DNA from: a virus
Taxonomy: Duplodnaviria; Heunggongvirae; Uroviricota; Caudoviricetes
Reading direction: 5' to 3' (one strand)
DNA: 64,000 bases
Virus record (IMG/VR): IMGVR_UViG_650377940_000003
Location: 87,323 to 151,322 of that record
Program-made: the position numbers and the translations under genes
In this document: piece by piece, positions 1 through 64,000 of the stretch
Position numbering within the stretch: the first letter of the stretch is position 1
Layout of the letters: each line of letters opens with the position of its first letter
The notes under the pieces: model-generated
What the model saw: only the letters and a program-made list of their open reading frames with translations
Database searches by the model: none
What the model was told of the DNA's origin: nothing

Positions 1-32
1 CCGAAAAATATTTGTAAGCTTGGTATCGTAGA

Positions 33-356
33 TTGAGAGGAAATTTGAAAATGAATAACGCTCGTAGAAAAGCTATTAAGCAGACTATTGATCGTTTTGA
101 TTCCATCCGTAAGAAACTGGATGAGCTTGTAGCAGAGGTCGAAAGTGTAAAGTCTGACGTTGAGGATATCCAGTGGGAAGAAGAAGAGTATCGTGATAAT
201 ATGCCGGAGAACCTGCAGGGAAGTGAACGATACGATAAGGCAGATAATGCTTGCACGAATCTGTCTGATGCTGTGGATGCTCTGGATGATATGATTGGTG
301 CTCTGGATTTTGACTTTGGTGATGTGACTACATCTCTGGAGGAAGCAATGGAATGA
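33..356 (+). CDS. hypothetical phage protein (acidic, helical)
   Basis: ORF with GAGG-type RBS upstream; no recognisable motif. Confidence 0.3.
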   Translation: MRGNLKMNNARRKAIKQTIDRFDSIRKKLDELVAEVESVKSDVEDIQWEEEEYRDNMPENLQGSERYDKADNACTNLSDAVDALDDMIGALDFDFGDVTTSLEEAME

Positions 357-635
357 TTAAGGCCACATATCCATTGAAAAGAAGTGCATGGGCTGTGTTC
401 TTGTACAGAGGCAGGCAAGTTTGTTCATATCTTTTGCGTAATAGCAATCTTGGGGACAAGGAACGTATGGTAGAGTTGCTGGCACGAAGGTACATGACAG
501 AGCCTGAGAATATTGTTGTAGATATTGAATTTAGAAATTGAGGTGATAAAGAATGACCGCGTTTATGATGTTTACTTTCAATGTGGCACTGATAATAGCA
601 GTGAATAGTAATCCGTTTGCATTTTAAGTGGAGAC

Positions 636-869
636 ATGAATATGAAAGAGCTGGAAGAAATTTACAATCGATTATATGATGAATACATTGACGCTAGACG
701 AGAGCATATTAAGTCTACTCTCGATATGAAAAAGAATGGTGACAGAATATATCTACATGGAAAAATGCATGGGTTAGAAATTGCTATTAGCATCGTCGAT
801 GAAGTGCTAAATGGGGATAAGGCAGAATGTATCAAGGAAGCTTTTGACGTAGACCCATATAAAACCTAA
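636..869 (+). CDS. hypothetical phage protein
   Basis: ORF with RBS; no motif recognised. Confidence 0.3.
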   Translation: MNMKELEEIYNRLYDEYIDARREHIKSTLDMKKNGDRIYLHGKMHGLEIAISIVDEVLNGDKAECIKEAFDVDPYKT

Positions 870-890
870 ATTCTTTGGAGGAAAAACTAA

Positions 891-1409
891 ATGATTATTA
901 CTATGTATCGAAGAAAATGGAAATTCTCGGTAATGAACGCAGAAGATGCAGAAAACTTTATCCGACAGCCACATTTTGAACGAATTCGGTTCATCTCAAT
1001 CACTGAAGCTAATGGTTATCATATTGATTTTCATAAGTGTAAGGGCAATATTACTTTTCTACCGCTGAAGTTTGATGATTGCACTACTGATTTAGAAGGC
1101 ACCTGTATCACTGATGTTCAAGCTAAGAATATCGTGAATTTTGTTCTGGACAACCATGAGGAAGATAAGACAGATTGGTTCTGCGTGAATTGTGGTGCTG
1201 GTAAATCAAGATCTGCAGCTGTGTGCGCTGCTGTTATGAAAATTCTGTGTAATGATGATATGCCGGTATTTACAAACAGCTACTTCGATCCGAATATGAC
1301 GGTGTACAGAGAGGTGCTAAATGCTTGGGTTAACCGTCTGTCTGATGAAAATGAAAGTGTTTCGACTGAGATACGGAATACTGTAAATAAAGATATAGTA
1401 GAGGAGTAA
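891..1409 (+). CDS. CX5R-motif phosphatase-like protein (PTP/DSP/rhodanese superfamily)
   Basis: Active-site-like loop C-G-A-G-K-S-R-S (CxxGxxRS) within FCVNCGAGKSRSAAV. Confidence 0.4.
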   Translation: MIITMYRRKWKFSVMNAEDAENFIRQPHFERIRFISITEANGYHIDFHKCKGNITFLPLKFDDCTTDLEGTCITDVQAKNIVNFVLDNHEEDKTDWFCVNCGAGKSRSAAVCAAVMKILCNDDMPVFTNSYFDPNMTVYREVLNAWVNRLSDENESVSTEIRNTVNKDIVEE

Positions 1410-1412
1410 AAC

Positions 1413-1676
1413 ATGAAATACACAAAGCGTGAAATCATTAGCGCATATCGAATTCTCACGAAGAATATTCAACAGAATGATCTCGGCTGGCGTGGAAAAA
1501 TGATTTTAAGTGATGTGCTTGATGACTATTTCAGCCGTATTGATGGTGAAATAGTTGTTGTCGATCCAAAGTATGGAAATTTTCGTTGTCCAAAATGCAA
1601 TACGGTAATTACGAGTAGGTATGATCACTATTGCAGAGATTGTGGTCAGAAGTTTGATTGGAGAGAAACAAGATGA
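1413..1676 (+). CDS. zinc-ribbon protein
   Basis: CPKC...CRDCG paired cysteine motifs. Confidence 0.35.
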   Translation: MKYTKREIISAYRILTKNIQQNDLGWRGKMILSDVLDDYFSRIDGEIVVVDPKYGNFRCPKCNTVITSRYDHYCRDCGQKFDWRETR

Positions 1677-2193
1677 AGATTGATTTGACTCTTAATGAAG
1701 CACGAGTAATCCAAGACGCACTTGATGCGACGAGCCTGTGCCGTTCTGGATGCTACATGGGTTACAAGAGTGGTGATGAGGATTTGTGTTTCAAACTTGA
1801 TAAGGATGGAAATTATCGCTGCAAGCTAATGCGAGAAATTGATTCTATCAATGGCAAGCTTGAGGATGTAATAAATAAAGGCCGATAAAATCCGGGTTCT
1901 TGTGGATACTTAACAAAAGGATGTGCAGACCGATGATATAACTATTGATGACGTAGGATTATTAGTAAAATTTTGGTAATTTTGATAATTGTGTTGAATA
2001 ATCTCTTTGTGCGGTGTATGCTTGAGACAACCTCAATACAAGATGGTCAAGCCAAAAGAATGTGAGGTTAATATAATGTGGATTATGATAATTTTACTTA
2101 TGGTATTGGATGCCGTGTACGCACTTAGTCTGTTAGGAGCGCTTTCCGATGCCGATGATCAGAGTGGGCGGCTGGAAATGAAACAGGGAAGGA

Positions 2194-2433
2194 ATGGTCG
2201 AAATGGATAATTTGAAACCGTGTCCATTTTGCGGTGGAGAAGTTACTATTGCAGAGGGCGGTTATCGCCAAACACGATGGATGTATGTTACGAGAGGAAA
2301 CAAAGAAAATAGGTGCAACTGCTATGTTATCATGGAAAGCAAAACTTACGACTTTGATTCCTCTGAAATGGAAAAAGCAAAAATTAAAGCCGATCTTATC
2401 GAAGCATGGAATAAACGGATTTATAAAAACTAA
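2194..2433 (+). CDS. Lar-family restriction-alleviation-like zinc-ribbon protein
   Basis: N-terminal LKPCPFCGG motif typical of small Lar-family proteins; 79 aa; in the phage accessory arm. Confidence 0.4.
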   Translation: MVEMDNLKPCPFCGGEVTIAEGGYRQTRWMYVTRGNKENRCNCYVIMESKTYDFDSSEMEKAKIKADLIEAWNKRIYKN

Positions 2434-2453
2434 GTTCTAATAGAGGTGATTCT

Positions 2454-3207
2454 ATGACAAGAAATGAATTGTTTGGAGCGTTATGCTTCCCAGAATATAG
2501 TTTTCTTCGGGAGAATGAGCATCTTGGCAAGCATATGATGTTCGTAACGGTCGGTGGCAGTCATGCTTACGGGACAAATGTTGAGGGCTCAGATCTTGAC
2601 ATTCGAGGTGTAGCATTGAATTCAAAAGAAGACCTTCTTGGTCTCGGTGAGTTTGAGCATTATGTGGACACTCAGACCGATACAACGATTTATAGCTTTA
2701 ACAAAGCTGTGAAATTGATGTGCAGTGGAAATCCCAATATGCTGGAACAGTTAGGAAATGCCGATGAACTCGTTATTAGCTATAACCCAATGACGCAGCT
2801 ACTTATGGACAACAAAAACCTATTCCTTTCAAAGCGTGTGATTTTACTCGTTTGGAGGTTTTGCAGGCAAGCTGATTCAGAAGTCTGATACATTAGACAA
2901 AGATCCAATCTACCATAATTCAAAGAAAATGCACAAGACGGTAATGAATGCAGTTCGTGTATACCTGATGCTCTTTGACATCTTGGAAAAAGGTGAAATT
3001 AAAACCTATCGAGACAATGATCATAACTTCCTGACGCAGCTTCGCAACGGTGAATATGATTACAAAGAGATTCGTCAGCAACTGATTCCGGCCTATGAAA
3101 GCAGATTGTCAGTTGACAAGAGCGAGACTTACCTGCCGGACAATGTTGATTGGAAGCGGGTCAACGAGCTTGTGATGACCGTAAATGAGGAGTCTTTAAA
3201 GATCTGA
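2454..3207 (+). pseudogene. nucleotidyltransferase (Pol-beta superfamily, GS..DxD motif) interrupted by an apparent 1-nt frameshift near 2842
   Basis: Frame 0 encodes GGSHAYGTNVEGSDLDIRGV (NTase motif) and decays to nonsense after ...LFLSKRV; frame +1 is open from 2842 with protein-like sequence FYSFGGFAGKLIQ... continuing into ORF 2929..3207; junction at T4 run 2842-2845. Confidence 0.5.
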
Positions 3208-3231
3208 TAAAACCAATATTTTTGAAAGGAA

Positions 3232-3858
3232 GTGATTCTTATTAACTCTAATTTGTTAATAAATCGTGAGCAAAGTATTGCTATTGTGTGTATAATGTGC
3301 CTGCTGGCGGGGAATCTTGTATCGAAGATCAGTCCGGTAATTCAGAATCATGGTGATTCATACCTTTATAATAATAGCCCTCCGGCAGTGAGTGTAGTGC
3401 AGCAAGAGGAAAAGGAGCCAGAAGTCATTGTAGAAACCGTTACTGAGATGCGGATTGTAAACTTTGGTCAGGGCAAACATAAACTCACTGATGACGAACG
3501 TGCTCTTGCGGAGCAGATCGTTGCTTGTGAAGCAGGTGCTGACAGTTTGGAAGGCCAGATGGCTGTGGCCCAATGCCTTTATGATTCCGCTGTACTTGAT
3601 AGTCTAACCATCCAGCAGGTCTTTAAGAAGTATGGTTATAGTTCCTTATATAATAGGAAGGTGACGGCAGAGAACGAACTGGCTGTGTCTATGGTGTTTG
3701 ATTACGGCGCTAAGATTTCAGACAAACCTATTCAATGGTTTGTAACCCCGGCGGCTGCTCCAGGCAGTTGGCACGAGCGCGGAGCAACCTTTGCTGGACA
3801 ATTTGGCGCACACAGGTTTTATTATGACGCGAAGCTGGTTGTGGATGATGCTGAGTAA
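3232..3858 (+). CDS. cell wall hydrolase, SleB/Hydrolase_2-like, with N-terminal TM/signal
   Basis: ERALAEQIVACEAGADSLEGQMAVAQCLYDS and C-terminal W..TP....G.H.FY pattern typical of SleB-type hydrolases; start codon uncertain. Confidence 0.55.
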   Translation: MILINSNLLINREQSIAIVCIMCLLAGNLVSKISPVIQNHGDSYLYNNSPPAVSVVQQEEKEPEVIVETVTEMRIVNFGQGKHKLTDDERALAEQIVACEAGADSLEGQMAVAQCLYDSAVLDSLTIQQVFKKYGYSSLYNRKVTAENELAVSMVFDYGAKISDKPIQWFVTPAAAPGSWHERGATFAGQFGAHRFYYDAKLVVDDAE

Positions 3859-3982
3859 ATGGCATCATCTAAAATTTTGATAAAGTAGCACAACAAAATG
3901 GTGTGGTACATATTGACGAAAACAAAAAGATGTGTATAATATATCTTGGAAGTTGTTTATGTGATCGGAAGGCGGTATTTCG

Positions 3983-4309
3983 ATGAGTGAGAAAAAGGTT
4001 TTGGGAGTTATACAGGTTGAGAACTTTTTGAAGTACATAAGAAAAAAGCGAGTGTGGGTCTGTTTTATTTGCAATGGTGTGGATGTTCACATGATCTGCA
4101 AAAAGATGGACGACATTGGCGTAGAGACGCATGGGATTGTCAAAGGCATTGGATTTTTTGGAAACGAAAGTCATATTGAGTTGCGGCAAGAATGTCACGA
4201 AGTAAGGAGGGTTGAGTTTAGGCCGGGCGATAAAGAGAAAGCGTATGAGATGATATTCGATAACACCAGCGTGTTCGTATCAGAGAATCCAGAGTTGTAC
4301 GGGCACTAA
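3983..4309 (+). CDS. hypothetical protein
   Basis: ORF with RBS; Cys/His rich. Confidence 0.25.
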   Translation: MSEKKVLGVIQVENFLKYIRKKRVWVCFICNGVDVHMICKKMDDIGVETHGIVKGIGFFGNESHIELRQECHEVRRVEFRPGDKEKAYEMIFDNTSVFVSENPELYGH

Positions 4310-4328
4310 AAATATTTTTGAAAACCTA

Positions 4329-4357
4329 TTGACTTCTGTAAAGGTATCCTGTATAAT
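4329..4357 (+). promoter_or_regulatory. consensus sigma70/sigmaA promoter TTGACT-17-TATAAT overlapping an inverted copy of the phage motif
   Basis: TTGACT at 4329-4334, 17-nt spacer, TATAAT at 4352-4357; drives the MazF-like gene. Confidence 0.7.
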
Positions 4358-4400
4358 ATAGCTATGGAACGGAGCTACACTATTATAGAGGAGAAAGACT

Positions 4401-4820
4401 ATGGACAACAATATTGACCCAAAGGTCGGAGAGGTTTGGTTGGTTGATCTATCCAATGCGACAGGTCATCAGCAGCGCGGTATTCGACCGTTCGTTGTGA
4501 CGAGCAACAATAAGCGCAACTTCTTTAGTCCAACAATTAAAGGGAATCCGTTGTCTTCCAGAATATACAAGCGCTCTCCGGTTCATGTTCTACTCTCAAA
4601 GGAAGATTGTGATTTCCTAGAGGTTGATAGTATCGTTCTATGTGAAGAGACTGATACACTTAACAAAGGACAGTTCATTAAAAAACTTGGTGTCTTGTCG
4701 GAGCGTCAGATGAATATGATCGCAATGGCAAGATGCAAGGATGAACCGTTTTTGCTTGCAGCATTCCTGAGCGGCGTACAACATACCATGGAATTTCAGA
4801 ATTTTGCCGCATTTGCTTGA
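4401..4820 (+). CDS. MazF/PemK/Kid-family endoribonuclease toxin homolog (solitary)
   Basis: GEVWLVDLSNATGHQQRGIRPFVVTS matches Kid/PemK signature GEIWLV.LDPT.GHEQ.G.RP..IV; no antitoxin-like ORF adjacent. Confidence 0.65.
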   Translation: MDNNIDPKVGEVWLVDLSNATGHQQRGIRPFVVTSNNKRNFFSPTIKGNPLSSRIYKRSPVHVLLSKEDCDFLEVDSIVLCEETDTLNKGQFIKKLGVLSERQMNMIAMARCKDEPFLLAAFLSGVQHTMEFQNFAAFA

Positions 4821-4873
4821 TTTTTTATAAGGTTTAATGGTACACTACATATAATAAGAAGGAGTGTGCCACT

Positions 4874-5800
4874 ATGCTTACTGAAGAAAAAATCAAAGCT
4901 TTTGCCGAAAAGTATTCTGATAGAAGCGGTGAGTTTGTTGCATCGACGATGCGTCACGTCATGGATTACGAGGCCGAGCGTGGGTATGAGTTGTTTGACT
5001 TCACAAAAGATGATTTCGTAAAGATGTTTGCCAAATATAATTGGGTGAATTCGAGTCGTTCGTTTAAAAATGTGAAGTCAATAATCACAGGCTACATCAA
5101 AAGTGAAAACGAAACAAGCATGTATGATCTGGCTGACTTTTCAGAGAGCGATGTAAGCGCAGATGATATGTACAATGACAGTTATTTTGCGTCGGTTGAC
5201 GAATTTGTTGACTTCTTAAATAAGTACGAAGAGCCATATCAGATTCGTATGAACGTAATTGCTGTTTTGTACTGGATTGGTCTTACTTCCGATGAGATTT
5301 CTAATCTAACAATTAACGATGTGGATTTTGAATCTAATACCGTTCTTGATAAGACTGATGTTGACGCAAGGTTAATGGATATTATCAAGCAATGTTACGA
5401 GATGAAACAGTATGATGCCCCCAATAAGAGCGGTTATAGAACATTTTATGTCATGAATGGCGATTATATCCTACGCAAAACGAAGGATAAACCCGGTGTA
5501 AACAGTGATCCAAAGACGTCTATAATTTCAATTCATGTCTATTTTTCGAGGTTGAACGATATCCTCGAAAAAAGGCATCATTCAAAAACCTTAGATCAAA
5601 GATATTTAGCCAGAAATTGTGAGTATATCAAGGTTTATAACTACTGTAAAACTCATCCAAAATTTAATCTTGCAGAACTTAGTTTCGGAAATGGTAAAGG
5701 TCCTCTTGCGGACATTATCGGAAGAAAGTGCAGTAAAGTTGCCTATCTTAGTTTCCGGCAAGGATATAAAGGTTGGGTTGAATATTTCCATGAAAATTAA
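4874..5800 (+). CDS. hypothetical protein with tyrosine-recombinase box-I-like segment (likely non-catalytic)
   Basis: IRMNVIAVLYWIGLTSDEISNLTINDVDF resembles integrase core-binding/box I region; no clear RHRY. Confidence 0.25.
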   Translation: MLTEEKIKAFAEKYSDRSGEFVASTMRHVMDYEAERGYELFDFTKDDFVKMFAKYNWVNSSRSFKNVKSIITGYIKSENETSMYDLADFSESDVSADDMYNDSYFASVDEFVDFLNKYEEPYQIRMNVIAVLYWIGLTSDEISNLTINDVDFESNTVLDKTDVDARLMDIIKQCYEMKQYDAPNKSGYRTFYVMNGDYILRKTKDKPGVNSDPKTSIISIHVYFSRLNDILEKRHHSKTLDQRYLARNCEYIKVYNYCKTHPKFNLAELSFGNGKGPLADIIGRKCSKVAYLSFRQGYKGWVEYFHEN

Positions 5801-5833
5801 AAACAGGGGGCTTCGGCCCCTTCATTTTAACAT

Positions 5834-5856
5834 GCTAACTATATAACACAGGATAC
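5834..5856 (+). promoter_or_regulatory. phage conserved motif copy (ACTATATAACACAGGATAC)
   Basis: One of 7 copies of core TAWWYACAGGATAC; 16 nt upstream of RBS of the Pnkp-ligase gene. Confidence 0.6.
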
Positions 5857-5877
5857 CTATTAGAAAGGGAGATGCAG

Positions 5878-8091
5878 ATGAGAACACTTTTACTGTTCCG
5901 TGGAGCACCCGGTTGCGGGAAGTCCACCTATATTAAAGAGCATAATCTTGAGCAGTACGTATTGAGTGCTGATACACTTCGCCTTATGTGCCAGAGCGCA
6001 CAGGAAACACCTGATGGGCAGATGGAGATTTCTCCGCAGAATGATGATGTTGTATGGGAGATGCTTTTCAAACTGCTTGAGGTGCGGATGAGCCATGGCG
6101 AGTTTACTGTGATTGATGCAACGAATTCCAAGACGGTCGAAATGAATTGTTATAAGAATCTTGCAAAACAGTATCGTTATCGGATGTATGTTATTGATAT
6201 GACGGACCTTCCGATCGAGGAATGCAAACGAAGAAACGCTCAGAGAGAATGGCTAAAGCGAGTTCCTGAAGCGGCTATTGATAAGATGTACGCTCGGTTT
6301 GCTACTCAAAAAGTTCCTTCTGGCGTGACAGTTCTTCCTTCTACTACGGATGTGATGTCCGATTTGAACTACTGCCCGAATGACTTTAACCAGTGGAAAA
6401 AGATACATATCATCGGTGATATTCATGGCTGCTATACCTGCTTGAGTGAATACCTTGGTGAGATGAAGGACGACGAGCTTTATATCTTCGTTGGTGATTA
6501 TCTCGATCGTGGCATCGAAAACGTTGAGGTATTCAAGTTCTTGTGTGATGTTGTAAATAACAACCGCAAGAATGTGATCCTTTTGGAAGGGAACCACGAG
6601 CATTGGCTGAACAAGTGGGGGCATGATAAACCGGTTCAAAGTGAAGAGTTTGCAAACTACACTCGTCCGCAGCTCTTTAAAGCCGGTATTGACAAGAACA
6701 CTGCTCGTAAGATCTATTCCAGAGTCGGCCAGTGTGTCTACTTTGAGTATGATGGTAAGCGGTATTTCGTAAGTCACGGTGGTCTGAGCTATCTTCCTTA
6801 TTTTCTTCCGTTCGTGTCTGCGGATCAGATGATTAAAGGCGTAGGCCGCTATCCTGATATACTGACCGTGGCTGAGTCTTGGGAAAAGTCGATGCCGGAT
6901 AGCTATATTCAGATCTTCGGCCATCGAAATGTACAGGATGTTCCTATTGATATGGGTCATCGGTGCTACAATCTTGAAGGCAAAATCGAGTTTGGTGGAT
7001 ATCTTCGTTGTGTGGAGCTTGAACACGGTCAGCCTATCAAATGCGTAGAAACCAAGAATGATGTATTCCGAAAAGAGGAGCCAAAGACTGAAACTGCCGT
7101 TGAAATGAAAACTGAGTTCGATAACGCAGAACTTGTTAGTAAGATGCGTCAAAGCAAATATGTGTTTGAGAAGCGATTCGGAGATATTTCTTCTTTCAAC
7201 TTCTCTCGTGAAGCATTTTATAAGAAGCACTGGGATGAGGTTTCTACCAAAGCAAGAGGGTTGTTCATTAACACAAAGACGAATAAGATTGTAGCTCGAA
7301 GCTATGATAAGTTCTTTGCGGTTGATGAGCGGAATGAAACGAGAATTGGAAACCTACAGAACACTTTGAAGTTCCCGGTGACTGCATATCTAAAAGAGAA
7401 CGGATTTCTTGGTATCATTTCGTATGATGCAGAACAGGATGGTCTGTTCATTGCAAGTAAATCCACTCCTGATGGGCCTTTTGCAGATATGTTCCGAAAG
7501 ATTCTCATGGATACGACTTCTGATGAAGATCGTAAGAATCTGAAAGAAGTTGCAAAAGAGAATGGCTCCATCATCTTCGAGGTGATTGATCCTGTGAATG
7601 ATGCACATATCATCGAATATAAGAAACCGCACATTGTTTTGCTGGATATTATTGCAAATGATATGAATTTCAGTGTAATGGATTATGATGATTTGAAGCG
7701 TGTAGCCGAGAAGTGTCATCTGCAGATTAAGGAGAAGGTTAAAACCTTTGAGAACTGGAGTGAATTCTATCCTTGGTACGAAGAAGTCATGAACGAGAAC
7801 TATCTGCATCATGGTTTTGAACACGTTGAAGGCTTTGTTTTGCGAGACAGCAATAATTTCATGTTTAAGCTGAAGCTTCCGTATTATAAGCACTGGAAGT
7901 TCTTGCGTGGTGTCATGCAGAGCGTTCAAAAACGTGGCTATTATGAAAATACCGCAAAGTTGTTTACTGCCGAGGATAACCTGTTCTATGGTTGGATGCG
8001 TGAACAACGAGAGAAAGATCAAGAGTCTTTCTGCAAGAAGGGTATTATTCAGCTGCGGAATGAGTTCTACGCAAGTCAGCAGAAGAGCTAA
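5878..8091 (+). CDS. trifunctional polynucleotide kinase-phosphatase-ligase (Pnkp/CthPnkp-like RNA repair enzyme)
   Basis: N-terminal P-loop GAPGCGKST kinase; central calcineurin-type phosphoesterase GDIHGC...GDYLDRG...GNHE; C-terminal nucleotidyltransferase ligase motifs KENG (I), IIFEVID (III), EGFVLRD (IV), FKLKL (V). Confidence 0.7.
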   Translation: MRTLLLFRGAPGCGKSTYIKEHNLEQYVLSADTLRLMCQSAQETPDGQMEISPQNDDVVWEMLFKLLEVRMSHGEFTVIDATNSKTVEMNCYKNLAKQYRYRMYVIDMTDLPIEECKRRNAQREWLKRVPEAAIDKMYARFATQKVPSGVTVLPSTTDVMSDLNYCPNDFNQWKKIHIIGDIHGCYTCLSEYLGEMKDDELYIFVGDYLDRGIENVEVFKFLCDVVNNNRKNVILLEGNHEHWLNKWGHDKPVQSEEFANYTRPQLFKAGIDKNTARKIYSRVGQCVYFEYDGKRYFVSHGGLSYLPYFLPFVSADQMIKGVGRYPDILTVAESWEKSMPDSYIQIFGHRNVQDVPIDMGHRCYNLEGKIEFGGYLRCVELEHGQPIKCVETKNDVFRKEEPKTETAVEMKTEFDNAELVSKMRQSKYVFEKRFGDISSFNFSREAFYKKHWDEVSTKARGLFINTKTNKIVARSYDKFFAVDERNETRIGNLQNTLKFPVTAYLKENGFLGIISYDAEQDGLFIASKSTPDGPFADMFRKILMDTTSDEDRKNLKEVAKENGSIIFEVIDPVNDAHIIEYKKPHIVLLDIIANDMNFSVMDYDDLKRVAEKCHLQIKEKVKTFENWSEFYPWYEEVMNENYLHHGFEHVEGFVLRDSNNFMFKLKLPYYKHWKFLRGVMQSVQKRGYYENTAKLFTAEDNLFYGWMREQREKDQESFCKKGIIQLRNEFYASQQKS

Positions 8092-8208
8092 ATTAAAAAA
8101 TAGACATTTTATCGTGATTTTCGTTAGAATAATTAACGAAGTATAGTGATATTTCTTCCTCCGAAAATGCCCTGCGCGGGGCTGACAGCCGGGAAAGACC
8201 GGCAATAT

Positions 8209-8293
8209 GGGGATATGGTGAAATTGGCAGCCACGCTTGATTCAAACTCAAGTGTCGAAAGACGTATCGGTTCAAATCCGATTATCCCTACCA
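8209..8293 (+). tRNA. tRNA-Leu (anticodon CAA)
   Basis: Hand-folded cloverleaf: acceptor GGGGATA/TATCCCT, anticodon loop TTCAAAC, long variable arm, T-loop TTCAAAT, CCA encoded. Confidence 0.75.
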
Positions 8294-8494
8294 TGAAGAT
8301 TAGTTGTTCTAGCTCGTTCGGGGATTGGCCGTACATTGGCGACCGGAAAGACGTCACACCGGTAAAGGACGTCAAGCCAGACAAGAAGAGAAATAAGGTG
8401 TAAGCCGACTAGCTATCGGATAAATACTCTTCGGTTCGCCAGAAAACTAGAATGTAAAACGAATGGTTGGCTGTTTCTGATCTTCTTTTTATAT

Positions 8495-8577
8495 GCGCCC
8501 GTGGTGGAATCGCAGACACAGGAGACTTAAGATCTTCTGCCAGAGATGGCGTGCGGGTTCAAGTCCCGCCGGGCGCA
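8495..8577 (+). tRNA. tRNA-Leu (anticodon TAA)
   Basis: Acceptor GCGCCCG/CGGGCGC, anticodon loop CTTAAGA, long variable arm, T-loop TTCAAGT. Confidence 0.7.
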
Positions 8578-8584
8578 TTTATAT

Positions 8585-8660
8585 CTGGGCGTAGCGAAGT
8601 TGGTATCGCACCTGTTTTGGGAACAGGGGACCGCAAGTTCAAGTCTTGTCGCTCAGACCA
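8585..8660 (+). tRNA. tRNA-Pro (anticodon TGG)
   Basis: C1:G72 acceptor typical of tRNA-Pro, anticodon loop TTTGGGA, T-loop TTCAAGT, CCA encoded. Confidence 0.7.
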
Positions 8661-8748
8661 GTCCGAAAGGGCATGTAGAATTTTTCATTCACATTATTCC
8701 CAGCTCTCTGGAAACGGAGCAGTGTGACGTAGTAAGCTGGGTATATGA

Positions 8749-8819
8749 TGCGCCATCGCCAAGCGGTAAGGCAGAGGACTTTGACTCCTCCATCACAGGT
8801 TCGACCCCTGTTGGCGCAA
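8749..8819 (+). tRNA. tRNA-Gln (anticodon TTG)
   Basis: U1:A72 acceptor TGCGCCA/TGGCGCA, anticodon loop CTTTGAC, T-loop TTCGACC. Confidence 0.65.
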
Positions 8820-8824
8820 TTTAT

Positions 8825-8906
8825 GCGGATATGGTGGAATGGCAGACACGCCAGATTTAGGATCTGGTGCTTCGGCGTGTGGGTTCGATGCCCACTATCC
8901 GCACCA
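8825..8906 (+). tRNA. tRNA-Leu (anticodon TAG)
   Basis: Acceptor GCGGATA/TATCCGC, anticodon loop ATTTAGG, long variable arm, T-loop TTCGATG, CCA. Confidence 0.75.
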
Positions 8907-9007
8907 CGGTCATGAATCGTTGTTGTTCATGGTTGAACTCCTTTGACCACTATTATTCCCGGCTCGCCAGTGATGGTGCAGTAGTGCTTTGTAAGCTGGG
9001 TTCTCAT

Positions 9008-9082
9008 GCAGCGGTCGTACAACGGCTAGTATATCAGCCTTCCAAGCTGAGGATGAGGTTTCGACTACCTTTCGCTGCTCCA
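9008..9082 (+). tRNA. tRNA-Gly (anticodon TCC)
   Basis: Acceptor GCAGCGG/TCGCTGC, D-stem GTAC/GTAT, anticodon loop CTTCCAA, T-loop TTCGACT, CCA. Confidence 0.6.
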
Positions 9083-9264
9083 ATTTCGTATGGGTAGGGA
9101 TTTTAAGCGGTCAGATCCGGCTGCGCCTGTGCGAGATACCACCCCGAAAGGGGCTAACGAAATTATCCATGTACGTTATTCTCGGTTCGCTCGAAAGAGT
9201 ACAGCGTGCCTTTGCAAGCCGAGCATCCCAGCCTAGTGATGCCAGTTGCTAGGTTGGTTCTTAT

Positions 9265-9340
9265 GCGACTGTAGTTCAATTGGCAGAGCGTCAGATTTCC
9301 AATCTGAATGTTGCGGGATCATACCCCGTCAGTCGCTCCA
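9265..9340 (+). tRNA. tRNA-like, second Gly(TCC)-type with atypical T-loop (ATCATAC)
   Basis: Acceptor GCGACTG/CAGTCGC, D-arm GTTC..GAGC, anticodon loop TTTCCAA, CCA; non-canonical T-loop, so possibly a pseudo-tRNA. Confidence 0.4.
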
Positions 9341-9567
9341 CACGCAGCCCCTTACGCTGCACCGGTTACTCAGAGCCGAAAGAAACCTATATGTTACGAC
9401 ATGGTTGCCAAGAGTGATCATATTGGAACGCGACGTAGCTTGGATAGTGAGAATTAAATTCTGAGGTATACGGCTGGATAGCTTAATGGTAAAAGCGCTC
9501 GGAAACGCCGAGAGATGAGGTTCGATTCCTCCGCTGGCATCGCGCCGACGAAAGTCGGCGTTTGCAT

Positions 9568-9644
9568 GGGATAGTAGCTCAGTTGGTCAGAGCTGGCGGC
9601 TCATAACCGCTTGGTCGCGAGTTCAAATCTTGCCTGTCCCACCA
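9568..9644 (+). tRNA. tRNA-Met/Ile2/fMet type (anticodon CAT)
   Basis: Acceptor GGGATAG/CTGTCCC, D-loop TAGCTCAGTTGGTCAGAGC, anticodon loop CTCATAA, T-loop TTCAAAT, CCA. Confidence 0.75.
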
Positions 9645-9747
9645 GCCCGATAGGGCATACATAAAATCTGCTAGAACTTTTGTTTTATAAGCGAATGAAT
9701 AATATGACGTTAATACGTCTATTATTTTTCGCTTATTTTCGGAGTTT

Positions 9748-9768
9748 TAGCTATGTAACACAGGATAC
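9748..9768 (+). promoter_or_regulatory. phage conserved motif copy (TAGCTATGTAACACAGGATAC)
   Basis: Copy of TAWWYACAGGATAC 12 nt upstream of AAAGGAGG RBS of the methyltransferase gene. Confidence 0.6.
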
Positions 9769-9779
9769 TAAAAGGAGGA

Positions 9780-11256
9780 ATGAAAACTGAAGCATTACGG
9801 AGATATCACACAACTCCATGGATGGCAGATTGAACCGGTTTCCTGTATCACAGGAGGCAGTCCCTGCCAAGATCTGAGTCAAGCCGGTAAACGTGAAGGT
9901 TTGGCTGGTGAACGCTCTGGATTGTTCCTTGAAATGATTCGTGTGATTACAGAAATGAGGGAGGCCACTAATGGAGAATATCCAAAATTCGCAATCTGGG
10001 AAAATGTCAGAGGAGCTTTCAGCTCAAGCAAAGGTGAAGACTTCAGATGTGTGTTGGAAAGATTTGCACGCATTGTCGAGCCAGACGTTTCAATTCCTCG
10101 ACCTTCAGGAAAGAACGGAAAGTGGGCAAAATCTGGAGCGATTTCCGGTAATGGATGGTCTCTTGCATGGAGATTGTTCGACGCTAAATACTGGGGAGTC
10201 GCCCAGCGTCGCCAGAGAATCGCGCTTGTCATGGATTTTGGAGGACAACGTGCCTCAGAAATTCTATTTGAGCGCACGAGCATGTCAGGGGATTCTTGTG
10301 AGAGCATCCCGGCGTGGAAAACCTTTGCCCGAACTCCTGAAGCAAGCGTTGCTGGATATGATCGAATGGTGGAATCCAGGAACTCTGTCACAGGTGGTGC
10401 AGAAAGTGAAGGAACAAGAAGGTCTGGAAGAGAAGGAATTGGACGAGTATTGGAGTCAGACCATCGAGAGACTTCGACTCGATGCACAGAACCTGCAGCC
10501 TACACTCTAAAAATCCGTTCTGGATGTGAAGGTGGCGGTAAAGGCGCTCTTGTTCAAACTGAATTGAGCGCAACGATTTCTACGTTACAAGACCAGACGC
10601 TGATTTGCTTGGCAGAAAATCCCTCCTTACATAATTTAAAACAAAATATTTCGCCGGTGGTGTTTGAGAGCCACAGTCAGGACGCTCGATACACTCAGCA
10701 GAGTGATACAAGTCCGACTTGTACTGCTCAGTGGGGAACTGGTGGCAATAATATGCCACTGGTCATTGAGAAGAAAGCCTTTGCGATGCAACGCATTGGT
10801 GAATACAAGGAAAGTGAACAGGCTAGTACGATGAAATCTCGTGACTACAAGGACGCTACTGACCTGATTACAGAGAAAGAAACGAAGAATCTACGATGGA
10901 TTGTTCGCCGTTTGACTCCTTTGGAGGATGAACGGCTTCAGGGGTTCCCTGATGGATGGACAGATATCGGTGACTGGATTGATGAGAACGAAAAGAAGCA
11001 TAAAACTTCTGACGCAGTTCGTTATAAGGCACTCGGCAATTCAATCGCATTACCGCAATGGTATTGGATTTTTCAGAAGATGAAATCGTATATCGGTGAG
11101 AATCCTACTCTTGGTAGCCTCTTCGATGGGATCGGCGGCTTTCCGCTAGTATTTCAAAGCACATATGGTGAAGGTACTGCCATTTGGGGGTCAGAAATTG
11201 ATAGCTTTTGCGTTGCAGTAACTAAGAAGCATTTTCCAGAAAAGCAAAGAGGATAA
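9780..11256 (+). CDS. C5 cytosine DNA methyltransferase, circularly permuted (motif order III/IV-VI-VIII-TRD-IX-X-I-II); ATG at 9780 is 1 nt out of frame (A4 run 9783-9786)
   Basis: Frame +1 from 9784: KLKHYGDITQL...GGSPCQDLSQAG (IV), ENVRGA (VI), QRRQRIALV (VIII), RRLTPLEDERLQGFPDGW (IX), KALGNSIALP (X), then LFDGIGGF (I) and SEID (II) before stop at 11256; RBS AAAGGAGGA precedes ATG 9780; deleting one A gives M-KLKHYGDITQL. Confidence 0.6.
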
Positions 11257-11578
11257 AAATGGGAGCTTTTATTGCAAGACAGCCTAACGGTTTGCTGTGT
11301 CGGTTTTCTTCGGTGGTCGATTGTGTCACCGATTACAACATGACCGAAGAAGAATATATCGAGATGTGTGCTGAAAAGGCACGAAAAGAAGCACGAGATG
11401 TTCTTGACCATTATATTAAGCCGTTTGAAATGGTTGACAGGTGTTTCTTCCCGAACAACATGACAATCGAAGAACACAAGCGGATTATGAAGGAAATGGA
11501 AAAGCCCGTTGACAAAGCAACTCATATTCCGTAATAAGAAAATCTCATAAAAGGCCAATTCAAACAAGAGGTGACACG

Positions 11579-11809
11579 ATGAATACCAAAATTCCTATCA
11601 ATGTAACCATTGATTCCGGTTCCTTGAGTCTTCCGGCGAGTCCAATTTTCCAGAAGGAAAAGAGCACATATCTCTGTCCGTTCTGTGTGACGAAGCTGGA
11701 GAAGCTTGAACCGAAATGTCCAGAGTGTCAACATAAAATGGATTGGGGTGTATGGATGGATAAGAATGCAAAGCACAATTATGCATTTGCTGAAAGTGGT
11801 GTGTTATGA
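11579..11809 (+). CDS. zinc-ribbon protein
   Basis: CPFC...CPEC pairs; RBS. Confidence 0.3.
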   Translation: MNTKIPINVTIDSGSLSLPASPIFQKEKSTYLCPFCVTKLEKLEPKCPECQHKMDWGVWMDKNAKHNYAFAESGVL

Positions 11810-12174
11810 AAGATTGGATGCACGCAAAGAAAAAAGAGATTGAGAACATGACTTTTGACCAAGCAAAGGAAATTGTAGAGAAACAAATTCGTCTTGGTAA
11901 AGAAGGCGGGCAATGGTGTCCTCGTGAGCATTTAACAAAGGCTCTCGAAATTATTCTTTCAAAAGCTGAACTTTATGAGTTTAGAACAGATTACAAAGAG
12001 CCTCTTCACGATGACGTTTATAAACGTTATGAGTGCCCGGTTTGTTATTACACACTATCAAATCTTGATAACTTCTGTCCACGTTGCGGACAATTACTTG
12101 ATTGGCGATTTGTAAGGCATTGGGAAAGAACGATTCGTCCCACGCTTGAAAGACTGCAGAATGGGGAGGTGTAG
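11806..12174 (+). CDS. zinc-ribbon protein
   Basis: CPVCYY...CPRCG; start overlaps previous stop. Confidence 0.3.
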   Translation: MKDWMHAKKKEIENMTFDQAKEIVEKQIRLGKEGGQWCPREHLTKALEIILSKAELYEFRTDYKEPLHDDVYKRYECPVCYYTLSNLDNFCPRCGQLLDWRFVRHWERTIRPTLERLQNGEV

Positions 12175-12473
12175 GGTTGAATATAGATTTCTTCCAACGG
12201 CGTAAGACTCAGCTTGAAGATGCACTTCTTTTGAAAAATCAGGCGGTCGATATGCTTGATTATCTAAAAACGCACTGCGTCAACAATGACCAGTATTGTG
12301 CAATTCGAGATTACATTGAAGAAGCTGCGAAGATTCTGGAGAGTGACCTCGAATACGCAAACAACAAGCTGCAGTCAGCATTCAGACCTAAGTATGGTCG
12401 GAACAGTAGACTGACTCGTGCTCAATCTAAGATGTTCCGTGATAGAGAGTATTAAAAATGGGGTGATGCCGCT

Positions 12474-12686
12474 ATGAACACATGTAAGAAAATATGTAAC
12501 TGGTGTGGTCGTGAAATCAAGCCGATAGGTAGCGAGCAGGGAATCAGTTTTGAGCATCAATACTCTTATGGTAGTCAACTTGATGGTTCGTTTTTGAGTT
12601 TTGATTTGTGTCCTGAGTGTTCAGAACGGCTCCCAATAGTGCTCGGCGCAATGTTTGTACATAATCCATTAAAGGACGATTTCTAA
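12474..12686 (+). CDS. zinc-ribbon protein
   Basis: CNWCG...CPECS. Confidence 0.3.
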   Translation: MNTCKKICNWCGREIKPIGSEQGISFEHQYSYGSQLDGSFLSFDLCPECSERLPIVLGAMFVHNPLKDDF

Positions 12687-12831
12687 CGGCGAGTGCCGTA
12701 TGAAATATAAGCCATCAATAAACCAGACGGAGGATAACATATAGAATGAATAGTGCATGAATTGATTTAAGACGATAACAGAAAACATAAGTGATTATCA
12801 ATGAAACAAAATTACATAAAGGAGACTTGAT

Positions 12832-13935
12832 ATGGCAGATAGAATTTTTAATCTTCCTCAGACCCGTGGTTCTTTTGAGATGGCTGGTAAGGTCACCGGC
12901 ACCCAGCGTAGTAACTTCTATAACGAGAAGGAGACTAAGAGTGGTGCTATGCGCCGTGTCCTGAGCTTTGGCGTTCAGACTTCCAATGAAAACACTTTCT
13001 ATGTTGATCTGGCTGGTATGCCTCGTGATAAGGTTTACTTCTTCCGCCGTGCCGATAAGGACAAGGGCATCGAGAAGGATAAGAAGGAAGTCGCTTGGAA
13101 GGATCGTCTGACTTATGTTGCACCGGAAGGCTATGATATGATTGGCGTTAAGGTCGGTGTTACCAAGAAGACGAATGAGTCTGGTAAGGTTATCAATGAT
13201 AACAAGACTCTGACTGATTTCGATGCAGCCAAGGAGATCTCTGAGAACCTGCATGACGGTGATAACGTGTATGTCCGTGGTAACATCGAGTACAGCACTT
13301 ACAACGGCAAGCACCAGATTCGTTTTGTTCCTACTCAGGTTTCTCTGAGTTCTAAGGAAATCGACTTCGATGCAGAGGGTTTTGAAGAGCTGGCTCTGTT
13401 TACCCAGACCATTGTTTACACTGGTTGCCGCAAGAGTGATGAGGGCGATGAAGTAGTTGTCGATGCAAAGATCGTGAATTACAACACTATTGAGGATGCA
13501 GAGTTCTTCATTGACTATAAGGCAAACACTCAGAATAAGGTTCTGGCCGATTCTATTCGTAAGCGTTTGAAGCCTTATACTAGTTTCGAGTGTTTTGGTC
13601 CCATCGTTAATCAGCAGAAGGTTGAGGAAGTTGAGACTGAGAATATCTGGGGTGGTCCTAACAAGATGAAGCGTCAGAGCACTCCGGCAGTTCGTAAGCT
13701 GTATATCGAGGGTGTTAATCCTGATTCCTTTGATCCGAATCCCGGCGATAAGGATGCAGAGCCTACCTATACTGAGGACAATATCTCCGAGGCACGGGCA
13801 AAGATTGCTGCCAACGCTCAGGCTAAGAAGGACTTCGATGGCAAGGCAGCTGAGAACGATACTTCTTGGTGGGGTGGTTCTAACAAGTCCACTGCGACTC
13901 CTGCTGATGAGGAAGAGGATGACTGGGGAGTGTAA
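12832..13935 (+). CDS. putative single-stranded DNA-binding protein (acidic aromatic C-terminal tail)
   Basis: C-terminal ...DEEEDDWGV tail resembling SSB/T7 gp2.5 tails; host-like optimal codons; adjacent to Sak4-like ATPase as in phage recombination modules. Confidence 0.35.
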   Translation: MADRIFNLPQTRGSFEMAGKVTGTQRSNFYNEKETKSGAMRRVLSFGVQTSNENTFYVDLAGMPRDKVYFFRRADKDKGIEKDKKEVAWKDRLTYVAPEGYDMIGVKVGVTKKTNESGKVINDNKTLTDFDAAKEISENLHDGDNVYVRGNIEYSTYNGKHQIRFVPTQVSLSSKEIDFDAEGFEELALFTQTIVYTGCRKSDEGDEVVVDAKIVNYNTIEDAEFFIDYKANTQNKVLADSIRKRLKPYTSFECFGPIVNQQKVEEVETENIWGGPNKMKRQSTPAVRKLYIEGVNPDSFDPNPGDKDAEPTYTEDNISEARAKIAANAQAKKDFDGKAAENDTSWWGGSNKSTATPADEEEDDWGV

Positions 13936-13945
13936 TTTTTAGTCT

Positions 13946-13966
13946 TAGCTAAGTAACACAGGATAC
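13946..13966 (+). promoter_or_regulatory. phage conserved motif copy (TAGCTAAGTAACACAGGATAC)
   Basis: Copy of the motif in the intergenic region before the Sak4-like gene, followed by TATCGTA/TACGATA inverted repeat. Confidence 0.55.
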
Positions 13967-14056
13967 TTATAAAAGAAAAGTTTTATCGTATTTACGTCAA
14001 AATAAATATCGTAGGTACGATAAATAATTTTGATAAAAACGGAGGAATTTACATAT

Positions 14057-15193
14057 ATGGCTATGATTCGTAAGGCAAATGCCATTCGCAAGAAAATTAA
14101 GATTCTTGTCTATGGCGAACAGGGTACTGGGAAATCTCGTCTGGCTATGCAGATGTGTTATTTGAAGAATGCAGATGGCCGTCCATTTCGTGTTTTATAT
14201 ATTGATACCGAGAATGGCTCTGTTGACAATTACACAGAGGAACTTGAGGCAAACGGTGTTAATCCTGAAAACCTGCTTGTTGTATATACGCAGTCTCTCG
14301 CAGAGGTACAGGATTTCATTAAGACTGTTGCTGACGATGAAGACTTTGAGTATTCGGATGGAAGTGTAATTCTCGATGCGGATGGTAATCCATTCCGTGC
14401 TGATGCGATTGTTGTTGATTCTACGTATATTTTGACCCTTACTTGCAAGCAGGGGCTTTCGGAATTCTCGAAAAAGCGTGCAAAAGTAAAAGCAAACGCA
14501 CAAGGTTTGACTGGCGATGAAAAGGCAGTCAAGATTGAGGGCGCTGGTATGGAGCTGAAGGATTACCAGCAGTTGAATTTCAAGGGGCAGTCTTTGATTC
14601 TGGATCTGAATGCAACTGGTGTTCATTATGTTGTTGTCTGCCGCGAAAAGGACGAGACTGAAAACAAGATTGTGAATGGTTCTTCTGTCAGCGTATCGAC
14701 TGGTCGAAAGATTCCTGATGGATTTAAAGGTCAGGGTCATAATGTTGATACTGAAATTCGTCTGTACAAACAGAACGGTGCACATCTTGCTTATTTCGTT
14801 AAAGACAGATCTGATGTGCATCGAGACGAAGAAATTGTTGAAGATCTTACCTTGCTGGAATACCAAAACCTTATCTCTAATAGTGCAAAGAATAAGGATT
14901 TCGTTATTAAAAACGGACTGAGCGATGCAGTCAAGACTGAAATCAAGCTGAATATGCGTGACCTTGGTCTTGATGAGAATGAAATTGAAGAATCTTCTGA
15001 TGTAAAGAAAGAACTTTCGCTTGATGAGCTAAAGGCCAATCTAATCAAGATGTTGTCTGATGCATCTCCGATTAAGAAAAACGCAGCAAAGAATGCGGTT
15101 GAGGAAGCTGGCCTGTCTACTCGATTCCGTTCCATGACTGATATCGAGGAACTGAAGAAGGTTGCCGCAATCATGGAGAAGGAACTGGCTTAA
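14057..15193 (+). CDS. P-loop ATPase, RecA-superfamily (Sak4/AAA_24-like recombination protein) with acidic C-terminal extension
   Basis: Walker A ILVYGEQGTGKSRLA; synteny with SSB-like gene. Confidence 0.45.
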   Translation: MAMIRKANAIRKKIKILVYGEQGTGKSRLAMQMCYLKNADGRPFRVLYIDTENGSVDNYTEELEANGVNPENLLVVYTQSLAEVQDFIKTVADDEDFEYSDGSVILDADGNPFRADAIVVDSTYILTLTCKQGLSEFSKKRAKVKANAQGLTGDEKAVKIEGAGMELKDYQQLNFKGQSLILDLNATGVHYVVVCREKDETENKIVNGSSVSVSTGRKIPDGFKGQGHNVDTEIRLYKQNGAHLAYFVKDRSDVHRDEEIVEDLTLLEYQNLISNSAKNKDFVIKNGLSDAVKTEIKLNMRDLGLDENEIEESSDVKKELSLDELKANLIKMLSDASPIKKNAAKNAVEEAGLSTRFRSMTDIEELKKVAAIMEKELA

Positions 15194-15885
15194 TGGAATT
15201 AACCCGTAAATGCAAGATTTGCGGGAAGAACATTTTCATCGAGCGAGACCGTAGCACGTTTTTCTACGACAAGACTGGCTTTTACCATAAGGATTGTTTT
15301 GTAGAAAAAAAGAAAAATCAAAAACGCCCTTGGACAGATGACCTGCTAAGGGCATTTTTTGACAAAGTGAATGACACTACGGATAAAAAGGTCGATGATC
15401 TTCTTTCCAAAAAGAGAGAGCAAGACCACAATCGTGAGCTTGCACATATCAAACAGGAAGAGAAAAAGATTCTTTTCGACCATATTCGAGATATATACGC
15501 CCCGGCGGTTGTTCCTGGCAGCTTTTACTCGAAACTTACGCAGTTAATTTCCGGTAATTATTACAAATATAGAGGTTCTATTCCTCCGCTAGAACTTTAC
15601 GATATGTGGGTTTTAGCGAAACCCCGACTAGATAAGATAATTGCCGAGAAAGAAGCAAAGGGTTGCGATATGAGCCAGCGATGGAATTACGACTTGGCTG
15701 TTTTATTGGCTCAATATCCTAGTTATCTCGAACGAAAAGAAAGACTTGCTTCGATTCGCAGTGAAAGCGAAGACAAAACGAAGGAAAATCTGACTGAAAC
15801 GGTACTGAAACGGATGAAAACAGCACCGAAACAGAGTAAAAACGAGAATGAAATTGATATAAGTGCAATTCTCGATGAGATATAA
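15193..15885 (+). CDS. hypothetical protein with N-terminal C4 zinc finger
   Basis: CKICGK...HKDC; start overlaps previous stop. Confidence 0.3.
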   Translation: MELTRKCKICGKNIFIERDRSTFFYDKTGFYHKDCFVEKKKNQKRPWTDDLLRAFFDKVNDTTDKKVDDLLSKKREQDHNRELAHIKQEEKKILFDHIRDIYAPAVVPGSFYSKLTQLISGNYYKYRGSIPPLELYDMWVLAKPRLDKIIAEKEAKGCDMSQRWNYDLAVLLAQYPSYLERKERLASIRSESEDKTKENLTETVLKRMKTAPKQSKNENEIDISAILDEI

Positions 15886-15900
15886 AAGGGAGGTGGATGA

Positions 15901-17424
15901 GTGGAGCTCATTTCAAATATCCCGAACGAAATTCTATTTGTTGGCGCAATTTACAAGCATCCTGACTATTTAGTCGAGTATGGGCATTATGTCAAGAGCA
16001 AGTACGATTTTGCCGATGAAGCAACAAAATTTTTCTACGATGCAGCGTTGATTATTTACGAAACTCGGACTCAAGAATTTAATAAAACGTCTGTTTTAAC
16101 GTTTATGGCTGAAGACGAGTCCAGATTGTCCCAATATAAGCGGCTGAAGGGCTGGTCAACCATTGAATACTACATGAGTCTTGCGAATGACGATGATATC
16201 AAGGGATATTTCAATATCCTGAAGAAATATTCGCTACTTCGTGAGTATCAGCGTAATGGGTTCAATATTGAAGGAATCTTGAAGCACCGGCAGTTTGAAA
16301 TGTTTGGTGCTCAGGACATTTATAAACTGATTCGTGGCAAGGCCGACAAGATCAATACGGTTATCATTACAAACGATGATGCTGAGATTTTGAATAACGG
16401 TCTGCTGCCGATGGTTAATGAACGTTTGAGTGTTCCTGATATGGGCTTGCCGTTCCAGTATCCTATCATGAACGATTTGTTCCGAGGATTGAAGCTGGGC
16501 ACCGTGATGTTCAATGGTATGCCATCTAATGCTGGTAAGACTAGATACATGATGGCGATTGTTGCATACGTCACATTGGTTCAAAAGCAAAAAGCACTCC
16601 TGCTGCTGAACGAGATGGATCTTGAGTCAGTCCGATATTGCTTACTGGTCACCGCCATCAATAATCCTGAGTTTCAAGAGTTGCATGGTCATCGTTTCCA
16701 TAAGGACGAGCGAGAAATTACCCTTGGAATGTACCGGGATGCAAACGGAAACTTCATCTTCCGAAAGCAAAACGAAGATGGAGAATACATAGAAAGCATT
16801 GATGAGTTTACCGCTCGTGTCTACGAAGAAAGCGAAGAGTACCGCAATGTGCTTGATGTTTGCCAGTGGATTGAGAACGAATCACAAGGCTTGATTATAG
16901 CAAAAGATGTTTCTGCTGATTATAGTGACAAATCCCTGCGATTTGAAATCCAGAAGGCAGCTCTCACGCAGGGAGTTAAGTATGTGTTCTACGATACTCT
17001 AAAGAACGACATTGCATCTATTGGTGAATGGGCAGCGTTTAAAGTCACAGCCACAGAGCTTGAAGAGATTGCGAAAAATCTGAAGATCTTTATCTATGGT
17101 AGTATCCAGTTGGCCGAAAACGCTCATGAGTATCTTCCTGATGAGCTGAATTCAAACAACATTGCTGAGTCAAAAATGATTAAGCATGTTGCTTGGACGA
17201 TGGTTCTGTTCAAGGAGATTCCAAAAGATAAGTTCGCGAAGTATCAATACATCTCTCATGACCCTGAGTGGGGCGGTGACTGTGCCCATCGGCTAAATCC
17301 AGATAAGCGGTATTACGTTGGAAACATCGATAAGAACCGCTTTGGTGAGAAAAAGAAAATCATGTTTGAAGTGAATTTGAATCAGAATATTTGGAGAGAG
17401 GTCGGTGTCTGCACCAGAAAGTAA
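15901..17424 (+). CDS. replicative DNA helicase (DnaB-like)
   Basis: GMPSNAGKTRYMMAI Walker A and NEMDLESVRYCLL (DnaB SLEMS...R region); GTG start with AAGGGAGGTGG RBS. Confidence 0.55.
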   Translation: MELISNIPNEILFVGAIYKHPDYLVEYGHYVKSKYDFADEATKFFYDAALIIYETRTQEFNKTSVLTFMAEDESRLSQYKRLKGWSTIEYYMSLANDDDIKGYFNILKKYSLLREYQRNGFNIEGILKHRQFEMFGAQDIYKLIRGKADKINTVIITNDDAEILNNGLLPMVNERLSVPDMGLPFQYPIMNDLFRGLKLGTVMFNGMPSNAGKTRYMMAIVAYVTLVQKQKALLLLNEMDLESVRYCLLVTAINNPEFQELHGHRFHKDEREITLGMYRDANGNFIFRKQNEDGEYIESIDEFTARVYEESEEYRNVLDVCQWIENESQGLIIAKDVSADYSDKSLRFEIQKAALTQGVKYVFYDTLKNDIASIGEWAAFKVTATELEEIAKNLKIFIYGSIQLAENAHEYLPDELNSNNIAESKMIKHVAWTMVLFKEIPKDKFAKYQYISHDPEWGGDCAHRLNPDKRYYVGNIDKNRFGEKKKIMFEVNLNQNIWREVGVCTRK

Positions 17425-17433
17425 GGAACTACA

Positions 17434-18456
17434 ATGGTAAATATCGCAGATCTGAAAAATTACATTCTTGAAGAACAGCAGATTGAACCGATTCTGGAGG
17501 AACTTGGTTGTCATCATATCAGTCACAAGACTGGTTATTACCAGTGTGCAAATCCAGATGGTGACAATAGAACGGCACTCTGTATCTACGAGAATGAAAA
17601 TCTTACTGCGGTAGATTACACACGAGATATTGCCAATGGAAAGACCAGTTATGATTTGATTTCTGTCGTCCAGTTCTTTCTGGAACTGTCTTTCCCAAAA
17701 GCTATTAAGCAAATCTGCGAATGGGTTGGACTTGACTACTATCACAACTTCGAGGAAGACCTTCCTAAAAGTATGTTGATTCTAAAAGAACTCATCGCCA
17801 TGCAAAGTGAAGGTGAAGAACACGAGGATGACCGTCCGATAGTCCCAATCTCCGAAGCCATCCTCGGTTATTACAAACCTTATGTAAACCAGATTTTTGC
17901 TGACGATGGGATATCTTATGAGACGCAGCAGGAGTTTGAGATTGGCTTTGATGAACTGACAAATAGAATCACGATTCCAATCAGAGATGAAATTGGTACT
18001 CTGGTTGGTGTAAAGGGAAGATATTTTGGTAAGCCGCCTGAAGGTGAATTAAAGTATCTATATCTTGAGCCGTGTGCCAGAAACCGTATTCTGTATGGCC
18101 TGTATAAGACAGAGCCGTACATTAAGAATGAAGGTCTGGTATATGTTGGTGAAGCTGAAAAGTCTGTCATGCAGATGTGGAACATGGATGTCTACAACTG
18201 TGTGGCGACTGGCGGTAAGAAGGTTTCACAGAATCAAATTGAAATTTTAACACGTCTTTGCGTTGATATTTGTTTTGTATTTGATAAAGACGTTCAGCTT
18301 AGTGAGCTTATGGTTCTCGCTAATCGATTTGTCGATGGCGTAAGTGTGTATGCTGTAGTAGATGATAAAGGGATTCTGGATGAAAAGGAAGCCCCGACTG
18401 ATAATCCTGAAAAATTTAAGGCATTGATTGAAAACTGTGTTAGGAGAATTAAATGA
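17434..18456 (+). CDS. DNA primase (DnaG-like zinc-binding + TOPRIM)
   Basis: CHH...C zinc-binding region; TOPRIM EGLVYVGEAEKSVMQMW...VATGG and VFDKD. Confidence 0.6.
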   Translation: MVNIADLKNYILEEQQIEPILEELGCHHISHKTGYYQCANPDGDNRTALCIYENENLTAVDYTRDIANGKTSYDLISVVQFFLELSFPKAIKQICEWVGLDYYHNFEEDLPKSMLILKELIAMQSEGEEHEDDRPIVPISEAILGYYKPYVNQIFADDGISYETQQEFEIGFDELTNRITIPIRDEIGTLVGVKGRYFGKPPEGELKYLYLEPCARNRILYGLYKTEPYIKNEGLVYVGEAEKSVMQMWNMDVYNCVATGGKKVSQNQIEILTRLCVDICFVFDKDVQLSELMVLANRFVDGVSVYAVVDDKGILDEKEAPTDNPEKFKALIENCVRRIK

Positions 18457-20195
18457 ATGTAAAACTCTGGAAGGGGAGTAGGAACGACCTATCAGACCCG
18501 ATTGGAACGATTATGGAGAACAGAGGGGTTAAGGATTATAAGATCTACATGAACCTAGATGATTCTTGTCTGAATTCTCCGTGGGAACTGGACAACATGG
18601 AAGATGCTGTCCGGCTGTTGAACAAACATATCTGGAATAAGTCTATTATCTCTATCCTTGTAGACTGTGATGTGGATGGATTCACAAGTGCTTCAATGAT
18701 GTTTCAGTATTTGAAGACGATTGGTTATTTTGGAAAAATCAATGTTCTGCATCATAGTGGCAAAGAACACGGACTCTCTAAAGAAATTGAAGTTCCACCT
18801 GAAACTACCTTGCTGATTATTCCTGATGCTGGCAGCAATGATGTTGAGCAGTGTAAGGAACTTCGTGATAATGGCATCGATATTCTGATTCTTGACCATC
18901 ACATCTGCGACAGAGAGAATCCTTACGCAGTAATCGTCAATAACCAGAATGGTACATATCCTAATAAGGAATTGTCTGGCGCTGGCGTGGTGTATAAGTT
19001 CCTTCAGGCTGTTGATGAATATAATTGGACTGATGTTGCAGACAGGTATCTTGATCTAGTGGCCGTCGGAAATATCGGTGACGTCATGGATATGCACTCA
19101 CACGAGACAAAGCGCCTTTGCACGAAAGGTCTTGCGAGAATTGTGAATCCAATGATTTGCGCTCTGGTTGAAGCGAATAGCTTCAATATTAAGGGTGACC
19201 CGACTATCAATGATGTTCAGTTCTACATCGTTCCGATGATGAATGCACTGATTCGTGTTGGTTCATCCGAGCAGAAGAAGCGGATGTTCCGTGCAATGGT
19301 CGGTGAGGAACAGACATTCCAGTACACTCCGACTCGTGGCAAGAATGCCGGTGTCACGATTGACGAGACTCTGGCACAGCATGTAGCTCGTGAGTGTTCG
19401 TCTTGCAAGTATCAGCAAAACAAGACCAAAGACAAGGCTGTCGCAGAGCTTCAAAACTGGATTTCTAAGTATGGAGCGGACAGAAGTAAAGTTTTGTTTT
19501 GTAATTCCACTGGCATTCTGGACAGTAATTTGACTGGCGTTGTAGCAATCAAGTTGGCTGAAATGTATGGTAAACCTTGCGTACTACTTCGAGAGATGGC
19601 CTGCCCTGAAGAGCCAGACGAGAATCAAGAGTATTTTGGTGGTTCAATGAGAAATCCTGACGGTTCTCCGATTGAAAGTTTAAAAGAGTTTTTGATGAGC
19701 ACCGGAGATTTTGAGTCGGTTCTTGGTCACGATAATGCCGCTGGCGTAAAAATCAAGAAAAAAAACGTACCAAAGGCGATTGCGGATTGCAATGAACTGC
19801 TTAAAGATGTCACGATGAGTAAGGCGATCGTGGTCGATTTTGATTTTGACTATAGTAAGTTGACTGTTGCATTGCCGAAGACCATGTATGAAATGCATAA
19901 AATCTGGGCACAGGGAATCTCCGAACCGTATTTCTACATTAAAAACATTCCGCTGATTCATAGTGGATGTGCTCCGATGGGCAAGAATGGTAATATGTGG
20001 AAATATTCTGATGAAGAAAAAGGCATTGATTTTGTGTGCTTTGCTGATAATGGCCGGATGATTGGCTGGATCAACAATGACTTTTATGGTGATCAGGAAG
20101 AAAAATACATCAATGCTGTATGCCGGTTATCTTTAAATCAGTACGGGAACAAAGTAACTCCGCAGGCGCAGATTGTTGATTTTGAGGTGATTTGA
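18453..20195 (+). CDS. DHH-family phosphoesterase, RecJ-like ssDNA exonuclease
   Basis: DHH motifs DCDVDG, IIPDAGSND, ILDHHI; ATGA start/stop overlap with primase. Confidence 0.6.
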   Translation: MNVKLWKGSRNDLSDPIGTIMENRGVKDYKIYMNLDDSCLNSPWELDNMEDAVRLLNKHIWNKSIISILVDCDVDGFTSASMMFQYLKTIGYFGKINVLHHSGKEHGLSKEIEVPPETTLLIIPDAGSNDVEQCKELRDNGIDILILDHHICDRENPYAVIVNNQNGTYPNKELSGAGVVYKFLQAVDEYNWTDVADRYLDLVAVGNIGDVMDMHSHETKRLCTKGLARIVNPMICALVEANSFNIKGDPTINDVQFYIVPMMNALIRVGSSEQKKRMFRAMVGEEQTFQYTPTRGKNAGVTIDETLAQHVARECSSCKYQQNKTKDKAVAELQNWISKYGADRSKVLFCNSTGILDSNLTGVVAIKLAEMYGKPCVLLREMACPEEPDENQEYFGGSMRNPDGSPIESLKEFLMSTGDFESVLGHDNAAGVKIKKKNVPKAIADCNELLKDVTMSKAIVVDFDFDYSKLTVALPKTMYEMHKIWAQGISEPYFYIKNIPLIHSGCAPMGKNGNMWKYSDEEKGIDFVCFADNGRMIGWINNDFYGDQEEKYINAVCRLSLNQYGNKVTPQAQIVDFEVI

Positions 20196-20196
20196 T

Positions 20197-20544
20197 ATGG
20201 GAAATTGGAAACGTGCTATCGCCATCGACTTTGATGGCACTCTCTGTGAAAATAATTACCCTGATATCGGTGAGCCAAATTGGAATGTCATTTATCAAGC
20301 AATTCAGGAACAGAAACACGGTGCTGGTCTGATTCTCTGGACTTGCCGTGAAGGAAAGCTTTTGTATGATGCAATGGAGGCTTGCTTTGATTGGGGCATT
20401 CAGTTTGATGCAATCAATGAGAGTCTTCCTGAGTGGAAAGAGCATTTTGGCACTGCTCCTAGAAAGGTTGTAGCTGATGAATATTGGGATGATAAGGCTA
20501 AGGTTGTAAAAAATGGAGAGTTGATTGACAATGCTGATGCCTGA
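20197..20544 (+). CDS. small HAD-like hydrolase
   Basis: HAD motif I AIDFDGTL. Confidence 0.3.
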   Translation: MGNWKRAIAIDFDGTLCENNYPDIGEPNWNVIYQAIQEQKHGAGLILWTCREGKLLYDAMEACFDWGIQFDAINESLPEWKEHFGTAPRKVVADEYWDDKAKVVKNGELIDNADA

Positions 20545-20716
20545 ACAGTTTGAAGCAGACGTTAAAGAATTTATCGCAGAATGCCAAAGCCATCCAGTGA
20601 TAGATTTATCAAAAGATGATCCATGCGAAGGATGTCGCTTTGAGGACTTTTGCGATAGGTTTTATCCGGGCGATGGTAGCACATGGCATTGGCGAGTTTA
20701 TGAGAGGGGTGAATGA

Positions 20717-21478
20717 ATGGTTTACATTACAGGCGATATTCATGGCGATTTTAATCGTCTCTTAGAGTTAAATAAATTTTGCATTAAACACAATCTTGGA
20801 AAGAATGATTGGATTATCTGTCTTGGTGATGTTGGTCTAAACTATTATGGTAAGGATAACATCAACGAATGGAGAGTTAAGACCATTGCTGCGGACATCC
20901 CTGCGAATTTATTCTGTATTCATGGAAATCACGAACGCCGCCCGTCTCGTAAGGATGGTTATAGGACAAAGGAAATCAGTGGAGATATTTGTGGTAAGGT
21001 GTGGCATGATTCACATTATCCCAATCAGTATTTTGCTATTGATGGCGAAGTTTACCAGATTCTTGCTGATAGGGAAATTCTGAACTGTCTTGTTTGCGGC
21101 GGAGCATATTCTGTAGATAAATATTATCGGTTGGAACGTGGATGGAACTGGTGGCCGGACGAACAGCCTAATGAGAAGACTAAGAAAAAGATCTGGAATA
21201 TTACACATGACCCTCAAATCGATGATATTGATGTTATGCTCACGCATACCTGTCCATTTCGGTTCATTCCAACTGAATTGTTTATCGGTGGTATTGATCA
21301 AAGCACAGTAGACCAGTCAACTGAAATATTCTTTGATAATATATACGAATGTTATCCTAACGATTGTAAACCATTCTGGTACTTCGGCCATTTCCATGGC
21401 AACAAGTACACCGATGACTATGTGATGCTTTTCGACGATATTATTAAGTTTGGAGATAAGGTGAATACGAATGAGTGA
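20717..21478 (+). CDS. calcineurin-like metallophosphoesterase
   Basis: GDIHGD...GDVG...GNHE motifs. Confidence 0.6.
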   Translation: MVYITGDIHGDFNRLLELNKFCIKHNLGKNDWIICLGDVGLNYYGKDNINEWRVKTIAADIPANLFCIHGNHERRPSRKDGYRTKEISGDICGKVWHDSHYPNQYFAIDGEVYQILADREILNCLVCGGAYSVDKYYRLERGWNWWPDEQPNEKTKKKIWNITHDPQIDDIDVMLTHTCPFRFIPTELFIGGIDQSTVDQSTEIFFDNIYECYPNDCKPFWYFGHFHGNKYTDDYVMLFDDIIKFGDKVNTNE

Positions 21479-21744
21479 ATATCATGTGAGCTGTGGTATG
21501 TTTGGTATTTACGCAGGAACTGTTAAAAAGAATGGAACCGAATGGAAGGATAAAACTCGTGTCACGGATGAAGCTATCGAGGCAGTTCGTGATTGGCTTC
21601 TTTCTGAAGCTCAGTTCAACAATAGAACTTTTGGTGGATACACATGGACAACAAAGGACGGTAAGACTGTAACTTTGAGAGTGTCTATCGAAGATAAGGA
21701 GCAGACAGAATGAATTTAAATAGTATGAAAGGTGGTGTTGCCTG

Positions 21745-24700
21745 ATGAGTAGCAGTTTACATATGCACTCATACTTTTAGCTTGCTCGATGGGTTCTCTT
21801 CTCCTGAAGAAAATCTAAAAAGAGCATCGGAACTTGGCTTGAAAGCTATTGCCATTACGGAACATGGTGAGGTGACAAGCTGGCCGTATTACTCAGAACT
21901 AAAAGACAAGTATCCTGACGTAAAGCTTCTTTATGGTATCGAGGCATATGAGTGCGAGGATAGGGAAGTAAAGGACAAGAACAGTAAATACTGGCATCTG
22001 ATCATCATCGCAAAGAATGAGGCTGGTCGTCAGACGGTTAATCGCTTATCTACACTCGGTCATCTTCATGGCTTTTATAGCCGTCCTCGTATCACAAAAG
22101 AGGATATCGCTAAGGAAGATACGAATAATTTGATTATCCTGTCTGCTTGTTTGGCGAGTAGACTGTCCAAAACGGATGATTATGACACTTGTGTCAAGCT
22201 AGTTCAAGAGTATAAGAGTTTATTCCCTCACTATTATCTTGAGGTTCAGGCTCATGCAAATAGTGAACAAGCAAAATACAATCAGAAAATCATGCGGTTG
22301 GCAAACGACACTCATACAAAAGTAGTCGTCACAAACGATGTTCATGCTGCCACAAAAGAAGCTCTGTATTATCAAGACTACTTTCTGAGAATTGCTCATG
22401 ATACAGAAACTGCCGCAGAAATCTACGAAGAATGCTACTTTATGTCTCGCAGGGAGCAACATGAAGTCCTTGACGGTCAGATTGGATATGATGCGGCAGA
22501 ATGGTGTATCAACAATACCGATGAGATTGCTGACCTATGTGATTATGTGGATATGCCTTGGCACGAACCTGAACTTCCCAAAATCGAGATTCCTCCACAG
22601 TATTCCAACTCAGCAGCTTACTTAAAAGACCTTGTGAAAGAGGGATGGAAGAAACGCGGCATTGACAAGTTTGATGTAGAAAAGCAGAAGATCTATCGTA
22701 AGCGTGTTGATGACGAGCTGTTTGTCATTGAGAAGAAAGACTTCTGTGATTATTTTTTGATTCTGGTTGATTACATCAACTGGTGTAAGAAAAATGATGT
22801 CATTGTTGGCCCTGGTCGTGGTTCTGCCGCTGGTTCACTTGTATGTTACCTGATTGGCATTACGCAACTTGATTCCATCAAATACGAGCTTGATTTCGGA
22901 CGATTCCTTACCATTGAACGAAAAGACCTTCCCGACGTTGATGTAGATGTCAGTGATCGTGCCAAGGTTGTCGAGTATCTGACACGGAAGTACGGTGAAG
23001 ATCGAGTAGTTCAGGTTATGAATATCGTGTACACCACTCCGGTCACTTCGATTCAGGATGTTGGCAAGGTGCTCGGTTTCCCGTATGCTGAGATTAGAAA
23101 AATCAGCGAGAAATTCGTTCAAAAGACATGGAAGGATTGTCTTGAAGCAAATCCAGAAGTGGCTGAGAATCCGAGATACAAAGAACTGCTTGATATTGCA
23201 GAGCACATCAATGGTCGCCCACGAGGGTATGGTATCCATGCTGGCGGTGTTATTGTCTGCCGACATCCTTATTATGAGTATATCGGTATCCGACACGGTG
23301 CCGATGGAGAGCACGTTATCTCTGTTGATAAGGTGATGGACGAGAAAATTGGACTTGTTAAGTTTGATATTCTTGGCGTTGCATCGCTTGTGGCTATTGA
23401 TGAGGCAAAGCGTGAGGACAATATTCCAGACTGGGAAATTGACATTAACAATCCTGAGTTTGAAAATGACAAGGCATCCTATGATTTGATTTGTTCTGGC
23501 CGGACAGACAATCTATTCCAGATTGAGTCGTCTGGTATGAAGGATCTGGTTGCACAGCTTCAGCCGAGGTCGATTGAGGAGCTGTCAGCATTGATTGCTC
23601 TTTATCGTCCTGACGCAATGCCGTCTATTCCTACATACGTTGATTGCAAGTATCATCCAGAACACATTCATTATTTCCATCCTGATATGGAACCAATTTT
23701 CCGCAGCACCTATGGCGTGAACATCTATCAGGAACAGAGTATGAAGCTCACAAAGGTCTTTGGTGGCCGAAGCGATGCTGGTGCTGATAGAATGCGTAAG
23801 TGCTTAGCAAAGAAGAAACCTGAGAAGGTCAAGGAAGAGGTAGAACTTCTTCACGATGAAATTCTTGCAAATGGATACGATAAAGCAACCGCCGAGTATA
23901 TTTGTAACGAGTTGTCAACGAAGGGCGGCTACGGCTTCAACGCTAGTCATTCTCAAGCATACGCCGTCATCTGTCTTCAGACCGCATACTTGAAAGCCCA
24001 TCATCCGCTTGCGTTCTTTAAGGCTATGCTGAACCTGAATAAAGCAAAGGTCGGTAAGGTCAATAAGATTATGGTGGACGCACGCAGCTTTGATATTCAG
24101 ATTCTTCCTCCGAGTATCAATCGTTCCGGCATGGATTTTACTGTGTCAAATGGTAAAATCCTATTTGGCTTGTCTGCTATCGGTGGTATTGGCAATACAC
24201 TTGCTGAGACTATCATTGCAGAACGAGATAGGAATGGAAAATTTAAGGGACTTGATGATTTCACGAGTCGTGTTCGTGCAACGAAAGCGCAGATCATTGC
24301 GTTGGTCAAATCCGGTGCGATTCCTACAAAAAACAAACGAATATTCTTGGAAAAGTACATTGCCAGCGGTTTGGAACAATCTGAGTTTAAACCAGTCAGT
24401 ACACTTCCTACCAAGGCAGTTTTGCTGAGTAAGTGGGATATTGATACAGAGCATTATAAGGTTGGTAAGAAGGTTGATAAAGAAACCGTCCTACGAATCT
24501 ATAATGAAAAGCGCCGTGTCGTACATGAAACTGAAAAACTCAAGAAAAAGGAAGCGTACATGGCCGAGCAGTCAGAGAAGTATTTGAAGGACGAGCAATT
24601 CTGGGAGTTCCAGACGTTGCAGACGTTTATTATCGATAAGAATCCGTTTGAAAAGGCATACGAATACATTAAGGATTTCTCTGAGCTTGAAACTGGTGAC

Positions 24701-24961
24701 TCCTGTGTACTGGTTGGTATTATCGCAAAGATTCAAAAGAAGAAAACAAAGACTGGTATGCAGTTTGCGTTTGTGAATCTGTATTCTGGCGATGGTATCA
24801 TTGAGTTGACAGTATGGCCGAGAATCTTGTCAGATTATCAGGATTTGATTGTAAAGGGAAGTCAGGTAGCTGTGCTTGGAAAGAAGGAAGATGAATCACA
24901 CGTTATTGCAAACGACTTCAAACCTTACAAGCAGTGGCTACATGATAGAGAGATAGCGTAA
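21745..24961 (+). CDS. dnaE: DNA polymerase III alpha subunit (DnaE-type); N-terminal 12 codons (MSSSLHMHSYF) out of frame because of an extra T in T4 run 21775-21778
   Basis: PHP start HMHS.YFSLLDG split across frames; GPGRGSAAGSLVCYLIGIT palm motif; 1059-aa main ORF 21782..24961; RBS GAAAGGTGGTG before ATG 21745. Confidence 0.85.
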
Positions 24962-24973
24962 GAGGGTTATAAA

Positions 24974-27304
24974 GTGGCAGATAAGAAATTTAATGAAAAT
25001 ATGATTCGTTGCTACATCAGGATAAAACGAGTCTTTTATCCGAAAGATGGGAGGGAGGTGGAGCCCGGCGGCTTCGCCACTTTCTCTGCCGAGGTGGTAA
25101 AAGTCAAGCAGGGAAATCCTATCATGAGTCGATATAGTGACCTCCGACTGAAGGGCAATGTCCCTAGTCTTGATATGAATAAAACTTATTCGTTCTGTGG
25201 TGAGTATGTTCATCATGAAAAGTTTGGTGATCAGTACAAAATCATCTACATGAATGAGTTTCAAGAGATCACTGACCCGGAAGAACAAAAAAGCTTTCTC
25301 CGTTTTATTTTGACCGATCATCAGTTTGAGATGCTTTATGAAGCATTCGATAATCCGTATGAAGTTATCAAGAATGGTGACATCAAGGCTCTTTGTACTA
25401 TTAGCGGTATTACGGAAGGTCGAGCACAAAAGATCATTGACTCTTTTGAACGCAACATTGATAACAGTGAAGCGTACACAAAACTGATTGAGTACGGTCT
25501 GACTCCCAGTGCTATTGAAAAGCTTGTTCGTCAGTATCACGGTGCAGACATTCTGGTAAAAAAGATTGAGGAGAATCCTTACGTCCTGATTGATGATGTG
25601 TATGGTATCGGCTGGAAAAAAGCTGACGCTATTGCTTTGAATATGGGCTTAAAGCACAATTCGCAATTTAGAATCGAAGCTTACGTCATGCATTTTCTTG
25701 CCGCTCGTGCCGAAGAAGGTAACTCTATTATCCCGGCAAACCAGACAATCAATAGCTGTATTAAGGAACTTGATTTGAACGAGGGTGATCAAGAAGTCAT
25801 CAAAAGGGCACTTTTCCATTTACATGATGTCCGTGAAACGCTTTGGTGGAGTGATGACCGTCAGGAATTTGCTTTAACTAGAGTGTGGAATCTTGAAGAT
25901 AAAATCGCAAAGGAAATCAAGCGACTGGCTGATGCACCTGTTGAGCCGATTGGTCGAAACATGGATGCTGCAATCAATGAAGCCGGGAATGCGCTTGGCA
26001 TCGAGTATACTGAGGAGCAAAGAGATGCTATTAAAAAGGTATGCTCTAGCAACGTCTGTATCTTAACAGGCTACGGCGGAACTGGTAAAAGTACCGTTGT
26101 CGCTGGTGTTTTAAAGGTTCTTCGTGGCAAGTCTTTCGCTCAGACTGCACTTTCTGGTCGTGCCGCAGCTCGTATGCAGGAGATTACTGGTCAGGATGGA
26201 AAGACCATTCACCGTCTTCTTGGCTACGACATCGAGAATGGTGGTTTCATCCATAACAAGGACAATCCTCTTGAAGAAGACATTATTATTCTGGATGAGA
26301 CCTCTATGGTTGGAGCTCAGTTATTCTATGACTTGATTCAGGCAATCGAGACCGGCAAGCGATTCATCATGATTGGTGATGACGGCCAGCTTGAGAGTAT
26401 TGGTATGTGTAACATCTTCAAGGATATGCTTGCATCTAAGGTTGTTCCTGTGGCTCGTTTGACTAAGATCCATCGTCAGGCAGCTAAGTCTGCAATTATC
26501 ACGGAAAGCATTAAGGTTCGTAACGCTACGCAGTTGGTGCCTTATGGCTGGGCTGGTAGTGAGATTCGTGGTGAACTTCGTGATTTGGAGCTTGATATCT
26601 ATAAGGATGCAAGTGAGTCGTTCAACCATATCATCAATCAGTACCGTACCTTATATAATAAGGTGGGGAATGATAGTGCGAAGATTCAGATTGTACTTCC
26701 ACAGAAGCTTCGTGGCAGTATTTGCACCTACGAAGTAAACAATGCTATTCAGGAGATTGTAAATCCGAGTCGTGGTCAGGCGGAAGCAAAGGTCACTATC
26801 TATGGAGATGGCAAGGACAGAGAATATACTTTGCGTGAGGGCGATCAGGTCATCATCAACAAGAACAACTACGAGCTTCACACATACAATCTCAAGACAA
26901 AGAAAAAGGAAGAGAAGTGTCCGGTGTTCAACGGAAACCGTGGCATTATCCGAAAGATTGAGAGCAGCTTTATTCTGGTTGATTTTGACCAGTGGGGCAC
27001 GATCTTTATTCCACATTATTTTGGTGGGAATAACATCTGGGCAACGCTTGAACTTGCCTATGCTCTGAGTTGTCATAAACTGCAGGGCAGTGAGGCTCCG
27101 TATGTGATTGTTGGCATGGACAATTCTGCGTACCTGATGTTGACGAGAGAATGGCTCTATACGGCCATCACTCGTGCCAAGAAGTATTGTGTGATTTGTG
27201 CCGAAACTCATGCTCTTGATCGGGCTGCAAAGACTTCGAGAGTTCCATATAAGCGGACGTTCTTGAAGGAATTTTTACGGAAAGAATTTGCAGAAAAGCA
27301 TTGA
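24974..27304 (+). CDS. RecD/Dda-like SF1B DNA helicase with HhH region
   Basis: Motifs GYGGTGKST (I), IILDETSMV (II), IMIGDDGQLESIG (III), IHRQ (IV), VGMDNSAYLMLTREWLYTAITRAKK (VI). Confidence 0.7.
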   Translation: MADKKFNENMIRCYIRIKRVFYPKDGREVEPGGFATFSAEVVKVKQGNPIMSRYSDLRLKGNVPSLDMNKTYSFCGEYVHHEKFGDQYKIIYMNEFQEITDPEEQKSFLRFILTDHQFEMLYEAFDNPYEVIKNGDIKALCTISGITEGRAQKIIDSFERNIDNSEAYTKLIEYGLTPSAIEKLVRQYHGADILVKKIEENPYVLIDDVYGIGWKKADAIALNMGLKHNSQFRIEAYVMHFLAARAEEGNSIIPANQTINSCIKELDLNEGDQEVIKRALFHLHDVRETLWWSDDRQEFALTRVWNLEDKIAKEIKRLADAPVEPIGRNMDAAINEAGNALGIEYTEEQRDAIKKVCSSNVCILTGYGGTGKSTVVAGVLKVLRGKSFAQTALSGRAAARMQEITGQDGKTIHRLLGYDIENGGFIHNKDNPLEEDIIILDETSMVGAQLFYDLIQAIETGKRFIMIGDDGQLESIGMCNIFKDMLASKVVPVARLTKIHRQAAKSAIITESIKVRNATQLVPYGWAGSEIRGELRDLELDIYKDASESFNHIINQYRTLYNKVGNDSAKIQIVLPQKLRGSICTYEVNNAIQEIVNPSRGQAEAKVTIYGDGKDREYTLREGDQVIINKNNYELHTYNLKTKKKEEKCPVFNGNRGIIRKIESSFILVDFDQWGTIFIPHYFGGNNIWATLELAYALSCHKLQGSEAPYVIVGMDNSAYLMLTREWLYTAITRAKKYCVICAETHALDRAAKTSRVPYKRTFLKEFLRKEFAEKH

Positions 27305-27329
27305 CAATTATGTGCGTATCCTGTATAAT
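27301..27329 (+). promoter_or_regulatory. consensus sigma70 promoter TTGACA-17-TATAAT overlapping an inverted motif copy
   Basis: TTGACA 27301-27306, TATAAT 27324-27329; motif GTATCCTGTATAATATAGTT at 27317-27336. Confidence 0.65.
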
Positions 27330-27341
27330 ATAGTTACAAAA

Positions 27342-27360
27342 AGTCTCCGCCCCGGAGGCT
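27342..27360 (+). terminator. short GC hairpin between inverted motif copies
   Basis: AGTCTCCGCCCCGGAGGCT stem-loop; weak T tract. Confidence 0.35.
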
Positions 27361-27375
27361 TAAAATTCTCTCTTT

Positions 27376-27464
27376 AACTATATAATACAGGATACGGGAA
27401 AGAAATGGCTTGCTCGTAACGACAAGCCTTTCTTTATTAGCTATAACTATATAACACAGGATAC
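27376..27464 (+). promoter_or_regulatory. two direct motif copies (27376-27395 and 27438-27464) flanking a tiny ORF/hairpin (GGCTTGCTCGTAACGACAAGCC) upstream of the ligase gene
   Basis: AACTATATAATACAGGATAC and TAGCTATAACTATATAACACAGGATAC; hairpin followed by TTTCTTTATT. Confidence 0.55.
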
Positions 27465-27477
27465 GCAAGGAGGCTTT

Positions 27478-28809
27478 ATGACAGATAAAGAGCTCATAGG
27501 TAAGCTTAATGCGATGGTTAAGGCATTGCAGAAAGCAAAGAAAAAGACGGACAAGACCCGCATTTTGTTGGATGCACGTAAGGATTTTGGAGATGAAGCT
27601 GACGAGCTAATGGCATTCTTCAAATTCCTGCTTGACCCAGCGATTGTGACTGGCCTGTCTGATGCAAAGATCAACAAGAAGGTAACGGCAAAGCCTGATA
27701 TCGATATTCAGTATCTCAGCTGCGGATACCTTTATATTATGGGTGCTGGGCATAATACTGGCTCTGATGCATCCATTGTAACAATCCAGAATTATTTACA
27801 TAAAAATCCTGAATACGAAGAGTTTCTGAAGCGACTGTTCACTAAGAACTTGCCGATTGGAGTCGAGGCAGCGACCATCAATAAAGTGTACGGCGAAGAG
27901 ATTATTCCAGTCTGGGAGGTCCAGCAGGGATATCCGATTGATAAGGTAAAGCTGAAGGATGGCATTTGGTTCAGTTTGAGCCAGAAGATGAATGGCAATA
28001 GGGGCACCATGTATAAAGGCGAGCTCATCTCTCGGCAGGCTCAGAAGTTTAAAGGGCTCGACCATATAAAGAATGATCTGCTCGCTCTATACGACGAAGA
28101 CGCCTCAAGGCGAGATGCGTGGGTGTTTGATGGTGAGCTGATCTACAAGAACCCAGAAAGAATGTCGGACGGAGAGGCTTTTCGTTATGGCACTGGCCTA
28201 CTTAATTCTGATAACAAGGACAAGACTGGAATCAAATTTGTGATTTTTGATGTGATTCCTGTTGTAGAGTTCGACCGTGGAAAGTGTACTATCCCATATA
28301 AAATTCGCCGTATTGGGTTAAATTGTCTTCGCGCAGAGATTACTCGCAAGCACCTTGAGAATATTGAAATTGTTCCAATGGTATATGAAGGTACTGACCA
28401 GAGTGTGATTCCGAAGTGGCTTGATTATGCTGTCGAACACGATTGGGAAGGTCTTATGTTGAACACGGATGTCCCTTATCGCCGGGCTCGTCACAACGGA
28501 TGTCTCAAAATCAAGCGATTCTATACGGTCGATCTGCGAATCACAGCGATTGAGGAAGGTCAGAACCGTCTGGCTGGTACGATGGGCGCTCTTGTTGTTG
28601 ACTACAAGGGTAACGAACTTCGTGTTGGTTCCGGTTTTGATGATGCTACGAGAGCTGCTGTGTGGGCGAATCCCGATAATTACATCGGTAAGATTGTGGA
28701 ATGTAAGTACAAAGAGGTCACGATGGACAAAAAGACTGGCCTTGAGTCTCTGCAATTCCCGACGTTTGTACGATTCCGAGATGATAAGAACGAAGTAAGC
28801 TACGGCTAA
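27478..28809 (+). CDS. ATP-dependent DNA ligase
   Basis: Motif I KMNGNRG, motif III FDGELI, motif IV FVIFDV, motif V EGLMLN and LKIK. Confidence 0.75.
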   Translation: MTDKELIGKLNAMVKALQKAKKKTDKTRILLDARKDFGDEADELMAFFKFLLDPAIVTGLSDAKINKKVTAKPDIDIQYLSCGYLYIMGAGHNTGSDASIVTIQNYLHKNPEYEEFLKRLFTKNLPIGVEAATINKVYGEEIIPVWEVQQGYPIDKVKLKDGIWFSLSQKMNGNRGTMYKGELISRQAQKFKGLDHIKNDLLALYDEDASRRDAWVFDGELIYKNPERMSDGEAFRYGTGLLNSDNKDKTGIKFVIFDVIPVVEFDRGKCTIPYKIRRIGLNCLRAEITRKHLENIEIVPMVYEGTDQSVIPKWLDYAVEHDWEGLMLNTDVPYRRARHNGCLKIKRFYTVDLRITAIEEGQNRLAGTMGALVVDYKGNELRVGSGFDDATRAAVWANPDNYIGKIVECKYKEVTMDKKTGLESLQFPTFVRFRDDKNEVSYG

Positions 28810-28819
28810 GGAGAAAGCT

Positions 28820-29092
28820 ATGAATCTTTCTAAGAAGTCCATTAAGCACATTCTTCGGATTCTGGATAACAAATGTGTTGAAGTTCCTACAAAGGCATCT
28901 GCTTATAGCAATGGTGGACGTAGAATTTTGACTCGTGATTTTGAACCAAAGGAGTCACACGGAATGAATGGCTGGCAACGGATCGTCTATGTACCGTCCG
29001 AAGGATATTTCTACGGAATTTATAATGGAAAATCGGAAGAAGATTGGGATATTCCAGATATCTGGTCTCCTGCACAGCTTGCTGATTTGTGA
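28820..29092 (+). CDS. hypothetical protein
   Basis: ORF with RBS. Confidence 0.3.
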   Translation: MNLSKKSIKHILRILDNKCVEVPTKASAYSNGGRRILTRDFEPKESHGMNGWQRIVYVPSEGYFYGIYNGKSEEDWDIPDIWSPAQLADL

Positions 29093-29768
29093 GGTTTTAT
29101 AATGTTTATTTTGACGCAGCATCGAGCCGAAATTGTTGATACCAGTAAATGTTTTGGAATTTGCATTGTAGACGATACGACAGTTATTAGAGCGTATTGC
29201 AATGATACAAGTAACTGGATAATGCTTGGTTTCTACAAAACAAGAGAACGAGCAAAGGATGTAATTCAAGAGATTAACACTGCTCTTTGTGAAAACCGTA
29301 TTAGCTTCGATATGCCGGAGGATTAAAATGCTACTTTTAACGCTAGATGGAGAGATTATAAATCTTGACCGCATGGCAATCATTGATACCGCAAGCCTTA
29401 ATGTTTATGCAAGGCAGGGCATGGGTGAGCGTGGAATTGTTCTTGGCAGCTATGACTCCGAAAGTAGATGCTATGACGTTATTGCAAATATTTTTGACTG
29501 CTATCGAAAAAATGAGAAAGCATACATAATGCCAAAATGAATGATTTTAAAAAACTAGCTATCCCAAAGAAAGAACGACTTGAAGTTCAACTTACGGATG
29601 GCACAGAAGAACACAATATATTGTACATAATCACATCTCTAGCCACTATTAAAGGTGCTGAGATTTTTAAAAATTTTCGTTTGTATTCTGTAGGCTCCGC
29701 CGGGGAGCTCAACTTATTAGAGAAGCGAGACGGCGATCCCTACTTTGATAAGCTGAAAGGAACAGAAT

Positions 29769-30116
29769 ATGAGTAATTCGATGAATCGAGAAGACTGGCG
29801 CAGAGAGCAGCGTAAGGCACGAATCCTTGCCCGGCGAATCAAGAAGGCTGGTGGCCCCGACTTTCTGGCCGGAATGCCAGCAGAGGAATGGGAGCCAAAG
29901 ATTGGTGATGAAGTCACTATCAAGGTAAAGAGGATTCAAGGAAAGAAGGATTTCTTCAAGATGAGTTCTCAATATCAGGACTTTATCAATAGCCTTGAGG
30001 ACGGAAAACCTTACAAAATCACCAGTACCGGCATGAAGGGTCAGGTTTACGGCATTGACGCACATCCTTATTTTCAGATTTGGAAGGGTGATATGGAACC
30101 CTACAAGGAGCCCTAA
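29769..30116 (+). CDS. hypothetical protein
   Basis: ORF in overlapping-stop operon 29537-30561. Confidence 0.3.
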   Translation: MSNSMNREDWRREQRKARILARRIKKAGGPDFLAGMPAEEWEPKIGDEVTIKVKRIQGKKDFFKMSSQYQDFINSLEDGKPYKITSTGMKGQVYGIDAHPYFQIWKGDMEPYKEP

Positions 30117-30955
30117 TGAAGATGTACTTCAGGACGGACTATTATGCCGATGTTGGCATAGATGAAGTCGTTCGGCTTCAAAGAGGAATTACATACGAAG
30201 TGGTTTCAGAAACTGAATTTTTTTATTTTATCGTAACTGATAATGAATCGTTCAGAAAAATGCTAAACATTGTCATGATTCCCAAAGAAGACCTTGAAGA
30301 TGATGTATATGTCGTGACTGGTAAGAGCGAAAAACTTGAGGAAGGAGGTGGGGCGATATGATTGGTATTGACCATCGTGAGCAGGGTCGTAAGGAACGAG
30401 CCCTTGCAGAATATTACAGAACCTTGGCTAGATATCCTACTGAGTGTGGAGATCCGATTACATATCAGTTGTCAGAAGAGCAGCTTAAACAGGTTCTTTG
30501 TGGAGAGGTTACTGTTGATGAATTGATTGGAAGAGGTGAGGTAAGTGAGAGACAGGATTAAGATGTGGATCGCGTTCATTAAGATTTTTAAGGATTATCT
30601 TATTGCGGTCGGAATCATGATTGCGTTGTGGCTGCTGTCTTGCCTTATCAAGTATGGGATTTCAGTATCCAACTTCCCAGATTGGTTTAAATTTGCACTT
30701 CTAAAATAAAGGAGGATTAAATGGTAACCGATATTCTTAATAGAGAGATTCATGTTGGCGACACAGTTCTTAGAGCTAGAACTCGAAATGGTCGCGGAGT
30801 TCTTTGGAGCATTCGTAAAGTTGTCTCAATTATGAACGTAATGATTAAAGTTCAAGACGGAAAGTACACAACGAATGTTGCACCTAGGAATTGTATCGTA
30901 ATTGACGAGAGTGACATTCCTGAAAACTGGCAAGACGAATATTAAGGAGAGTTGA

Positions 30956-31672
30956 ATGACAGTTGATTTGATCGCGTATACACAGCGAGTTGTTCCTACA
31001 AGTGATAAGAATCCTTTAGATATTGTGGAGGAAGCTGCGAGTATTTGTTACAATTCTTCAATGACTGACGATTATAAGATTGCCAAGGGATGCAAGGCAA
31101 GCGGTCACTATTCTGTGCTCGAGCACATCAATTTTACGTTTTACGTCAAAGATGTAAGCCGAGCACTTCTGGCACAGATTAGTCGTCATCGACATATTAG
31201 CATGAGCTGTCGCAGTCAGCGCTATTGTAGTGAGGATGGGTTTAAGTATGTAAATCCGTTTACCGGTGAAGATGCTGATGTTTTCGATAATATGATGTCG
31301 GACATTGATACCGATTATCAGATTCTCAAGAAGTATCACAACGCCAAAAACGAAGACGCCCGTGCAGTTCTGCCAAATGCTTGCTGTACAGAGTTTTACA
31401 TTACGATGAACGCTCGTGCTTTGATTGAAATGAGCCATCTTCGACTTTGTTCTAGGGCTCAAAAAGAAATCCGCGAGATGTTTACAGAGATGAAGAGGGA
31501 AGTTGCACAGGTTTGTCCTGAAGTAGCAAGCTGGATGGTTCCTTCTTGCGAGGCTAATCCGAAGTATCCGTTCTGTCCAGAGGGTCGTGGTTGCTGTGGC
31601 CGTCATCCTCTGTTGGCAGATGTTTATAAGCCTATTGAAAAGAACAAGGAGGTCGTTGATGGAAACACTTGA
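30956..31672 (+). CDS. thyX: flavin-dependent thymidylate synthase ThyX
   Basis: ThyX signature RHRHISMSCRSQRY (RHRx7S...QRY). Confidence 0.8.
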   Translation: MTVDLIAYTQRVVPTSDKNPLDIVEEAASICYNSSMTDDYKIAKGCKASGHYSVLEHINFTFYVKDVSRALLAQISRHRHISMSCRSQRYCSEDGFKYVNPFTGEDADVFDNMMSDIDTDYQILKKYHNAKNEDARAVLPNACCTEFYITMNARALIEMSHLRLCSRAQKEIREMFTEMKREVAQVCPEVASWMVPSCEANPKYPFCPEGRGCCGRHPLLADVYKPIEKNKEVVDGNT

Positions 31673-32189
31673 CGAAATTAAAAAGAATGTCGAGCACCCA
31701 GCTCATTACGGCGGTGCAGACAATCCTTATGAAGCAATTAAAGTGCTACGGGAGTGGCAATTAGACGAGGATGCTTATCTTTGGAATGTTGGTAAGTATT
31801 TAAGCCGAGCAGGGCACAAAGATGGCAATTCTCCGCTTCAAGATTTAATGAAGGCACGTTATTATTTGGACTATAAAATCCGGCTTTTAGAGGAACAGCA
31901 GAAGATTGCCGAAAGTGTCGTAGATACGCTCAAGAAGATTCCTGATGAGGCAAATGATAAGCTGGCTACGATGCCGAAAAAAGACAGCCAAGGAAATTTT
32001 TACGATCCTAGACTTAATTGTTGGGTAAACGATTGTGTTTATCGTCCAAACGCATACGAGCAGAACATCGAAACTGCCGTGGTTCCGAGTGTTCATAATG
32101 ATGCTATGTCTCCGAATAACAAAGGAGTTAATAAGGTTGACCATTCGATGCTGAACTCTAAAGTCCATGTCGATGAAGTCAAGTTTTAA
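31659..32189 (+). CDS. DUF3310-like phage protein
   Basis: HPAHYGG...YEAIKV...LSRAGHK...DLMKARYYL pattern; start overlaps thyX stop. Confidence 0.4.
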   Translation: METLDEIKKNVEHPAHYGGADNPYEAIKVLREWQLDEDAYLWNVGKYLSRAGHKDGNSPLQDLMKARYYLDYKIRLLEEQQKIAESVVDTLKKIPDEANDKLATMPKKDSQGNFYDPRLNCWVNDCVYRPNAYEQNIETAVVPSVHNDAMSPNNKGVNKVDHSMLNSKVHVDEVKF

Positions 32190-32202
32190 GAGGTTTACAT
32201 AA

Positions 32203-32760
32203 ATGAGATACAACTGGAAGTTACCTATTATCGTTATTTGTGTCGTGTTAATTTCCATTCTTGGCATGACCTTTATTGTGCAGGGACCTAAGAACACGGC
32301 CATCTCTTATGAAGAGCAGATTCAGGAAGCTAAGTCTGGCATTGGGAATCAGGAGAAGCGCAGAGCTGATCTGATTCCAAATCTGGTTGAAACCGTCAAG
32401 GCTTATGACCAACATGAGTATCAGACTTTGATGGATGTTGTGAATGCTCGTGGCACTTCCGGCCAGACCGCTCAAGAGATTACGACTCAGATTGCAGCTA
32501 TTGCGGAAGCATATCCTGAACTGAAGTCTAGCGACAACTACAAGGAGCTTATGAATGAGCTATCCGTCACTGAAAATTTGATTGCAAACTATCGTGGCGA
32601 TTACAATCGTGTCGTGAAGGAATATAAGCAGAGCGTTCGTAAGTTTCCGAACTCATTTCTGCTTGGTCTGACTGGATATGAGGTTCAGAATTATGAGTAT
32701 CTGTCCTATGAGGGGAATGAGGCGGCACCGGCAGTCGGTAACCTTTTTGGAAATCGGTAA
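32203..32760 (+). CDS. LemA-family membrane protein
   Basis: N-terminal TM then RADLIPNLVETVKAYDQHEYQTLMDVVNAR LemA signature. Confidence 0.65.
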   Translation: MRYNWKLPIIVICVVLISILGMTFIVQGPKNTAISYEEQIQEAKSGIGNQEKRRADLIPNLVETVKAYDQHEYQTLMDVVNARGTSGQTAQEITTQIAAIAEAYPELKSSDNYKELMNELSVTENLIANYRGDYNRVVKEYKQSVRKFPNSFLLGLTGYEVQNYEYLSYEGNEAAPAVGNLFGNR

Positions 32761-32782
32761 TGCCGAAATTACTTATCGTGAA

Positions 32783-33484
32783 TTGATCGTCAGTGTTGGT
32801 ATTGTGTTCATTATGCTGATACTTGGTAGCGTTATCGCTGGAAATATCACCAGAGATTCACTTGAGCAGAAAAAAGAATATAATACAGCAATTTCGATTG
32901 AGTCCGAAAATATGTTCGATTATGGAATGAGAACCAACGTAGGTAATGCGTTTTGCCAAGGCGCACTAGAAGCAGTAGATACCGTAAGCGATCCACGTAT
33001 CGACGGCCAGTGGATGTACATCTATTGCGAAGAAAAGCACTATACGATGCATACACGAACTGTCACTACTACGGATGGTAAAGGCCATACAAGAACAAGA
33101 GTCGAAACGTACTGGACTTGGGACTATTACAGCTCAGAAGAGCACAGTTCCAAAAATGTAACGTTTCTGGGAAAAGAATTTAAGTATGGTGACATCAAAA
33201 TGCCATCCAGCAAGTACCTGACCACTGTACAAGTCAGTTCTCATGTAAAGTTCGAGTTTTATGTCAAAGATGTTCGTTATGGTGGTACATTATACGCGAA
33301 TTTGAGCGATAAAAGTATACATGATGCACAATTCATTAAGGATAAAAACATCGAAGAAGCACGAGATTATATGATTTCTGCAGCTGGTACACGAGTGATT
33401 TGGTTTTGGGTATTCTGGGTCGTATTGATGGTAGTTGCGGTTGGAGCTTTCTATGTGGCAGAAAATCGTTGGTTGGAAGATTAA
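32783..33484 (+). CDS. membrane protein partner of LemA (two terminal TM segments)
   Basis: Hydrophobic N- and C-termini; start codon uncertain (TTG 32783 or downstream ATG). Confidence 0.3.
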   Translation: MIVSVGIVFIMLILGSVIAGNITRDSLEQKKEYNTAISIESENMFDYGMRTNVGNAFCQGALEAVDTVSDPRIDGQWMYIYCEEKHYTMHTRTVTTTDGKGHTRTRVETYWTWDYYSSEEHSSKNVTFLGKEFKYGDIKMPSSKYLTTVQVSSHVKFEFYVKDVRYGGTLYANLSDKSIHDAQFIKDKNIEEARDYMISAAGTRVIWFWVFWVVLMVVAVGAFYVAENRWLED

Positions 33485-33495
33485 GGAGTGATTGC

Positions 33496-35691
33496 ATGGA
33501 ATATGTGATTAAACGCGATGGAACGAAAGTTCCTTTTGATAAAAGTAAGATTGTAAATGCGATTGAGAAGGCAATGACGAATACGACTGGAGGAGTTGAT
33601 TCTCGCGTATCTAACGCTATTGCAGACTACATCGCGGACATCCATGATACGATGTCTGTAGAGCAGATTCAGGATGTGGTTATTGACCAGTTGAAAAATA
33701 GCCCTCTTTCGGATGTGGCTGACGCTTATAGTCACTGGCGTATTCTTCGGCAGGAGATTCGTGAGAAACAGCGAGCGTATGGCGAAATTCTTTCCATCTG
33801 TGATGTAGACAATGAGAAGGTCAAGCAGGAAAACAGCAACAAAAATCCTGTTGTGAATAGCGTGCAGCGTGACTATATGGCTGGCGAGGTTTCCAAAGAT
33901 CTGAGCTTCAATCTGCTTCTCCCGAAAGATATTGTGGACGCTCACTATGATGGCCGAATTCATTTTCACGATTCCGACTATTTTGCCCAGCACATGTTTA
34001 ACTGCTCGCTAGTCAATCTGGAAGACATGCTTCAAAACGGCACTGTGATTTCTGGCACTGGAATCGACAAACCACATAGTTTCTCTACAGCGTGCAATAT
34101 TGCAACCCAGATTATTGCACAGGTTGCTTCCAACCAATATGGTGGTCAGAGTATTACTCTGTCTCATTTGGCTCCTTTCGTGGACGTCTCTCGAAAGAAG
34201 ATTACGGGTGAAGTCCATGAGGAGTTTTACGACATGATTCAAAACAATGAGATTGACAAGATGCCAAATCAGGAGACTATCAATCGAATTGTAGAGAAGC
34301 GTTTACATAAAGAAATCGTTGCAGGCGTTCAGACTATTCAGTATCAGGTTATTACTTTGATGACCACTAACGGGCAAGCTCCTTTTATTACTATTTTTAT
34401 GTATCTGGATGAAGTTCCTGAAGGCCAGACCCGTGATGACCTTGCAATTATCATTGAAGAAGTCCTTCGTCAGCGTATTAAAGGCGTGAAGAATGAGACT
34501 GGTGCATGGATTACTCCGGCTTTCCCAAAGCTGATTTATGTGCTGGAAGAAGATAACATTCGAGATAATTCTAAGTATTACTATCTGACTGAACTGGCAG
34601 CTAAATGTACGGCCAAGAGATTTGTACCTGACTACATTTCTGAGAAGAAGATGTTGGAGTACAAAGGTGCTTGCTACCCCTGTATGGGATGTCGCAGCTT
34701 CTTGACTCCTGATCGAACCACCGAGAATGTTTCTGGTGCCATGAATTGGGAGAAGGGCCACAAGTACTATGGTCGCTTTAATGCCGGTGTTGTCACCATC
34801 AATCTGGTAGATGTTGCTTGTAGCTCTAAGAAGGATGTTTCTGAGTTTTGGGAAATTTTTGATGAGCGTCTTGAACTGTGCCATCGAGCACTTCAGATTC
34901 GGTATAAGCGATTGATGGGTACGCCTTCTGATGTGAGTCCAATTCATTTTCAGCATGGTGCAATCGCACGTTTGAAGAAGGGCGAGAAGATTGATAAATT
35001 GCTGTTTGACGGATATGCAACCATCAGTTTAGGTTACGCAGGTCTGTATGAATGCGTAAAGTACATGACCGGTAAGAGCCATACCGATGATGAAGCAAAA
35101 CCTTTTGCTCTTGAGATTATGCAGCACATGAACGACAAGTGCAGTGAGTGGAAGGCAGCAGAAAATATTGATTATAGTCTTTACGGCACCCCGCTGGAAT
35201 CCACCACCTACAAGTTTGCCAAGTGCCTGCAAAAGCGCTTTGGCATCATTCCAGATGTAACAGACCATGATTACATCACCAACAGTTATCATGTCGTGGT
35301 TCGTGAGCATATTGATGCATTCAAGAAGCTGAAGTTTGAGTCTGAGTTTCAGCAGCTGTCTCCAGGAGGAGCGATTTCTTATATTGAATGCCCGAACATG
35401 ACCAACAACATCCCCGCTGTGATGAGTGTCATCAAATACATCTACGACACTATTATCTACGCAGAGCTGAACATCAAGTCTGATTATTGTCAGGTTTGTG
35501 GTTATGACGGCGAGATTAAGATTGTTGAAGATAACGGCAAGCTCGTTTGGGAATGCCCGAACTGTGGTAATCGTGACCAGAATAAACTGAATGTCGCCCG
35601 TCGCACCTGCGGATTTATTGGCACTCAGTTCTGGAATCAGGGTCGCACTCAGGAAATTCGAGATCGAGTAGTTCACCTGAGCGATAACTAA
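33496..35691 (+). CDS. nrdD: anaerobic ribonucleoside-triphosphate reductase NrdD (class III RNR)
   Basis: ATP-cone start MEYVIKRDGTKVPFD; C-terminal zinc ribbon CQVCGY..CPNCG and glycyl-radical motif RRTCGFIG. Confidence 0.85.
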   Translation: MEYVIKRDGTKVPFDKSKIVNAIEKAMTNTTGGVDSRVSNAIADYIADIHDTMSVEQIQDVVIDQLKNSPLSDVADAYSHWRILRQEIREKQRAYGEILSICDVDNEKVKQENSNKNPVVNSVQRDYMAGEVSKDLSFNLLLPKDIVDAHYDGRIHFHDSDYFAQHMFNCSLVNLEDMLQNGTVISGTGIDKPHSFSTACNIATQIIAQVASNQYGGQSITLSHLAPFVDVSRKKITGEVHEEFYDMIQNNEIDKMPNQETINRIVEKRLHKEIVAGVQTIQYQVITLMTTNGQAPFITIFMYLDEVPEGQTRDDLAIIIEEVLRQRIKGVKNETGAWITPAFPKLIYVLEEDNIRDNSKYYYLTELAAKCTAKRFVPDYISEKKMLEYKGACYPCMGCRSFLTPDRTTENVSGAMNWEKGHKYYGRFNAGVVTINLVDVACSSKKDVSEFWEIFDERLELCHRALQIRYKRLMGTPSDVSPIHFQHGAIARLKKGEKIDKLLFDGYATISLGYAGLYECVKYMTGKSHTDDEAKPFALEIMQHMNDKCSEWKAAENIDYSLYGTPLESTTYKFAKCLQKRFGIIPDVTDHDYITNSYHVVVREHIDAFKKLKFESEFQQLSPGGAISYIECPNMTNNIPAVMSVIKYIYDTIIYAELNIKSDYCQVCGYDGEIKIVEDNGKLVWECPNCGNRDQNKLNVARRTCGFIGTQFWNQGRTQEIRDRVVHLSDN

Positions 35692-35705
35692 ACAAAGGAT
35701 GAAAT

Positions 35706-36038
35706 ATGGATACTACACAACAGATTTTAGAGCGAGATTGGGATAATGGTTTTGTTAAAAAGATGCAGAATCGTATTTTGGTATCTCATTATAAATATGG
35801 TTGGATGAATCAAACATATCCAGACTTGGCTCAAGCTGTAAAGGAAATTTATCCAAGAGTCAAAAAGTATTTAGAGACAGGAAATACAGAATGGCTCATT
35901 GATGCTGCTAATTTTGCAATGATTGAGTATTTGCATCCTAGTGTTGTTGGAGCGCATTTCAAAGGAACGGATAGCGAAGAGTCTCCGGGACTGACAAGTG
36001 GAATCAGCTACAAAGAACTCGAAGAGAGTATGAAGTAA
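35706..36038 (+). CDS. hypothetical protein
   Basis: ORF with RBS AAGGATGAAATATG. Confidence 0.3.
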   Translation: MDTTQQILERDWDNGFVKKMQNRILVSHYKYGWMNQTYPDLAQAVKEIYPRVKKYLETGNTEWLIDAANFAMIEYLHPSVVGAHFKGTDSEESPGLTSGISYKELEESMK

Positions 36039-36162
36039 AATTTGAATATAAGTGGTGGGTTGGTGGGATTATTTATGAAAGAAATCATTGTTTTCTTTGT
36101 GATTGTATGGGTTATCTCCTATTACATTCTAAAAGACAACTATAAAGATTAAGGAGATACTT

Positions 36163-37014
36163 ATGAAAAAGTTTATGGCAATTTTCGTTGCATTCCTCAT
36201 TGCAGTTGGTGCAGTGCTTTGCACCGAGCGAGTACATACTGGTTATGTTGGTGTTATTTATTCCGCAAAGGGTGTTGAACAGCAGACTATCTCTCAGGGC
36301 TGGCATTTTATGAGTCCTCTGAAGCATGTGTCTGAGTTTCCGATTACTCAGCAGCGAGTGGTATTTTCTAATGCTCCGTCCGATTATGGCGCAAAGGAAC
36401 ACGCAGACTGGCATATCGACGCTCCTGCAAATGGCGGTACGATTGCAATCAACCTGACCGTCAATTATAACTTCCTGCCGGAGCATGTTGTTGAACTGTA
36501 TACCAAGTTTGGCGGCATGGACGGCGAGAGCCTGATGGAGAGTAAGATCCAGAACGATATTATTGCTTATGTCAAGGAAGTTACTCCTCAGTTCAGTGTT
36601 ATGCAGATTTATTCCGATGATCGTGCAGGTGTCAATACTGCAATCACCGACTATTTGAATGAGAAGCTGACCGCAGAATATGGAATCAATGTCTCTTCCG
36701 CACTGATTGTTGACGCACAGCCTGACGATACCCTAATGCAGAAGATTCGTGCCAAGGAGCAGGCAAAGCAGGATGCAGAGATTGCAGAACTGAATAAGCA
36801 GACTGCTCTGGCTCAGGCAGAGACTGATAAGGTTAAGGCACAGACGGAAGCCGATGTTAAGATGATTGAAGCACAGGCCGAGGCTGATGCAAATAAGGTG
36901 CTTTCCGAGTCTATTACTCCTGAGCTAATTCAGATGAAGGAAGCAGAAGCTCGTCTGAAGCATGGTTGGGTTACCGTACAGGGTGCAGATACTGTCGTTA
37001 CCAAGGGTGAATAA
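36163..37014 (+). CDS. SPFH/band-7 domain membrane protein
   Basis: N-terminal TM, GYVGVIY....GWHF..P SPFH start, coiled-coil AQ-rich C-terminus. Confidence 0.55.
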   Translation: MKKFMAIFVAFLIAVGAVLCTERVHTGYVGVIYSAKGVEQQTISQGWHFMSPLKHVSEFPITQQRVVFSNAPSDYGAKEHADWHIDAPANGGTIAINLTVNYNFLPEHVVELYTKFGGMDGESLMESKIQNDIIAYVKEVTPQFSVMQIYSDDRAGVNTAITDYLNEKLTAEYGINVSSALIVDAQPDDTLMQKIRAKEQAKQDAEIAELNKQTALAQAETDKVKAQTEADVKMIEAQAEADANKVLSESITPELIQMKEAEARLKHGWVTVQGADTVVTKGE

Positions 37015-37432
37015 GTAATACATTATTGAAAAAATAAGAACAGGGTGGGTTGGTGGGACTATGAGGTTAATATTATATGGTTTACGGAATTAAAGATGCT
37101 CCGCGTGATAAGTATCTGTGGTGTACTGGATATCGTTTCGACAAAACTAAGGCAGGTATTAACTGCAAGCCTTGTTATGGAAAAATCAAGGATAAGGATG
37201 ATGGTAATAGTATTTTTACTGTAATGGGCAAAAAAGACATTACTGTTCTGCAAAATGGTAAGAGCCGTGGATACTCTTTCTCTGACGATTACGAAGACGC
37301 CGTTCGTACATTTAATATTGCGGTTATTATTTATGAAACCGAATACGAAGATAAACTTAACAAAATCAAGAGTGCAAAAATTGAGGTAAAGAAGTAAACG
37401 AGGCTTTATAAAATGAAAATTTTTGAAAGAAG

Positions 37433-37660
37433 GTGATTAACATAAACGCATGGAAGAAATTCTTTAAGGCACTTGGTTCTTTTCTTGGAATCATTCTGAT
37501 TTTTGTGGCTACATATTTTATCTCGTGGATTACCACGATCGGTATTATCTGGCTGATTTTTAAGCTGCTGAATATTATGTTTACCATCAAAGTAGCAACC
37601 GGTATCTGGCTGATACTGATTTTGCTTGAATGTTTTATCAAAGGTAGCCGAGGTAAATAA
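37433..37660 (+). CDS. small two-TM membrane protein (possible NfeD-like partner)
   Basis: Highly hydrophobic 75 aa; GTG start with GAAAGAAGG RBS. Confidence 0.3.
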   Translation: MININAWKKFFKALGSFLGIILIFVATYFISWITTIGIIWLIFKLLNIMFTIKVATGIWLILILLECFIKGSRGK

Positions 37661-39214
37661 ATAAACTAGTAGGGTGGGTGTGGTGGCATGAAAGGAGCTA
37701 TATGGATTATTGGTCTGTTGAAGTAATGTATTACGATGATGGGAATCAGGCATTCAATACATATATGGTAAAGGCGCAGGATCAGAATGACGCTATGAAT
37801 AAGGCACATCATCGCTTTGAGAAGGCGCATCCTAACATGAACTGCATGATTCACAACGCAGAAAAGGCAGGTGGCTGAGGTGGAAGACGATAGCGTTATC
37901 TATGAAAACATCAATTCCAAAGACGATGATGAAAAATTTGTTCTAGCGCCTTGGGGTTGCCTTAATTGTGCATTCAAGGATTTCGGTTTAAAACTTCCTA
38001 AAATCTCCAGAAAGATGGCAGAAGCTTTAATGGATGATTTCTTTGAAATTATGGAAATGTCCGGCATTATAGAGAGGGAAAATGAACCTTGATAAAAGTG
38101 CCGTTTTATCGTAAAATTCTATCAAATTTATAACGTAGATACGTTAAATAACAGGAGACAAAATGAAGAAGTGGACAGAAAAGCTGCTTGAAGCTGAAGG
38201 ATACGAGATCCGAAATGCACAAATCAAGAATGTTAGCCTTAACATGGCCGATCATGGAGTTTTGACTTCTGATTTGACGTTGGATGGTCATGGATGGGGC
38301 GTTTGCTATGGAGGATATGTTCTTGGTAAAGGATATGTAGGAGCAAAAACTTTCAAAGGATATGCTTCTGGTATGGAAGCCATCATGCGAATCATGGACA
38401 CTGTTGGCTGCGATAAGTACGAGAACATGAAAGACAAGTATATCCGTGTGGCAACTAAAGGCTGGGGTAGTACAGTAAAAATTATCGGCAATATTCTTGA
38501 GGATAAGTGGTTTGATTATGAATCTTTCTTTGATGATATGAAAAACGACACTGCCGATGATAAGGGTACTGAGGTAATATGGAGAAGAAATACGTAAAAA
38601 TCTTTAAATGCCGTGGATGCAATCGCGATATCATTAAAAATGATGTTGATTTATCTATTGCTGAGAAATGGACTCTTTCAGGAATGTTTCAAGATGGGTG
38701 TAAACCCGTTGAAGTGTCTGGCGGGTCTAGGCTTTCTGGACAGAACAAATTCCTGCTTCATCGGTGTGATCCAGAGAAGCTTTGTATTTGTGATTTCATT
38801 GGATGGAAAGAAATCGAGGCTAAAAATGATTAACAATCCTTTTGCAGAAAAAGGTATTATTGCCTGCCAGTGCTGTGACAGTGGTGAATATCTCTTTAAT
38901 GAAGATGGTAACCGTAATGGTTACTGTGGTAACTGCGGAGCTAGAATCGACTGGCCGGAGGACGAAGACGGTTGGAAGAGTACAAATACTGACCTGCCAA
39001 AATATGGAGTGCTGTGCAAGATTAAATATAAAGATGGTCGAGAGGATACGGCTGTTTTAAGTTCTTGTGTTGGATGGCATACTGAAGGCATACTTAATAC
39101 TCTCAAAGAGCCGGATTATTGGCGATACATAATTGAGGAAGAGAAGAATGGGGCTTAAAGAACACAAAACCGGATGCGCTTTCTAAAATTCCGCTTTTAA
39201 CAGAAAGGAAAAGT

Positions 39215-39523
39215 ATGTTTAAGACTTTCAAAAATACTGCCGTATGCGTACTTCTAGCAGCGATTATACTGACTGGATGCAGTACAAGTGTGAAAAACTC
39301 AGTAGGGAATGTAGCCAAAGAGAATGACTGGTTCTATCGTATTGGTGACACTCCTGTGGTGTACGACAAGGATACACACGTTATGTATTACTTGTTCAGT
39401 AAAAGTGGAGGCAACCATGCTTACGGCTACATGTCTCCTTATTATAATGAGCACGGTCAGATGTGCTACTACGTTGATGGTCAGGTTATTCCAATCGAGG
39501 AGGTGCTAATCGATGTTAACTGA
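39215..39523 (+). CDS. lipoprotein
   Basis: Signal peptide with lipobox LTGC. Confidence 0.4.
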   Translation: MFKTFKNTAVCVLLAAIILTGCSTSVKNSVGNVAKENDWFYRIGDTPVVYDKDTHVMYYLFSKSGGNHAYGYMSPYYNEHGQMCYYVDGQVIPIEEVLIDVN

Positions 39524-39994
39524 GATTGCTTGGCTCATGACCAAAGCTTATATTATTTTGATTTTCGCCGCAGCTGTGATTCGCTCTGAACAGATTCTGT
39601 ATGATACCTCTACATACATTTTTCGAGGCGACAAGATGAATGTAATGTATGGTTGCGTCGCACTGAATGTTTTTATTATCGTTTGTGCAAGCATGTGGAC
39701 GAAGGTGATTTGAGATGAGACCTATTGATGCAGACATGGTTATTCCTGCCATTTATAATAAAGGACTTCATTTAAAATATGAGCAAATCTCAGATATGTC
39801 TGACGCAATTAAATCTATTCCAACGCTTGATTTAGAAAATCTTCAAAAAGTAGATTATCATTGTTATACCGATTGGTATAAAAGTTCTTTTTGGAAATGC
39901 AATATATGCGGTGGAGAAATTAAAGGTTTTGAGGACCCTGAACTTATGGGATATAGTTTTTGCCCATATTGTGGATTAAAACCGAGGTGGATAA

Positions 39995-40552
39995 ATGAAT
40001 TACATGAAAGTTGTTCCTTGTGATATTGCGAATGGGCCAGGCGTAAGAGTCACGTTATTCTGCGCGGGGTGCAATCACCATTGCCCCGGTTGCCAGAATC
40101 CTACTACATGGGACCCGAATGGTGGTCAGCCATTCACAGATAAAACGCTTGATAAAATTGTAGATTTACTTCGACCTGATTATATTCAGGGGCTGACGCT
40201 CACTGGTGGAGACCCACTGTATCAAGAGAACAGGGAGATGATTTGCAAAATTCTAATAAGAGTCAGACACGAGTTTGAAGGAAGCAAAGACATTTGGATG
40301 TGGACTGGATATACATGGGAAGAATTGATTCAACAGGCGGCAGAAGAATTGAAATATCAAACTATTCCGACAACGGTAACAATTATTCGAAACATAAACG
40401 TGCTAGTCGATGGCCCATATATTGAATCCAAACGAGATATCTCTTTGCCGTACATGGGGAGTTCCAATCAACGTGTAATCGGCTGTAATAAGAGTTTTGC
40501 TTTACGAAGACCAGTCCTTTGGTGGACTCCAGAAGAGAAGAAAGGAAAATAA
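39995..40552 (+). CDS. nrdG: anaerobic RNR activating protein NrdG (radical SAM)
   Basis: CAGCNHHCPGC radical-SAM cysteine cluster; GLTLTGGDPL. Confidence 0.8.
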   Translation: MNYMKVVPCDIANGPGVRVTLFCAGCNHHCPGCQNPTTWDPNGGQPFTDKTLDKIVDLLRPDYIQGLTLTGGDPLYQENREMICKILIRVRHEFEGSKDIWMWTGYTWEELIQQAAEELKYQTIPTTVTIIRNINVLVDGPYIESKRDISLPYMGSSNQRVIGCNKSFALRRPVLWWTPEEKKGK

Positions 40553-40553
40553 T

Positions 40554-41087
40554 ATGGATTTAGGAAACGCAACTACTAATCTTGGCTATGGCATGAGTCG
40601 GATGCCGTATCGCCCCAGCATTAAAATCAACAAATTGCACGACGATGCTCATCTGCCGACTTATGGTTCTGCAAATGCTGCTTGTGCAGACCTGTACGCC
40701 TATATCGGTTTTGATGACGCAACGATGGTAAACAAGAATGGTGATCGCTGCATTATGATTCAGCCGCATGAGACCGTTAAGGTACATACTGGTTTACGGA
40801 TGGCTCCGCCGGAAGGTTGGTATGTCGCTATCTATGCTCGCAGCGGTCTAGCAACCAAGCATGGTTTAGCCCCTGCAAATAAAACAGGGATTTGCGATCA
40901 GGATTATCGTGGAGAATATATTGTGGCACTACATAATCATTCTAACATCCCGCAGATGATTACTCATGGTGACCGCATTGCTCAGATGGCAGTTGTTCCG
41001 TTCTGGCAGGCTGATTTTGAAGAAGTTTCCGAATTGGACGAAACTGAGCGTGGAGCCGGTGGGTTTGGATCTACTGGTAAACAGTAA
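40554..41087 (+). CDS. dut: dUTP diphosphatase (trimeric Dut)
   Basis: Motifs AACADLYA, RSGLATKHGL, GICDQDYRGE, C-terminal ERGAGGFGSTG. Confidence 0.8.
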   Translation: MDLGNATTNLGYGMSRMPYRPSIKINKLHDDAHLPTYGSANAACADLYAYIGFDDATMVNKNGDRCIMIQPHETVKVHTGLRMAPPEGWYVAIYARSGLATKHGLAPANKTGICDQDYRGEYIVALHNHSNIPQMITHGDRIAQMAVVPFWQADFEEVSELDETERGAGGFGSTGKQ

Positions 41088-42690
41088 TCGAGGTGTTTAT
41101 GGGAAAGACGATTGATACGTCCGAGCTTCTGTATCGGATGGGCAAGTACGCAGAAATCGATGTTGAAGAAGAAAAACATGATGCGTTTATGCATTTCATG
41201 CTTCTTTTGACACGCACAATTGAAAAGATGCCGAATGCTGCATTGATTCATAAAAATCCGATTGATGATGAGATTATGGAAAATCAGTACAAGTTGACGA
41301 ACGCAATCTCACTGGTAACTGGCCGTACTCGAAACGACGGCTGGTATTCTACTTGGATTGGCATGACTATGAAGATTGTGCGTCTGAAGAGTGGAGAATC
41401 AGCTGGTTTCCGGTACATTAAAGATAATGAGGGACATGATTATCCGGGCACAATGCATACATCTTGTGTTGTTGATTATTACATCTCAAGTGACAAGAAA
41501 AATGTTATTGTCCAGACTGAGAACACAATTTATAAGTTTGAAAAGGTTAAGGAGGACTAAATTATGGCTAAGTATTTTTATGTTTACAATATCGCCGGTG
41601 TCGAGGATTCTATTGTAAAGATGTTCAACACTGATACTGGTGCAATGGGCGAGAAAAGCGTCAAGAAGGATCGCATGGATGGCTTTATTGATGGTATTAA
41701 GACGAGCGGCTTTGTTTTGAATAAAGAACTGGCGGAGGCTGACGTTGCAGAGGCCGAAGCAAAGCGTGTTCTTGCAGAGAAGATGACCGCTTATCAGGCA
41801 GCTCGCGATGACTATCACAGCAAAAGTGAAACTCTGAAGAAGGTCAAGGCCAAGTACGGTATCAAGTAAGGAGAATACATAATGAAGTATTACGCTATCG
41901 AATCTCATTACGAGAAAGAAGCTCCATTTGGAATTGCATGGCAAGTAAAGCTGTTTGACGGGCATACGCTTTTGGAAGAGTACGACCACATCTTCTATAA
42001 CGAGATTGCTGGCTACTGCAAATGTCTTGAGGATATGGGGTTTATCGAGAATGTCGAAGTGAAACTGGACATCGAAAGCGAACTGAAGAAGCTACAGGAT
42101 TTCCAGAAGAGTATCGATGAAATCACGGCGAAGGCCGCGATACTGGAAAATCCTGCAAAAAGTGTAGAAACACCTTCAATTAGAACAAAATCTTTATCCT
42201 GGTAAAAGGTAAATTTTACGGAGGATTTATGGAGGGGAATGAAATCGGTTTCCTGCAAGCGACAGACGGAATTTACAACGTAGATATTGGCGTAAGAGTC
42301 TCGAATGGCTCTGTTGAACTTGCATATTATAGTGATGCTCCAGATATGGAATTGAGCTCTGCAACACTTACAAAAGAAAAGACAAAGACTTTAATTTTGT
42401 ATTTGATATATGCACTTGAGCAATTAGAGTAAATATGTTTTATGGGTGGGTGGGAGGAATAAAAATCATTATGCACAAGACTGATAGTTTGAAAAATCCA
42501 GTAATCGTGTTTCCTTGTAAGAACTGCGGTTGCACAACTAAGATTCGAGTAACTTCTTTTGAAAATCCTGATTTGGATATTCCTGAGAATAATGTGATTG
42601 CGTGCTATAGATGTAGAGCGGAAGTTGCTGGGGCTGAGTTTATTTCTTGGAAAGAAGCAACTAAAACTATTTTTACCGTGGAGGTGCCAG

Positions 42691-42924
42691 ATGGCGATTA
42701 AGATTATTGAACACAAACATGAGCGAAAGAAAACAAGATATGCCGTTAAATTCCTTTGTAAATGTGGATGCGTATTTTGGGCTGATGAAGAAGATACGAA
42801 AATTCCAAAAGAATTTGATTGGACTGAATACTCACCGGTTAAACAGGCGATTTGCCCAGAATGCAACACAGAAGTTTCATCTTGTTTATCTGCAGTTCCA
42901 AGAGAAAAGATTTTTGTGGATTGA
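42691..42924 (+). CDS. small zinc-ribbon protein (paralog A)
   Basis: MAIKIIEHKHERKKTRYAVKFLCKCGC..CPECN; tandem paralog of the next gene. Confidence 0.35.
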   Translation: MAIKIIEHKHERKKTRYAVKFLCKCGCVFWADEEDTKIPKEFDWTEYSPVKQAICPECNTEVSSCLSAVPREKIFVD

Positions 42925-42932
42925 GGTGCCAA

Positions 42933-43232
42933 ATGGCTATACGAATTGAAGTCCATGGTAAAGAAAGAGAAAAAACAAAATACTCAGTAGAGTTTAGATG
43001 TTCTAGCTGCGGTTGCGAGTTTTGGGTTGATGCAGATTCTCTTGGAGAGTTTAAGCCAGCCAATTATTGTGATTTGAAATATAACTGTCCTGAATGTGAT
43101 TCTAGTTCTTATCCTGTTGATATTATGGAGAACAGCCGTATCTTTAATAAACACAAGTGGAAACCTATATTTTGGCAGATTATCGAATCTCCGTTTCATC
43201 GGTATTGCAGAATTTGCGATAAAGAAAAATAA
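42933..43232 (+). CDS. small zinc-ribbon protein (paralog B)
   Basis: MAIRIEVHGKEREKTKYSVEFRCSSCGC..CPECD. Confidence 0.35.
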   Translation: MAIRIEVHGKEREKTKYSVEFRCSSCGCEFWVDADSLGEFKPANYCDLKYNCPECDSSSYPVDIMENSRIFNKHKWKPIFWQIIESPFHRYCRICDKEK

Positions 43233-45960
43233 TATGCCAAAGCAAGTTTATTTTCAAGAATGTATGTTTTAGAAAGAGGTGAGAAAAAATGGCTATTTGC
43301 AGTAAATGTCTACATAAAGAAGTATGCGCTTTTAGGAAGCAAACAAGAGATAGCTGCGCCGAATCTTGCGAAGACTTCCTCGGTTGGGTCAAGGTTATGG
43401 ATGAGCGTCCGATTCTTTTAAAAGATAACGTTGTAATAAGCGATTATGGTTTGTCATTTATTGGATATTATGATTACAATAAGAGAGATCGAGAACACTT
43501 TTGCGATGCAAACACATTTGAAAAAATTTATGAATGTCCATCTTACTGGATGAAAGGACTTGATTTGCATGAGCAAGAACGAATCGCTAACAACGAGTAC
43601 AAACAACGATTGGTGGCTCGCAAAGAAGCGGAGAGCGTACTTCAAACTGTTTCTGATGCAAACGAAGGTTGACTTCTGTGATGCGATTTGTAGAGTGTGT
43701 GAGAGAATCGAAGGATGGTGTAAGAGATGAAGGTTGTGGAGCTTATCAACAAACTAAACGAAATCGGATACGACGAGAATACTGAACTGACATTTGGATT
43801 CGCAGACGGTAATACTGGAGAATGGTACGAAGCTCCATTTGATGAGATCACCTATGGTATTGATTTGACCGGAGAACCATACCATAATGATGTAATCAAT
43901 ATTGACATGGATGTTGATTCTGTAAAAGAATATCAAAAAGATAAAGCAGAGTGCGCTGTTATTGATATTGTAGAAGAAATGCAATATGTTTTAAATAAAT
44001 ATCAGCGTAAGCTTATTTTTTAAGAACTAGACTTTTATGAGGTGACTTATGGGTGACTTTGCATTTTGTAGTACATTCACAGAAGATTATAAACTTTTCA
44101 GAAAAAAACTTGAAGCTGGTACGCTTACGGAAAAAGAACTAATAGAGTTTGATAAAAAATATGGCTGCAAATTAGAATACACTTATTATGCAGATCAAAC
44201 GCCTGAATATCTCAGACATCTTTTTAAACAAAAGAAAAGTATCTATAATAATCCAATCATTAAAAGTCGGTAACGTAAATGGTAAATAAAGATTTTTCAA
44301 TCGAAAAGAATCACTGGGAAATACAAAATCCAGAATGGGAAAACTATTCTCATTTCATCTGCACTAAAGACCATTATTGGACTGGTGTACACGGTATCAG
44401 CAACTATTTTCTTCAATATAAGAATTTTGGCAGAAGTAAACCAGTCGAACGATTTTCTGTAGAATGGCCGAACTTCGTAAAGCACATGTGGTTTATCCAT
44501 TGGCGTGGCCCATGGGATTATATTTTTGCTTCATATAAATTATCCGAAATCAAACGATTTTTAGAACTTGATATTGACGCTATTAAAAAGAACCATTGGC
44601 CGGATGGCCGCTGCACTTGCTACAGTATTTATGACTACGTGACGAAGAAATGGTACTATTTTAAAATCGAAAATTTGGGAACATTTTATGGATGCACGTG
44701 GCCGTTGGGTGATGATACGGGGGATGTGATTAGTTGTGACTAAACAAATAGGCTATTATAAATCCGACTGGTACATTATGGGCATTGATGGAAAATATAA
44801 CAAAGCCTGTATCTCGCATACAGAATCGTAGCTTCGATATACAGTTCCAAGGTCGCCAGAATGGACAATCAATGGATTGGGTTTTGCTTATCTTAGAGAA
44901 CATGGATTTGAAGATTATCCTGAACTTTATGGTATTGTATTCTATGATATGGAGTGGTGGCGACGAAAACGCTATCCGGGTGACTTTTATGTAGAAATAC
45001 CGATTTGCGATTTGTGCGGAGATGCCTTTCATTTAAAATGGCGTTGTAAGGAATTTCGTGTACATCAATGGTCTTGCTTGCGTAAAGAAACAAAGTGGGT
45101 GAAAGGCAGAAGTAACTACACTATTTATGAGCTTGCCGATAAGTTGCCACACGAAGAATTTATAGAATATCTTAAAGACAACGGTATCTATATTGTAAAC
45201 GAAGGTGGTGTTGAACTTGGATGATAATAACGAAAAACTCACTCTTGGAGAAAAGATCTTGTTTTTGACAGTCGGTGTGCTCATTACTCTTATTGTTGGA
45301 TATTTTGTATGGGCGATTGGCGACGGTATCTATCGTCATTATAATCCGATTAAGTGGACTGCCACTATTGAAGAACTGGAACCGGGTATCTACGGATATA
45401 CATCTACTATGGTATCTAATATCCCAGCAGAAAATTATGAGATGCTTACAGTTCTTTGTAATGGCACATACATGAATATCAAAGGCCATGTACAGATTGT
45501 GTACGATAGCAATACTCCGTATATCGAATATAAGTCAACCAATACTGTTAATGCTGACTCTGTAATAATTCATGTTCAAAAAGGACAGATTAAAAATAAT
45601 GGAGTTAGTACAGTAACGAGGTAATTTTTATGGAAGAATTAGGGTTTTACAAAGGAGAATGTTTATAATGGATTACAAAGATGCAGATAGTCTTTCTTCT
45701 AAAATATTTGCGTTGATTGCTTCGGCCACAGTGTTGATTATAGCCATTGTTTTTCTTCGTATTATTCAAGTGGATTTTAATAATGCCAAGTGGCATGATG
45801 GTATCTGTCTAAAGGATAATACTCATTGGCAGTATAGTAATAGCACCCACAACAGATTTTGGAGATGCGACTATTATATATGCGATAACGGTCATGTCAT
45901 TGAACTTGTCAACGATTATGAAATACGATAAAACTTGGATTCTTATAAAGGAGGTTCACA

Positions 45961-46794
45961 ATGATTATTGACTGCAAATCTATTGCACAAGATATCAAAA
46001 ATAAAATCAAGAATATTATTGCAGAAGATGGCTACGCTCCTGTTTTATATATTTATCAAGTAGGAGACAACCCTGCGTCTAATGCTTATATCCGTGGCAA
46101 GCTGCGTGACTGTGAAGAGGTGGGAATCGAAGCAAAACTTATCAAGTTGTCAGAGAATATTACTGAAGATGAATTGAACAACAAGATACTGGAAGATTAT
46201 AATTATAATTGGGAAGATATGGACGGTATCATCGTCCAGCTTCCATTGCCAAAACATATCAATCCCAAAAATATCTGTATTCCAGACGCGGTTGATGTTG
46301 ATGGTTTTAATTCTACATCTCCATTTCAGCCGTGCACTCCGCTGGGTGTTATGAAGATTTTTGACTCCATCGGCTACAATCTGGATGGCAAGAATGTGCT
46401 TGTGTGTGGTCAATCTGATATTGTAGGTCGTCCACTGGTCGATATGCTGATTAAGCGGCACTGTAATGTGATCTCTGTGAATAGCACTGGTTCCACTATG
46501 AAGGCAATTGCTCTTGAATTTGAAATTGTCGATGTGATTATTTCTGCTGTGGGTAAGCGCAACTTTCTCATACCGTTTGATATTGATCGGGTTAAAGTGT
46601 GTATCGATGTTGGTATCAATTATGACGAGAATGGGAAGCAGCATGGAGACTGTTCCGATGATGTCTATGATATGAAAGATATCAAAGTGACTCCTCGAAT
46701 CGGTGGGGTTGGACTAATGACACGCGCCATGCTTCTTTATAATATGTGTGTGGCAAGGTATGGGGAGCATAAGATGGAGGAGGTGATTGGATGA
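45961..46794 (+). CDS. folD: bifunctional methylenetetrahydrofolate dehydrogenase/cyclohydrolase FolD
   Basis: GIIVQLPLP, DVDGF, PCTPLG, GQSDIVGRP, TPRIGGVGLMT signatures. Confidence 0.8.
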   Translation: MIIDCKSIAQDIKNKIKNIIAEDGYAPVLYIYQVGDNPASNAYIRGKLRDCEEVGIEAKLIKLSENITEDELNNKILEDYNYNWEDMDGIIVQLPLPKHINPKNICIPDAVDVDGFNSTSPFQPCTPLGVMKIFDSIGYNLDGKNVLVCGQSDIVGRPLVDMLIKRHCNVISVNSTGSTMKAIALEFEIVDVIISAVGKRNFLIPFDIDRVKVCIDVGINYDENGKQHGDCSDDVYDMKDIKVTPRIGGVGLMTRAMLLYNMCVARYGEHKMEEVIG

Positions 46795-46985
46795 AAGAAG
46801 TCCCAATCTGGGAAAAAACGACGCTTACTGTGGAAGAAGCTGCTGCATACTCTAATATTGGCACACATAAACTAAGAGAAATCACAGACAAGGACGACAA
46901 GCAGCTTGTGCTGTGGGTTGGATCAAAACGCTTGATTAAACGCAAAGCACTCGAAAAATACATAGACCAGTCTTATTCGATTTGA
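46791..46985 (+). CDS. xis: excisionase/HTH_17-type DNA-binding protein
   Basis: LTVEEAAAYSNIGTHKLREI helix-turn-helix; directly upstream of integrase. Confidence 0.55.
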   Translation: MKEVPIWEKTTLTVEEAAAYSNIGTHKLREITDKDDKQLVLWVGSKRLIKRKALEKYIDQSYSI

Positions 46986-47058
46986 AATCAGAGCTTTGGT
47001 GTGGTATACTTATAGTGTCACATCAAGGCTCTTTATAATAAATGTAAGGAGTCTATTT

Positions 47059-48216
47059 ATGGAAAGACGTAAAGATAGTAAAGGTAAAGTCTTAAAAGAC
47101 GGCGAAAGCCAAAGAAAGGATGGAATATATCAATATCGATGGACTGATAAAACTGGAAAACGTCACACAATTTATGCGAAAGATTTAAAAGTTCTTCGAG
47201 AAAAAGAAAATAATGCTAACAAAATAATTTCTCAAGGGATAGATTTTGAAGGCGGTAAAATAACAACATATCAGTTTCTTATAAGATATTATGAATTTAA
47301 GAAAACATCAATAAAGAAATCGAGTTTGAAGACATATTATACAACGACAAACAAGTTGAAGGATACGTCTATCGGTAATACAAAAATTATTGACGTAAAG
47401 ATTTCAGACGCAAAACAACTGATTATTGATTTGAGCCAGAATGGATTGAAATACAGTACAATAAAAACTATAAAAACACTGATAAAAGCTGCATTTAAAA
47501 TGGCTCAAGAAGATGATTTAATTTTAAAGAATCCGTTTGATTTTCAGCTGAATGAAGTTATAAAAAACGACACTAAAAAAAGAGTCGCATTAACCGAACA
47601 ACAGTATTCTGATTTGCTTGAATTCGTTTTATGTGATCGAGTCTTTCGTAAGTATTATGATGACATCGTATTTTTGTATGAAACTGGAATTCGCGTAAGT
47701 GAATTTTGTGGATTAACACTTTCGGACATTGATTTTGTGAAACATGAAGTTGTAATTGATAAACAACTCATCAAAACCTCAAAAGGAGAACTCTACATCA
47801 CAGATCCAAAATCAAAAGCTGGGTTTCGGACGATTCCATTGAGCGCTGAGGCATATCACGCGATTAAAGCCATTATCAATCGTCGGCCACAAACAAACGA
47901 GATGATGGTCGATGGCTATTGTGGTTTCATCTCAATTCATTCAAATGGAACCCCGAAGACCGCTTGGAACATTGAATATGAGCTAAGAGAAATTGCAAAG
48001 GCGTATAACAGTCTTTACCCAGAGTGCCAATTACCAAATCTCACACCTCACGTTCTTCGACACACTTTTTGTACCAGAAAAGTTAGCAGCGGCATGAACA
48101 TCAAGGCAGTTCAATATCTAATGGGGCATAGCTCAGTACAAATTACACTCGATGTATACACGTCAATCGACGCTGATATGATAAAAACTGAATTCGCAAA
48201 AGTGGCACAGATGTGA
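47059..48216 (+). CDS. int: tyrosine recombinase/integrase (Tn916 Int-like)
   Basis: HVLRHTFCTR (HxxR) and LMGHSSVQITLDVYTS (catalytic Y); RBS TAAGGAG; marks the right prophage end. Confidence 0.85.
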   Translation: MERRKDSKGKVLKDGESQRKDGIYQYRWTDKTGKRHTIYAKDLKVLREKENNANKIISQGIDFEGGKITTYQFLIRYYEFKKTSIKKSSLKTYYTTTNKLKDTSIGNTKIIDVKISDAKQLIIDLSQNGLKYSTIKTIKTLIKAAFKMAQEDDLILKNPFDFQLNEVIKNDTKKRVALTEQQYSDLLEFVLCDRVFRKYYDDIVFLYETGIRVSEFCGLTLSDIDFVKHEVVIDKQLIKTSKGELYITDPKSKAGFRTIPLSAEAYHAIKAIINRRPQTNEMMVDGYCGFISIHSNGTPKTAWNIEYELREIAKAYNSLYPECQLPNLTPHVLRHTFCTRKVSSGMNIKAVQYLMGHSSVQITLDVYTSIDADMIKTEFAKVAQM

Positions 48217-48393
48217 GAGTTACTACACCAATCACTACACCAATTTTGGTGAAAATACGCCAAGATATGCAAAGATATGCCATACCATGCGGCACATAAT
48301 AGATTATTGAATACAAATAATTCACGAATTAACGTAATAAAATGTCAATATGTTAAAAAACTGAAAACTTTCTCATAAAAATTGCAAAACCCC

Positions 48394-48422
48394 TTGATTT
48401 TTCAGAGCAAGATGAGTACAAT
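48394..48422 (+). promoter_or_regulatory. groESL sigmaA promoter TTGATT-17-TACAAT
   Basis: Hexamers at 48394-48399 and 48417-48422. Confidence 0.6.
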
Positions 48423-48426
48423 ACAA

Positions 48427-48453
48427 TTAGCACTCAGAGAAAAGGAGTGCTAA
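48427..48453 (+). promoter_or_regulatory. CIRCE element (HrcA operator) TTAGCACTC-N9-GAGTGCTAA
   Basis: Perfect match to CIRCE consensus immediately upstream of groES. Confidence 0.9.
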
Positions 48454-48534
48454 ACCACTGCGGAGCACACACGAAGCCCCCGCAGGACACAACAAAGTTT
48501 CAAATAAATTCAATATAATTGGAGGGCAAGAATT

Positions 48535-48822
48535 ATGAAAATCATTCCTCTTGCAGACCGTGTTGTCATTAAGACTGTTGAAGTTGAGGAGACCACCAAG
48601 GGCGGCCTGATCCTGACCGGCAGCGCAAAAGAGAAGCCGCAGGTCGCACAGGTCATTGCTGTCGGCCCCGGCGGTGTCGTGGACGGCAAGGAAGTCAAGA
48701 TGACCGTCAAGGTCGGCGACAAGGTCCTCACCAGCAAGTACTCCGGCACTGAGGTCAAGGTGGACGGCGAAGAGTGCACCATCGTGCGTCAGAGTGATAT
48801 TCTGGCTGTTGTGGAAGACTGA
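48535..48822 (+). CDS. groES: co-chaperonin GroES
   Basis: MKIIPLADRVVIK...GGLILTGSAKEKPQVA..V.AVGPG; high GC (host). Confidence 0.9.
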   Translation: MKIIPLADRVVIKTVEVEETTKGGLILTGSAKEKPQVAQVIAVGPGGVVDGKEVKMTVKVGDKVLTSKYSGTEVKVDGEECTIVRQSDILAVVED

Positions 48823-48847
48823 AACTGAATTTTCCCTTTTCAATTGA

Positions 48848-50509
<1,662 letters not shown>

Positions 50510-50622
50510 TAGCTGCCAAAAAACCGCATGAATCCTTGGTTTTTGGAGCGTGCAAAAGCGGATTTACGCCAAACTTACGCCACTTACGCCAAAAATCAAA
50601 GCGCATTATAGGGTAACAGAAT

Positions 50623-50656
50623 CGGCACCCGCTGAAAAGCGGGTGCCGATTTTTTG
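50623..50656 (+). terminator. rho-independent terminator of groESL
   Basis: CGGCACCCGC-TGAAAA-GCGGGTGCCG followed by TTTTTTG. Confidence 0.8.
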
Positions 50657-50793
50657 TGTCTATTTGAAGACTCATGAAACCCACTGATGGATTCTGCGAG
50701 CGGCAGACTGTCAGCGGCTTTATTGTTGACGAAAAACAAAGGTAGGGATACAATAATAAAAAAGAATGTAAAACCGGAAGGGAGTGTGCCGCC

Positions 50794-51021
50794 TTGGAGA
50801 ATCAAAAGGACTTCTGCACAGAATGCCGCAGAGAAACGACTTATACCCTAAAGAAAATCAAAATCAACCAGACCATCCGGGAAAAGAAATACACTTTTGA
50901 GATCACGGCTGCTTTCTGCAACGAATGCGGCGGCGAAATGGGGATTCCCGGCTTGATGGACTACAACATGAAGGAAATCGACGAGCAGTATCGCAAGGCC
51001 AGTGACAACATTGGTGGATAA
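50794..51021 (+). CDS. zinc-ribbon protein (YgiT/MqsA-type zinc-finger-like)
   Basis: CTEC...(23 aa)...CNECGGEM; TTG start with GGAAGGGAG RBS; promoter TTGACG-17-TACAAT upstream (about 50723-50752). Confidence 0.4.
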   Translation: MENQKDFCTECRRETTYTLKKIKINQTIREKKYTFEITAAFCNECGGEMGIPGLMDYNMKEIDEQYRKASDNIGG

Positions 51022-51055
51022 GAATAGAAATAATCAAAAAGAGGCTGATAATATG

Positions 51056-51820
51056 TCAGAAGAAATTATTCGGTATGAAGAAGTTTCACCAACGGCCAAA
51101 CTTTGGCGTTACATGGATTTGGCTAAGTTCATTTCTTTGATTGGAAAGAAAAAGTTGTACTTTGCGTCATTGGAATCGTTTGAGGATATATTTGAAGGTG
51201 CAAAGGGAATTATAGAACGTAAGGGAATATGGAACGAATTTTACACGGAGTTTCTTGAGTGGGCTATACGAACGCCACCGGAGGGAAATACGAGAGATTT
51301 GACGGATGAATATGTGGAAAAGAACGCGGCGATGATTTTGTCAAATCTTGAAAGAGTGGGCGTAAGCGAAAGAAAAGATATCTTCGTAAGTTGTTGGCAT
51401 TGTAATCAATATGAATCAGAGGCTATGTGGAAATTATATTCTACAAACGTGGAAAATGCGATTGCAATTCAGACAACTAGCCAACAATTATATGAAGCAC
51501 TTGGAAAAGACCCATCAGTAGAAATAGGAAAAGTACGCTATATTGATTTTACAAAGCAGTTTGCACCTATAAATGGCTCGTATTGGTGTAAACGAAAATC
51601 GTTTGAGTATGAACAAGAAGTAAGGGCAGTTACACATATGAGAAAAGCTGCTTGCTGTGGTGTTGAAAAAGATGTCGATATTGAGAAATTGATTGCAGGA
51701 GTCTATATTTCGCCGTATGCACCTAAATGGTTTGAAGATGTAGTGCGTGATACTACAGAAAAGTATGGGTTGAATAAGCCAATCTTTTATTCGGAAATGA
51801 AAGCAAAACCATTTTACTGA
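51056..51820 (+). CDS. DUF2971-family protein
   Basis: KLYFASLESFEDIFEG matches DUF2971 hallmark (hydrophobic-Y-F.S...FND..E); RBS AAAGAGG. Confidence 0.55.
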   Translation, partial: SEEIIRYEEVSPTAKLWRYMDLAKFISLIGKKKLYFASLESFEDIFEGAKGIIERKGIWNEFYTEFLEWAIRTPPEGNTRDLTDEYVEKNAAMILSNLERVGVSERKDIFVSCWHCNQYESEAMWKLYSTNVENAIAIQTTSQQLYEALGKDPSVEIGKVRYIDFTKQFAPINGSYWCKRKSFEYEQEVRAVTHMRKAACCGVEKDVDIEKLIAGVYISPYAPKWFEDVVRDTTEKYGLNKPIFYSEMKAKPFY

Positions 51821-51848
51821 TATGCAATTATAAACAAACAGCCGCCCA

Positions 51849-51886
51849 GCGACCTTACGGTCAACTGCTGGGCGGCTGTTGTTGTA
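51849..51886. repeat. hairpin repeat copy 1 (CAGCCGCCCAGCGACCTTACGGTC...GCTGGGCGGCTG), bidirectional terminator
   Basis: Near-identical to copy at 52331-52376. Confidence 0.6.
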
Positions 51887-51893
51887 CTTATAC

Positions 51894-52271
51894 TTACGCC
51901 AGATGGAGTTTCTCTTTCAGCGCATCCTGAAGGACGCCGGAAAAGTTGATGTGTGCCGATTCGGCGGCATCGTTGAGCCAACCGGGAATGGAAAGGGTTT
52001 TCTTTACGGGTCTGTACCGCTTTTCGTACTCTTCCATATCGAAGGGCACCATCACCACAAAATCTTCCGGGTCAACATGGAGTGCAGAAGGGACAGAAGG
52101 CTCCGGGCAGACTTTGCAATCTTCCAGCATAAGGCCGATGGCATCCTGTGCCATGCGGACAGCTTCGTCCATGGTATCGCCTTGGGTGAAGCAGCCCTCA
52201 ATATCGGGGATCTCAACAGAGTACCCGGTTTCTTCCGGGTGAAAAATTGCAGGATAGAAAATAGCGTTCAT
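51894..52271 (-). CDS. hicB: HicB-family antitoxin (RNase H-like fold + RHH DNA-binding tail), orphan
   Basis: YPAIFHPEETGYSVEIPDIEGCFTQGDTMDEAVRMAQDAI HicB signature; C-terminal RHH-like segment; own promoter TTGACA-17-TATGAT with TACGTA repeats; no hicA ORF found. Confidence 0.6.
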   Translation of the reverse strand: MNAIFYPAIFHPEETGYSVEIPDIEGCFTQGDTMDEAVRMAQDAIGLMLEDCKVCPEPSVPSALHVDPEDFVVMVPFDMEEYEKRYRPVKKTLSIPGWLNDAAESAHINFSGVLQDALKEKLHLA

Positions 52272-52330
52272 AATGTGACCTCATTTATTGTATCATATAC
52301 GTATTTTACGTATTTGTCAAGAGGGCAAAA

Positions 52331-52376
52331 ACAGCCGCCCAGCGACCTTACGGTCTCGCTGGGCGGCTTATTTTTT
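52331..52376. repeat. hairpin repeat copy 2 followed by T tract (terminator)
   Basis: AGCCGCCCAGCGACCTTACGGTCTCGCTGGGCGGCTTATTTTTTG. Confidence 0.6.
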
Positions 52377-52670
52377 GCGTTTCCACAACAGATATTCTTC
52401 GTAGCGGTGCATCTCGTTCTGTTCTTCTTCGGTCAGGCGCTGGCGCTGTTTGCGGGCTTCGTCCGAGGGGTCGATGTCGGTCAGGCCCAGCAGGTAGTCG
52501 GCGGAGGTGCCGTAGAGCTTGCAGATGGCAAGCAACACATCGCTGGGTGGCGAATTGCGTCCCTGCTCCCAAGCGCTGACAGCCCAAACGGTAAGCCCTA
52601 GCTTATCCGCAAGGCTTTTTTGTGTGTCATGGTAGTTCTTTCGAATCTCTGCCAGTCGCTCTCCAAGCAT
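52368..52670 (-). CDS. XRE-family HTH transcriptional regulator
   Basis: MLGERLAEIRKNYHDTQKSLADKLGLTVWAVSAWEQG Cro/C1-type HTH; RBS AGGAAAGGTGG; upstream ACTAGTATA operator-like repeats (52690-52812). Confidence 0.65.
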   Translation of the reverse strand: MLGERLAEIRKNYHDTQKSLADKLGLTVWAVSAWEQGRNSPPSDVLLAICKLYGTSADYLLGLTDIDPSDEARKQRQRLTEEEQNEMHRYEEYLLWKRKK

Positions 52671-52845
52671 TATCAATACCACCTTTCCTGTTACTAGTAT
52701 AGGGAATTCTACTAGTTTTTGACGAAAGACGCACTTAAAATGCTGGACATGGTACAAACAAGTAGTTATAATGCTAGTATAAGGCAGAACTAGTATAAAA
52801 ATACTACTTCTGCCGCAACGCTAAGGCAAAGCGAGGAATACCCCG

Positions 52846-54861
52846 TTGGAACAACTGATCGACTTTCACGCACCGGAAGTGCAGGCGGTGCTGGATACAC
52901 TTCTAAAAGACCGCTCCACCGGTAAAAACATCATCTGGGCCACCGACCCGCCGGAGGAACTGCAAACGGTGATGTACGAACCTGTCACGGATAAATCCCA
53001 GATCACCACCCAGCAGCTCGGGCTGACCCACTACGAGGTGGTGCTGCCCCGGATGATGAAGCAGACCGACACCCAGCAGCAGCGCACCCGCAAAAAAGGC
53101 GAGGTGTTCAGCCCCGCATGGGTCTGCAACAAGATGAACAATGCACTGGATGCCGACTGGTTCCGTGGGCTGGGGGCAGGGGAGACCGCCGGGCAGTTCA
53201 CGGTGGAACTGCCCCAAGGCTGGCAGACGGTGGAAACGCCGGTGCGGTTCCCAGCTTGCGGGGGCAGGACCCCGGCATGGGTGCAGTATGTGCAGAGCCG
53301 CCGCTTGGAGGTGACCTGCGGCGAAGCCCCCTTTCTGGCGTCTCGGTACGATGCCGCCACCGGCGAGATGATCCCGGTAGCCCGGCGCATTGGCATTTTG
53401 GACCGCAAGCTGCGTGTGGTAAGCGAGAACGCCGCCACAGAGGACGAGTGGCGCAAATATGCCACCCATGCGGTGCAGTCCACCTACGGCTACGAGTATC
53501 AGGGTGATAACCTTTTGCTGGCGAGGGTCAACCTGCTGCTGACCTATGCAGAGCATCTGCAAGCCCGCTGGCAGCGCAAACCCACAAAAGAAGAGTTACA
53601 GCCTATCGCCAACATCATCAGCTGGAACCTGTGGCAGATGGACGGCTTGCACCTCTCTGTGCCCGGCGGCAAGCCCCAGCCGGAGACAGAACAGCTTGAC
53701 CTCTTTTCCATGTTCGGGGCGGCAGAGCCGCAGCTGCCCACGGTATCCTGTAAAGTGAAAAACTGGCGCAAGGGCAGCCATGGAACCGCCCAGAACTTTG
53801 AAACCATTCAGGAAGGGAGTACCAGCATGAAGTTTGATTATGTCATCGGAAACCCGCCGTATCAGGATGAAACCCTTGGCGATAACAAAGGCTTTGCACC
53901 GCCAGTATATAACAAATTTCTGGATGCGTCTTATGAAATTGCGGATAAGGTGGAAATGATTCACCCTGCACGGTTTTTGTTCAATGCTGGCTCTACGCCA
54001 AAAGCATGGAATGAGAAAATGCTGAGTGACCCGCACTTTAAGGTTTTGCACTATGAAGCTGATGCAAGCTCGATTTTCCCGAATACTGACATTAAAGGAG
54101 GAGTGGTTGTTTCATATAGGGATAGCTGTTCGGATTTTGGCGCAATCGGAGTGTTTACTAAATATGCAAAACTGAATGCGATTCTCCATAAGGTCACAGA
54201 AACGGCTGATTTTATTTCGTTAAGCAATATTGTGGTGACGAGAACAGCATATAGATTGACCGACAAAATGCACGAGGATCATCCAGAAGCAATCGGTCAG
54301 TTGAGCAAGGGTCATGCTTACGATATGGCAACAAATATATTTGACCGATTGCCACAAATATTTTTTGATGCGAAGCCAACAGATGGAAACGATTATATCC
54401 GAATATTAGGACGAACAAACAATGAACGTGCATATAAGTATGTGAGAAGGGATTATGTCAACAAGGTGAAAAACCTTGATAAATTCAAGCTGTTTATTCC
54501 GAAAGCAAATGGAATAGGTGCGTTTGGAGAAGTAATATCGTCACCAATCACGGCAACACCCGGAGTTGGTTCAACTGAAACATTTCTGAGCATTGGTATC
54601 CTAGACTCCGAGTATGAGATGGGTGCAGCATTAAAATACATAAAAACAAAATTTGCACGGGCATTATTAGGTGTTTTGAAAACTACACAAGATATTACAC
54701 CAGACAAATGGAAATACGTTCCCCTTCAAGATTTTACCGCCCATTCCGACATTGATTGGAGCAAGTCGGTGGCGGAAATCGACCAGCAGCTTTACCGCAA
54801 GTATGACCTGACTGCGGACGAGATCGAATTTATCGAGACCCATGTAAAGGAGATGGCATAA
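52846..54861 (+). CDS. gamma-class N6-adenine DNA methyltransferase (Eco57I/TaqI-like) with C-terminal TRD
   Basis: Motif X GEVFSPAWV near N-terminus, motif IV FDYVIGNPPYQ; stop overlaps start of next gene (TAATG). Confidence 0.7.
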   Translation: MEQLIDFHAPEVQAVLDTLLKDRSTGKNIIWATDPPEELQTVMYEPVTDKSQITTQQLGLTHYEVVLPRMMKQTDTQQQRTRKKGEVFSPAWVCNKMNNALDADWFRGLGAGETAGQFTVELPQGWQTVETPVRFPACGGRTPAWVQYVQSRRLEVTCGEAPFLASRYDAATGEMIPVARRIGILDRKLRVVSENAATEDEWRKYATHAVQSTYGYEYQGDNLLLARVNLLLTYAEHLQARWQRKPTKEELQPIANIISWNLWQMDGLHLSVPGGKPQPETEQLDLFSMFGAAEPQLPTVSCKVKNWRKGSHGTAQNFETIQEGSTSMKFDYVIGNPPYQDETLGDNKGFAPPVYNKFLDASYEIADKVEMIHPARFLFNAGSTPKAWNEKMLSDPHFKVLHYEADASSIFPNTDIKGGVVVSYRDSCSDFGAIGVFTKYAKLNAILHKVTETADFISLSNIVVTRTAYRLTDKMHEDHPEAIGQLSKGHAYDMATNIFDRLPQIFFDAKPTDGNDYIRILGRTNNERAYKYVRRDYVNKVKNLDKFKLFIPKANGIGAFGEVISSPITATPGVGSTETFLSIGILDSEYEMGAALKYIKTKFARALLGVLKTTQDITPDKWKYVPLQDFTAHSDIDWSKSVAEIDQQLYRKYDLTADEIEFIETHVKEMA

Positions 54862-57800
54862 TGGCTGGCATAACCCTGCGCACTGCCCGGCAGGTGGTGC
54901 CCATGATCTACGCCTATACCACCCCGGAAATTGCCCGGCACAACGGCTGGACGAAGATCGGCTACACCGAGCAGTCGGTGGACAAACGCCTGAAACAGCA
55001 GACTCACACCGCCGATGTGCTGTTCCATGAGGAGTGGCGGGGCAATGCCGTCTACGATGACGGCAGCGGCGAGGTGTTCACTGACCACGATTTCCACGCC
55101 TACCTCCGCAAGCTGAATGTGGAGAACGACCGCAAAAATGAGTGGTTCCATCTGGATGGACAGCAGTCCCGGCGGTATTTTCAGGATTTCCGCATGAACC
55201 GGGGTAGGGTGCAGCTGGATGCCGCCATCGCCTACACCCTGCGGGAAGAACAGGAAAGGGCTGTCCGCGACACCAAAACCTATTACCAGAGCCACCCCGG
55301 CGGGGAATACCTCTGGAACGCCAAGCCCCGCTTTGGCAAGACCCTCTCCGTCTACGACTTCTGCAAGCAGGTCGATGCACAGACGGTGCTCATCGTCACC
55401 AACCGCCCTGCCATCGCCAACAGCTGGTACAGCGACTATGTGCGCTTTCTGGGCAGGGAGTCCGGCTATCTGTTCGTCAGTCATGTGGATGCCCTTGCCG
55501 GGCAGCCCCATGTGCTGGACGAGCAAGGCTATCTGGATGCCGCCGCACAGGGCGAGGAACTGTATAAGCGCATTGAGTTCGTCAGCTTGCAGGACATGAA
55601 AGGCTCCAAGTATTTCGGCGGCGAGTACGACAAGCTGCGCCACCTGACCGAGCTGAACTGGGATGTGCTGGTCATCGACGAAGCCCACGAGGGCGTGGAC
55701 ACCTACAAGACCGACCTTGCCTTTGACCGCATCCGCCACAAGTTCACGCTGCACCTGTCCGGCACGCCCTTCAAGGCACTGGCGAACGACAAGTTTGCCG
55801 GGGATGCCATCTTCAACTGGACTTACGCCGACGAGCAGGCCGCCAAGCGGAACTGGCAGGGCGCACCGGGGCAGCAGAATCCCTACGCAAACCTCCCTAT
55901 GCTCAACCTCTACACCTACCAGATGTCCGAGATCATCCGGGACGAGATCCGGCAGGGCGTGGAGATCGACGGCGAAACGCAGGAATTTGCCTTTGACCTG
56001 AACGAATTCTTCAAGGTGAAGTCGGGCGGCAGCTTTGAGCACGAAGCCGAGGTAGACCGCTTTCTGGATGCCATGACCACCCAGAACAAATTTCCGTTTT
56101 CCACCCCGGAACTGCGTGCCGAACTGAAGCACACCTTCTGGCTGCTGAACCGGGTGGACAGCGCCAGAGCGCTGGCGAAAAAGCTGCAGGCGCACCCGGT
56201 ATTCCGGGACTACGAGGTGATCCTTGCCGCCGGTGACGGCAAGCTGGACGACACGGACGAGAACCAGAAGAGCTTTGACCGGGTAAAAGCCGCCATCGCC
56301 CACCACGAAAAGACCATCACCCTGTCGGTGGGGCAGCTGACCACCGGTGTCACCATCCCGGAGTGGTCGGCGGTGCTGATGCTCTCCAACCTGAAAAGCC
56401 CGGCACTGTATATGCAGGCAGCGTTCCGTGCCCAGAACCCCTGCCTTTTCCACGAAAACGGCACCTTCCGCCGCAAAGAGAACGCCTATGTGTTCGATTT
56501 TGACCCCGCCCGCACCCTGCTGATCTACGAGCAGTTCGCCAACGATCTTTCACAGGACACCGCCAGCGGCAAGGGCGACACCGAGGAGCGCAAGGCGCAC
56601 ATTCAGAATCTGCTCAACTTCTTCCCGGTCATCGGCGAGGACGAGGAAGGGGAGATGATCCCGCTGGATGCAGAAAAAGTCCTCAGCATCCCCCGGAAGA
56701 TCAAGTCCAAGGAAGTGGTGCGGATGGGCTTCCAGAGCAACTTCCTGTTCCAGAACATTTCCAACGTGTTCAGTGCCCCGCAGGAGGTGCTGGACATTCT
56801 GCAAAACTTCCAGCCCATCAGCGAGGCAAAGGCAAAGCCCATCCAGATCACCCCGGAGACCGGCGCAGACCTCTCCCTGAACGACAAGGGCGAGGTGGAT
56901 TTGGACGAGGGCTACGTCATCGGCAAGGCAGCGGATGTGTTCGGGGAGAAGATCTACGAAAGCACCCCGGCACTGGACACCGCCCTGCAAGACCTGACCG
57001 ATGCCCCGGCTCCTGCCAAAGAAGAGCATCTGGAACCACTGAAAAAGAGCATCACCAAGGAAATCATCACCCCTATGGTGGAACAGGCAAAGCAGGAGTA
57101 TGGTCGGGACCTGAAGCTGTCCGACCAGAAGCGGTTCGAGAGCACCGCCAAAGCCAAGATGGACGTGGCGGTGAACAAGGTGGTGGACAACTACCGCATC
57201 GACCAGAGCCAGCTGGAGACCCAGCGCACCCAGCAGCTGCAAAGCTGCGCCACCGCCCAGCAGCGCCAGCAGGTGAACCGGGAGTTTGACGCAAAGCAGC
57301 AGCAGAGCACCGCCGCCCTGATGGAAAACCTGCAATCCACCATCCAGCAGACGGCGCAGGAAATGCAGCAGACCATCGTGCGCACCGTGGAGACCAACCA
57401 GAAGGAGCAGGAGAAAAAGGGCTACGAGGACACCGTCCGTGACCATCTCCGGGGCTTTTCCCGCACCATCCCGTCCTTCCTCATGGCCTACGGCGACGAG
57501 ACCGTGACACTGGCGAATTTTGACCGGATCATCCCGGACAAGGTCTTTCAGGAGGTCACCAGCATCACGCTGGAGCAGTTCCGTTTTTTGCGGGACGGCG
57601 GGCCGTACATCAACCAGACCACTGGACAGGAGGAGCATTTTGCAGGCCACCTGTTCGACCCGGTGGTGTTTGACGATTCGGTGAAGGAGTTTTTGAACCT
57701 GAAGGTCAAACTGGCGGATTACTTTGACGAGAGCCGCACCGAGGATATCTTCGATTACATCCCGCCCCAGAAAACCAACCAGATCTTTACCCCCAAGTGG

Positions 57801-58169
57801 GTGGTGAAAAAGATGGTGGACCTGCTGGAGCAGGAAAACCCCGGCTGCTTCGATGACCCCGGCAAGACCTTCCTGGACCCCTACATGAAGTCCGGTCTGT
57901 ACATTACGGAAATCGTCAAGCGCCTTTACCGCAGCGAGAAGATGCGGCAGGCTTTCCCGGACGATAACGCCCGGCTGGAACATATCTTTGCCAAGCAGGT
58001 CTATGGGCTTGCCCCGACAGAGATCATTTACCGCATTGCCATCAGCTACATTCTGGGTTTTGCAAAGGATCACGGCATCACCGCCCACCATATCCGTCAG
58101 GCGGATACGCTGGAATTTGCCAAGGCGGGCACCATGGAAAGGGAACTGGATAAGATTTTCAGAGACTGA
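54861..58169 (+). CDS. GIY-YIG-like nuclease + SF2 (DEAH) helicase fusion with Q-rich linker and C-terminal MTase-N-lobe-like segment
   Basis: N-terminal MIYAYT...KIGYT (GIY-YIG-like); helicase motifs NAKPRFGKT (I), VIDEAHEG (II), LSGTPF (III), TTGVTIPE and QAAFRAQN (V/VI); C-terminal IFTPKWVVKKMVDLL...FLDPYMKSG resembling MTase motifs X/I. Confidence 0.6.
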   Translation: MAGITLRTARQVVPMIYAYTTPEIARHNGWTKIGYTEQSVDKRLKQQTHTADVLFHEEWRGNAVYDDGSGEVFTDHDFHAYLRKLNVENDRKNEWFHLDGQQSRRYFQDFRMNRGRVQLDAAIAYTLREEQERAVRDTKTYYQSHPGGEYLWNAKPRFGKTLSVYDFCKQVDAQTVLIVTNRPAIANSWYSDYVRFLGRESGYLFVSHVDALAGQPHVLDEQGYLDAAAQGEELYKRIEFVSLQDMKGSKYFGGEYDKLRHLTELNWDVLVIDEAHEGVDTYKTDLAFDRIRHKFTLHLSGTPFKALANDKFAGDAIFNWTYADEQAAKRNWQGAPGQQNPYANLPMLNLYTYQMSEIIRDEIRQGVEIDGETQEFAFDLNEFFKVKSGGSFEHEAEVDRFLDAMTTQNKFPFSTPELRAELKHTFWLLNRVDSARALAKKLQAHPVFRDYEVILAAGDGKLDDTDENQKSFDRVKAAIAHHEKTITLSVGQLTTGVTIPEWSAVLMLSNLKSPALYMQAAFRAQNPCLFHENGTFRRKENAYVFDFDPARTLLIYEQFANDLSQDTASGKGDTEERKAHIQNLLNFFPVIGEDEEGEMIPLDAEKVLSIPRKIKSKEVVRMGFQSNFLFQNISNVFSAPQEVLDILQNFQPISEAKAKPIQITPETGADLSLNDKGEVDLDEGYVIGKAADVFGEKIYESTPALDTALQDLTDAPAPAKEEHLEPLKKSITKEIITPMVEQAKQEYGRDLKLSDQKRFESTAKAKMDVAVNKVVDNYRIDQSQLETQRTQQLQSCATAQQRQQVNREFDAKQQQSTAALMENLQSTIQQTAQEMQQTIVRTVETNQKEQEKKGYEDTVRDHLRGFSRTIPSFLMAYGDETVTLANFDRIIPDKVFQEVTSITLEQFRFLRDGGPYINQTTGQEEHFAGHLFDPVVFDDSVKEFLNLKVKLADYFDESRTEDIFDYIPPQKTNQIFTPKWVVKKMVDLLEQENPGCFDDPGKTFLDPYMKSGLYITEIVKRLYRSEKMRQAFPDDNARLEHIFAKQVYGLAPTEIIYRIAISYILGFAKDHGITAHHIRQADTLEFAKAGTMERELDKIFRD

Positions 58170-58192
58170 CAAATAGAATACAGCATAAAAAC

Positions 58193-58233
58193 AAAGGCGG
58201 CTGTCTGCATGGGTGCAGATGGCCGCCTTTTTG
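58193..58233. terminator. bidirectional terminator between convergent genes
   Basis: GGCGGC...GCCGCC hairpin then TTTTTG. Confidence 0.6.
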
Positions 58234-58312
58234 TGCTATGCCTGTTACAAAAATGAAAGCTGTTGAACGTCCGGCAAATCGTTTTCAGGTGTGGAATGAT
58301 TGGCTTTTTTCA

Positions 58313-60100
58313 TCATGTTTCCAATGGTTTTTTGATGGTGGACTTGGTTTCGATCCCTTGCTTGCGCATCTTTGTATCATTGGTGTTTTTTTGAACCGAG
58401 CAGATACTGGATTTCAAGATACGATTGTAGAAGTCCATTGCCATGATATTCGTCCGCTCATTTATATCAATCGTGGACTTTCCAGCATATCGCTGAGCGA
58501 TATTCCGTGCGGTATAAAACATTGATGTTTCATAAATTTTAAGTTTGCTGGCGAAATCTTTTCCATTGCACCGTGAATTTAGGCTGTCTTCAAGAGGAAT
58601 CAAATTCCCAATAATGCCATTTTCAGGGGAATTTGTATCATCCAAGATATGTTCGATCGTGAAGGCAGCACACTGCTTACTGGCACATTTGTATCGTTCA
58701 AGGACTTCCAAAACAACTTGCACACGTTCCTTGTTTCGGTCATCGTCGTAATACCCAGCGTGATGTGACCACCCTAAATTGGAGAATGCTTTGAGAAAGA
58801 CTTCTTTGCTGGGAAGTTTATTCTTTAACTCTGAGATAAAGCATTCCAATGCGGAGTCGGAGTAGTGGTTTTCGAGAATACTGGAATTTTTGTAAATCGC
58901 ATTTGTTATTTTGTTCGAATTTTCTTGTCCAATAATGGTATAGCAGATGAAAAAATCATAGAGAAACAGAAGGGTCTCCTCGTACTTCTCTTGGCTGAGG
59001 TGACCGAGTTCATATTGATGAATTAGACTTAAAAGGATAGGACGAATTTGTTCTTGCCGATGCTTTTTGAAAAAAGCATACACTTTAAATTCAACATTCG
59101 AACAGTTTGCAGATTCCTCAGATTGAGAAGGAGAAAGAAGGCGGTTGTAGTAGATGGACTTCTGATAAATATCGTCAAGAAGCGGAACAGTTGGAATGCC
59201 TTTGTTGGAATCACGAATGAGTTTATAATCGCTGATACCTTCCTGAACAGAGGTTCTATATTTGTGGGTTGCATAATGTTTTACAAAGCGTTCGATGTTG
59301 TTACCTAAAAGCGATTCGATCTCCGACCAAGTGGTTTTCGCAGTGTCGACATCTCCATCGGGTCTAATGCCTCTTAGAATAAAGTTCTTTAATAGTTCAT
59401 GCCCTTCCAATGCTGAGCCGCGAGCGTTTAAAATCTCAAAAATCGTGTACGCATCTTCCTCGGAAGATGCGGTAATATCAACATATAGCAGATTGTCCGT
59501 TATGGCGGTTCGTAAATTGAGTAGGACTTGAATTGGGGAAAGAGTAGATTCTTCAATATGTTTATAGATGCTGTTTATGAAAAACACAAAGGCAGCTGCG
59601 AGATTCTTGTTGTTTTGAGAAAACTGCTTTACAAGTGCTGCGGTTTCAAAACGCTTTGCCATATTTGGAGAAATTGAAAAGAGTCCAGTAATAATTCGCT
59701 CTAGTGCAATATATTGCTCAGACTTGATGACCATGGCTTCCTGATTTAAATCGTCACGAGTGAACAAATACTGCTTTGTTCCTCGAAATTCGTCGTCAAA
59801 TTCATAGCAATGAAGGCAAAAGGCTACACTTGCAAGAAAAATTGTTAGGGAAATAATTCGTTGTTGACCATCTACAATTGTAAAATATGAGATGCCGTTT
59901 TTGCGGTCGTTCTCTTTGTAAAGAACGATACTTCCGATGAAGTGGGTTGCTTCTTTTCCGGTAGCAACGAGCAAGACATCATCAAATAACTCTTGCCAGT
60001 TTCTTTTGTTCCATACATACTGTCGCTGGTTTCGGGGCGTTCCATAACAACGCTTGGTGAAAAGGTCGTAGACGTGTTTGTCATCTGCTTCAAAACTCAA
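58313..60100 (-). CDS. GmrSD-like Type IV (modification-dependent) restriction endonuclease, DUF262 + DUF1524
   Basis: N-terminal ParB-like DGQQR motif (TIVDGQQRIISL); C-terminal HNH-like EHILD...N...PLEDSLNSRCNG; low GC (about 40%) inside high-GC island. Confidence 0.7.
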   Translation of the reverse strand: MSFEADDKHVYDLFTKRCYGTPRNQRQYVWNKRNWQELFDDVLLVATGKEATHFIGSIVLYKENDRKNGISYFTIVDGQQRIISLTIFLASVAFCLHCYEFDDEFRGTKQYLFTRDDLNQEAMVIKSEQYIALERIITGLFSISPNMAKRFETAALVKQFSQNNKNLAAAFVFFINSIYKHIEESTLSPIQVLLNLRTAITDNLLYVDITASSEEDAYTIFEILNARGSALEGHELLKNFILRGIRPDGDVDTAKTTWSEIESLLGNNIERFVKHYATHKYRTSVQEGISDYKLIRDSNKGIPTVPLLDDIYQKSIYYNRLLSPSQSEESANCSNVEFKVYAFFKKHRQEQIRPILLSLIHQYELGHLSQEKYEETLLFLYDFFICYTIIGQENSNKITNAIYKNSSILENHYSDSALECFISELKNKLPSKEVFLKAFSNLGWSHHAGYYDDDRNKERVQVVLEVLERYKCASKQCAAFTIEHILDDTNSPENGIIGNLIPLEDSLNSRCNGKDFASKLKIYETSMFYTARNIAQRYAGKSTIDINERTNIMAMDFYNRILKSSICSVQKNTNDTKMRKQGIETKSTIKKPLET

Positions 60101-60639
60101 TGAAAGTCACCTCTTTTTCAGTGGATGGATTTGACCATTTGCTAATTAAGTTCATTTTAACCCATAAGAGCCAGAAAATCAACATTAACGCTATGATTTG
60201 GAAGTTGCGGTTTACCGATGAAAAAACGGAATGGACTGAAAAGCTAATAATATAGAAAAACCAATACTGACTTCTACATAATCGCAAGCGACAGTTATGC
60301 GACAGTATGCTAGTGCAGGCTTCATCTAACGGATGCGGTTTACGGGTTTAGGTGTTCCCAATAAACATTCCGCAAAACGAAATGCCGTTTATATGCTGAC
60401 GAATTGTTGGCTTACGCTACGGAGACTCCTAGGGGGCTTTCCAAATTTCAAAGCCATTTTGTAAACCAGACCGTCAGCTTTCAACTTTGACTTGAAACTG
60501 GCGGTTATTTCATAACCTAGATGATTTTCGAGTTCACAACACCATATCAAACAGGATAGGCTACCTTGTTCTCTATCTTTTTGCCAAAGTTCCCCTTACA
60601 TTTTCTTGCAAGCTGCCGAAAGTATCGTATTTTCAAAAC

Positions 60640-60810
60640 TTTTTGTTGACATGGCTCGATTTTTGTGGTAGTCTATCTCAACAATTTAATATAACATATT
60701 TACTTAGAGTTCCAGCTCGGCTCCCGAAGGAGCCGGAGCAAGTTTTTGACTTTCTTATCGCTACATAACGAACCCGAATCAAGGCCATCCCTGAAGGGAT
60801 GGTCAGGTTC
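60640..60810 (+). ncRNA. putative small RNA: promoter TTGACA-17-TAGTCT, short transcript ending in two GC hairpins and T tract
   Basis: TTGACA at about 60649; hairpins GCTCGGCTCC-CGAA-GGAGCCGGAGC (60713-60738) plus TTTTTG, and GGCCATCCC-TGAA-GGGATGGTC (60781-60803). Confidence 0.3.
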
Positions 60811-61029
60811 AGGTTGTTGTGTGGCGATTTTTTATTGCCAAATCCAGCACCGCACCTTGAAAACCGCATGACCGTCTGCATGGGATACCCGGCGATGACC
60901 CCGCAAGGGAGAGCCGGAAAACGCCGCCGGAAGGGGGCAGGAAATCCATGCAGGGAGAACGGCACACCCAATATCAATTGGTCAAAATGGCCAGTTGATC
61001 TGGTGAATGACGCTTTGTGTCATTCACCA

Positions 61030-62250
61030 GAAAAACCTTATGTGTTACGGCTTACCTCATGTGGACAAATTGTCTACATGAGGTAAATTGGCCGCAGCTT
61101 GAATCAATGTAGACAATTTGTCCACATTGACTCCGTTCGTGTTACGTTTGACCTCGACTCGACATTTTGTCAAGCCACGGTGAAATCTGGTAAGTGCTGA
61201 TTTCCGGTACTTACCAGATTACTGTAACACGATCGTTCTGTGGCGGGTTACGAAAACCGCAACTCACCACTTGGAAGTGGTAAATGGACAAAATGTCCAC
61301 TTACCACCCAGCCATAACGCACAGATTTTAGTTGGTGATCATTTTGATCACCAACCAGACAATCGTAACGCTTTATTATGTAAAAGTGGTGGTTACCATT
61401 TTGGTAATCACCATATACCCGTAACATTTGGGGCAAATAATGCTTTTCATTATCCACCACACACCCGTAACAGCCAAAGGAGGATGCCTATGACAACAGA
61501 ACAATGGGAACGTGAAAATCAGGACACCCTGATGGAATATTTCATTGATGGCGACCCCAGTGTGCGCAGAATCCAATGTGAATACTGCCGCAAGGTCATC
61601 TACACCCAGACCCGGAACCGCAAGTATTGCAGCTTCCAAACCTGCGGTCACAAGATGCTGAATCTGCGGAAAAGCCTTAAAAAGCGCGTTGAGCGAGGAA
61701 AGTATACCTGCGCTTGCTGCGGGGAGCAGTTCTTACCGATTCGGGCAGATGCCAGATATTGCAGCAATGCCTGTCGGCAGAAAGACTACCGCCAGCGCAA
61801 AGCGAATGCTGCTTCTATCCTGTAAAGTGGTGCTTCCCATTTTGGGAAGTACCACTTTACCGTAACGCCTAATCGCTCACTCCCAAATCCCCAAAGTGGG
61901 AATTGGGGCTGTCATCTGAAATCAAATTATCAAAATGGTAACTTGATTTCATCCGTGGCAGAGCCACCGGAGTTCTCATTTTGATAACTTCGGTTTTACC
62001 TGTAACACGTCACTCCCACTCGTAAAAATCAGGTGGTCAAGATGACCACCTGATTCCACCTGTAACGCTGCAAGGCCTATTGAAAATCAGGTGCCGCCAC
62101 CCGGCACTTGATTCTACCCGTAACAGAATCAGTTGGTCATTTTGGCCAACTGAAAAAGCCGGACAAGTTGGTGGACAGGGATTCGCAAATCTTTGACCGC
62201 CAGCTTGCCAAAATCAACGGGCCAAAATGGCCCGTTGAAGGGAGTCAAGG
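61030..62250. repeat. array of about 15 distinct imperfect palindromes, many followed by a CGTAAC/CTGTAAC motif (iteron/oriT/ori-like region)
   Basis: For example TTACCTCATGTGGACAAATTGTCTACATGAGGTAA, AATCTGGTAAGT..ACTTACCAGATT, TTGGTGATCATTTTGATCACCAA, AATCAGGTGGTCAAGATGACCACCTGATT, CAGTTGGTCATTTTGGCCAACTG, AACGGGCCAAAATGGCCCGTT. Confidence 0.6.
61490..61825 (+). CDS. small protein with two FCS/YCS-type zinc-finger repeats (YCSxxC...YRQRK)
   Basis: RKYCSFQTCGHK and ARYCSNACRQKDYRQRK; RBS AAAGGAGGA; embedded in the palindrome array. Confidence 0.35.
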   Translation: MTTEQWERENQDTLMEYFIDGDPSVRRIQCEYCRKVIYTQTRNRKYCSFQTCGHKMLNLRKSLKKRVERGKYTCACCGEQFLPIRADARYCSNACRQKDYRQRKANAASIL

Positions 62251-62259
62251 GGGAACGCC

Positions 62260-63615
62260 TTGCCCAGTGATATGATGCTGTGCGTCATATCCTACTGGGT
62301 ATTATCTGGCGCAAAATGGCGGCAGATCCAGCAGCTTCGCTGCTGCGCTTTCCCCGCCAAGCTGTTGAAACGGAGGGATGTCTATCTGAAATTAACGCGA
62401 CACAACGGACGAGCCGGAACCCACGGCACCTATAACCCAAAACACAATGACCGCAGTTTCAACCTTGCCAACAGTGAGCACATCGACCCGGAACGAGCCA
62501 AGGGCAACATCTACTGGGACTGCTTTCACGGTTTCCGTTCGGCTCTTGACCCACAAGACCCGGACGATCTGGCGGTAACCTTCTCGGATGTGGAACGGCA
62601 GTTCTACGAAACCCACTACACGGCCTTCGTTGAAAGCCAGAACGAGCGCAACGCCAAGATCCGGCACACAGAGCGCAACCGCTCCATTCCCGACCTGTTG
62701 TCCAGCCGCAAGACCTGCCCAGAAGAAACCATCTATCAGCTCGGAACGTTGGATGAACACGCTTCGGCAGAGGACTTGCTGAGCGTCGTCACAGAGTTCA
62801 TCGAGGAGTTCAAGGCAAAGTTTGGCGACCACGTTCATGTGCTGGACTGGGCGCTGCATTTGGACGAAAGCACACCCCACATCCACGAGCGTCATGTGTT
62901 CGACTGTGAGAACAAATACGGTGAGGTGGCACCCCAGCAGGAAAAGACGTTGGAAGCGTTGGGCTTTGAGTTGCCCGACCCGGATAAGCCCCTCAGCCGC
63001 CGAAACAACCGCAAGATCACTTTCGATGCCGCCTGTCGAAAGATGCTATTCGAGATCGCCAAGCGGCATGGGCTGGAATTGGAGGAAGAAGCGGAGTACG
63101 GCAACCGCAAGTATTTGGAAAAGCAGGACTTCATCCTTGCAAAGCAGAAGGAGCAGCTTGCCGCCCAGCAGAACAAGCTGGACAAGCTGACCCTGAAAGT
63201 TTCGGACATGGAAACACTGATCGACGAGGTATCGGCTGCGGCTTACGACAAGGCGGTGGAGGTCGTGACGGACGTGGTGCGCACCGAGACCCGGAAAGAG
63301 GATATGCGGATGATCGAGGACACGAAGAAGTGGTTGCTGTCCCCTGAACGCAATGCTCCGCAGGCCACGAGAGAGTACGCCGCTCACCGTTTGGACACCG
63401 TGCTGGACAAGTTCCTCAAGACCATGCAGACCACTGCTACTCGCTTGCAGGAAAAGCTCCCGAGACCGGATGTCCGGCAGAAAGGCAGGGATCAGGTCAA
63501 GGAGAAAGCACGGGATTCCGTTCTGCAACTGTTGAGCCGTTTGCAGGCAGAACAGGCGCAGCGGAATCCATCTGCACCGCCTACCGCCGAGAAGTCAAAA
63601 AGTCGTTTTCAATAA
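62260..63615 (+). CDS. mob: MobV/Mob_Pre-family relaxase (plasmid recombination/mobilization enzyme)
   Basis: HLDESTPHIHERHVF (HxDE..PHxH motif III) and N-terminal HNGRAG...HNDR; long coiled-coil C-terminus; start uncertain (TTG 62260, ATG 62272 or TTG 62365). Confidence 0.55.
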   Translation: MPSDMMLCVISYWVLSGAKWRQIQQLRCCAFPAKLLKRRDVYLKLTRHNGRAGTHGTYNPKHNDRSFNLANSEHIDPERAKGNIYWDCFHGFRSALDPQDPDDLAVTFSDVERQFYETHYTAFVESQNERNAKIRHTERNRSIPDLLSSRKTCPEETIYQLGTLDEHASAEDLLSVVTEFIEEFKAKFGDHVHVLDWALHLDESTPHIHERHVFDCENKYGEVAPQQEKTLEALGFELPDPDKPLSRRNNRKITFDAACRKMLFEIAKRHGLELEEEAEYGNRKYLEKQDFILAKQKEQLAAQQNKLDKLTLKVSDMETLIDEVSAAAYDKAVEVVTDVVRTETRKEDMRMIEDTKKWLLSPERNAPQATREYAAHRLDTVLDKFLKTMQTTATRLQEKLPRPDVRQKGRDQVKEKARDSVLQLLSRLQAEQAQRNPSAPPTAEKSKSRFQ

Positions 63616-63634
63616 TAGTACGAGGTGATGTTTA

Positions 63635-64000
63635 TTGAGCAAAGAAGTCAATCAAGAAGAACGTGCTCCCCGAACCGTTGCCGATGTGAAAGAAATGCTG
63701 ACCAAGCACTCCAACGGCGAGATCCAGCGGACGATCCAGAACTGCATCACGATTTTGCAGAACGACCATGTGCTGGCCGATGCCATCCGGCTGAACCTTT
63801 TGAGTGAACGCATTGACATTGTAAAGCCTGTGGGCTGGCCCCGCTCCGGCAAGACGCTGAACGACACTGACATGAAGTATATCCTGCGGAGAATGGAGAA
63901 GTACGGCATTTCCAGCGAAAAGAAAATCGAATCTGCTATCCGCATCGTTGCCAACGAGAACCGTTATCATCCCATCCGGGACTATCTGAACGGCCTGTAA
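63635..64000 (+). CDS. VirE-like primase-associated protein, N-terminal part (truncated by window end)
   Basis: VirE_N-like region NCITILQNDHVLADAIRLNLLSERIDI; ORF runs off the window. Confidence 0.4.
   Translation: MSKEVNQEERAPRTVADVKEMLTKHSNGEIQRTIQNCITILQNDHVLADAIRLNLLSERIDIVKPVGWPRSGKTLNDTDMKYILRRMEKYGISSEKKIESAIRIVANENRYHPIRDYLNGL

What the first reader, a model, noticed from the sequence alone, without database searches (positions are those of the whole stretch)
8200..9700. Phage tRNA cluster biased to A/T-ending codons, with atypical members and unexplained structured spacers
The Leu(CAA), Leu(TAA), Leu(TAG), Pro(TGG), Gln(TTG), Gly(TCC) and Met(CAT) anticodons read codons that are common in the 40% GC phage and rare in a roughly 57-60% GC host. 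This is the classic codon-compensation pattern. Two adjacent TCC-anticodon genes occur; the second has a non-canonical T-loop (ATCATAC). Segments 9083-9264 and 9341-9567 contain tRNA-like pieces and hairpins that do not fold as canonical tRNAs. These include GGTTCGATTCC T-arm-like sequence, a CTCGG-AAACG-CCGAG hairpin and GCGCCGAC-GAAA-GTCGGCG. They could be pseudo-tRNAs, an intron-containing tRNA or a small ncRNA.
Basis: seen in the sequence. Interest (0 to 1): 0.5.

Follow-up and report, generated by a model that had tools for sequence, protein, structure and literature searches.

The report
Phage tRNA operon with pseudoknot leaders
A prophage of the gut bacterium Faecalibacterium prausnitzii carries a tRNA operon whose "junk" spacers are conserved RNA modules, including a previously undescribed pseudoknot just upstream of certain tRNAs, and the operon sits next to a tRNA-repair enzyme gene.

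Summary
ARAGORN and Rfam find the eight tRNAs with the stated anticodons, the odd T-loop and the hairpins.

- The served codons are absent from host groEL but only modestly used by the phage.
- "Met(CAT)" is most likely an AUA-reading Ile2-type tRNA.
- No intron is present.

The spacers resolve into modules conserved in more than 100 related gut-phage contigs:
- **Pseudoknot leader:** a 53-nt H-type pseudoknot in three copies (8689-8741, 8948-9000, 9171-9223). In about 85% of copies across the family it ends 6-8 nt before a tRNA; the window's third copy is separated from its tRNA by an extra hairpin. Covariation is strong: 99.3% of cells paired and 13 of 18 pairs with double changes. Rfam has no match. 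It shares HDV-like topology but lacks the core features of HDV-like "theta" ribozymes.
- **Minihelix:** a 59-nt tRNA-like minihelix ending in ACCA (9083-9141) that directly abuts the preceding tRNA's CCA.
- **tRNA-like gene:** a gene with a 5-nt anticodon loop (9473-9539).
- **Hairpins:** small hairpins immediately after encoded CCA ends.

The array lies downstream of a kinase-phosphatase-Rnl1 ligase fusion. It is mosaic, and sister phages carry homing endonucleases inside it. This resembles the T4 tRNA region.

The functions of the RNA modules are inferred, not shown.

The parts
5872..8091 (+). Context gene: a single-chain kinase + metallophosphoesterase + Rnl1/Trl1-type RNA ligase, i.e. a heal-and-seal tRNA repair enzyme. 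It ends 117 nt before the first tRNA.
   Evidence: Pfam AAA_33 2.6e-22, Metallophos 2.5e-15, RNA_lig_T4_1 4.2e-41. PDB matches to Trl1 tRNA ligase 9qw7 (3e-18), T4 Rnl1 (2c5u, 5tt6), C. thermocellum Pnkp kinase domain (4gp7) and lambda phosphatase (1g5b). The array follows this gene in 78 of 81 sources (80 loci plus the window).
8101..8130 (+). Promoter-like site (TAGACA-18-TAGAAT) for the tRNA operon.
   Evidence: It is the only sigma-70-type match in 7900-10000, with 10 of 12 positions. This is a consensus match only.
8170..8203 (+). Two leader hairpins before the first tRNA: CCC-UGCGC-GGG, and GCCGG-GAAAGA-CCGGC ending 5 nt before tRNA +1.
   Evidence: Read from the sequence. The hairpins are conserved, with a compensatory variant GCUCAUUGUGAGC and, in L001, CUCG/CGAG in place of CCGG/CCGG.
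8209..8293 (+). tRNA-Leu(CAA), CCA encoded.
   Evidence: ARAGORN; Rfam 53.1 bits.
8379..8486 (+). Second type of structured leader, upstream of tRNA-Leu(UAA). Its long-range helix is GAAGAG 8385-8390 paired with CUCUUC 8427-8432.
   Evidence: Three diverged versions exist in related loci. RNAalifold finds three covarying pairs in this helix.
8494..8578 (+). tRNA-Leu(UAA), no CCA encoded. The next tRNA follows after 6 nt.
   Evidence: ARAGORN; Rfam 52 bits; sequence.
8585..8660 (+). tRNA-Pro(UGG), CCA encoded.
   Evidence: ARAGORN; Rfam 62.7 bits.
8661..8672 (+). GNRA hairpin (GUCC-GAAA-GGGC) immediately after the CCA of tRNA-Pro. It is one of three "ACCA + hairpin" repeats.
   Evidence: Repeat family D2; fold.
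8689..8741 (+). Leader pseudoknot copy 1, ending 7 nt before tRNA-Gln. Coordinates: P0a 8689-8694, UAUU 8695-8698, P1a 8699-8705, P2 hairpin 8706-8719, CA 8720-8721, P0b 8722-8727, J 8728-8734, P1b 8735-8741.
   Evidence: Covariance model R1 71.9 bits; covariation test; parsing.
8749..8819 (+). tRNA-Gln(UUG), no CCA encoded. The next tRNA follows after 5 nt.
   Evidence: ARAGORN; Rfam 60.4 bits.
8825..8906 (+). tRNA-Leu(UAG), CCA encoded.
   Evidence: ARAGORN; Rfam 56.6 bits.
8948..9000 (+). Leader pseudoknot copy 2, ending 7 nt before tRNA-Gly(UCC)-1.
   Evidence: R1 76.1 bits.
9008..9082 (+). tRNA-Gly(UCC)-1, CCA encoded.
   Evidence: ARAGORN; Rfam 53.1 bits.
9083..9141 (+). 59-nt tRNA-like minihelix RNA. 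It has a 7-bp acceptor-like stem (AUUUCGU / GCGAGAU), extendable to 12-13 bp, then A and CCA. Its first base directly follows the CCA of tRNA-Gly-1.
   Evidence: Fold -29.7 kcal/mol, z = -2.0. About 25 variants always abut a CCA, with a compensatory C5-G to U5-A change. It is also present in L001 and in lineage 2.
9142..9153 (+). GNRA hairpin CCCC-GAAA-GGGG immediately after the minihelix ACCA.
   Evidence: Repeat D2; fold; variants.
9171..9223 (+). Leader pseudoknot copy 3. It is slightly degenerate, with a C·A at the closing pair of P2 and a G·U in P1.
   Evidence: R1 52.4 bits, E = 4e-11, and it was not in the training set.
9228..9257 (+). 13-bp hairpin between pseudoknot 3 and tRNA-Gly-2, ending 7 nt before the tRNA.
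   Evidence: Fold z = -3.6 for 9165-9264. Flagged as terminator-like, with a weak T-run.
9265..9340 (+). tRNA-Gly(UCC)-2 with a swapped T-loop pair (A54/U58; loop AUCAUAC).
   Evidence: ARAGORN; Rfam 61 bits; family-wide 54/58 covariation.
9341..9472 (+). Conserved stretch of unknown nature. It includes the hairpin GCAGC-CCCUUAC-GCUGC at 9344-9360. It acts as the leader of the tRNA-like gene that follows.
   Evidence: Nearly invariant across 23 variants, and the few changes do not support helices. Fold z = -0.8. No Rfam hit.
9473..9539 (+). tRNA-like gene with canonical D-arm and T-arm, a 5-bp anticodon stem with a 5-nt loop (AAACG), and a weak acceptor stem (5 of 7 pairs).
   Evidence: Rfam tRNA 30.0 bits against a gathering score of 29. 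T-stem covariation G50-C64 to A50-U64. Not called by ARAGORN. One sister locus has an ARAGORN-called tRNA in this slot.
9542..9561 (+). GNRA hairpin (GCGCCGAC-GAAA-GUCGGCG) ending about 6 nt before the last tRNA.
   Evidence: Fold; conserved with variants.
9568..9644 (+). tRNA with anticodon CAT, most likely tRNA-Ile2 (lysidine-modified, reads AUA) and not elongator Met.
   Evidence: The best E. coli match is a prophage tRNA with a CAT anticodon that PGAP annotates as tRNA-Ile, and the anticodon stem-loop is identical. A sister phage has Ile(UAU) in this slot, 60 of 77 identical. ARAGORN also labels the known T4 tRNA-Ile as Met(cat).
9645..9656 (+). Hairpin GCCC-GAUA-GGGC immediately after the last CCA.
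   Evidence: Repeat D2.
9706..9730 (+). Terminator-like hairpin plus T-run that closes the operon.
   Evidence: This is a consensus match only.

Best explanation
The region is a self-contained tRNA operon, running from a promoter-like site at 8101-8130 to a terminator-like site at 9706-9730. It belongs to a temperate Faecalibacterium prausnitzii phage; the longest related contigs are about 125-139 kb.

**Products.** The operon encodes eight tRNAs: Leu-CAA, Leu-UAA, Leu-UAG, Pro-UGG, Gln-UUG, two Gly-UCC, and a CAU tRNA that is most likely Ile2 reading AUA. It also encodes two tRNA-like RNAs. Five of these anticodons are the same as in the phage T4 cluster.

**Role of the tRNAs (inferred).** They supply decoders of A/G-ending codons that the host hardly uses. 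Together with the adjacent kinase-phosphatase-ligase repair enzyme, they keep phage translation going if host tRNAs are scarce or are cut by tRNA-targeting defences.

**The spacers are modular cis-acting RNA elements, not junk.**
1. A 53-nt H-type pseudoknot has the layout P0 6 bp, UAUU, P1 7 bp, P2 hairpin, CA, then a 7-nt junction. A G-poor pyrimidine tract precedes it. In most copies it ends 6-8 nt before the first tRNA of a processing unit.
2. A 59-nt minihelix with an ACCA end starts on the base after the CCA of the preceding tRNA.
3. Small hairpins follow encoded CCA ends.

**Proposed mechanism (inferred, not shown).**
- The single-stranded pyrimidine tract is where an endonuclease separates the units.
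- The pseudoknot shields the downstream precursor from 5'-to-3' decay. It leaves a short single-stranded leader for RNase P.
- RNase P cleavage at the 5' end of the minihelix creates the mature CCA 3' end of tRNA-Gly directly.
- CCA-less tRNAs (Leu-UAA, Gln) are always followed within 5-6 nt by another tRNA. Their ends would be finished by RNase P, RNase Z and CCA addition.
For: **Shown**
- tRNA calls and operon signals.
- Host and prophage context.
- Repair enzyme domains. The enzyme is adjacent to the array in 78 of 81 sources.
- Pseudoknot structure: 99.3% of cells paired against 30-43% when partners are slid. 13 of 18 pairs have double-sided changes. The covariation score is 0.55 against at most 0.09, and 0 of 500 shuffles reach it.
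- Of 360 pattern matches in phage loci, 334 have P0 6/6 paired although P0a was not part of the pattern. In 120 mostly random genome matches the mode is 2-3 of 6.
- G·U pairs make the fold specific to the tRNA strand.
- A covariance model finds only the three array copies in the 64-kb window.
- 292 of 349 copies end 6-8 nt before a tRNA, including in a second phage lineage with a rearranged array.
- The upstream pyrimidine tract and U at +1 after P1b are conserved.
- The minihelix always abuts a CCA and has a compensatory stem change.
- T4 offers a parallel: the same five anticodons, SegB inside the cluster, and rnaD starting 1 nt after tRNA-Arg.
- The served codons are absent from groEL.

**From the literature**
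- Phage tRNAs and the homing endonucleases in tRNA clusters act as anti-defence loci (PMC10264068, PMC11555353, PMC13096335).
- RNase P can separate polycistronic tRNAs (PMC2190699).
Against: - There are no expression or end-mapping data, so every processing step is inference.
- The choice of tRNAs is not explained by codon usage alone.
- No tRNA-targeting nuclease was identified in the host flank. That flank carries an Eco57I-like methylase, a ResIII/T5orf172 protein and a GmrSD endonuclease.
- Lineage-2 arrays carry the pseudoknot and the minihelix without the repair enzyme nearby. The RNA modules and the enzyme are therefore not obligately coupled.
- The window's third pseudoknot copy has two weakening changes.
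- 9341-9472 is conserved but remains unexplained.
- A shared cassette origin could explain part of the constant spacing.
Confidence: 0.55

Rival explanations
1. Pure codon compensation. The tRNAs exist only to decode A/U-ending codons that are frequent in the AT-rich phage and rare in the host. On this view the spacers are decaying duplicates and pseudo-tRNAs without function.
For: GC3 is 0.43 in phage genes against 0.76 in groEL. The served codons occur 0-1 times in groEL. The three Leu tRNAs cover 39% of phage Leu codons.
Against: - Enrichment over the host-side genes in the window is only 0.9-2.0 fold. It is no higher than for unserved A-ending codons, and AUA and CUA are rare in the phage itself.
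- The spacers are under structural selection, so they are not decaying.
- This view does not explain the adjacent repair enzyme or the mosaic replacement of tRNA bodies while anticodons are kept.
Confidence: 0.25
2. The pseudoknot is a self-cleaving ribozyme with HDV-like topology. It would cut at the 5' edge of P0 and so separate the processing units. The resulting 2',3'-cyclic phosphate and 5'-OH ends would be handled by the neighbouring kinase-phosphatase-ligase.
For: - The order of strands matches minimal HDV-like ribozymes: P0 = P1, P1 = P2, P2 = P3.
- It has invariant unpaired bases (UAUU, CA, G and A in the junction). A C occupies the first junction position in at least 90% of copies.
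- HDV-like theta ribozymes are known next to gut-phage tRNAs, and RNA ligase genes are enriched in those phages (PMC10879173).
- In one spacer class P0 begins 2 nt after a CCA.
Against: - The first base of P0 is never required to be G, and there is no G·U.
- The P2 loops are variable GNRA or A-rich loops, so no L3/P1.1 can form.
- The junction C is U in some copies.
- The element lies 5' of its tRNA and usually 27-47 nt from the upstream CCA. Theta ribozymes cleave within 5 nt of a tRNA 3' end, and those tRNAs mostly lack an encoded CCA.
- No Rfam ribozyme model matches at E up to 10.
- Lineage 2 lacks the repair enzyme nearby.
Confidence: 0.15
3. The pseudoknot is a binding site or sensor that regulates tRNA output and is not a passive processing element. 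Candidate partners are a phage or host protein, RNase P itself, or a small ligand.
For: It has conserved junction nucleotides and a compact H-type fold, like small riboswitch aptamers. Its fixed distance to the tRNA could place it in contact with RNase P.
Against: No expression platform such as a terminator or ribosome-binding site follows it. There are three copies in one operon. There is no similarity to any Rfam riboswitch, and no candidate partner gene is consistently linked.
Confidence: 0.15

Closest known systems
Phage T4 tRNA region (eight tRNAs, SegB, small stable RNAs rnaC/rnaD) together with T4 Pnkp and Rnl1
   Same: - Five anticodons are identical: UUG, UAA, UCC, UGG and CAU (Ile).
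- A homing endonuclease sits inside the array. In T4 this is SegB; here sister phages carry HNH genes.
- Non-tRNA small RNAs are embedded in the array and abut a tRNA 3' end. In T4, rnaD starts 1 nt after tRNA-Arg. Here the minihelix starts 0 nt after Gly-CCA.
- Kinase/phosphatase and Rnl1-type ligase activities for tRNA repair are present.
   Different: - Here the repair activities are fused in one 739-aa protein. The phosphatase is lambda/CthPnkp-like, and the gene lies immediately upstream of the array.
- The host is a Gram-positive anaerobe and the phage is temperate.
- The spacers carry a pseudoknot leader that T4 is not known to have. I did not search the T4 sequence with model R1.
- No sequence similarity to rnaC or rnaD was established.
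Theta ribozymes (minimal HDV-like ribozymes next to gut-phage tRNAs; PMC10879173)
   Same: Both are small pseudoknotted RNAs in the spacers of gut-phage tRNA clusters. Both have the same nested-pseudoknot strand order, and RNA repair or ligase genes occur in the same genomes.
   Different: Theta ribozymes lie 3' of mostly CCA-less tRNAs, with G1 at the cleavage site, a catalytic C, and L3/P1.1. Their hosts are mostly Bacteroidota. The element here lies 5' of CCA-encoding tRNAs, lacks G1 and L3/P1.1, has an invariant UAUU and CA instead, and its host is Faecalibacterium.
Generation of a 3' end by RNase P cleavage of a downstream tRNA-like structure (MALAT1/mascRNA), and RNase P separation of polycistronic tRNAs in E. 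coli (PMC2190699)
   Same: A tRNA-like helix with an ACCA end sits exactly at the 3' end that has to be produced. The mascRNA precedent is cited from established knowledge.
   Different: Cleavage has not been shown here. The element is a 59-nt minihelix without a T-loop or an anticodon arm. The weak Rfam mascRNA match lies on tRNA-Leu(UAA), not on this element.
Exoribonuclease-resistant RNAs (flavivirus xrRNA)
   Same: The strand order matches: a 5' strand pairs into the junction of a three-way arrangement, giving 5' strand, P1a, hairpin, partner, P1b. This comparison is made from memory of published structures.
   Different: P0 is 6 bp with a 4-nt linker, there is no P3 hairpin, and there is no sequence similarity. 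Rfam xrRNA models give no hit. Resistance to RNase J was not tested.

Membership tests
tRNA (Rfam RF00005), the eight called genes | Cloverleaf scoring above the gathering score, with a 7-nt anticodon loop | tested here: met
   52-65.7 bits against a gathering score of 29. ARAGORN calls all eight.
tRNA (RF00005), element 9473-9539 | Canonical cloverleaf with a 7-nt anticodon loop and a 7-bp acceptor stem | tested here: not met
   It scores 30.0 bits, just above the gathering score. However, the loop is 5 nt and two acceptor pairs are broken. ARAGORN does not call it, even at relaxed thresholds or in intron mode. I file it as tRNA-like, not as a decoding tRNA.
tRNA-Ile2 (CAU anticodon, lysidine-modified), gene 9568-9644 | CAU anticodon, with a body closer to known Ile2 tRNAs than to Met tRNAs | tested here: met
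   The best E. coli hit is a CAT tRNA that PGAP annotates as tRNA-Ile. It is 59 of 77 identical, with an identical anticodon stem-loop. A sister phage has Ile(UAU) in the same slot.
tRNA-Ile2 (CAU anticodon, lysidine-modified), gene 9568-9644 | Recognition by TilS and lysidine at position 34 | not testable with these tools
   This needs tRNA mass spectrometry or a TilS assay.
HDV-like / theta ribozymes | Nested double-pseudoknot strand order (P1 crossing P2, with P3 nested) | tested here: met
   P0, P1 and P2 follow this order, supported by covariation.
HDV-like / theta ribozymes | G at +1 of P1 (G·U at the cleavage site) | tested here: not met
   The first base of P0 is U, C, G or A depending on the class, and it forms ordinary pairs.
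HDV-like / theta ribozymes | An L3 loop that forms P1.1 with the bases after the P1 3' strand | tested here: not met
   The P2 loops are GAAA, GUGA, GUAA, AAAA(n), GCAG and others. No complementarity to the junction is conserved.
HDV-like / theta ribozymes | Catalytic C at the first position of J4/2 | tested here: inconclusive
   C occupies the first junction position in at least 90% of aligned copies, but U occurs in several.
HDV-like / theta ribozymes | Cleavage site within 5 nt of a tRNA 3' end | tested here: not met
   P0 starts 27-47 nt (up to 89 nt) after the upstream tRNA in nearly all copies. It starts 2 nt after only in a rare 68-nt spacer class.
HDV-like / theta ribozymes | Self-cleavage | not testable with these tools
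   This needs an in vitro transcription and cleavage assay.
Any Rfam 15 family, for the pseudoknot and the minihelix | Covariance-model match | tested here: not met
   Apart from tRNA hits, only weak sub-threshold matches appear in 8050-9800 at E up to 10, and all overlap the called tRNA genes. There are no hits at all on 8683-8748 alone.
Codon-compensating phage tRNA set | Served codons are more frequent in phage genes than in host genes | tested here: inconclusive
   The codons are absent from groEL, but enriched only 0.9-2.0 fold over the other host-side genes. They do no better than unserved A-ending codons. The host sample is small, at 3875 codons.
Anti-defence tRNA array with tRNA repair (T4 PrrC-type logic) | Linked healing and sealing enzymes | tested here: met
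   The kinase + phosphoesterase + Rnl1 ligase gene lies 117 nt upstream. The linkage is conserved in lineage 1 but not in lineage 2.
Anti-defence tRNA array with tRNA repair (T4 PrrC-type logic) | A host nuclease that cuts the corresponding host tRNAs, with phage tRNAs that are resistant | not tested
   No anticodon nuclease was found in the 16 kb of host flank. Host tRNA sequences are not in the window.

The most novel reading that the evidence does not exclude
The 53-nt leader pseudoknot could be a new class of functional RNA. One option is a self-cleaving ribozyme that shares only the topology of HDV-like ribozymes. The other is a bacterial counterpart of exonuclease-resistant RNAs. Together with the RNase P-recruiting minihelix, it would make maturation of the phage's tRNAs largely independent of the host's 3'-end processing enzymes. 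The A54/U58-swapped T-loops and the cassette-like turnover of tRNA bodies would then reflect evasion of host factors that recognise tRNA shape.
Probability: 0.15. Interest if true: 0.85.

Novelty: new variant of a known kind. Interest (0 to 1): 0.6.

Why it matters
Phage tRNA clusters have been known for 50 years. Their non-tRNA parts, such as the T4 small stable RNAs species 1 and 2 (rnaC and rnaD), still have no assigned function.

Here the spacers of a gut-phage tRNA operon resolve into discrete RNA modules supported by covariation, with exact coordinates and many natural compensatory variants. That makes their role directly testable through end mapping, RNase P, RNase J and self-cleavage assays, and compensatory mutagenesis.

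- If the pseudoknot is catalytic or nuclease-blocking, it adds a new RNA class.
- If the minihelix recruits RNase P, it shows a bacterial-virus version of the mascRNA trick for making 3' ends.

The link to a fused tRNA repair enzyme and the mosaic, homing-endonuclease-ridden array also fits the emerging view that phage tRNA loci are counter-defence islands. This example is in an abundant human gut commensal.

Tried and rejected
- **Known RNA families:** Rfam at gathering and at permissive thresholds, on the region and on the pseudoknot alone, gave nothing but tRNA hits and noise overlapping tRNAs.
- **Theta/HDV-like ribozyme:** I considered this in detail and rejected membership because G1, L3/P1.1 and position relative to the tRNA are not met.
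- **HDV-like fold of the minihelix region:** P1 and P2 can be drawn. However, there is no GG for P1.1, and the L001 copy has no C in J4/2. Rejected in favour of an acceptor-stem minihelix.
- **Other ribozymes:** I compared hammerhead, twister, pistol and hatchet from memory of their consensus cores and found no match. Rfam models for them also give no hit.
- **Intron-containing tRNA:** ARAGORN in intron mode and at relaxed thresholds finds none.
- **Small ORFs in the spacers:** only short ORFs overlapping tRNAs exist, so this is not credible.
- **Structure in 9341-9472:** the MFE is not better than shuffles, and the rare substitutions break the predicted pairs instead of preserving them. This stretch is left unexplained.
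- **Genome-wide scan for the pseudoknot:** Only two Faecalibacterium MAG hits passed the pairing test, so the true taxonomic range is not established.
- **Literature searches:** searches for Faecalibacterium prophage tRNA ligase, A54/U58 T-loops and T4 species 1/2 RNAs found nothing in the held library. The T4 genome review was not held.
- **Repair enzyme in lineage 2:** tblastn found no homolog next to lineage-2 arrays.


Full report
**1. Observation**

| tRNA | Coordinates |
|---|---|
| Leu-caa | 8209-8293 |
| Leu-taa | 8494-8578 |
| Pro-tgg | 8585-8660 |
| Gln-ttg | 8749-8819 |
| Leu-tag | 8825-8906 |
| Gly-tcc | 9008-9082 |
| Gly-tcc | 9265-9340 |
| cat | 9568-9644 |

Rfam's tRNA model scores them at 52-66 bits. 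The second Gly tRNA has the T-loop AUCAUAC.

Rfam adds a ninth, marginal tRNA hit at 9473-9539 (30.0 bits, gathering score 29). It has a 5-nt anticodon loop and two broken acceptor pairs. ARAGORN does not call it, even at relaxed thresholds or with introns allowed. No other Rfam family matches in 8050-9800 at E up to 10, apart from noise overlapping tRNAs.

**2. Context**

The window is about 40% GC up to about 48 kb and 52-58% afterwards. An integrase gene (46996-48216) is followed by groEL and then by restriction and defence genes: an Eco57I-like methylase, a ResIII/T5orf172 protein and GmrSD. The groEL protein is identical to F. prausnitzii groEL (CBL02540.1).

The ORF that ends 117 nt before the first tRNA (5872-8091, 739 aa) has three domains:
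- a P-loop kinase;
- a calcineurin-like phosphoesterase;
- a T4 Rnl1-type RNA ligase.

By sequence it matches fungal Trl1 tRNA ligase (9qw7, 3e-18), T4 Rnl1, the kinase domain of C. thermocellum Pnkp, and lambda phosphatase. That is the full set of activities needed to heal and seal a broken tRNA.

Downstream lie a C5 DNA methylase and a replication and recombination module. A promoter-like site (8101-8130) and a terminator-like site (9706-9730) bracket the array. These are consensus matches only.

**3. Relatives**

With the repair enzyme as probe, 114 viral contigs encode a relative. The 80 I fetched are 88-100% identical at the protein level and come from gut metagenomes, with the longest contigs about 125-139 kb.

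In 78 of 81 sources (80 loci plus the window) the same array follows the gene. The anticodon order is Leu-caa, Leu-taa, Pro-tgg, Gln-ttg, Leu-tag, then Gly-tcc (one or two copies, or an odd "His-atg"-like gene), then cat, Ile-tat or, in one locus, a "Tyr-ata" call.

The anticodons are kept, but the tRNA bodies are not:
- Each slot holds 3-8 sequence families that are less than 80% identical to each other.
- Median pairwise identity per slot is 66-78%. The last 600 nt of the flanking gene average 88% (minimum 78%).
- The 78 arrays show 21 combinations of families, so the array is a mosaic.

Some sister phages carry 765-1817-nt insertions in the spacers. These encode an HNH endonuclease and a TnpB/Cas12f-like protein.

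This matches the T4 tRNA region. T4 has the SegB homing endonuclease inside the cluster and five of the same anticodons (UUG, UAA, UCC, UGG, CAU), plus two small stable RNAs (rnaC and rnaD) that carry no functional annotation in the T4 record. rnaD starts 1 nt after tRNA-Arg.

**4. The cat tRNA**

- Its best match among 5,426 E. coli genomes is a prophage tRNA that PGAP annotates as tRNA-Ile. That tRNA has a CAT anticodon and an identical anticodon stem-loop.
- A sister phage has a 78%-identical tRNA-Ile(UAU) in the same slot.
- ARAGORN also labels the known T4 tRNA-Ile as "Met(cat)".

I therefore read 9568-9644 as an Ile2-type tRNA that decodes AUA after lysidine modification. The modification itself is not testable here.

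**5. Codon usage**

GC3 is 0.43 in 28 phage ORFs, 0.65 in seven host-side ORFs and 0.76 in groEL.

- The codons matched by the phage anticodons (UUA, UUG, CUA, CCA, CAA, GGA, AUA) occur 0-1 times in groEL. This agrees with compensation.
- In the phage they are only 4.7-14.7 per 1000 codons, and 0.9-2.0 fold relative to the host-side genes.
- Unserved A-ending codons (AGA, CGA, GUA, ACA) are enriched as much or more. The biggest differences are in U-ending codons.

Compensation is thus plausible but does not explain the particular set. The host sample is small. The literature now treats phage tRNAs, and the endonucleases in their clusters, also as counter-defence against tRNA-cleaving systems. 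The adjacent repair enzyme fits that reading. No such nuclease was identified here.

**6. The spacers: a pseudoknot leader**

A 50-nt direct repeat occurs three times in the window. Comparison with relatives shows its structure. In 5'-to-3' order:
- P0a, 6 nt, ending in U;
- UAUU;
- P1a, 7 nt;
- the P2 hairpin, closed by a C-G pair, with 4-8 bp and a variable loop that is often GNRA;
- CA;
- P0b, 6 nt;
- a 7-nt junction (Y-N-N-N-G-Y-A);
- P1b, 7 nt.

P0 crosses P1, so this is an H-type pseudoknot.

On an ungapped alignment of 46 distinct 53-nt copies:
- 99.3% of 828 cells form standard pairs, against 30-43% when partners are slid by 1-3 columns.
- 13 of 18 pairs show changes on both sides.
- The covariation score is 0.55, against at most 0.09 in the slid controls.
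- No shuffle out of 500 reaches the observed values.

The abundant G·U pairs would be C·A on the other strand. The fold therefore belongs to the RNA strand of the tRNAs.

A degenerate pattern that fixes only the junction bases found 360 matches in the phage loci. Of these, 334 have a perfect 6/6 P0 helix, whose 5' strand was not in the pattern, and 341 have a perfect 7/7 P1 helix. The same pattern in bacterial genomes gave 120 mostly chance matches with 2-3 of 6 P0 pairs. Only two passed all helices, and both are in Faecalibacterium MAGs.

A covariance model built from the nested part finds exactly three copies in the 64-kb window:

| Copy | Coordinates | Score (bits) |
|---|---|---|
| Copy 2 | 8948-9000 | 76 |
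| Copy 1 | 8689-8741 | 72 |
| Copy 3 | 9171-9223 | 52 |

The third copy was not in the training set. The next best hit scores 11 bits.

Further properties of the element:
- 292 of 349 copies end 6-8 nt before a tRNA, mostly Gly(UCC) (178) or Gln(UUG) (127).
- In the class represented by the third window copy, a 13-bp hairpin (9228-9257) is inserted. That hairpin itself ends 7 nt before the tRNA.
- A second phage lineage (142-151 kb contigs) has a rearranged array. It still places the pseudoknot 7-8 nt before Gly(UCC), and before a tRNA that only Rfam detects.
- Every class is preceded by a 10-15-nt pyrimidine-rich tract almost free of G. The base after P1b is U in 95% of unique copies.

**7. 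Comparison of the pseudoknot with known RNAs**

Rfam has no match, even when the element is searched alone at E up to 10.

The strand order is that of minimal HDV-like ribozymes. One subgroup of these, the theta ribozymes, is known next to gut-phage tRNAs. The defining features fail here:
- There is no G at the first position of the first helix.
- No L3/P1.1 can form.
- The conserved C at the first junction position is U in some copies.
- The element lies 5' of CCA-encoding tRNAs, usually 27-47 nt from the upstream CCA.

Theta ribozymes, by contrast, cut within 5 nt of the 3' end of mostly CCA-less tRNAs in phages of Bacteroidota. I therefore do not file it as a theta ribozyme. Catalysis by a different core cannot be excluded.

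RNase P can cleave H-type pseudoknots in loop 1, but only with a 3' RCCA (PMC12710915). That motif is absent here.

**8. Other modules**

*The minihelix (9083-9141).* It starts on the base after the CCA of tRNA-Gly-1. It has a 7-bp acceptor-like stem, extendable to 12-13 bp in the MFE fold, followed by A and CCA.

About 25 variants in relatives always abut the CCA of whichever tRNA precedes them (Gly or Leu-tag). They include a compensatory C-G to U-A change in the stem.

A 12-bp helix with a 3' NCCA is the classical minimal RNase P substrate (established knowledge). Cleavage at its 5' end would produce the mature CCA end of the upstream tRNA. This is the same logic as mascRNA for MALAT1, and as RNase P separation of polycistronic tRNAs. 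This step is inferred.

*CCA-proximal hairpins.* Small hairpins follow encoded CCA ends directly, at 8661-8672, 9142-9153 and 9645-9656.

*CCA-less tRNAs.* The two tRNAs without an encoded CCA (Leu-taa and Gln) are the ones followed by another tRNA after 5-6 nt.

*The tRNA-like gene (9473-9539).* It sits in a genuine tRNA slot. It keeps canonical D- and T-arms, with a covarying T-stem pair, and a constant 5-nt anticodon loop. It cannot decode. Its role is unknown.

*The second leader type.* The spacer before Leu-taa holds a second leader type with a covarying long-range helix.

*The unexplained stretch (9341-9472).* It is nearly invariant across loci but shows no supported structure, ORF or family match. 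It remains unexplained.

**9. Mechanism**

*Shown:*
- the anatomy of the operon;
- the conservation and base-pairing of the modules;
- their fixed positions relative to tRNA ends;
- the linkage to the repair enzyme in lineage 1.

*Inferred:* the precursor is cut in the pyrimidine tracts. The pseudoknot protects and presents the downstream tRNA, leaving a 5-8-nt single-stranded leader for RNase P. The minihelix lets RNase P make a CCA 3' end. The tRNAs, together with the repair enzyme, secure decoding of host-rare codons during infection or under tRNA-targeting defence.

*Against a strict coupling:* lineage-2 arrays have the RNA modules but no repair enzyme within the fetched 8-13 kb.

**10. 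Verdict**

The tRNA cluster itself is an ordinary kind of feature, and the codon-compensation reading is only partly supported. The spacers, however, contain a real, repeated pseudoknot RNA that is supported by covariation and is not in Rfam. They also contain a tRNA-abutting minihelix. Both have precise coordinates and testable predictions.

I rate this as a new variant of a known kind: a phage tRNA array with novel cis-elements. Interest is moderate to high.

Noticed in passing
window 9313-9319 (T-loop of tRNA-Gly-2); related loci L002-L195: The unusual T-loop is a swap of the 54/58 pair. Among 211 unique tRNAs in these arrays, 172 have U54/A58 and 26 have A54/U58, spread over Gly-UCC, Pro-UGG, Leu-UAG and Leu-UAA. 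Mixed combinations never occur. A literature search for A54/U58 T-loops found nothing.
   Followed up: partly
L014, L017, L025, L026, L042, L043, L062 (spacers of sister arrays): Insertions of 765-1817 nt inside tRNA spacers encode an HNH endonuclease (PF01844), a TnpB/Cas12f-like protein (PF07282) and unknown ORFs. They probably drive the mosaic exchange of tRNA cassettes.
   Followed up: partly
L085 2626-2694 (lineage-2 contig): A tRNA scored by Rfam at 44.9 bits but missed by ARAGORN follows a pseudoknot by 8 nt. Its anticodon arm is irregular. One possible reading has CUA in the loop, which would make it an amber suppressor. This was not resolved.
   Followed up: no
sister loci such as L083 and L014 (slot of Gly-1): 17 lineage-1 loci (29 pseudoknot copies in all held loci) carry a "His(atg)" call in place of the first Gly. 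It has G instead of U at position 33, starts with U1 and has no encoded CCA. It is probably another non-canonical tRNA-like gene.
   Followed up: no
window 8935-8947, 8150-8165 and equivalents: The pyrimidine tracts before the leaders contain CUCCUUU / UUCCUCC, which resemble the 3' end of 16S rRNA (an anti-Shine-Dalgarno sequence). The significance is unknown.
   Followed up: no
window 9265-9567 compared with the rest of the array: The Gly-2 + 227-nt spacer cassette is nearly invariant across loci, whereas the flanking gene is 88% identical on average. The cassette is present in only part of the family. This suggests a recently spread cassette.
   Followed up: partly
window 52846-60100: The host flank next to the prophage end is a defence island. 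It holds an Eco57I-like methylase, a 1102-aa ResIII helicase with a T5orf172/MUG113 domain, and a GmrSD type IV endonuclease.
   Followed up: no
L152 9500-11701 (lineage 2): A ThiF-family protein and a reverse transcriptase are encoded a few kb downstream of the lineage-2 tRNA array.
   Followed up: no
sister loci, last slot: Some cat tRNAs in the last slot have a long variable arm (92 nt in total). This is unusual for Met or Ile tRNAs.
   Followed up: no

What the first reader, a model, noticed from the sequence alone, without database searches (positions are those of the whole stretch)
9780..11256. Phage C5-cytosine methyltransferase with a novel circular permutation (motifs I-II moved to the C-terminus)
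The reading frame contains, in order: the GDITQL region, PCQ (IV), ENV (VI), QRRQR (VIII), a TRD, RRLTP..LQGFPD (IX), GNSIALP (X). It then continues without a stop into LFDGIGGF (motif I) and SEID (motif II), ending about 20 aa later. The N-terminal catalytic-domain start of a normal Dcm therefore sits at the C-terminal end. The joint reproduces the canonical junction: ...HFPEK at the end and KLKHYGDITQL at the start together mimic M.HhaI NFGEKPEGDITQV. The gene has its own promoter motif, a strong RBS and an ATG (9780), and is 1 nt out of frame only because of an A4 run. Known permuted m5C MTases (M.BssHII type) have a different order (IX-X-I...VIII). This topology (break between motifs II and III) would be a new permutation class, presumably arising by tandem duplication plus double truncation.
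Basis: seen in the sequence. Interest (0 to 1): 0.8.

Follow-up and report, generated by a model that had tools for sequence, protein, structure and literature searches.

The report
Permuted phage cytosine methylase, nested gene
This gut-phage gene encodes a DNA cytosine-5 methyltransferase whose first two sequence motifs have moved to the end of the protein; this natural layout was absent from the enzyme surveys I could read, is shared by hundreds of related phages, and the gene also carries a second conserved reading frame inside it.

Summary
Frame 9787..11256 (+) encodes a 489-aa C5-cytosine methyltransferase with motif order III-IV-VI-VIII-TRD-IX-X-I-II.

It is not an assembly artefact or a remnant:
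- The same order occurs in hundreds of independent assemblies at 87-99% identity.
- About 120 of the best 150 representatives at 50% clustering have it, as do two isolated Faecalibacterium phages.
- Codon-position variation shows purifying selection on both ends.
- AlphaFold packs the C-terminal motif I-II segment into the catalytic domain.

Canonical relatives read ...HFPD-M-KHLGDIT.... Permuted proteins start at that internal Met and end after HFPE, which fits duplication plus truncation.

The "1 nt out of frame, A4 run" reading is wrong. The start is most likely CTG 9787, 8 nt after GGAGG, aligned with ATG or GTG in relatives. ATG 9780 is a conserved out-of-frame decoy.

A 2018 REBASE survey and a 2025 topology classification list only the canonical and BssHII/Eco31I-type layouts.

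Unexpectedly, a +1-frame ORF (9971..10510, 179 aa) is nested in the gene. It is open in 130 of 131 permuted and canonical relatives, has its own ATG/GTG start, and constrains frame-A synonymous sites. Its function is unknown.

The parts
9706..9729 (+). Terminator-like hairpin plus T run (GACGTTAATACGTC TATTATTTTT). It separates the tRNA cluster from the methyltransferase unit.
   Evidence: The tRNA cluster lies at 8209-9644.
9748..9772 (+). Phage-specific promoter-like motif, TAGCTATGTAACACAGGATAC. It is one of five + strand copies of TA[AG]CTAT[AG]TAA[CT]ACAGGATAC.
   Evidence: Each copy is intergenic, mostly after a hairpin and 5-15 nt before an SD and a start codon. It is conserved upstream of the gene in relatives. 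No sigma-70 consensus site was found here. Function is inferred.
9774..9778 (+). Shine-Dalgarno core, GGAGG.
   Evidence: Read from the sequence. It lies 8 nt before CTG 9787 and 1 nt before ATG 9780.
9780..9833 (+). Out-of-frame ATG with a 17-codon ORF (MKTEALRRYHTTPWMAD*). It is probably a decoy or competing start, not the gene start.
   Evidence: The ATG is conserved out of frame throughout the clade, including members without the A run.
9787..11256 (+). Circularly permuted C5-cytosine DNA methyltransferase, 489 aa. Proposed CTG start, TAA stop. Motif order is III, IV, VI, VIII, TRD, IX, X, I, II.
   Evidence: The start position aligns with ATG or GTG in relatives. Codon-position entropy shows frame-A selection in codons 1-160 and 371-489.
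9853..9879 (+). Motif IV, GGSPCQDLS, with catalytic Cys27. It lies upstream of the first ATG/GTG/TTG of the frame (TTG 9901).
10275..10905 (+). Variable region and TRD of frame A (residues ~163-373). The first ~30 codons are an unconstrained linker that is overprinted by frame B.
   Evidence: pLDDT is below 35. Entropy pattern is H1>H2>H3 in codons 161-190.
11119..11202 (+). Relocated AdoMet-binding segment: motif I (LFDGIGGF) to motif II (SEID).
   Evidence: Aligns to M.HhaI 16-59. pLDDT is 91-94 with a strand-helix-strand at residues 442-469.
9960..9964 (+). SD-like GGAGG, 6 nt before the start of the nested ORF.
   Evidence: Read from the sequence. At least 4 of 5 bases match GGAGG upstream of the frame-B start in 108 of 131 relatives.
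9971..10510 (+). Nested +1-frame ORF 'B', 179 aa, ATG start, TAA stop. The N-terminal half is predicted disordered. The C-terminal half carries the conserved helical module LSWILEDNVPQKFYLSARACQGILVRASRRGKPLPELLKQALL.

Best explanation
The region holds a functional orphan DNA (cytosine-5) methyltransferase gene with a natural circular permutation.

Expression (inferred):
- Transcription probably starts at a phage-specific promoter-like motif (9748-9772).
- Translation probably starts at the weak codon CTG 9787, 8 nt after GGAGG.
- The neighbouring out-of-frame ATG 9780 acts at most as a decoy.

The protein:
- The 489-aa protein begins at motif III.
- It runs through the catalytic motifs IV (Cys27), VI and VIII, a ~210-residue target-recognition region, and motifs IX and X.
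- A ~22-residue linker then leads into motif I (FDGIGG) and motif II (Glu470). These fold back to complete the AdoMet-binding half of the Rossmann-like domain.

Origin and role (inferred):
- The layout arose from a canonical relative by tandem duplication. Initiation moved to the conserved internal Met of ...HFPD-M-KHLGDIT..., and termination moved to just after HFPE in the second copy.
- With no nuclease gene nearby, it most likely methylates the phage genome to evade host restriction.

The nested ORF:
- A second product is encoded inside the gene in the +1 frame (9971..10510, 179 aa).
- It most likely has its own initiation site.
- Its helical, basic C-terminal module overlies the unconstrained linker of the methyltransferase.
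- This ORF is older than the permutation. Its function is unknown.

Shown: motif order, conservation, selection patterns, the fold prediction and the junction logic. Inferred: enzymatic activity, use of CTG, translation of the nested ORF, and the biological role.
For: Motif order and family:
- PF00145 E 4e-35 and TIGR00675 above cut-off.
- Piecewise alignment to M.HhaI places motifs I-II at query 445-490.

Not an artefact:
- 120 listed homologues at 87-99% identity have the same order and the same C-terminus. One sequence alone is indexed in 186 blocks of the assembly collection.
- About 120 of the best 150 representatives at 50% clustering start MKH[LY]GDIT, with PCQ at ~25 and LFDGIGG near the end.
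- 588 IMG/VR stretches encode relatives; the best 80, nearly all permuted, were examined.
- The isolated Faecalibacterium phages FP_Toutatis and Lelie carry it.

Selection:
- Third-position entropy is 1.2-1.7 bits against 0.2-1.0 at positions 1 and 2, in codons 1-60 and 371-489.
- All four substitutions between the window and L002-L007 in codons 1-38 are synonymous in frame A.

Fold:
- pLDDT is 80-97 for residues 1-162 and 374-489, including the C-terminal motif I-II unit.
- Top Foldseek hits are M.HhaI, M.MpeI, M.HaeIII and DNMT1.

Junction:
- 22 canonical relatives read ...WASEIExFPIAVTKxHFP(D/N/E)-M-KH(L/Y)GDITKING....

Start codon:
- The position of CTG 9787 carries ATG in most relatives. 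It carries GTG in the closest other clade, which has the same promoter motif and the same SD.

Engineered precedent:
- M.HaeIII permutants starting between motifs II and III are active (PMC5944983).

Nested ORF:
- +1-frame stop density is 0.01 per 100 codons inside the region, against 4.41 outside and 4.48 for the +2 frame. 130 of 131 loci are open.
- An ATG or GTG lies 2-11 codons after the upstream stop in 130 of 131 loci.
- Frame-A four-fold sites carry 1.11 bits inside against 1.66 outside (p = 8e-5). They are nearly invariant at codons 137, 139, 148, 149, 152, 168 and 181.
- The pattern H1>H2>H3 holds in codons 161-190.
- The ORF is present in canonical relatives and in a 30%-identical Enterobacter phage enzyme.
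Against: - No activity, methylation or expression data exist for this or any close relative.
- CTG is a rare initiator, and no tool here can show that it is used.
- The window protein has Asp at a position of motif IX that is Cys in at least 90% of relatives (LEDERLQ against LECERLQ).
- The TRD is modelled at very low confidence, so specificity is unknown.
- Several relatives carry frame disruptions: poly-G tracts in the Faecalibacterium phages and a 4-nt insert after the catalytic Cys codon in two clades. Not every family member is constitutively expressed.
- For the nested ORF there is no proteomic or ribosome-profiling evidence, no Pfam or PDB relative and no free-standing copy.
- The loci are related by descent, so 130 of 131 is not 130 independent trials.
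Confidence: 0.8

Rival explanations
1. Assembly artefact: a collapsed tandem duplication, a concatemer junction or a chimera produced an apparent permutation of a normal dcm gene.
For: The two ends of the ORF join to recreate a canonical junction. A mis-joined tandem repeat would look the same.
Against: - The identical architecture and flanks occur in many independent assemblies from different studies.
- They also occur in two cultured, completely sequenced phages.
- No other copy of any part of the gene exists in the window.
- The promoter motif and SD sit directly at the 5' end, and the next gene starts 2 nt after the stop.
Confidence: 0.01
2. Non-functional remnant: a decaying fragment of a duplicated dcm gene with no start codon. 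This would explain why the frame lacks an in-frame ATG before the catalytic Cys.
For: - The first ATG/GTG/TTG of the frame (TTG 9901) lies after the PCQ motif.
- Gene callers start most relatives downstream of PCQ.
- Some relatives are frame-disrupted.
Against: - The purifying-selection signature covers codons 1-60 and 371-489 across sequences down to 37% identity.
- Substitutions in the 5' 38 codons within the clade are all synonymous.
- All catalytic and cofactor motifs are intact.
- The fold prediction for both halves is confident.
- The position of CTG 9787 is a regular ATG or GTG start with an SD in relatives.
Confidence: 0.07
3. Initiation at ATG 9780 followed by a programmed +1 ribosomal frameshift, or transcriptional slippage, on the A run (A AAA A), rather than initiation at CTG.
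For: - ATG 9780 is conserved in the clade.
- A +1 slip of tRNA-Lys on AAA-A would give M-K-L-K-H-Y-G-D-I-T.
- Other family members seem to need recoding, such as the TAG(C/A) insert after the Cys codon.
Against: - ATG 9780 is only 1 nt from the GGAGG core, whereas CTG is 8 nt away.
- L010 and L020 keep the out-of-frame ATG and the in-frame CTG but have AACT instead of AAAA, so the slippery run is not conserved.
- No stimulatory stop or rare codon follows.
Confidence: 0.1
4. The conserved +1 frame is not an independent gene. It is either the C-terminal part of a +1 frameshift isoform of the methyltransferase, or a non-protein constraint such as RNA structure.
For: - Natural variants fuse frame-A residues 1-105 to frame B (201-241 aa ORFs).
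- Others run A->B->A (P0129, P0207).
- The N-terminal half of frame B is predicted disordered.
Against: - Frame B is kept open for ~80 codons upstream of its conserved module. It begins with ATG or GTG 2-11 codons after the preceding stop in 130 of 131 loci, usually with an SD-like sequence.
- Synonymous-site constraint already appears at frame-A codons 75-76, which correspond to frame-B residues ~14-15.
- Substitutions in the module are conservative at the amino-acid level, and the wobble pattern follows frame B. RNA structure does not predict that.
- The fusions arise at variable poly-G tracts and lack motif VIII.
Confidence: 0.2

Closest known systems
Canonical prokaryotic C5-cytosine methyltransferases (M.HhaI, M.HaeIII, Dcm; Pfam PF00145, 'topology C')
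   Same: All ten motif regions, the catalytic Cys in PCQ, ENV, QxRxR, FxGxGG, and the predicted fold. The nearest relatives at 45-60% identity are canonical phage enzymes with the same TRD type and the same nested +1 ORF.
   Different: The polypeptide starts at motif III and ends after motif II. Motifs X and I are joined by a ~22-residue linker.
Natural permuted C5-MTases of the M.BssHII / M.Alw26I / M2.Eco31I type (zeta class, 'type H', 'topology F')
   Same: Natural circular permutation of a C5-MTase. Presumably the same duplication-and-truncation route.
   Different: In those enzymes the new N-terminus lies in the variable region, giving the order IX-X-I...VIII (PMC5944983; bioRxiv 10.1101/2023.12.13.571470). 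Here the break is between motifs II and III, giving the order III...X-I-II.
Laboratory permutants of M.HaeIII, M.SssI and M.MpeI with N-termini between motifs II and III ('type B/C')
   Same: The same break point. Those permutants retain activity, which shows that the topology is compatible with catalysis (PMC5944983, citing Peisajovich et al. 2006).
   Different: Those are engineered. This is a natural and abundant family with a precisely conserved junction.
Plant DRM methyltransferases
   Same: A permuted C5-MTase catalytic domain. ntDRM and DRM2 structures appear among the sequence and fold hits.
   Different: In DRM, motifs VI-X precede I-V, so the break is between V and VI (established knowledge). 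DRM is eukaryotic and belongs to a different lineage.
Beta-class amino-methyltransferases (order IV-VIII, TRD, X, I-III; 'topology B')
   Same: The catalytic motif precedes the AdoMet-binding motif, with the TRD in between.
   Different: They use different chemistry and a different catalytic motif (DPPY/SPPF). Motif III sits with I-II, not at the N-terminus. There is no sequence relationship beyond the fold.
Overlapping genes linked to dcm (E. coli vsr overlapping the 3' end of dcm) and nested out-of-frame genes such as comS in srfA or rz1 in rz
   Same: A second protein is encoded out of frame on the same mRNA as a larger gene (established knowledge).
   Different: vsr overlaps dcm by only a few codons and is a known endonuclease family. 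Here a ~140-180-codon ORF lies wholly inside the methyltransferase gene and has no Pfam or PDB relative.

Membership tests
C5-cytosine DNA methyltransferase (PF00145 / TIGR00675) | Profile match above the curated threshold | tested here: met
   PF00145: 122.2 bits against 22. TIGR00675: 116.8 bits against 100.65.
C5-cytosine DNA methyltransferase (PF00145 / TIGR00675) | Catalytic motifs IV (PC with Cys nucleophile), VI (ENV) and VIII (QxRxR) | tested here: met
   GGSPCQDLS at residues 23-31, WENV at 71-74, QRRQR at 140-144. Aligned to M.HhaI 58-136.
C5-cytosine DNA methyltransferase (PF00145 / TIGR00675) | AdoMet-binding motifs I (FxGxGG) and II (acidic residue) | tested here: met
   LFDGIGGF at residues 445-452 and SEID at 469-472. 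Aligned to M.HhaI 16-59. pLDDT 91-94.
C5-cytosine DNA methyltransferase (PF00145 / TIGR00675) | Predicted fold matches solved C5-MTases | tested here: met
   Foldseek: M.HhaI E 4e-7, then M.MpeI, M.HaeIII and DNMT1. The TRD is not confidently modelled.
C5-cytosine DNA methyltransferase (PF00145 / TIGR00675) | Transfers methyl to C5 of cytosine in DNA | not testable with these tools
   This needs expression followed by bisulfite, EM-seq or nanopore detection.
Canonical topology (motifs I to X in order) | Motif I at the N-terminus and motif X near the C-terminus | tested here: not met
   The order is III, IV, VI, VIII, IX, X, I, II.
BssHII/Eco31I-type permuted C5-MTases (zeta, type H, topology F) | N-terminus in the variable region, with motifs IX-X preceding I-VIII | tested here: not met
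   Motifs IX-X follow VIII and the TRD. Motifs I-II are last. Definition taken.
DRM-type permutation | Motifs VI-X precede I-V | tested here: not met
   Motif IV precedes motif VI here.
Permutation with the break between motifs II and III ('type B/C' of PMC5944983) | N-terminus at or just before motif III, C-terminus just after motif II | tested here: met
   The protein starts (M/L)KHYGDIT and ends ...SEID..KKHFPEKQRG. Canonical relatives have HFPD-M-KHLGDIT at this point.
Protein-coding overlapping (nested) gene | Alternative frame kept open far beyond chance across divergent relatives | tested here: met
   130 of 131 loci have no +1 stop over ~121 codons. Stop density is 4.4 per 100 codons elsewhere, and none of the 131 loci is open in the +2 frame.
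Protein-coding overlapping (nested) gene | Constraint on synonymous sites of the host frame, with a wobble pattern that follows the alternative frame | tested here: met
   Four-fold sites carry 1.11 bits against 1.66 (p = 8e-5). H1>H2>H3 in frame-A codons 161-190.
Protein-coding overlapping (nested) gene | Own start codon and ribosome-binding site | tested here: met
   ATG in 101 loci, GTG in 29, TTG in 1. At least 4 of 5 bases match GGAGG in 108 of 131. In the window: GGAGG 9960-9964, a 6-nt spacer, then ATG 9971.
Protein-coding overlapping (nested) gene | Product detected (ribosome profiling or mass spectrometry) | not testable with these tools
   No expression data are available.
Phase-variable methyltransferase (homopolymer tract in the coding region) | Length-variable homopolymer tract that switches the frame | tested here: not met
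   The window has TCAGGAAAGAACGGAAAG at this position, with no tract. The tract exists in relatives: G7, G9 and G14.

The most novel reading that the evidence does not exclude
A large clade of phage C5-cytosine methyltransferase genes, both canonical and permuted, from Bacillota phages to at least one Enterobacter phage, is dual-coding. A ~140-180-aa protein with a conserved basic three-helix module is translated from a +1-frame ORF nested between motifs V/VI and the TRD. Its function is tied to cytosine methylation; for example it could control the enzyme or counter modification-dependent (type IV) restriction. The window's gene would then combine two unreported features: a third natural topology of m5C methyltransferases, and an ancient overprinted gene.
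Probability: 0.55. Interest if true: 0.85.

Novelty: new variant of a known kind. Interest (0 to 1): 0.72.

Why it matters
C5-cytosine methyltransferases are the textbook case of a fixed motif order. Surveys of REBASE in 2018 and 2025 recognise only one natural exception, which is permuted in the variable region.

This family shows that nature also uses the break between motifs II and III. Directed evolution of M.HaeIII predicted that break to be viable. The family gives a clean natural example of permutation by duplication and truncation, with the canonical parents still at hand.

In practice, gene callers and profile-based annotators truncate or split these genes. Most database entries start after the catalytic Cys, so phage methylome predictions miss them.

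The nested +1 ORF, if translated, would be one of the most widely conserved overlapping genes in phages. It would also be a new player linked to DNA methylation. It shows too that the "linker" after motif VIII is not free to vary, which matters for anyone engineering these enzymes.

Tried and rejected
- Misassembly or collapsed duplication. Rejected: there is no repeat of the gene in the window, and the architecture is identical in many assemblies and in two isolates.
- Sequencing error in the A4 run. Rejected: the arrangement is conserved, and the A run is absent in L010 and L020.
- Pseudogene. Rejected on selection patterns.
- Gene split by an intron, intein or mobile insert. Not the case in the window. 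Some relatives do carry an in-frame HNH insertion.
- Frame B as a mere shadow of frame A. Rejected by the stop-codon, start-codon and synonymous-site tests.
- Searches for what frame B is. Pfam gave only a weak Rad17 match, E 0.035. NCBIfam gave none. PHROGs gave only phrog_16143, 'DNA methyltransferase', E 3e-5, probably itself built from such ORFs. The PDB profile search gave nothing at E <= 10. Foldseek on the model found nothing below E = 1.6.
- Megablast of the region against phage records found only short, unannotated human-gut fragments.
The frame-B model therefore rests on a shallow alignment.
- Literature searches for a description of this topology, or of a nested gene in methyltransferase genes, found none.
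Full report
**1. The observation**

It carries the following motifs, in this order:

| Motif | Sequence | Coordinates |
|---|---|---|
| III | GDITQL | 9799-9816 |
| IV | GGSPCQDLS | 9853-9879 |
| VI | WENV | 9997-10008 |
| VIII | QRRQR | 10204-10218 |
| IX | RRLTPLEDERLQGFPD | 10906-10953 |
| X | GNSIALP | 11035-11055 |
| I | LFDGIGGF | 11119-11142 |
| II | SEID | 11191-11202 |

- Pfam PF00145 matches at E 4e-35 in four stretches. TIGR00675 matches above its cut-off.
- phmmer against solved structures aligns query 5-90 to M.HhaI 58-136, query 375-392 to M.HhaI 272-289, and query 445-490 to M.HhaI 16-59.
- The permuted order is therefore real and is established by alignment.

**2. Not an artefact, not a one-off**

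- No other copy of any part of the gene exists in the 64-kb window.
- A search of 5.8 billion proteins returned 8,000 hits. The best 120 are 87-99% identical and have the same order and the same C-terminus...HFPEKQRG. One of these sequences alone is indexed in 186 blocks of the assembly collection, on contigs up to 320 kb.
- About 120 of the best 150 representatives at 50% clustering begin M-K-H-(L/Y)-G-D-I-T. They have PCQ at about residue 25 and LFDGIGG near the C-terminus. About 25 are canonical.
- IMG/VR holds at least 588 stretches that encode relatives. The best 80, at 37-99% identity, are nearly all permuted.
- Two cultured phages of Faecalibacterium, FP_Toutatis and Lelie, carry the permuted gene at 52% identity.
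- Across 55 non-identical loci, codon-position entropy shows the ordinary coding signature of frame A in codons 1-60 and 371-489. Position 3 carries 1.2-1.7 bits, against 0.2-1.0 bits for positions 1 and 2. Both the N-terminal catalytic part and the relocated motif I-II part are under purifying selection.
- AlphaFold2 models residues 1-162 and 374-489 at pLDDT 80-97. The C-terminal strand-helix-strand is at 91-94. The 163-373 region stays unmodelled.
- The best fold matches are M.HhaI, M.MpeI, M.HaeIII and DNMT1.

**3. How the permutation arose**

- Twenty-two canonical relatives read ...WASEIExFPIAVTKxHFP(D/N/E)-M-KH(L/Y)GDITKINGAEIEPVD....
- Permuted proteins begin exactly at that conserved internal Met and end just after HFPE.
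- The X-to-I linker equals a canonical C-terminal tail followed by the canonical N-terminal TLGSLFDGIGG.
- This is what tandem duplication, followed by loss of the first copy's head and the second copy's body, would leave.

**4. The start codon**

The data say otherwise.

- ATG 9780 lies 1 nt after the GGAGG core (9774-9778). CTG 9787 lies 8 nt after it and is in frame.
- GGAGGAATGAAAACTG is identical in six other independent assemblies.
- L010 and L020 read GGAGGGATGAACTCTG. They have no A run, the same out-of-frame ATG and the same in-frame CTG.
- At the position of the CTG, P0107 and most other relatives have ATG.
- The nearest other clade has the same promoter motif and the same AAAAGGAGG. 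At that position it has GTG, 7 nt downstream of the SD.
- All four substitutions between the window and L002-L007 in codons 1-38 are synonymous in frame A.
- I conclude that translation most likely starts at CTG 9787, a weak start. ATG 9780 is at most a decoy that opens a 17-codon ORF.
- A +1 slip from ATG 9780 is kept as a minor rival.

**5. Surroundings**

- Upstream lies a cluster of eight tRNA genes at 8209-9644.
- A terminator-like hairpin follows at 9706-9719.
- Next is a 21-nt motif, TA[AG]CTAT[AG]TAA[CT]ACAGGATAC, that occurs five times on the + strand. Each copy is intergenic and a few bases before an SD and a start codon. No sigma-70 consensus site was found there.
- The next gene starts 2 nt after the stop.
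- No nuclease gene is adjacent, so this is an orphan enzyme.

**6. The unexpected part: a nested +1 ORF**

*How it came to light.* Frame B runs from ATG 9971 to TAA 10508-10510 (179 aa). It is preceded by GGAGG at 9960-9964 and a 6-nt spacer. It reads ...ESRLSWILEDNVPQKFYLSARACQGILVRASRRGKPLPELLKQALLDMIEWW.... Two homologues (P0129, P0207) carry this module in their main ORF, in place of motif VIII (phmmer E 1e-18). That prompted a frame analysis.

*Stop codons.*
- I examined 131 full-length loci, permuted and canonical.
- In the ~121 codons from just before motif VI to 45 codons after motif VIII, the +1 frame has 0.01 stops per 100 codons.
- Elsewhere in the same frame the density is 4.41 per 100 codons. 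In the +2 frame of the same region it is 4.48.
- 130 of 131 loci are open in +1 and none is open in +2.

*Start codons.*
- Every locus has ATG (101), GTG (29) or TTG (1) within 2-11 codons after the preceding +1 stop.
- 108 of 131 have at least 4 of 5 bases matching GGAGG upstream.
- The median ORF length is 139 aa.

*Synonymous sites.*
- Four-fold degenerate third positions of conserved frame-A codons carry 1.11 bits inside the overlap and 1.66 bits outside (Mann-Whitney p = 8e-5).
- They are nearly invariant at codons 137, 139, 148, 149, 152, 168 and 181.
- In frame-A codons 161-190 the entropy order is position 1 > 2 > 3. That is the signature of selection on frame B alone.
- Constraint is already visible at frame-A codons 75-76. 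These correspond to frame-B residues ~14-15, which argues that frame B is read from near its own start.

*Distribution.*
- The ORF is present in 65 of 70 canonical relatives.
- It is also in Streptococcus phage Javan261, in a Clostridium innocuum phage, and in the 30%-identical C5 domain of Enterobacter phage CobraSix. It therefore predates the permutation.

*What frame B might be.*
- AlphaFold2 gives a disordered N-terminal half and a helical C-terminal half at pLDDT 73-87.
- No Pfam, NCBIfam, PDB or fold match identifies it.
- A profile of the module finds 2,353 proteins of 80-137 aa. The few that carry a source name are called "hypothetical protein" or "uncharacterised protein". The two I inspected are nested in intact canonical dcm genes. 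I saw no free-standing copy.

*Reading.* My best reading is an overprinted, independently initiated nested gene. Its functional module lies over the unconstrained linker that follows motif VIII in frame A. A +1-frameshift isoform is the main rival. The function is unknown. The idea that it regulates the enzyme or protects methylated DNA from type IV restriction is speculation.

**7. Comparison with what is known**

- PMC5944983 (2018) searched REBASE for enzymes with motif X before motif I. It found 27, all permuted in the variable region (BssHII type). It notes that engineered M.HaeIII permutants starting between motifs II and III are active.
- A 2025 topology classification recognises only topology C (canonical) and topology F (Eco31I, zeta) for m5C enzymes.
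- Further literature searches found no description of this layout, and none of a nested gene in methyltransferase genes.
- The enzyme is therefore a member of the C5-MTase family by every sequence and fold criterion I could test. It fails the canonical, BssHII-type and DRM-type order tests. It matches the laboratory "type B/C" break point.

**8. Verdict**

It is wrong on the frameshift and on the start codon. It is incomplete, because the gene is dual-coding and the topology is a family trait rather than a singular event.
- I rate it a new variant of a known kind. Interest is raised by the nested ORF.

**9. Limits**

- No enzymatic or expression data were available.
- Use of CTG and translation of frame B are inferences.
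- The TRD model is poor.
- The loci compared are related by descent.
- The literature search covers open-access text only.

Noticed in passing
L088 (Faecalibacterium phage FP_Toutatis NC_047915) and L089 (phage Lelie PP479942), locus ~1815-1835. Equivalent to window ~10100-10120.: The permuted methyltransferase gene of these two isolated phages has a poly-G tract at frame-A codon ~106. It is G9 in Toutatis and G14 in Lelie, and both are out of frame. Metagenomic relatives with an intact frame have G7. This looks like a phase-variable (contingency) tract. It explains the split annotations and the 201-241-aa A-B fusion ORFs. The window has no such tract.
   Followed up: partly
L012-L015, L017, L024, L036, L042 and L040, L073, L076, L086, L087, at locus ~1575-1590.: Two clades of relatives, including the closest non-CTG clade in the same phage group, have 4 extra bases, TAG(C/A), directly after the catalytic Cys codon (..CCT TGT TAG C CAA GAT..). 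The conserved upstream 27 codons and the rest of the gene are therefore in different frames. This is a candidate programmed +1 frameshift at a stop codon, or a conserved off-switch.
   Followed up: partly
Relatives P0092 and P0112 (633-636 aa). Equivalent to window ~10950.: An in-frame insertion of ~175 residues with an HNH_3 (PF13392) domain sits between LQGFP and GWTDIG of motif IX in some otherwise 94-99% identical genes. It resembles the homing 'ShiLan' insertion reported in a phage methylase (PMC11855218, abstract only).
   Followed up: no
window 8209-9644: A cluster of eight tRNA genes lies directly upstream: Leu-CAA, Leu-TAA, Pro-TGG, Gln-TTG, Leu-TAG, Gly-TCC twice, and Met-CAT. In relatives it is preceded by a 736-aa kinase/phosphatase/T4-type RNA ligase gene.
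   Followed up: no
window 5836-5860, 9748-9772, 13946-13970, 27375-27399, 27444-27468: Five + strand copies of TA[AG]CTAT[AG]TAA[CT]ACAGGATAC. All are intergenic, mostly just after hairpins and just before an SD and a start codon. This is probably a phage-specific promoter. An inverted partial copy lies at ~27315-27343.
   Followed up: partly
window 51817-52391: An exact 27-nt direct repeat (AAACAGCCGCCCAGCGACCTTACGGTC) occurs 493 nt apart, flanked by 36-nt inverted arms. Not examined.
   Followed up: no
Relative P0111 (567 aa): One relative has the methyltransferase ORF running, after motif I, into a dUTPase domain (PF00692). This is probably a deletion or a fusion with a neighbouring gene.
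   Followed up: no
Database entries for relatives: Gene callers start most relatives at internal codons downstream of the catalytic Cys (460-aa 'MSQAGKREGL...' forms), because the true start is CTG. Public protein entries for this clade are therefore N-terminally truncated.
   Followed up: yes

What the first reader, a model, noticed from the sequence alone, without database searches (positions are those of the whole stretch)
52846..58169. Candidate split Type ISP-like restriction system with a GIY-YIG nuclease (two translationally coupled genes)
The first gene is a gamma-class N6-adenine MTase with a TRD (motif X GEVFSPAWV, motif IV NPPY). Its stop overlaps (TAATG) the start of a 1102-aa protein. 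That protein begins with a GIY-YIG-like nuclease module (MIYAYT...KIGYT). It carries a complete SF2 helicase core (GKT, DEAH, SGT, QxxxR), then a Q-rich coiled linker. Its last about 120 aa look like the first lobe of an N6-MTase (IFTPKWVV...FLDPYMKSG) but lack NPPY. This reads like a Type ISP enzyme (nuclease-helicase-MTase-TRD) that has been split. The usual Mrr/PD-(D/E)xK nuclease is replaced by GIY-YIG. The vestigial MTase lobe may dock onto the separate MTase/TRD subunit. I do not recognise this as a named R-M subtype or defense system. It sits in a defense island beside GmrSD, DUF2971 and HicB.
Basis: partly seen in the sequence, partly recalled or inferred. Interest (0 to 1): 0.8.

Follow-up and report, generated by a model that had tools for sequence, protein, structure and literature searches.

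The report
Split helicase-nuclease restriction system, shared methylase half
These two overlapping genes look like a restriction-modification defence system, common in gut bacteria, whose DNA-methylase domain appears to be cut in two, with one half on the helicase-nuclease protein and the other on the DNA-recognition protein; it is a new layout of a known kind of system, not a new kind.

Summary
The two ORFs, the TAATG overlap and every quoted motif are at 52846-58169. Pfam places the N-terminus of the 1102-aa protein (P2) in T5orf172/MUG113, which belong to the GIY-YIG superfamily. An SF2 helicase follows it.

The "split Type ISP-like" reading is largely right, with three refinements.

- **Three modules, not two.** P1 is a fusion of P1N (a methylase N-lobe paralog, aa 1-308) and P1C (motif IV NPPY, a hypervariable TRD and a conserved tail). 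In 33 of 53 related loci, P1N and P1C are separate genes.
- **P2's C-terminal lobe is probably not vestigial.** In 34 of 37 long relatives the same lobe runs straight into a P1C-like half at canonical spacing. An AlphaFold model of one such relative (pLDDT 91.6) shows a single Rossmann methylase with TRD. It resembles CamA, BrxX and the Type ISP enzymes LlaBIII and LlaGI.
- **P1N persists as a separate small gene** in those single-chain systems, and its role is unknown.

The family occurs in at least 491 species genomes and on lactic-acid-bacteria and Enterococcus plasmids. It carries only generic annotation, and I found no paper describing it. All function here is inferred from sequence and models. 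Verdict: a new variant of a known kind.

The parts
52744..52772 (+). Promoter-like site (TGGACA-17-TATAAT) upstream of P1
   Evidence: Matches 11 of 12 consensus positions. This is a consensus match only; it has not been tested.
52846..54861 (+). P1 gene (671 aa, TTG start), a fusion of the P1N and P1C modules
   Evidence: ORF. Eco57I PF07669 at aa 315-411. PADLOC MTase_II PDLC03390 covers aa 13-309 (E=2e-84) and PDLC03375 covers aa 327-670 (E=2e-37). Near-identical 671-aa proteins exist in the public collection.
52846..53769 (+). P1N module (aa 1-308): methylase N-lobe paralog. Motif X GEVFSPAWV at 53098-53124, motif I LEVTCGEAPFL at 53305-53337, motif II/III YGYEYQGDNLLLARVNLL at 53485-53538, WQMDGL at 53632-53649. 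It has no NPPY of its own.
   Evidence: - It is a separate ~309-aa gene in 33 of 53 related loci and lies upstream of P2 in 53 of 55.
- hhalign of the P1N family against the N-lobe of the fused methylases gives probability 89.7%, E=1.9e-6, across motif X to motif II.
- A small homolog (L090) matches Pfam N6_Mtase positions 23-121 only.
53770..53826 (+). Poorly conserved linker (aa 309-327) joining P1N to P1C. It corresponds to the intergenic spacer of the split forms.
   Evidence: Alignment A4. In the loci where P1N and P1C are separate adjacent genes, the gap between them is 4-253 nt, mostly 30-65 nt.
53827..54858 (+). P1C module (aa 328-671). It begins MKFDYVIGNPPYQ (motif IV; NPPY at 53851-53862) and carries the methylase C-lobe, the TRD and a conserved C-terminal tail.
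   Evidence: - In relatives it is a separate ~345-aa gene that starts exactly at MKFD..GNPPY.
- It matches positions 999-1359 of the PADLOC REase_MTase_IIG profile.
- It is fused after the P2-type lobe in 34 of 37 long relatives.
54030..54637 (+). Hypervariable TRD cassette (about aa 396-598)
   Evidence: - Nucleotide identity to Faecalibacterium loci breaks at about 53865-54124 and resumes at about 54628-54845, while the flanks are 90-97% identical.
- In L006, P1N is 96.5% identical, P1C 31% and P2 98.7%.
54709..54858 (+). Conserved C-terminal tail of P1C (WKYVPLQDFT ... LYRKYDLTADEIEFIE ... KEMA)
   Evidence: It is conserved even where the TRD is replaced (alignment A4). The same tail ends the fused relatives.
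54859..54863 (+). TAATG stop/start overlap between P1 and P2 (translational coupling)
   Evidence: In most related loci the upstream ORF overlaps the P2 start by 1-4 nt or ends within 2 nt of it.
54861..58169 (+). P2 gene (1102 aa): T5orf172 nuclease, SF2 helicase, helical linker and methylase N-lobe
   Evidence: - ORF; Pfam hits.
- One 90%-identity cluster of homologs holds 21,636 member sequences.
- 491 hits in species-representative genomes.
- 3711 representative proteins at E<=1e-3.
54906..55175 (+). T5orf172/MUG113 (GIY-YIG superfamily) nuclease domain, aa 16-105
   Evidence: - PF10544 scores 29.9 bits (cut-off 20) and PF13455 scores 32.4 bits (cut-off 22.3).
- Y17/Y19, K32-I-G34, R43 and E94 are invariant or nearly so across the family.
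- T5orf172 is described as a GIY-YIG superfamily member in PMC8263062.
55233..56540 (+). SF2 helicase/translocase core, aa 125-560 (Walker A AKPRFGKT at 55320-55343, DEAH at 55677-55688, SGTP at 55758-55769, QAAFRAQN at 56415-56438)
   Evidence: - ResIII PF04851 at aa 125-304.
- phrog_16 DNA helicase, E=2e-25.
- All four motifs are invariant.
- The only PDB sequence match is weak, to the UvrB N-terminus.
57063..57410 (+). Q-rich helical linker, about aa 735-850
   Evidence: The region is poorly conserved. The equivalent region of the modelled relative P0404 forms two long helices, 240-282 and 286-350.
57450..58166 (+). P2C, aa 864-1102: a conserved helical region followed by the methylase N-lobe. 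Motif X IFTPKWVV at 57783-57806, motif I FLDPYMKSG at 57870-57896, beta2 VYGLAPTE at 57999-58022, motif III IRQADTLEF at 58092-58118. The protein ends just before the position where motif IV would lie.
   Evidence: - Pfam N6_Mtase positions 26-128.
- In 34 of 37 long relatives the same lobe continues directly into KFD..GNPPY.
- In the window, D1006 to the end of P2 (96 aa) plus P1 Met328 to Asn336 (8 aa) gives 104 aa. The fused relative P0404 has 102 aa between the same two motifs.
- The AF2 model of P0404 (pLDDT 91.6) has strands 485-487, 526-530 and 555-557 from the N-lobe and 585-588, 618-624, 648-654 and 670-676 from the C-lobe.
58211..58228 (+). Terminator-like hairpin downstream of P2
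   Evidence: This is a consensus match only.

Best explanation
This is an ATP-dependent restriction-modification system organised like a Type ISP enzyme, but built from three modules carried on two translationally coupled proteins.

**Assembly (inferred).** P2 carries a T5orf172 (GIY-YIG superfamily) nuclease, an SF2 translocase, a helical linker, and the N-terminal AdoMet-binding lobe of a gamma-class N6-adenine methylase (motifs X, I, II, III). P1 carries the matching C-terminal lobe (motif IV NPPY onward), the hypervariable target-recognition domain, and a conserved tail. The two lobes most likely assemble in trans into one methylase-TRD unit. That would tether the motor and nuclease to the specificity subunit.

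**Action (inferred by analogy with Type ISP and Type I enzymes).** The assembled unit would recognise an asymmetric site and methylate its adenine on host DNA. At unmethylated sites the helicase would hydrolyse ATP and translocate, and the GIY-YIG nuclease would cut.

**The extra module.** P1 also carries, fused at its N-terminus, a paralogous methylase N-lobe (P1N). P1N is a separate small gene in most relatives. Its role is unknown, and it may be regulatory or a second partner for the C-lobe.

**Shown by computation here:** the domain composition, the collinearity with fused relatives, the predicted fold of a fused relative, the conservation of the gene triad, and the TRD hypervariability.

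**Inferred only:** the trans assembly, the methylation, and the ATP-driven restriction.
For: 1. **Domains.** T5orf172/MUG113, ResIII and Eco57I hits. Catalytic-type residues are invariant: GIY-YIG-type Y, K-x-G, R and E; Walker A, DEAH and motif VI; NPPY.
2. **Matching halves.**
   - P2's tail matches N6_Mtase profile positions 26-128.
   - The short upstream gene of relatives starts at Eco57I profile position 73, which is MKFD..GNPPY.
3. **Fusion evidence that the two halves belong together.**
   - 34 of 37 representative relatives of at least 1250 aa have a P2-like region followed directly by a P1C-like region, with NPPY typically about 90-110 aa after the DxYxKSG motif I.
   - The junction is seamless in P0314.
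   - The window spacing is 104 aa, against 102 aa in P0404.
4. **Structure.**
   - The AF2 model of fused relative P0404 has pLDDT 91.6 and pTM 0.81, with one continuous seven-stranded methylase fold plus TRD.
   - Foldseek hits are CamA (E=7e-12), BrxX/PglX, LlaBIII and LlaGI (E about 2e-9 to 1e-7), DrdV and M.BseCI.
5. **PADLOC.** The REase_MTase_IIG profile aligns continuously across both lobes in fused relatives (P0334 958-1423 to profile 872-1359, E=1e-113).
6. **Conservation of the triad.**
   - P1C lies upstream of P2 in 55 of 55 assessable loci, and P1N in 53 of 55.
   - Of those 53, P1N and P1C are fused in 20, separate and adjacent in 20, and separated by an inserted gene in 13.
   - The stop/start overlap or abutment is conserved.
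7. **Behaviour typical of a specificity subunit.** The TRD is 31-68% identical between Faecalibacterium loci whose P1N is 95-97% and P2 98-99% identical.
8. **Defence context.** GmrSD and HicB are neighbours here. SIR2-HerA follows the system in L001 and L002. Toxin-antitoxin and nuclease genes are inserted between P1N and P1C in other genomes.
Against: - There is no experimental evidence for this family.
- P2's lobe has an unusual motif I (YMKSG, with K where a glycine is usual) and no acidic residue at the end of beta2 (GLAPTE). AdoMet binding is therefore not assured.
- P1N has the more canonical motif I and II (CGEAP; YGYEY) and is covalently joined to P1C in this window. P1 alone could be the working methylase, with P2's lobe acting only as a docking piece.
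- The AF2 model of P1 itself was poor (pLDDT 60.4). No complex could be modelled.
- The helicase has no detectable sequence relationship to LlaBIII or LlaGI.
- An analogous three-gene system in B. subtilis (DnmA-YeeB-YeeC) showed no restriction or anti-phage activity (PMC9973331).
Confidence: 0.6

Rival explanations
1. P1 (P1N plus P1C) is a self-sufficient methylase with TRD. P2's C-terminal lobe is a catalytically dead remnant that only docks the helicase-nuclease onto P1.
For: - P1N has canonical motif I and II residues, and its small homologs carry FLEPSxGEGAFL and LYGIEL.
- P1N and P1C are fused in 20 of 53 loci.
- P2's lobe has K in place of a motif I glycine and lacks the motif II acid.
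- PGAP names small P1N homologs 'N-6 DNA methylase'.
Against: - In 34 of 37 long relatives the P2-type lobe, not P1N, is the one contiguous with P1C at canonical spacing. It models as one Rossmann domain with P1C.
- P1N remains a separate gene there, in 5 of 5 metagenome loci and both plasmid records inspected.
- D1006, K1010-S-G and D1082 in P2's lobe are invariant. A docking stub would not need that.
Confidence: 0.25
2. The system serves the mobile element rather than host defence. A transferred methylase-helicase would protect or establish incoming element DNA (anti-restriction), and the T5orf172 domain would act as a DNA-binding module, not a nuclease.
For: - The family sits on integrative mobilisable elements and on conjugative or mobilisable plasmids.
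- A relaxase-like gene lies nearby in the window, though the Mob_Pre hit is sub-threshold (21.2 bits against a cut-off of 25.5).
- The title of PMC8096241 indicates that a phage satellite uses a domesticated endonuclease to tune phage gene expression; that paper mentions T5orf172, but I did not read it.
Against: - TRD hypervariability between near-identical strains is typical of restriction specificity subunits.
- The GIY-YIG-type catalytic positions and the helicase motifs are invariant.
- The neighbours are defence genes, and the P1N|P1C junction collects toxin-antitoxin and nuclease genes.
Confidence: 0.08
3. The system is an inactive relic. Only a methylase activity survives, as an orphan epigenetic enzyme, as proposed for B. 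subtilis DnmA-YeeB-YeeC.
For: PMC9973331 reports no restriction or anti-phage phenotype for the analogous B. subtilis cluster.
Against: - Both ORFs are intact.
- One 90%-identity cluster holds 21,636 member sequences.
- All catalytic motifs are conserved across relatives that are 60-99% identical.
- The gene order and translational coupling are conserved.
Confidence: 0.07

Closest known systems
Type ISP restriction-modification enzymes (LlaGI, LlaBIII)
   Same: The module order in the fused relatives is the same: nuclease, SF2 ATPase, gamma-class N6-adenine methylase, TRD. The modelled methylase-TRD of a fused relative hits LlaBIII 4XQK and LlaGI 5FFJ at E about 2e-9 to 1e-7. Both occur on plasmids of lactic acid bacteria.
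   Different: - Here the system is on two polypeptides, with the break inside the methylase domain.
- The nuclease is T5orf172/GIY-YIG, not Mrr/PD-(D/E)xK.
- The helicase shows no sequence match to LlaBIII or LlaGI.
- An extra N-lobe paralog (P1N) is always present.
DnmA(YeeA)-YeeB-YeeC clusters (MmeI-like methylase, SF2 helicase, T5orf172/GIY-YIG protein)
   Same: The three activities are the same: methylase-TRD, SF2 helicase and a T5orf172 protein. Morgan et al. 2009 predicted this cluster to be a Type I-like system using single-strand modification (PMC2731913). PMC9973331 says deletions of the homologous genes in Vibrio crassostreae increased sensitivity to some phages.
   Different: - There, the three activities are on three separate proteins and the methylase is complete.
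- P1 gives no MmeI-family Pfam hit.
- Here the nuclease and helicase are fused, and the methylase domain is divided.
- I could not compare sequences with YeeB or YeeC directly.
Single-chain T5orf172-helicase-methylase-TRD proteins with a small upstream 'N-6 DNA methylase' gene (for example pRS5 NC_012031.1 and Enterococcus plasmid NZ_CP077321.1)
   Same: These are direct homologs of P2, P1C and P1N. P2 is 45-48% identical to the N-terminal 1100 aa. They make up the same family as the window system.
   Different: There, P1C is fused to the end of the P2-type protein, not to P1N. They are annotated only as 'Eco57I restriction-modification methylase domain-containing protein', and I found no publication on them.
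Type IIG/IIL enzymes and BREX PglX (Eco57I family, MmeI, DrdV, BrxX) and the orphan methylase CamA
   Same: They share the gamma-class methylase-plus-TRD fold. CamA is the best structural match, at E=7e-12. Eco57I Pfam and PADLOC REase_MTase_IIG profile hits also apply.
   Different: Those enzymes have no helicase motor and their methylase domains are continuous. No BREX-specific PADLOC models hit.

Membership tests
Type ISP R-M enzymes | All activities on a single polypeptide | tested here: not met
   The window has two ORFs joined by TAATG. Single-chain relatives do exist.
Type ISP R-M enzymes | N-terminal Mrr-family PD-(D/E)xK nuclease | tested here: not met
   The N-terminus hits T5orf172 and MUG113 (GIY-YIG superfamily) above their gathering scores, and no PD-(D/E)xK family.
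Type ISP R-M enzymes | SF2 helicase-like ATPase homologous to that of LlaGI/LlaBIII | tested here: inconclusive
   The SF2 motifs and a ResIII hit are present. Neither phmmer nor a family profile finds LlaBIII or LlaGI chains in the PDB; only weak UvrB matches appear. No structural comparison of the helicase was made.
Type ISP R-M enzymes | Gamma-class N6-adenine methylase followed by a TRD | tested here: met
   Met only if P2's C-terminal lobe and P1C are taken together. This rests on collinearity with fused relatives and on the fold of relative P0404, which matches LlaBIII and LlaGI.
Type ISP R-M enzymes | ATP-driven translocation from the site and collision-dependent cleavage | not testable with these tools
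   This needs biochemistry.
Type IIG R-M enzymes (Eco57I-like) | Nuclease and methylase in one chain, no ATP-dependent motor | tested here: not met
   A complete SF2 motor is present and the activities are on two chains. Only the methylase/TRD part matches the REase_MTase_IIG profile strongly.
DnmA-YeeB-YeeC type systems | MmeI-family methylase-TRD subunit | tested here: not met
   P1 gives no MmeI_* Pfam hit. One distant small P1N homolog gives a sub-threshold MmeI_Mtase hit (19.8 bits against a cut-off of 27).
DnmA-YeeB-YeeC type systems | Separate SF2 helicase and T5orf172 proteins encoded next to the methylase | tested here: not met
   Here the T5orf172 domain and the helicase are fused in one protein, P2.
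GIY-YIG nuclease superfamily (T5orf172 branch) | Pfam family hit above threshold, with Tyr (GIY), Gly (YIG), Arg and Glu conserved | tested here: met
   PF10544 scores 29.9 bits and PF13455 scores 32.4 bits. Y17/Y19, K32-I-G34, R43 and E94 are invariant or nearly so. The fold of this domain was not modelled.
Type I R-M systems | Separate HsdR, HsdM and HsdS subunits with a two-TRD HsdS | tested here: not met
   No HsdS or HsdM family hits. The only Type I match in NCBIfam is far below its cut-off (13 bits against 729).

The most novel reading that the evidence does not exclude
Two paralogous AdoMet-binding N-lobes compete for, or alternate on, a single catalytic C-lobe with its TRD (P1C). One is P1N, with canonical motifs. 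The other is P2's C-terminal lobe, with non-canonical motifs, tethered to the helicase-nuclease. P1N:P1C would form a modification-only methylase. P2-lobe:P1C would form the restriction-competent complex that reads the same site. One specificity module would thus serve both activities, and lobe exchange would set the balance between modification and restriction. The three architectures found ([P1N][P1C][P2], [P1N-P1C][P2] and [P1N][P2-P1C]) would be alternative ways of wiring the same exchange.
Probability: 0.2. Interest if true: 0.85.

Novelty: new variant of a known kind. Interest (0 to 1): 0.6.

Why it matters
**Abundance.** This family is among the more abundant uncharacterised defence-type operons of the human gut.
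- One 90%-identity cluster holds 21,636 sequences.
- It occurs in Faecalibacterium, Lachnospiraceae and Bifidobacterium, and on Enterococcus and lactic-acid-bacteria plasmids.

**Detection gap.** The PADLOC models scanned here gave only methylase and Type IIG profile hits for the P1 halves and weak partial hits for P2. Such tools would probably record this operon as an orphan Type II methylase and miss P2.

**Mechanism.** If the trans-assembled methylase is real, it would be a natural case of a DNA methylase catalytic domain split between a motor-nuclease subunit and a specificity subunit. It would also show how single-chain restriction enzymes turn into multi-subunit ones. The separate specificity module, with its swappable TRD cassette, could be useful for engineering.

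**Practical use.** The methylation motif matters for genetic manipulation of Faecalibacterium, which is hard to transform.

Tried and rejected
- **PDB sequence searches.** P1, P2, and profiles of P2's tail and of P1N gave no hits. A profile of full-length P2 gave only weak UvrB N-terminal matches.
- **AF2 of P1.** The only alignment permitted was shallow (18 sequences, 51-97% identity). The model had pLDDT 60.4 and pTM 0.43, with low confidence at all methylase motifs. I discarded it and did not run a fold search on it.
- **First hhalign of P2's tail against P1N.** Narrow alignments gave only the motif X region (probability 33%). Broader alignments were needed.
- **Megablast of the operon against plasmids.** No match. 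A protein-level search was needed.
- **NCBIfam.** Nothing useful.
- **BREX, DISARM and other named defence systems.** No specific PADLOC hits.
- **Repeat scan for silent TRD cassettes or shufflon-type inverted repeats around the operon.** None found.
- **DUF2971 identity of the upstream neighbour.** Sub-threshold only.
- **Third homology search, with a P1 profile.** It returned almost only close relatives and added little diversity.

Full report
**1. The observation**

The window has two same-strand ORFs exactly where stated. P1 is at 52846..54861 (671 aa, TTG start) and P2 at 54861..58169 (1102 aa). The junction reads GCATAATGGCT, so the TAA stop and the ATG start share one base.

Family scans give the following.
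- **P1:** Eco57I (PF07669, aa 315-411, E=1.6e-16).
- **P2:** T5orf172 and MUG113, both above their gathering scores, at aa 16-105. ResIII covers aa 125-304.
- **P2's last 182 aa:** these match Pfam N6_Mtase only over profile positions 26-128, the part that precedes motif IV (E=0.019). Weak hits to the N-terminal ends of two other methylase models agree.

A promoter-like site at 52744-52772 and a terminator-like hairpin at 58211-58228 bracket the pair. Both are consensus matches only.

**2. Where it comes from and how common it is**

P2 has an enormous number of relatives.
- One 90%-identity cluster holds 21,636 sequences.
- A scan of one genome per species found 491 matching stretches. The closest are Faecalibacterium prausnitzii and relatives at 98-99%.
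- An exhaustive profile search found 3711 representative proteins at E<=1e-3.
- Window positions 48.8-64 kb match Faecalibacterium loci at 88-97% nucleotide identity, including the neighbouring groEL.
- The family also sits on plasmids of Enterococcus (33 records), Lactococcus, Pediococcus, Lactiplantibacillus and Bifidobacterium.
- Annotations are generic: 'DEAD/DEAH box helicase family protein' or 'Eco57I restriction-modification methylase domain-containing protein'.

**3. The system has three modules, not two**

In relatives about 66% identical to P2, the gene overlapping the P2 start is only about 345 aa long. It begins exactly at MKFD..GNPPY, which is motif IV. The N-terminal 310 aa of the window's P1 is a separate ~309-aa gene just upstream there. 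I call the two parts P1N and P1C.

I could assess 55 loci with enough upstream sequence.
- All 55 have P1C upstream of P2. In 54 it ends within about 45 nt of the P2 start.
- 53 of the 55 also have P1N.
- Of those 53, P1N and P1C are fused in 20 (as in the window), separate and adjacent in 20, and separated by an inserted gene in 13.
- The inserted genes are a DUF1016/YhcG nuclease, MNT-HEPN pairs with unknown proteins, and PIN toxins.

PADLOC mirrors this split. One 'MTase_II' profile covers P1 aa 13-309 (E=2e-84) and a different one covers aa 327-670.

**4. P1C behaves as a specificity subunit**

Between Faecalibacterium loci, P1N is 95-97% and P2 98-99% identical to the window, but P1C is only 31-68% identical. 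At the DNA level, similarity breaks at about 53865-54124 and resumes at about 54628-54845. This defines a replaceable TRD cassette between a conserved motif IV region and a conserved C-terminal tail.

**5. P2's C-terminal lobe is the native partner of P1C**

Among the representative relatives, 37 are at least 1250 aa long. In 34 of them the P2-like region is followed directly by a P1C-like region. NPPY typically lies about 90-110 aa after a conserved DxYxKSG motif I.

The join is seamless. In P0314 the last residue of P2 aligns to position 1101 and P1 Met328 to position 1104. In the window, the distance from D1006 to the end of P2 plus Met328 to Asn336 is 104 aa. The fused protein P0404 has 102 aa between the same motifs.

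The PADLOC Type IIG profile aligns continuously across both lobes of fused relatives (P0334, E=1e-113).

I modelled P0404 with a 68-sequence alignment. It is a 917-aa, N-terminally truncated fused relative. The model is confident (pLDDT 91.6, pTM 0.81). It shows two long linker helices followed by one Rossmann methylase whose strands come from both halves, then a TRD. Its best structural matches are CamA (E=7e-12), BrxX/PglX, the Type ISP enzymes LlaBIII and LlaGI, DrdV and M.BseCI.

In P2's lobe, the motif I Asp, the K-S-G and the motif III Asp are invariant in both split and fused members. That argues against a decaying remnant.

**6. P1N is an extra, paralogous N-lobe**

Profile-profile comparison links the P1N family to the N-lobe of the fused methylases from motif X through motif II (probability 89.7%, E=1.9e-6).

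All five fused relatives whose contigs I retrieved have a small gene (227-308 aa) overlapping or abutting the start of the large gene, and both plasmid records I inspected have one (248-306 aa) in the same position. The five from the contigs match the P1N profile. I did not test the two plasmid genes against it, and one of them is annotated 'N-6 DNA methylase'.

The small forms carry canonical GEVFTP, FLEPSxGEGAFL and LYGIEL motifs but no NPPY. One passes the Pfam N6_Mtase threshold over profile positions 23-121 only.

The family therefore exists in three arrangements: [P1N][P1C][P2], [P1N-P1C][P2] (the window) and [P1N][P2-P1C]. P1C is found fused to either N-lobe. That pattern suggests it contacts both, and it leaves open which lobe completes the active site in the window.

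**7. Most likely mechanism**

I favour (0.6) a Type ISP-like, ATP-dependent restriction-modification system. P2's C-terminal lobe and P1C would assemble in trans into the methylase-TRD unit. That would couple the SF2 motor and the T5orf172 nuclease to site recognition. Self DNA would be protected by m6A at an asymmetric site. By analogy with Type ISP and Type I enzymes, unmodified sites would trigger translocation and cleavage.

The assembly, the methylation and the cleavage are all inferences.

P1N's more canonical motifs support it, as do the K-for-G substitution and the missing motif II acid in P2's lobe. The fused relatives and the invariant residues argue against it.

A mobile-element establishment role (0.08) and an inactive relic (0.07) are less likely. 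The TRD turnover, the invariant catalytic motifs, the intact ORFs and the defence neighbourhood all count against them.

**8. Comparison with known systems**

Type ISP enzymes (LlaGI, LlaBIII) are the closest in organisation. However, they are single chains, they use an Mrr-type nuclease, and their helicases show no sequence match to P2.

DnmA(YeeA)-YeeB-YeeC clusters combine the same three activities as three separate proteins, with a complete MmeI-like methylase. Morgan et al. predicted them to be Type I-like (PMC2731913). They were inactive in B. subtilis, while PMC9973331 says deletions of the Vibrio crassostreae homologs increased sensitivity to some phages.

Sisakova et al. noted in passing that relatives of Type ISP and Type IIL enzymes exist with helicase subunits and GIY-YIG nucleases (PMC3553950).

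I found no paper describing this family, the split inside the methylase domain, or the extra N-lobe protein. I rate it a new variant of a known kind.

**9. Limits**

- No experiment exists for this family.
- No model of the window proteins themselves is reliable.
- No complex could be modelled.
- The GIY-YIG assignment rests on Pfam hits and conserved residues, not on a modelled fold.
- REBASE could not be consulted.

Noticed in passing
window 1-48216: The first ~46 kb is about 40% GC, against 52-58% for the Faecalibacterium-like part. The large ORFs found there (at least 330 aa) are all on the + strand and form a large phage replication module: Pnkp/RNA ligase 5872-8091, DNA methyltransferase 9901-11256, DnaB 15901-17424, RecJ 18453-20195, DNA polymerase 21782-24961, ExoV/Dda 24974-27304, DNA ligase 27478-28809 and NrdD 33400-35691. 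It ends at a Tn916-type integrase (46996-48216) right next to groES/groEL. This could be a prophage or element integrated beside groESL, or an assembly join.
   Followed up: partly
window 51836-52355: The hicB antitoxin gene (51894-52271, minus strand) is flanked by perfect 27-bp direct repeats (51836-51862 and 52329-52355), each part of a hairpin-forming sequence. No hicA-sized ORF was looked for. The gene looks like an inserted cassette.
   Followed up: no
L002:7801-8967; L033-L035 and L040 inserts; L076, L077 inserts: In 13 of 53 related loci, other genes sit between the P1N and P1C genes: a DUF1016/YhcG PD-(D/E)xK nuclease, nucleotidyltransferase-HEPN pairs with unknown 283-378 aa proteins, and PIN-domain toxins. 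This resembles the accessory genes found inside Type I R-M operons.
   Followed up: partly
P0284 (1381 aa relative of P2): One close relative of P2 (same length up to residue ~1098) carries an extra C-terminal ~250-aa domain that matches PADLOC candidate PDC-S61 (E=3e-97) and a PD-(D/E)xK model. It has no P1C. This would be a second nuclease appended after the methylase N-lobe.
   Followed up: no
L001:13534-16547; L002:13573-16381: A SIR2_2 plus DUF87/HerA gene pair (SIR2-HerA type defence) lies directly downstream of the system in relatives 66-72% identical to P2. In the window the downstream neighbour is instead a GmrSD Type IV restriction gene (58313-60100, minus strand), which only one of the fetched Faecalibacterium loci (L013) shares. 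Type III CRISPR genes follow in L002.
   Followed up: partly
window 52368-52845: An XRE-family HTH gene (52368-52757, minus strand; the real start is probably the internal ATG) is divergent from P1. The intergenic region holds repeated CTAGTATAA units and a GGCAGAA/TTCTGCC inverted repeat near the promoter-like site. This may be a controller-protein arrangement. L001 has an HTH plus Peptidase_M78 pair in the same position.
   Followed up: no
L082 (Methanocorpusculum MAG), L044, L049 (Bacteroidota MAGs), L080 (Alphaproteobacteria MAG), L033, L084 (Gastranaerophilales): P2 homologs about 60-64% identical turn up in bins assigned to very distant phyla, and even to an archaeon. This means either very recent horizontal transfer on mobile elements or binning contamination.
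   Followed up: no
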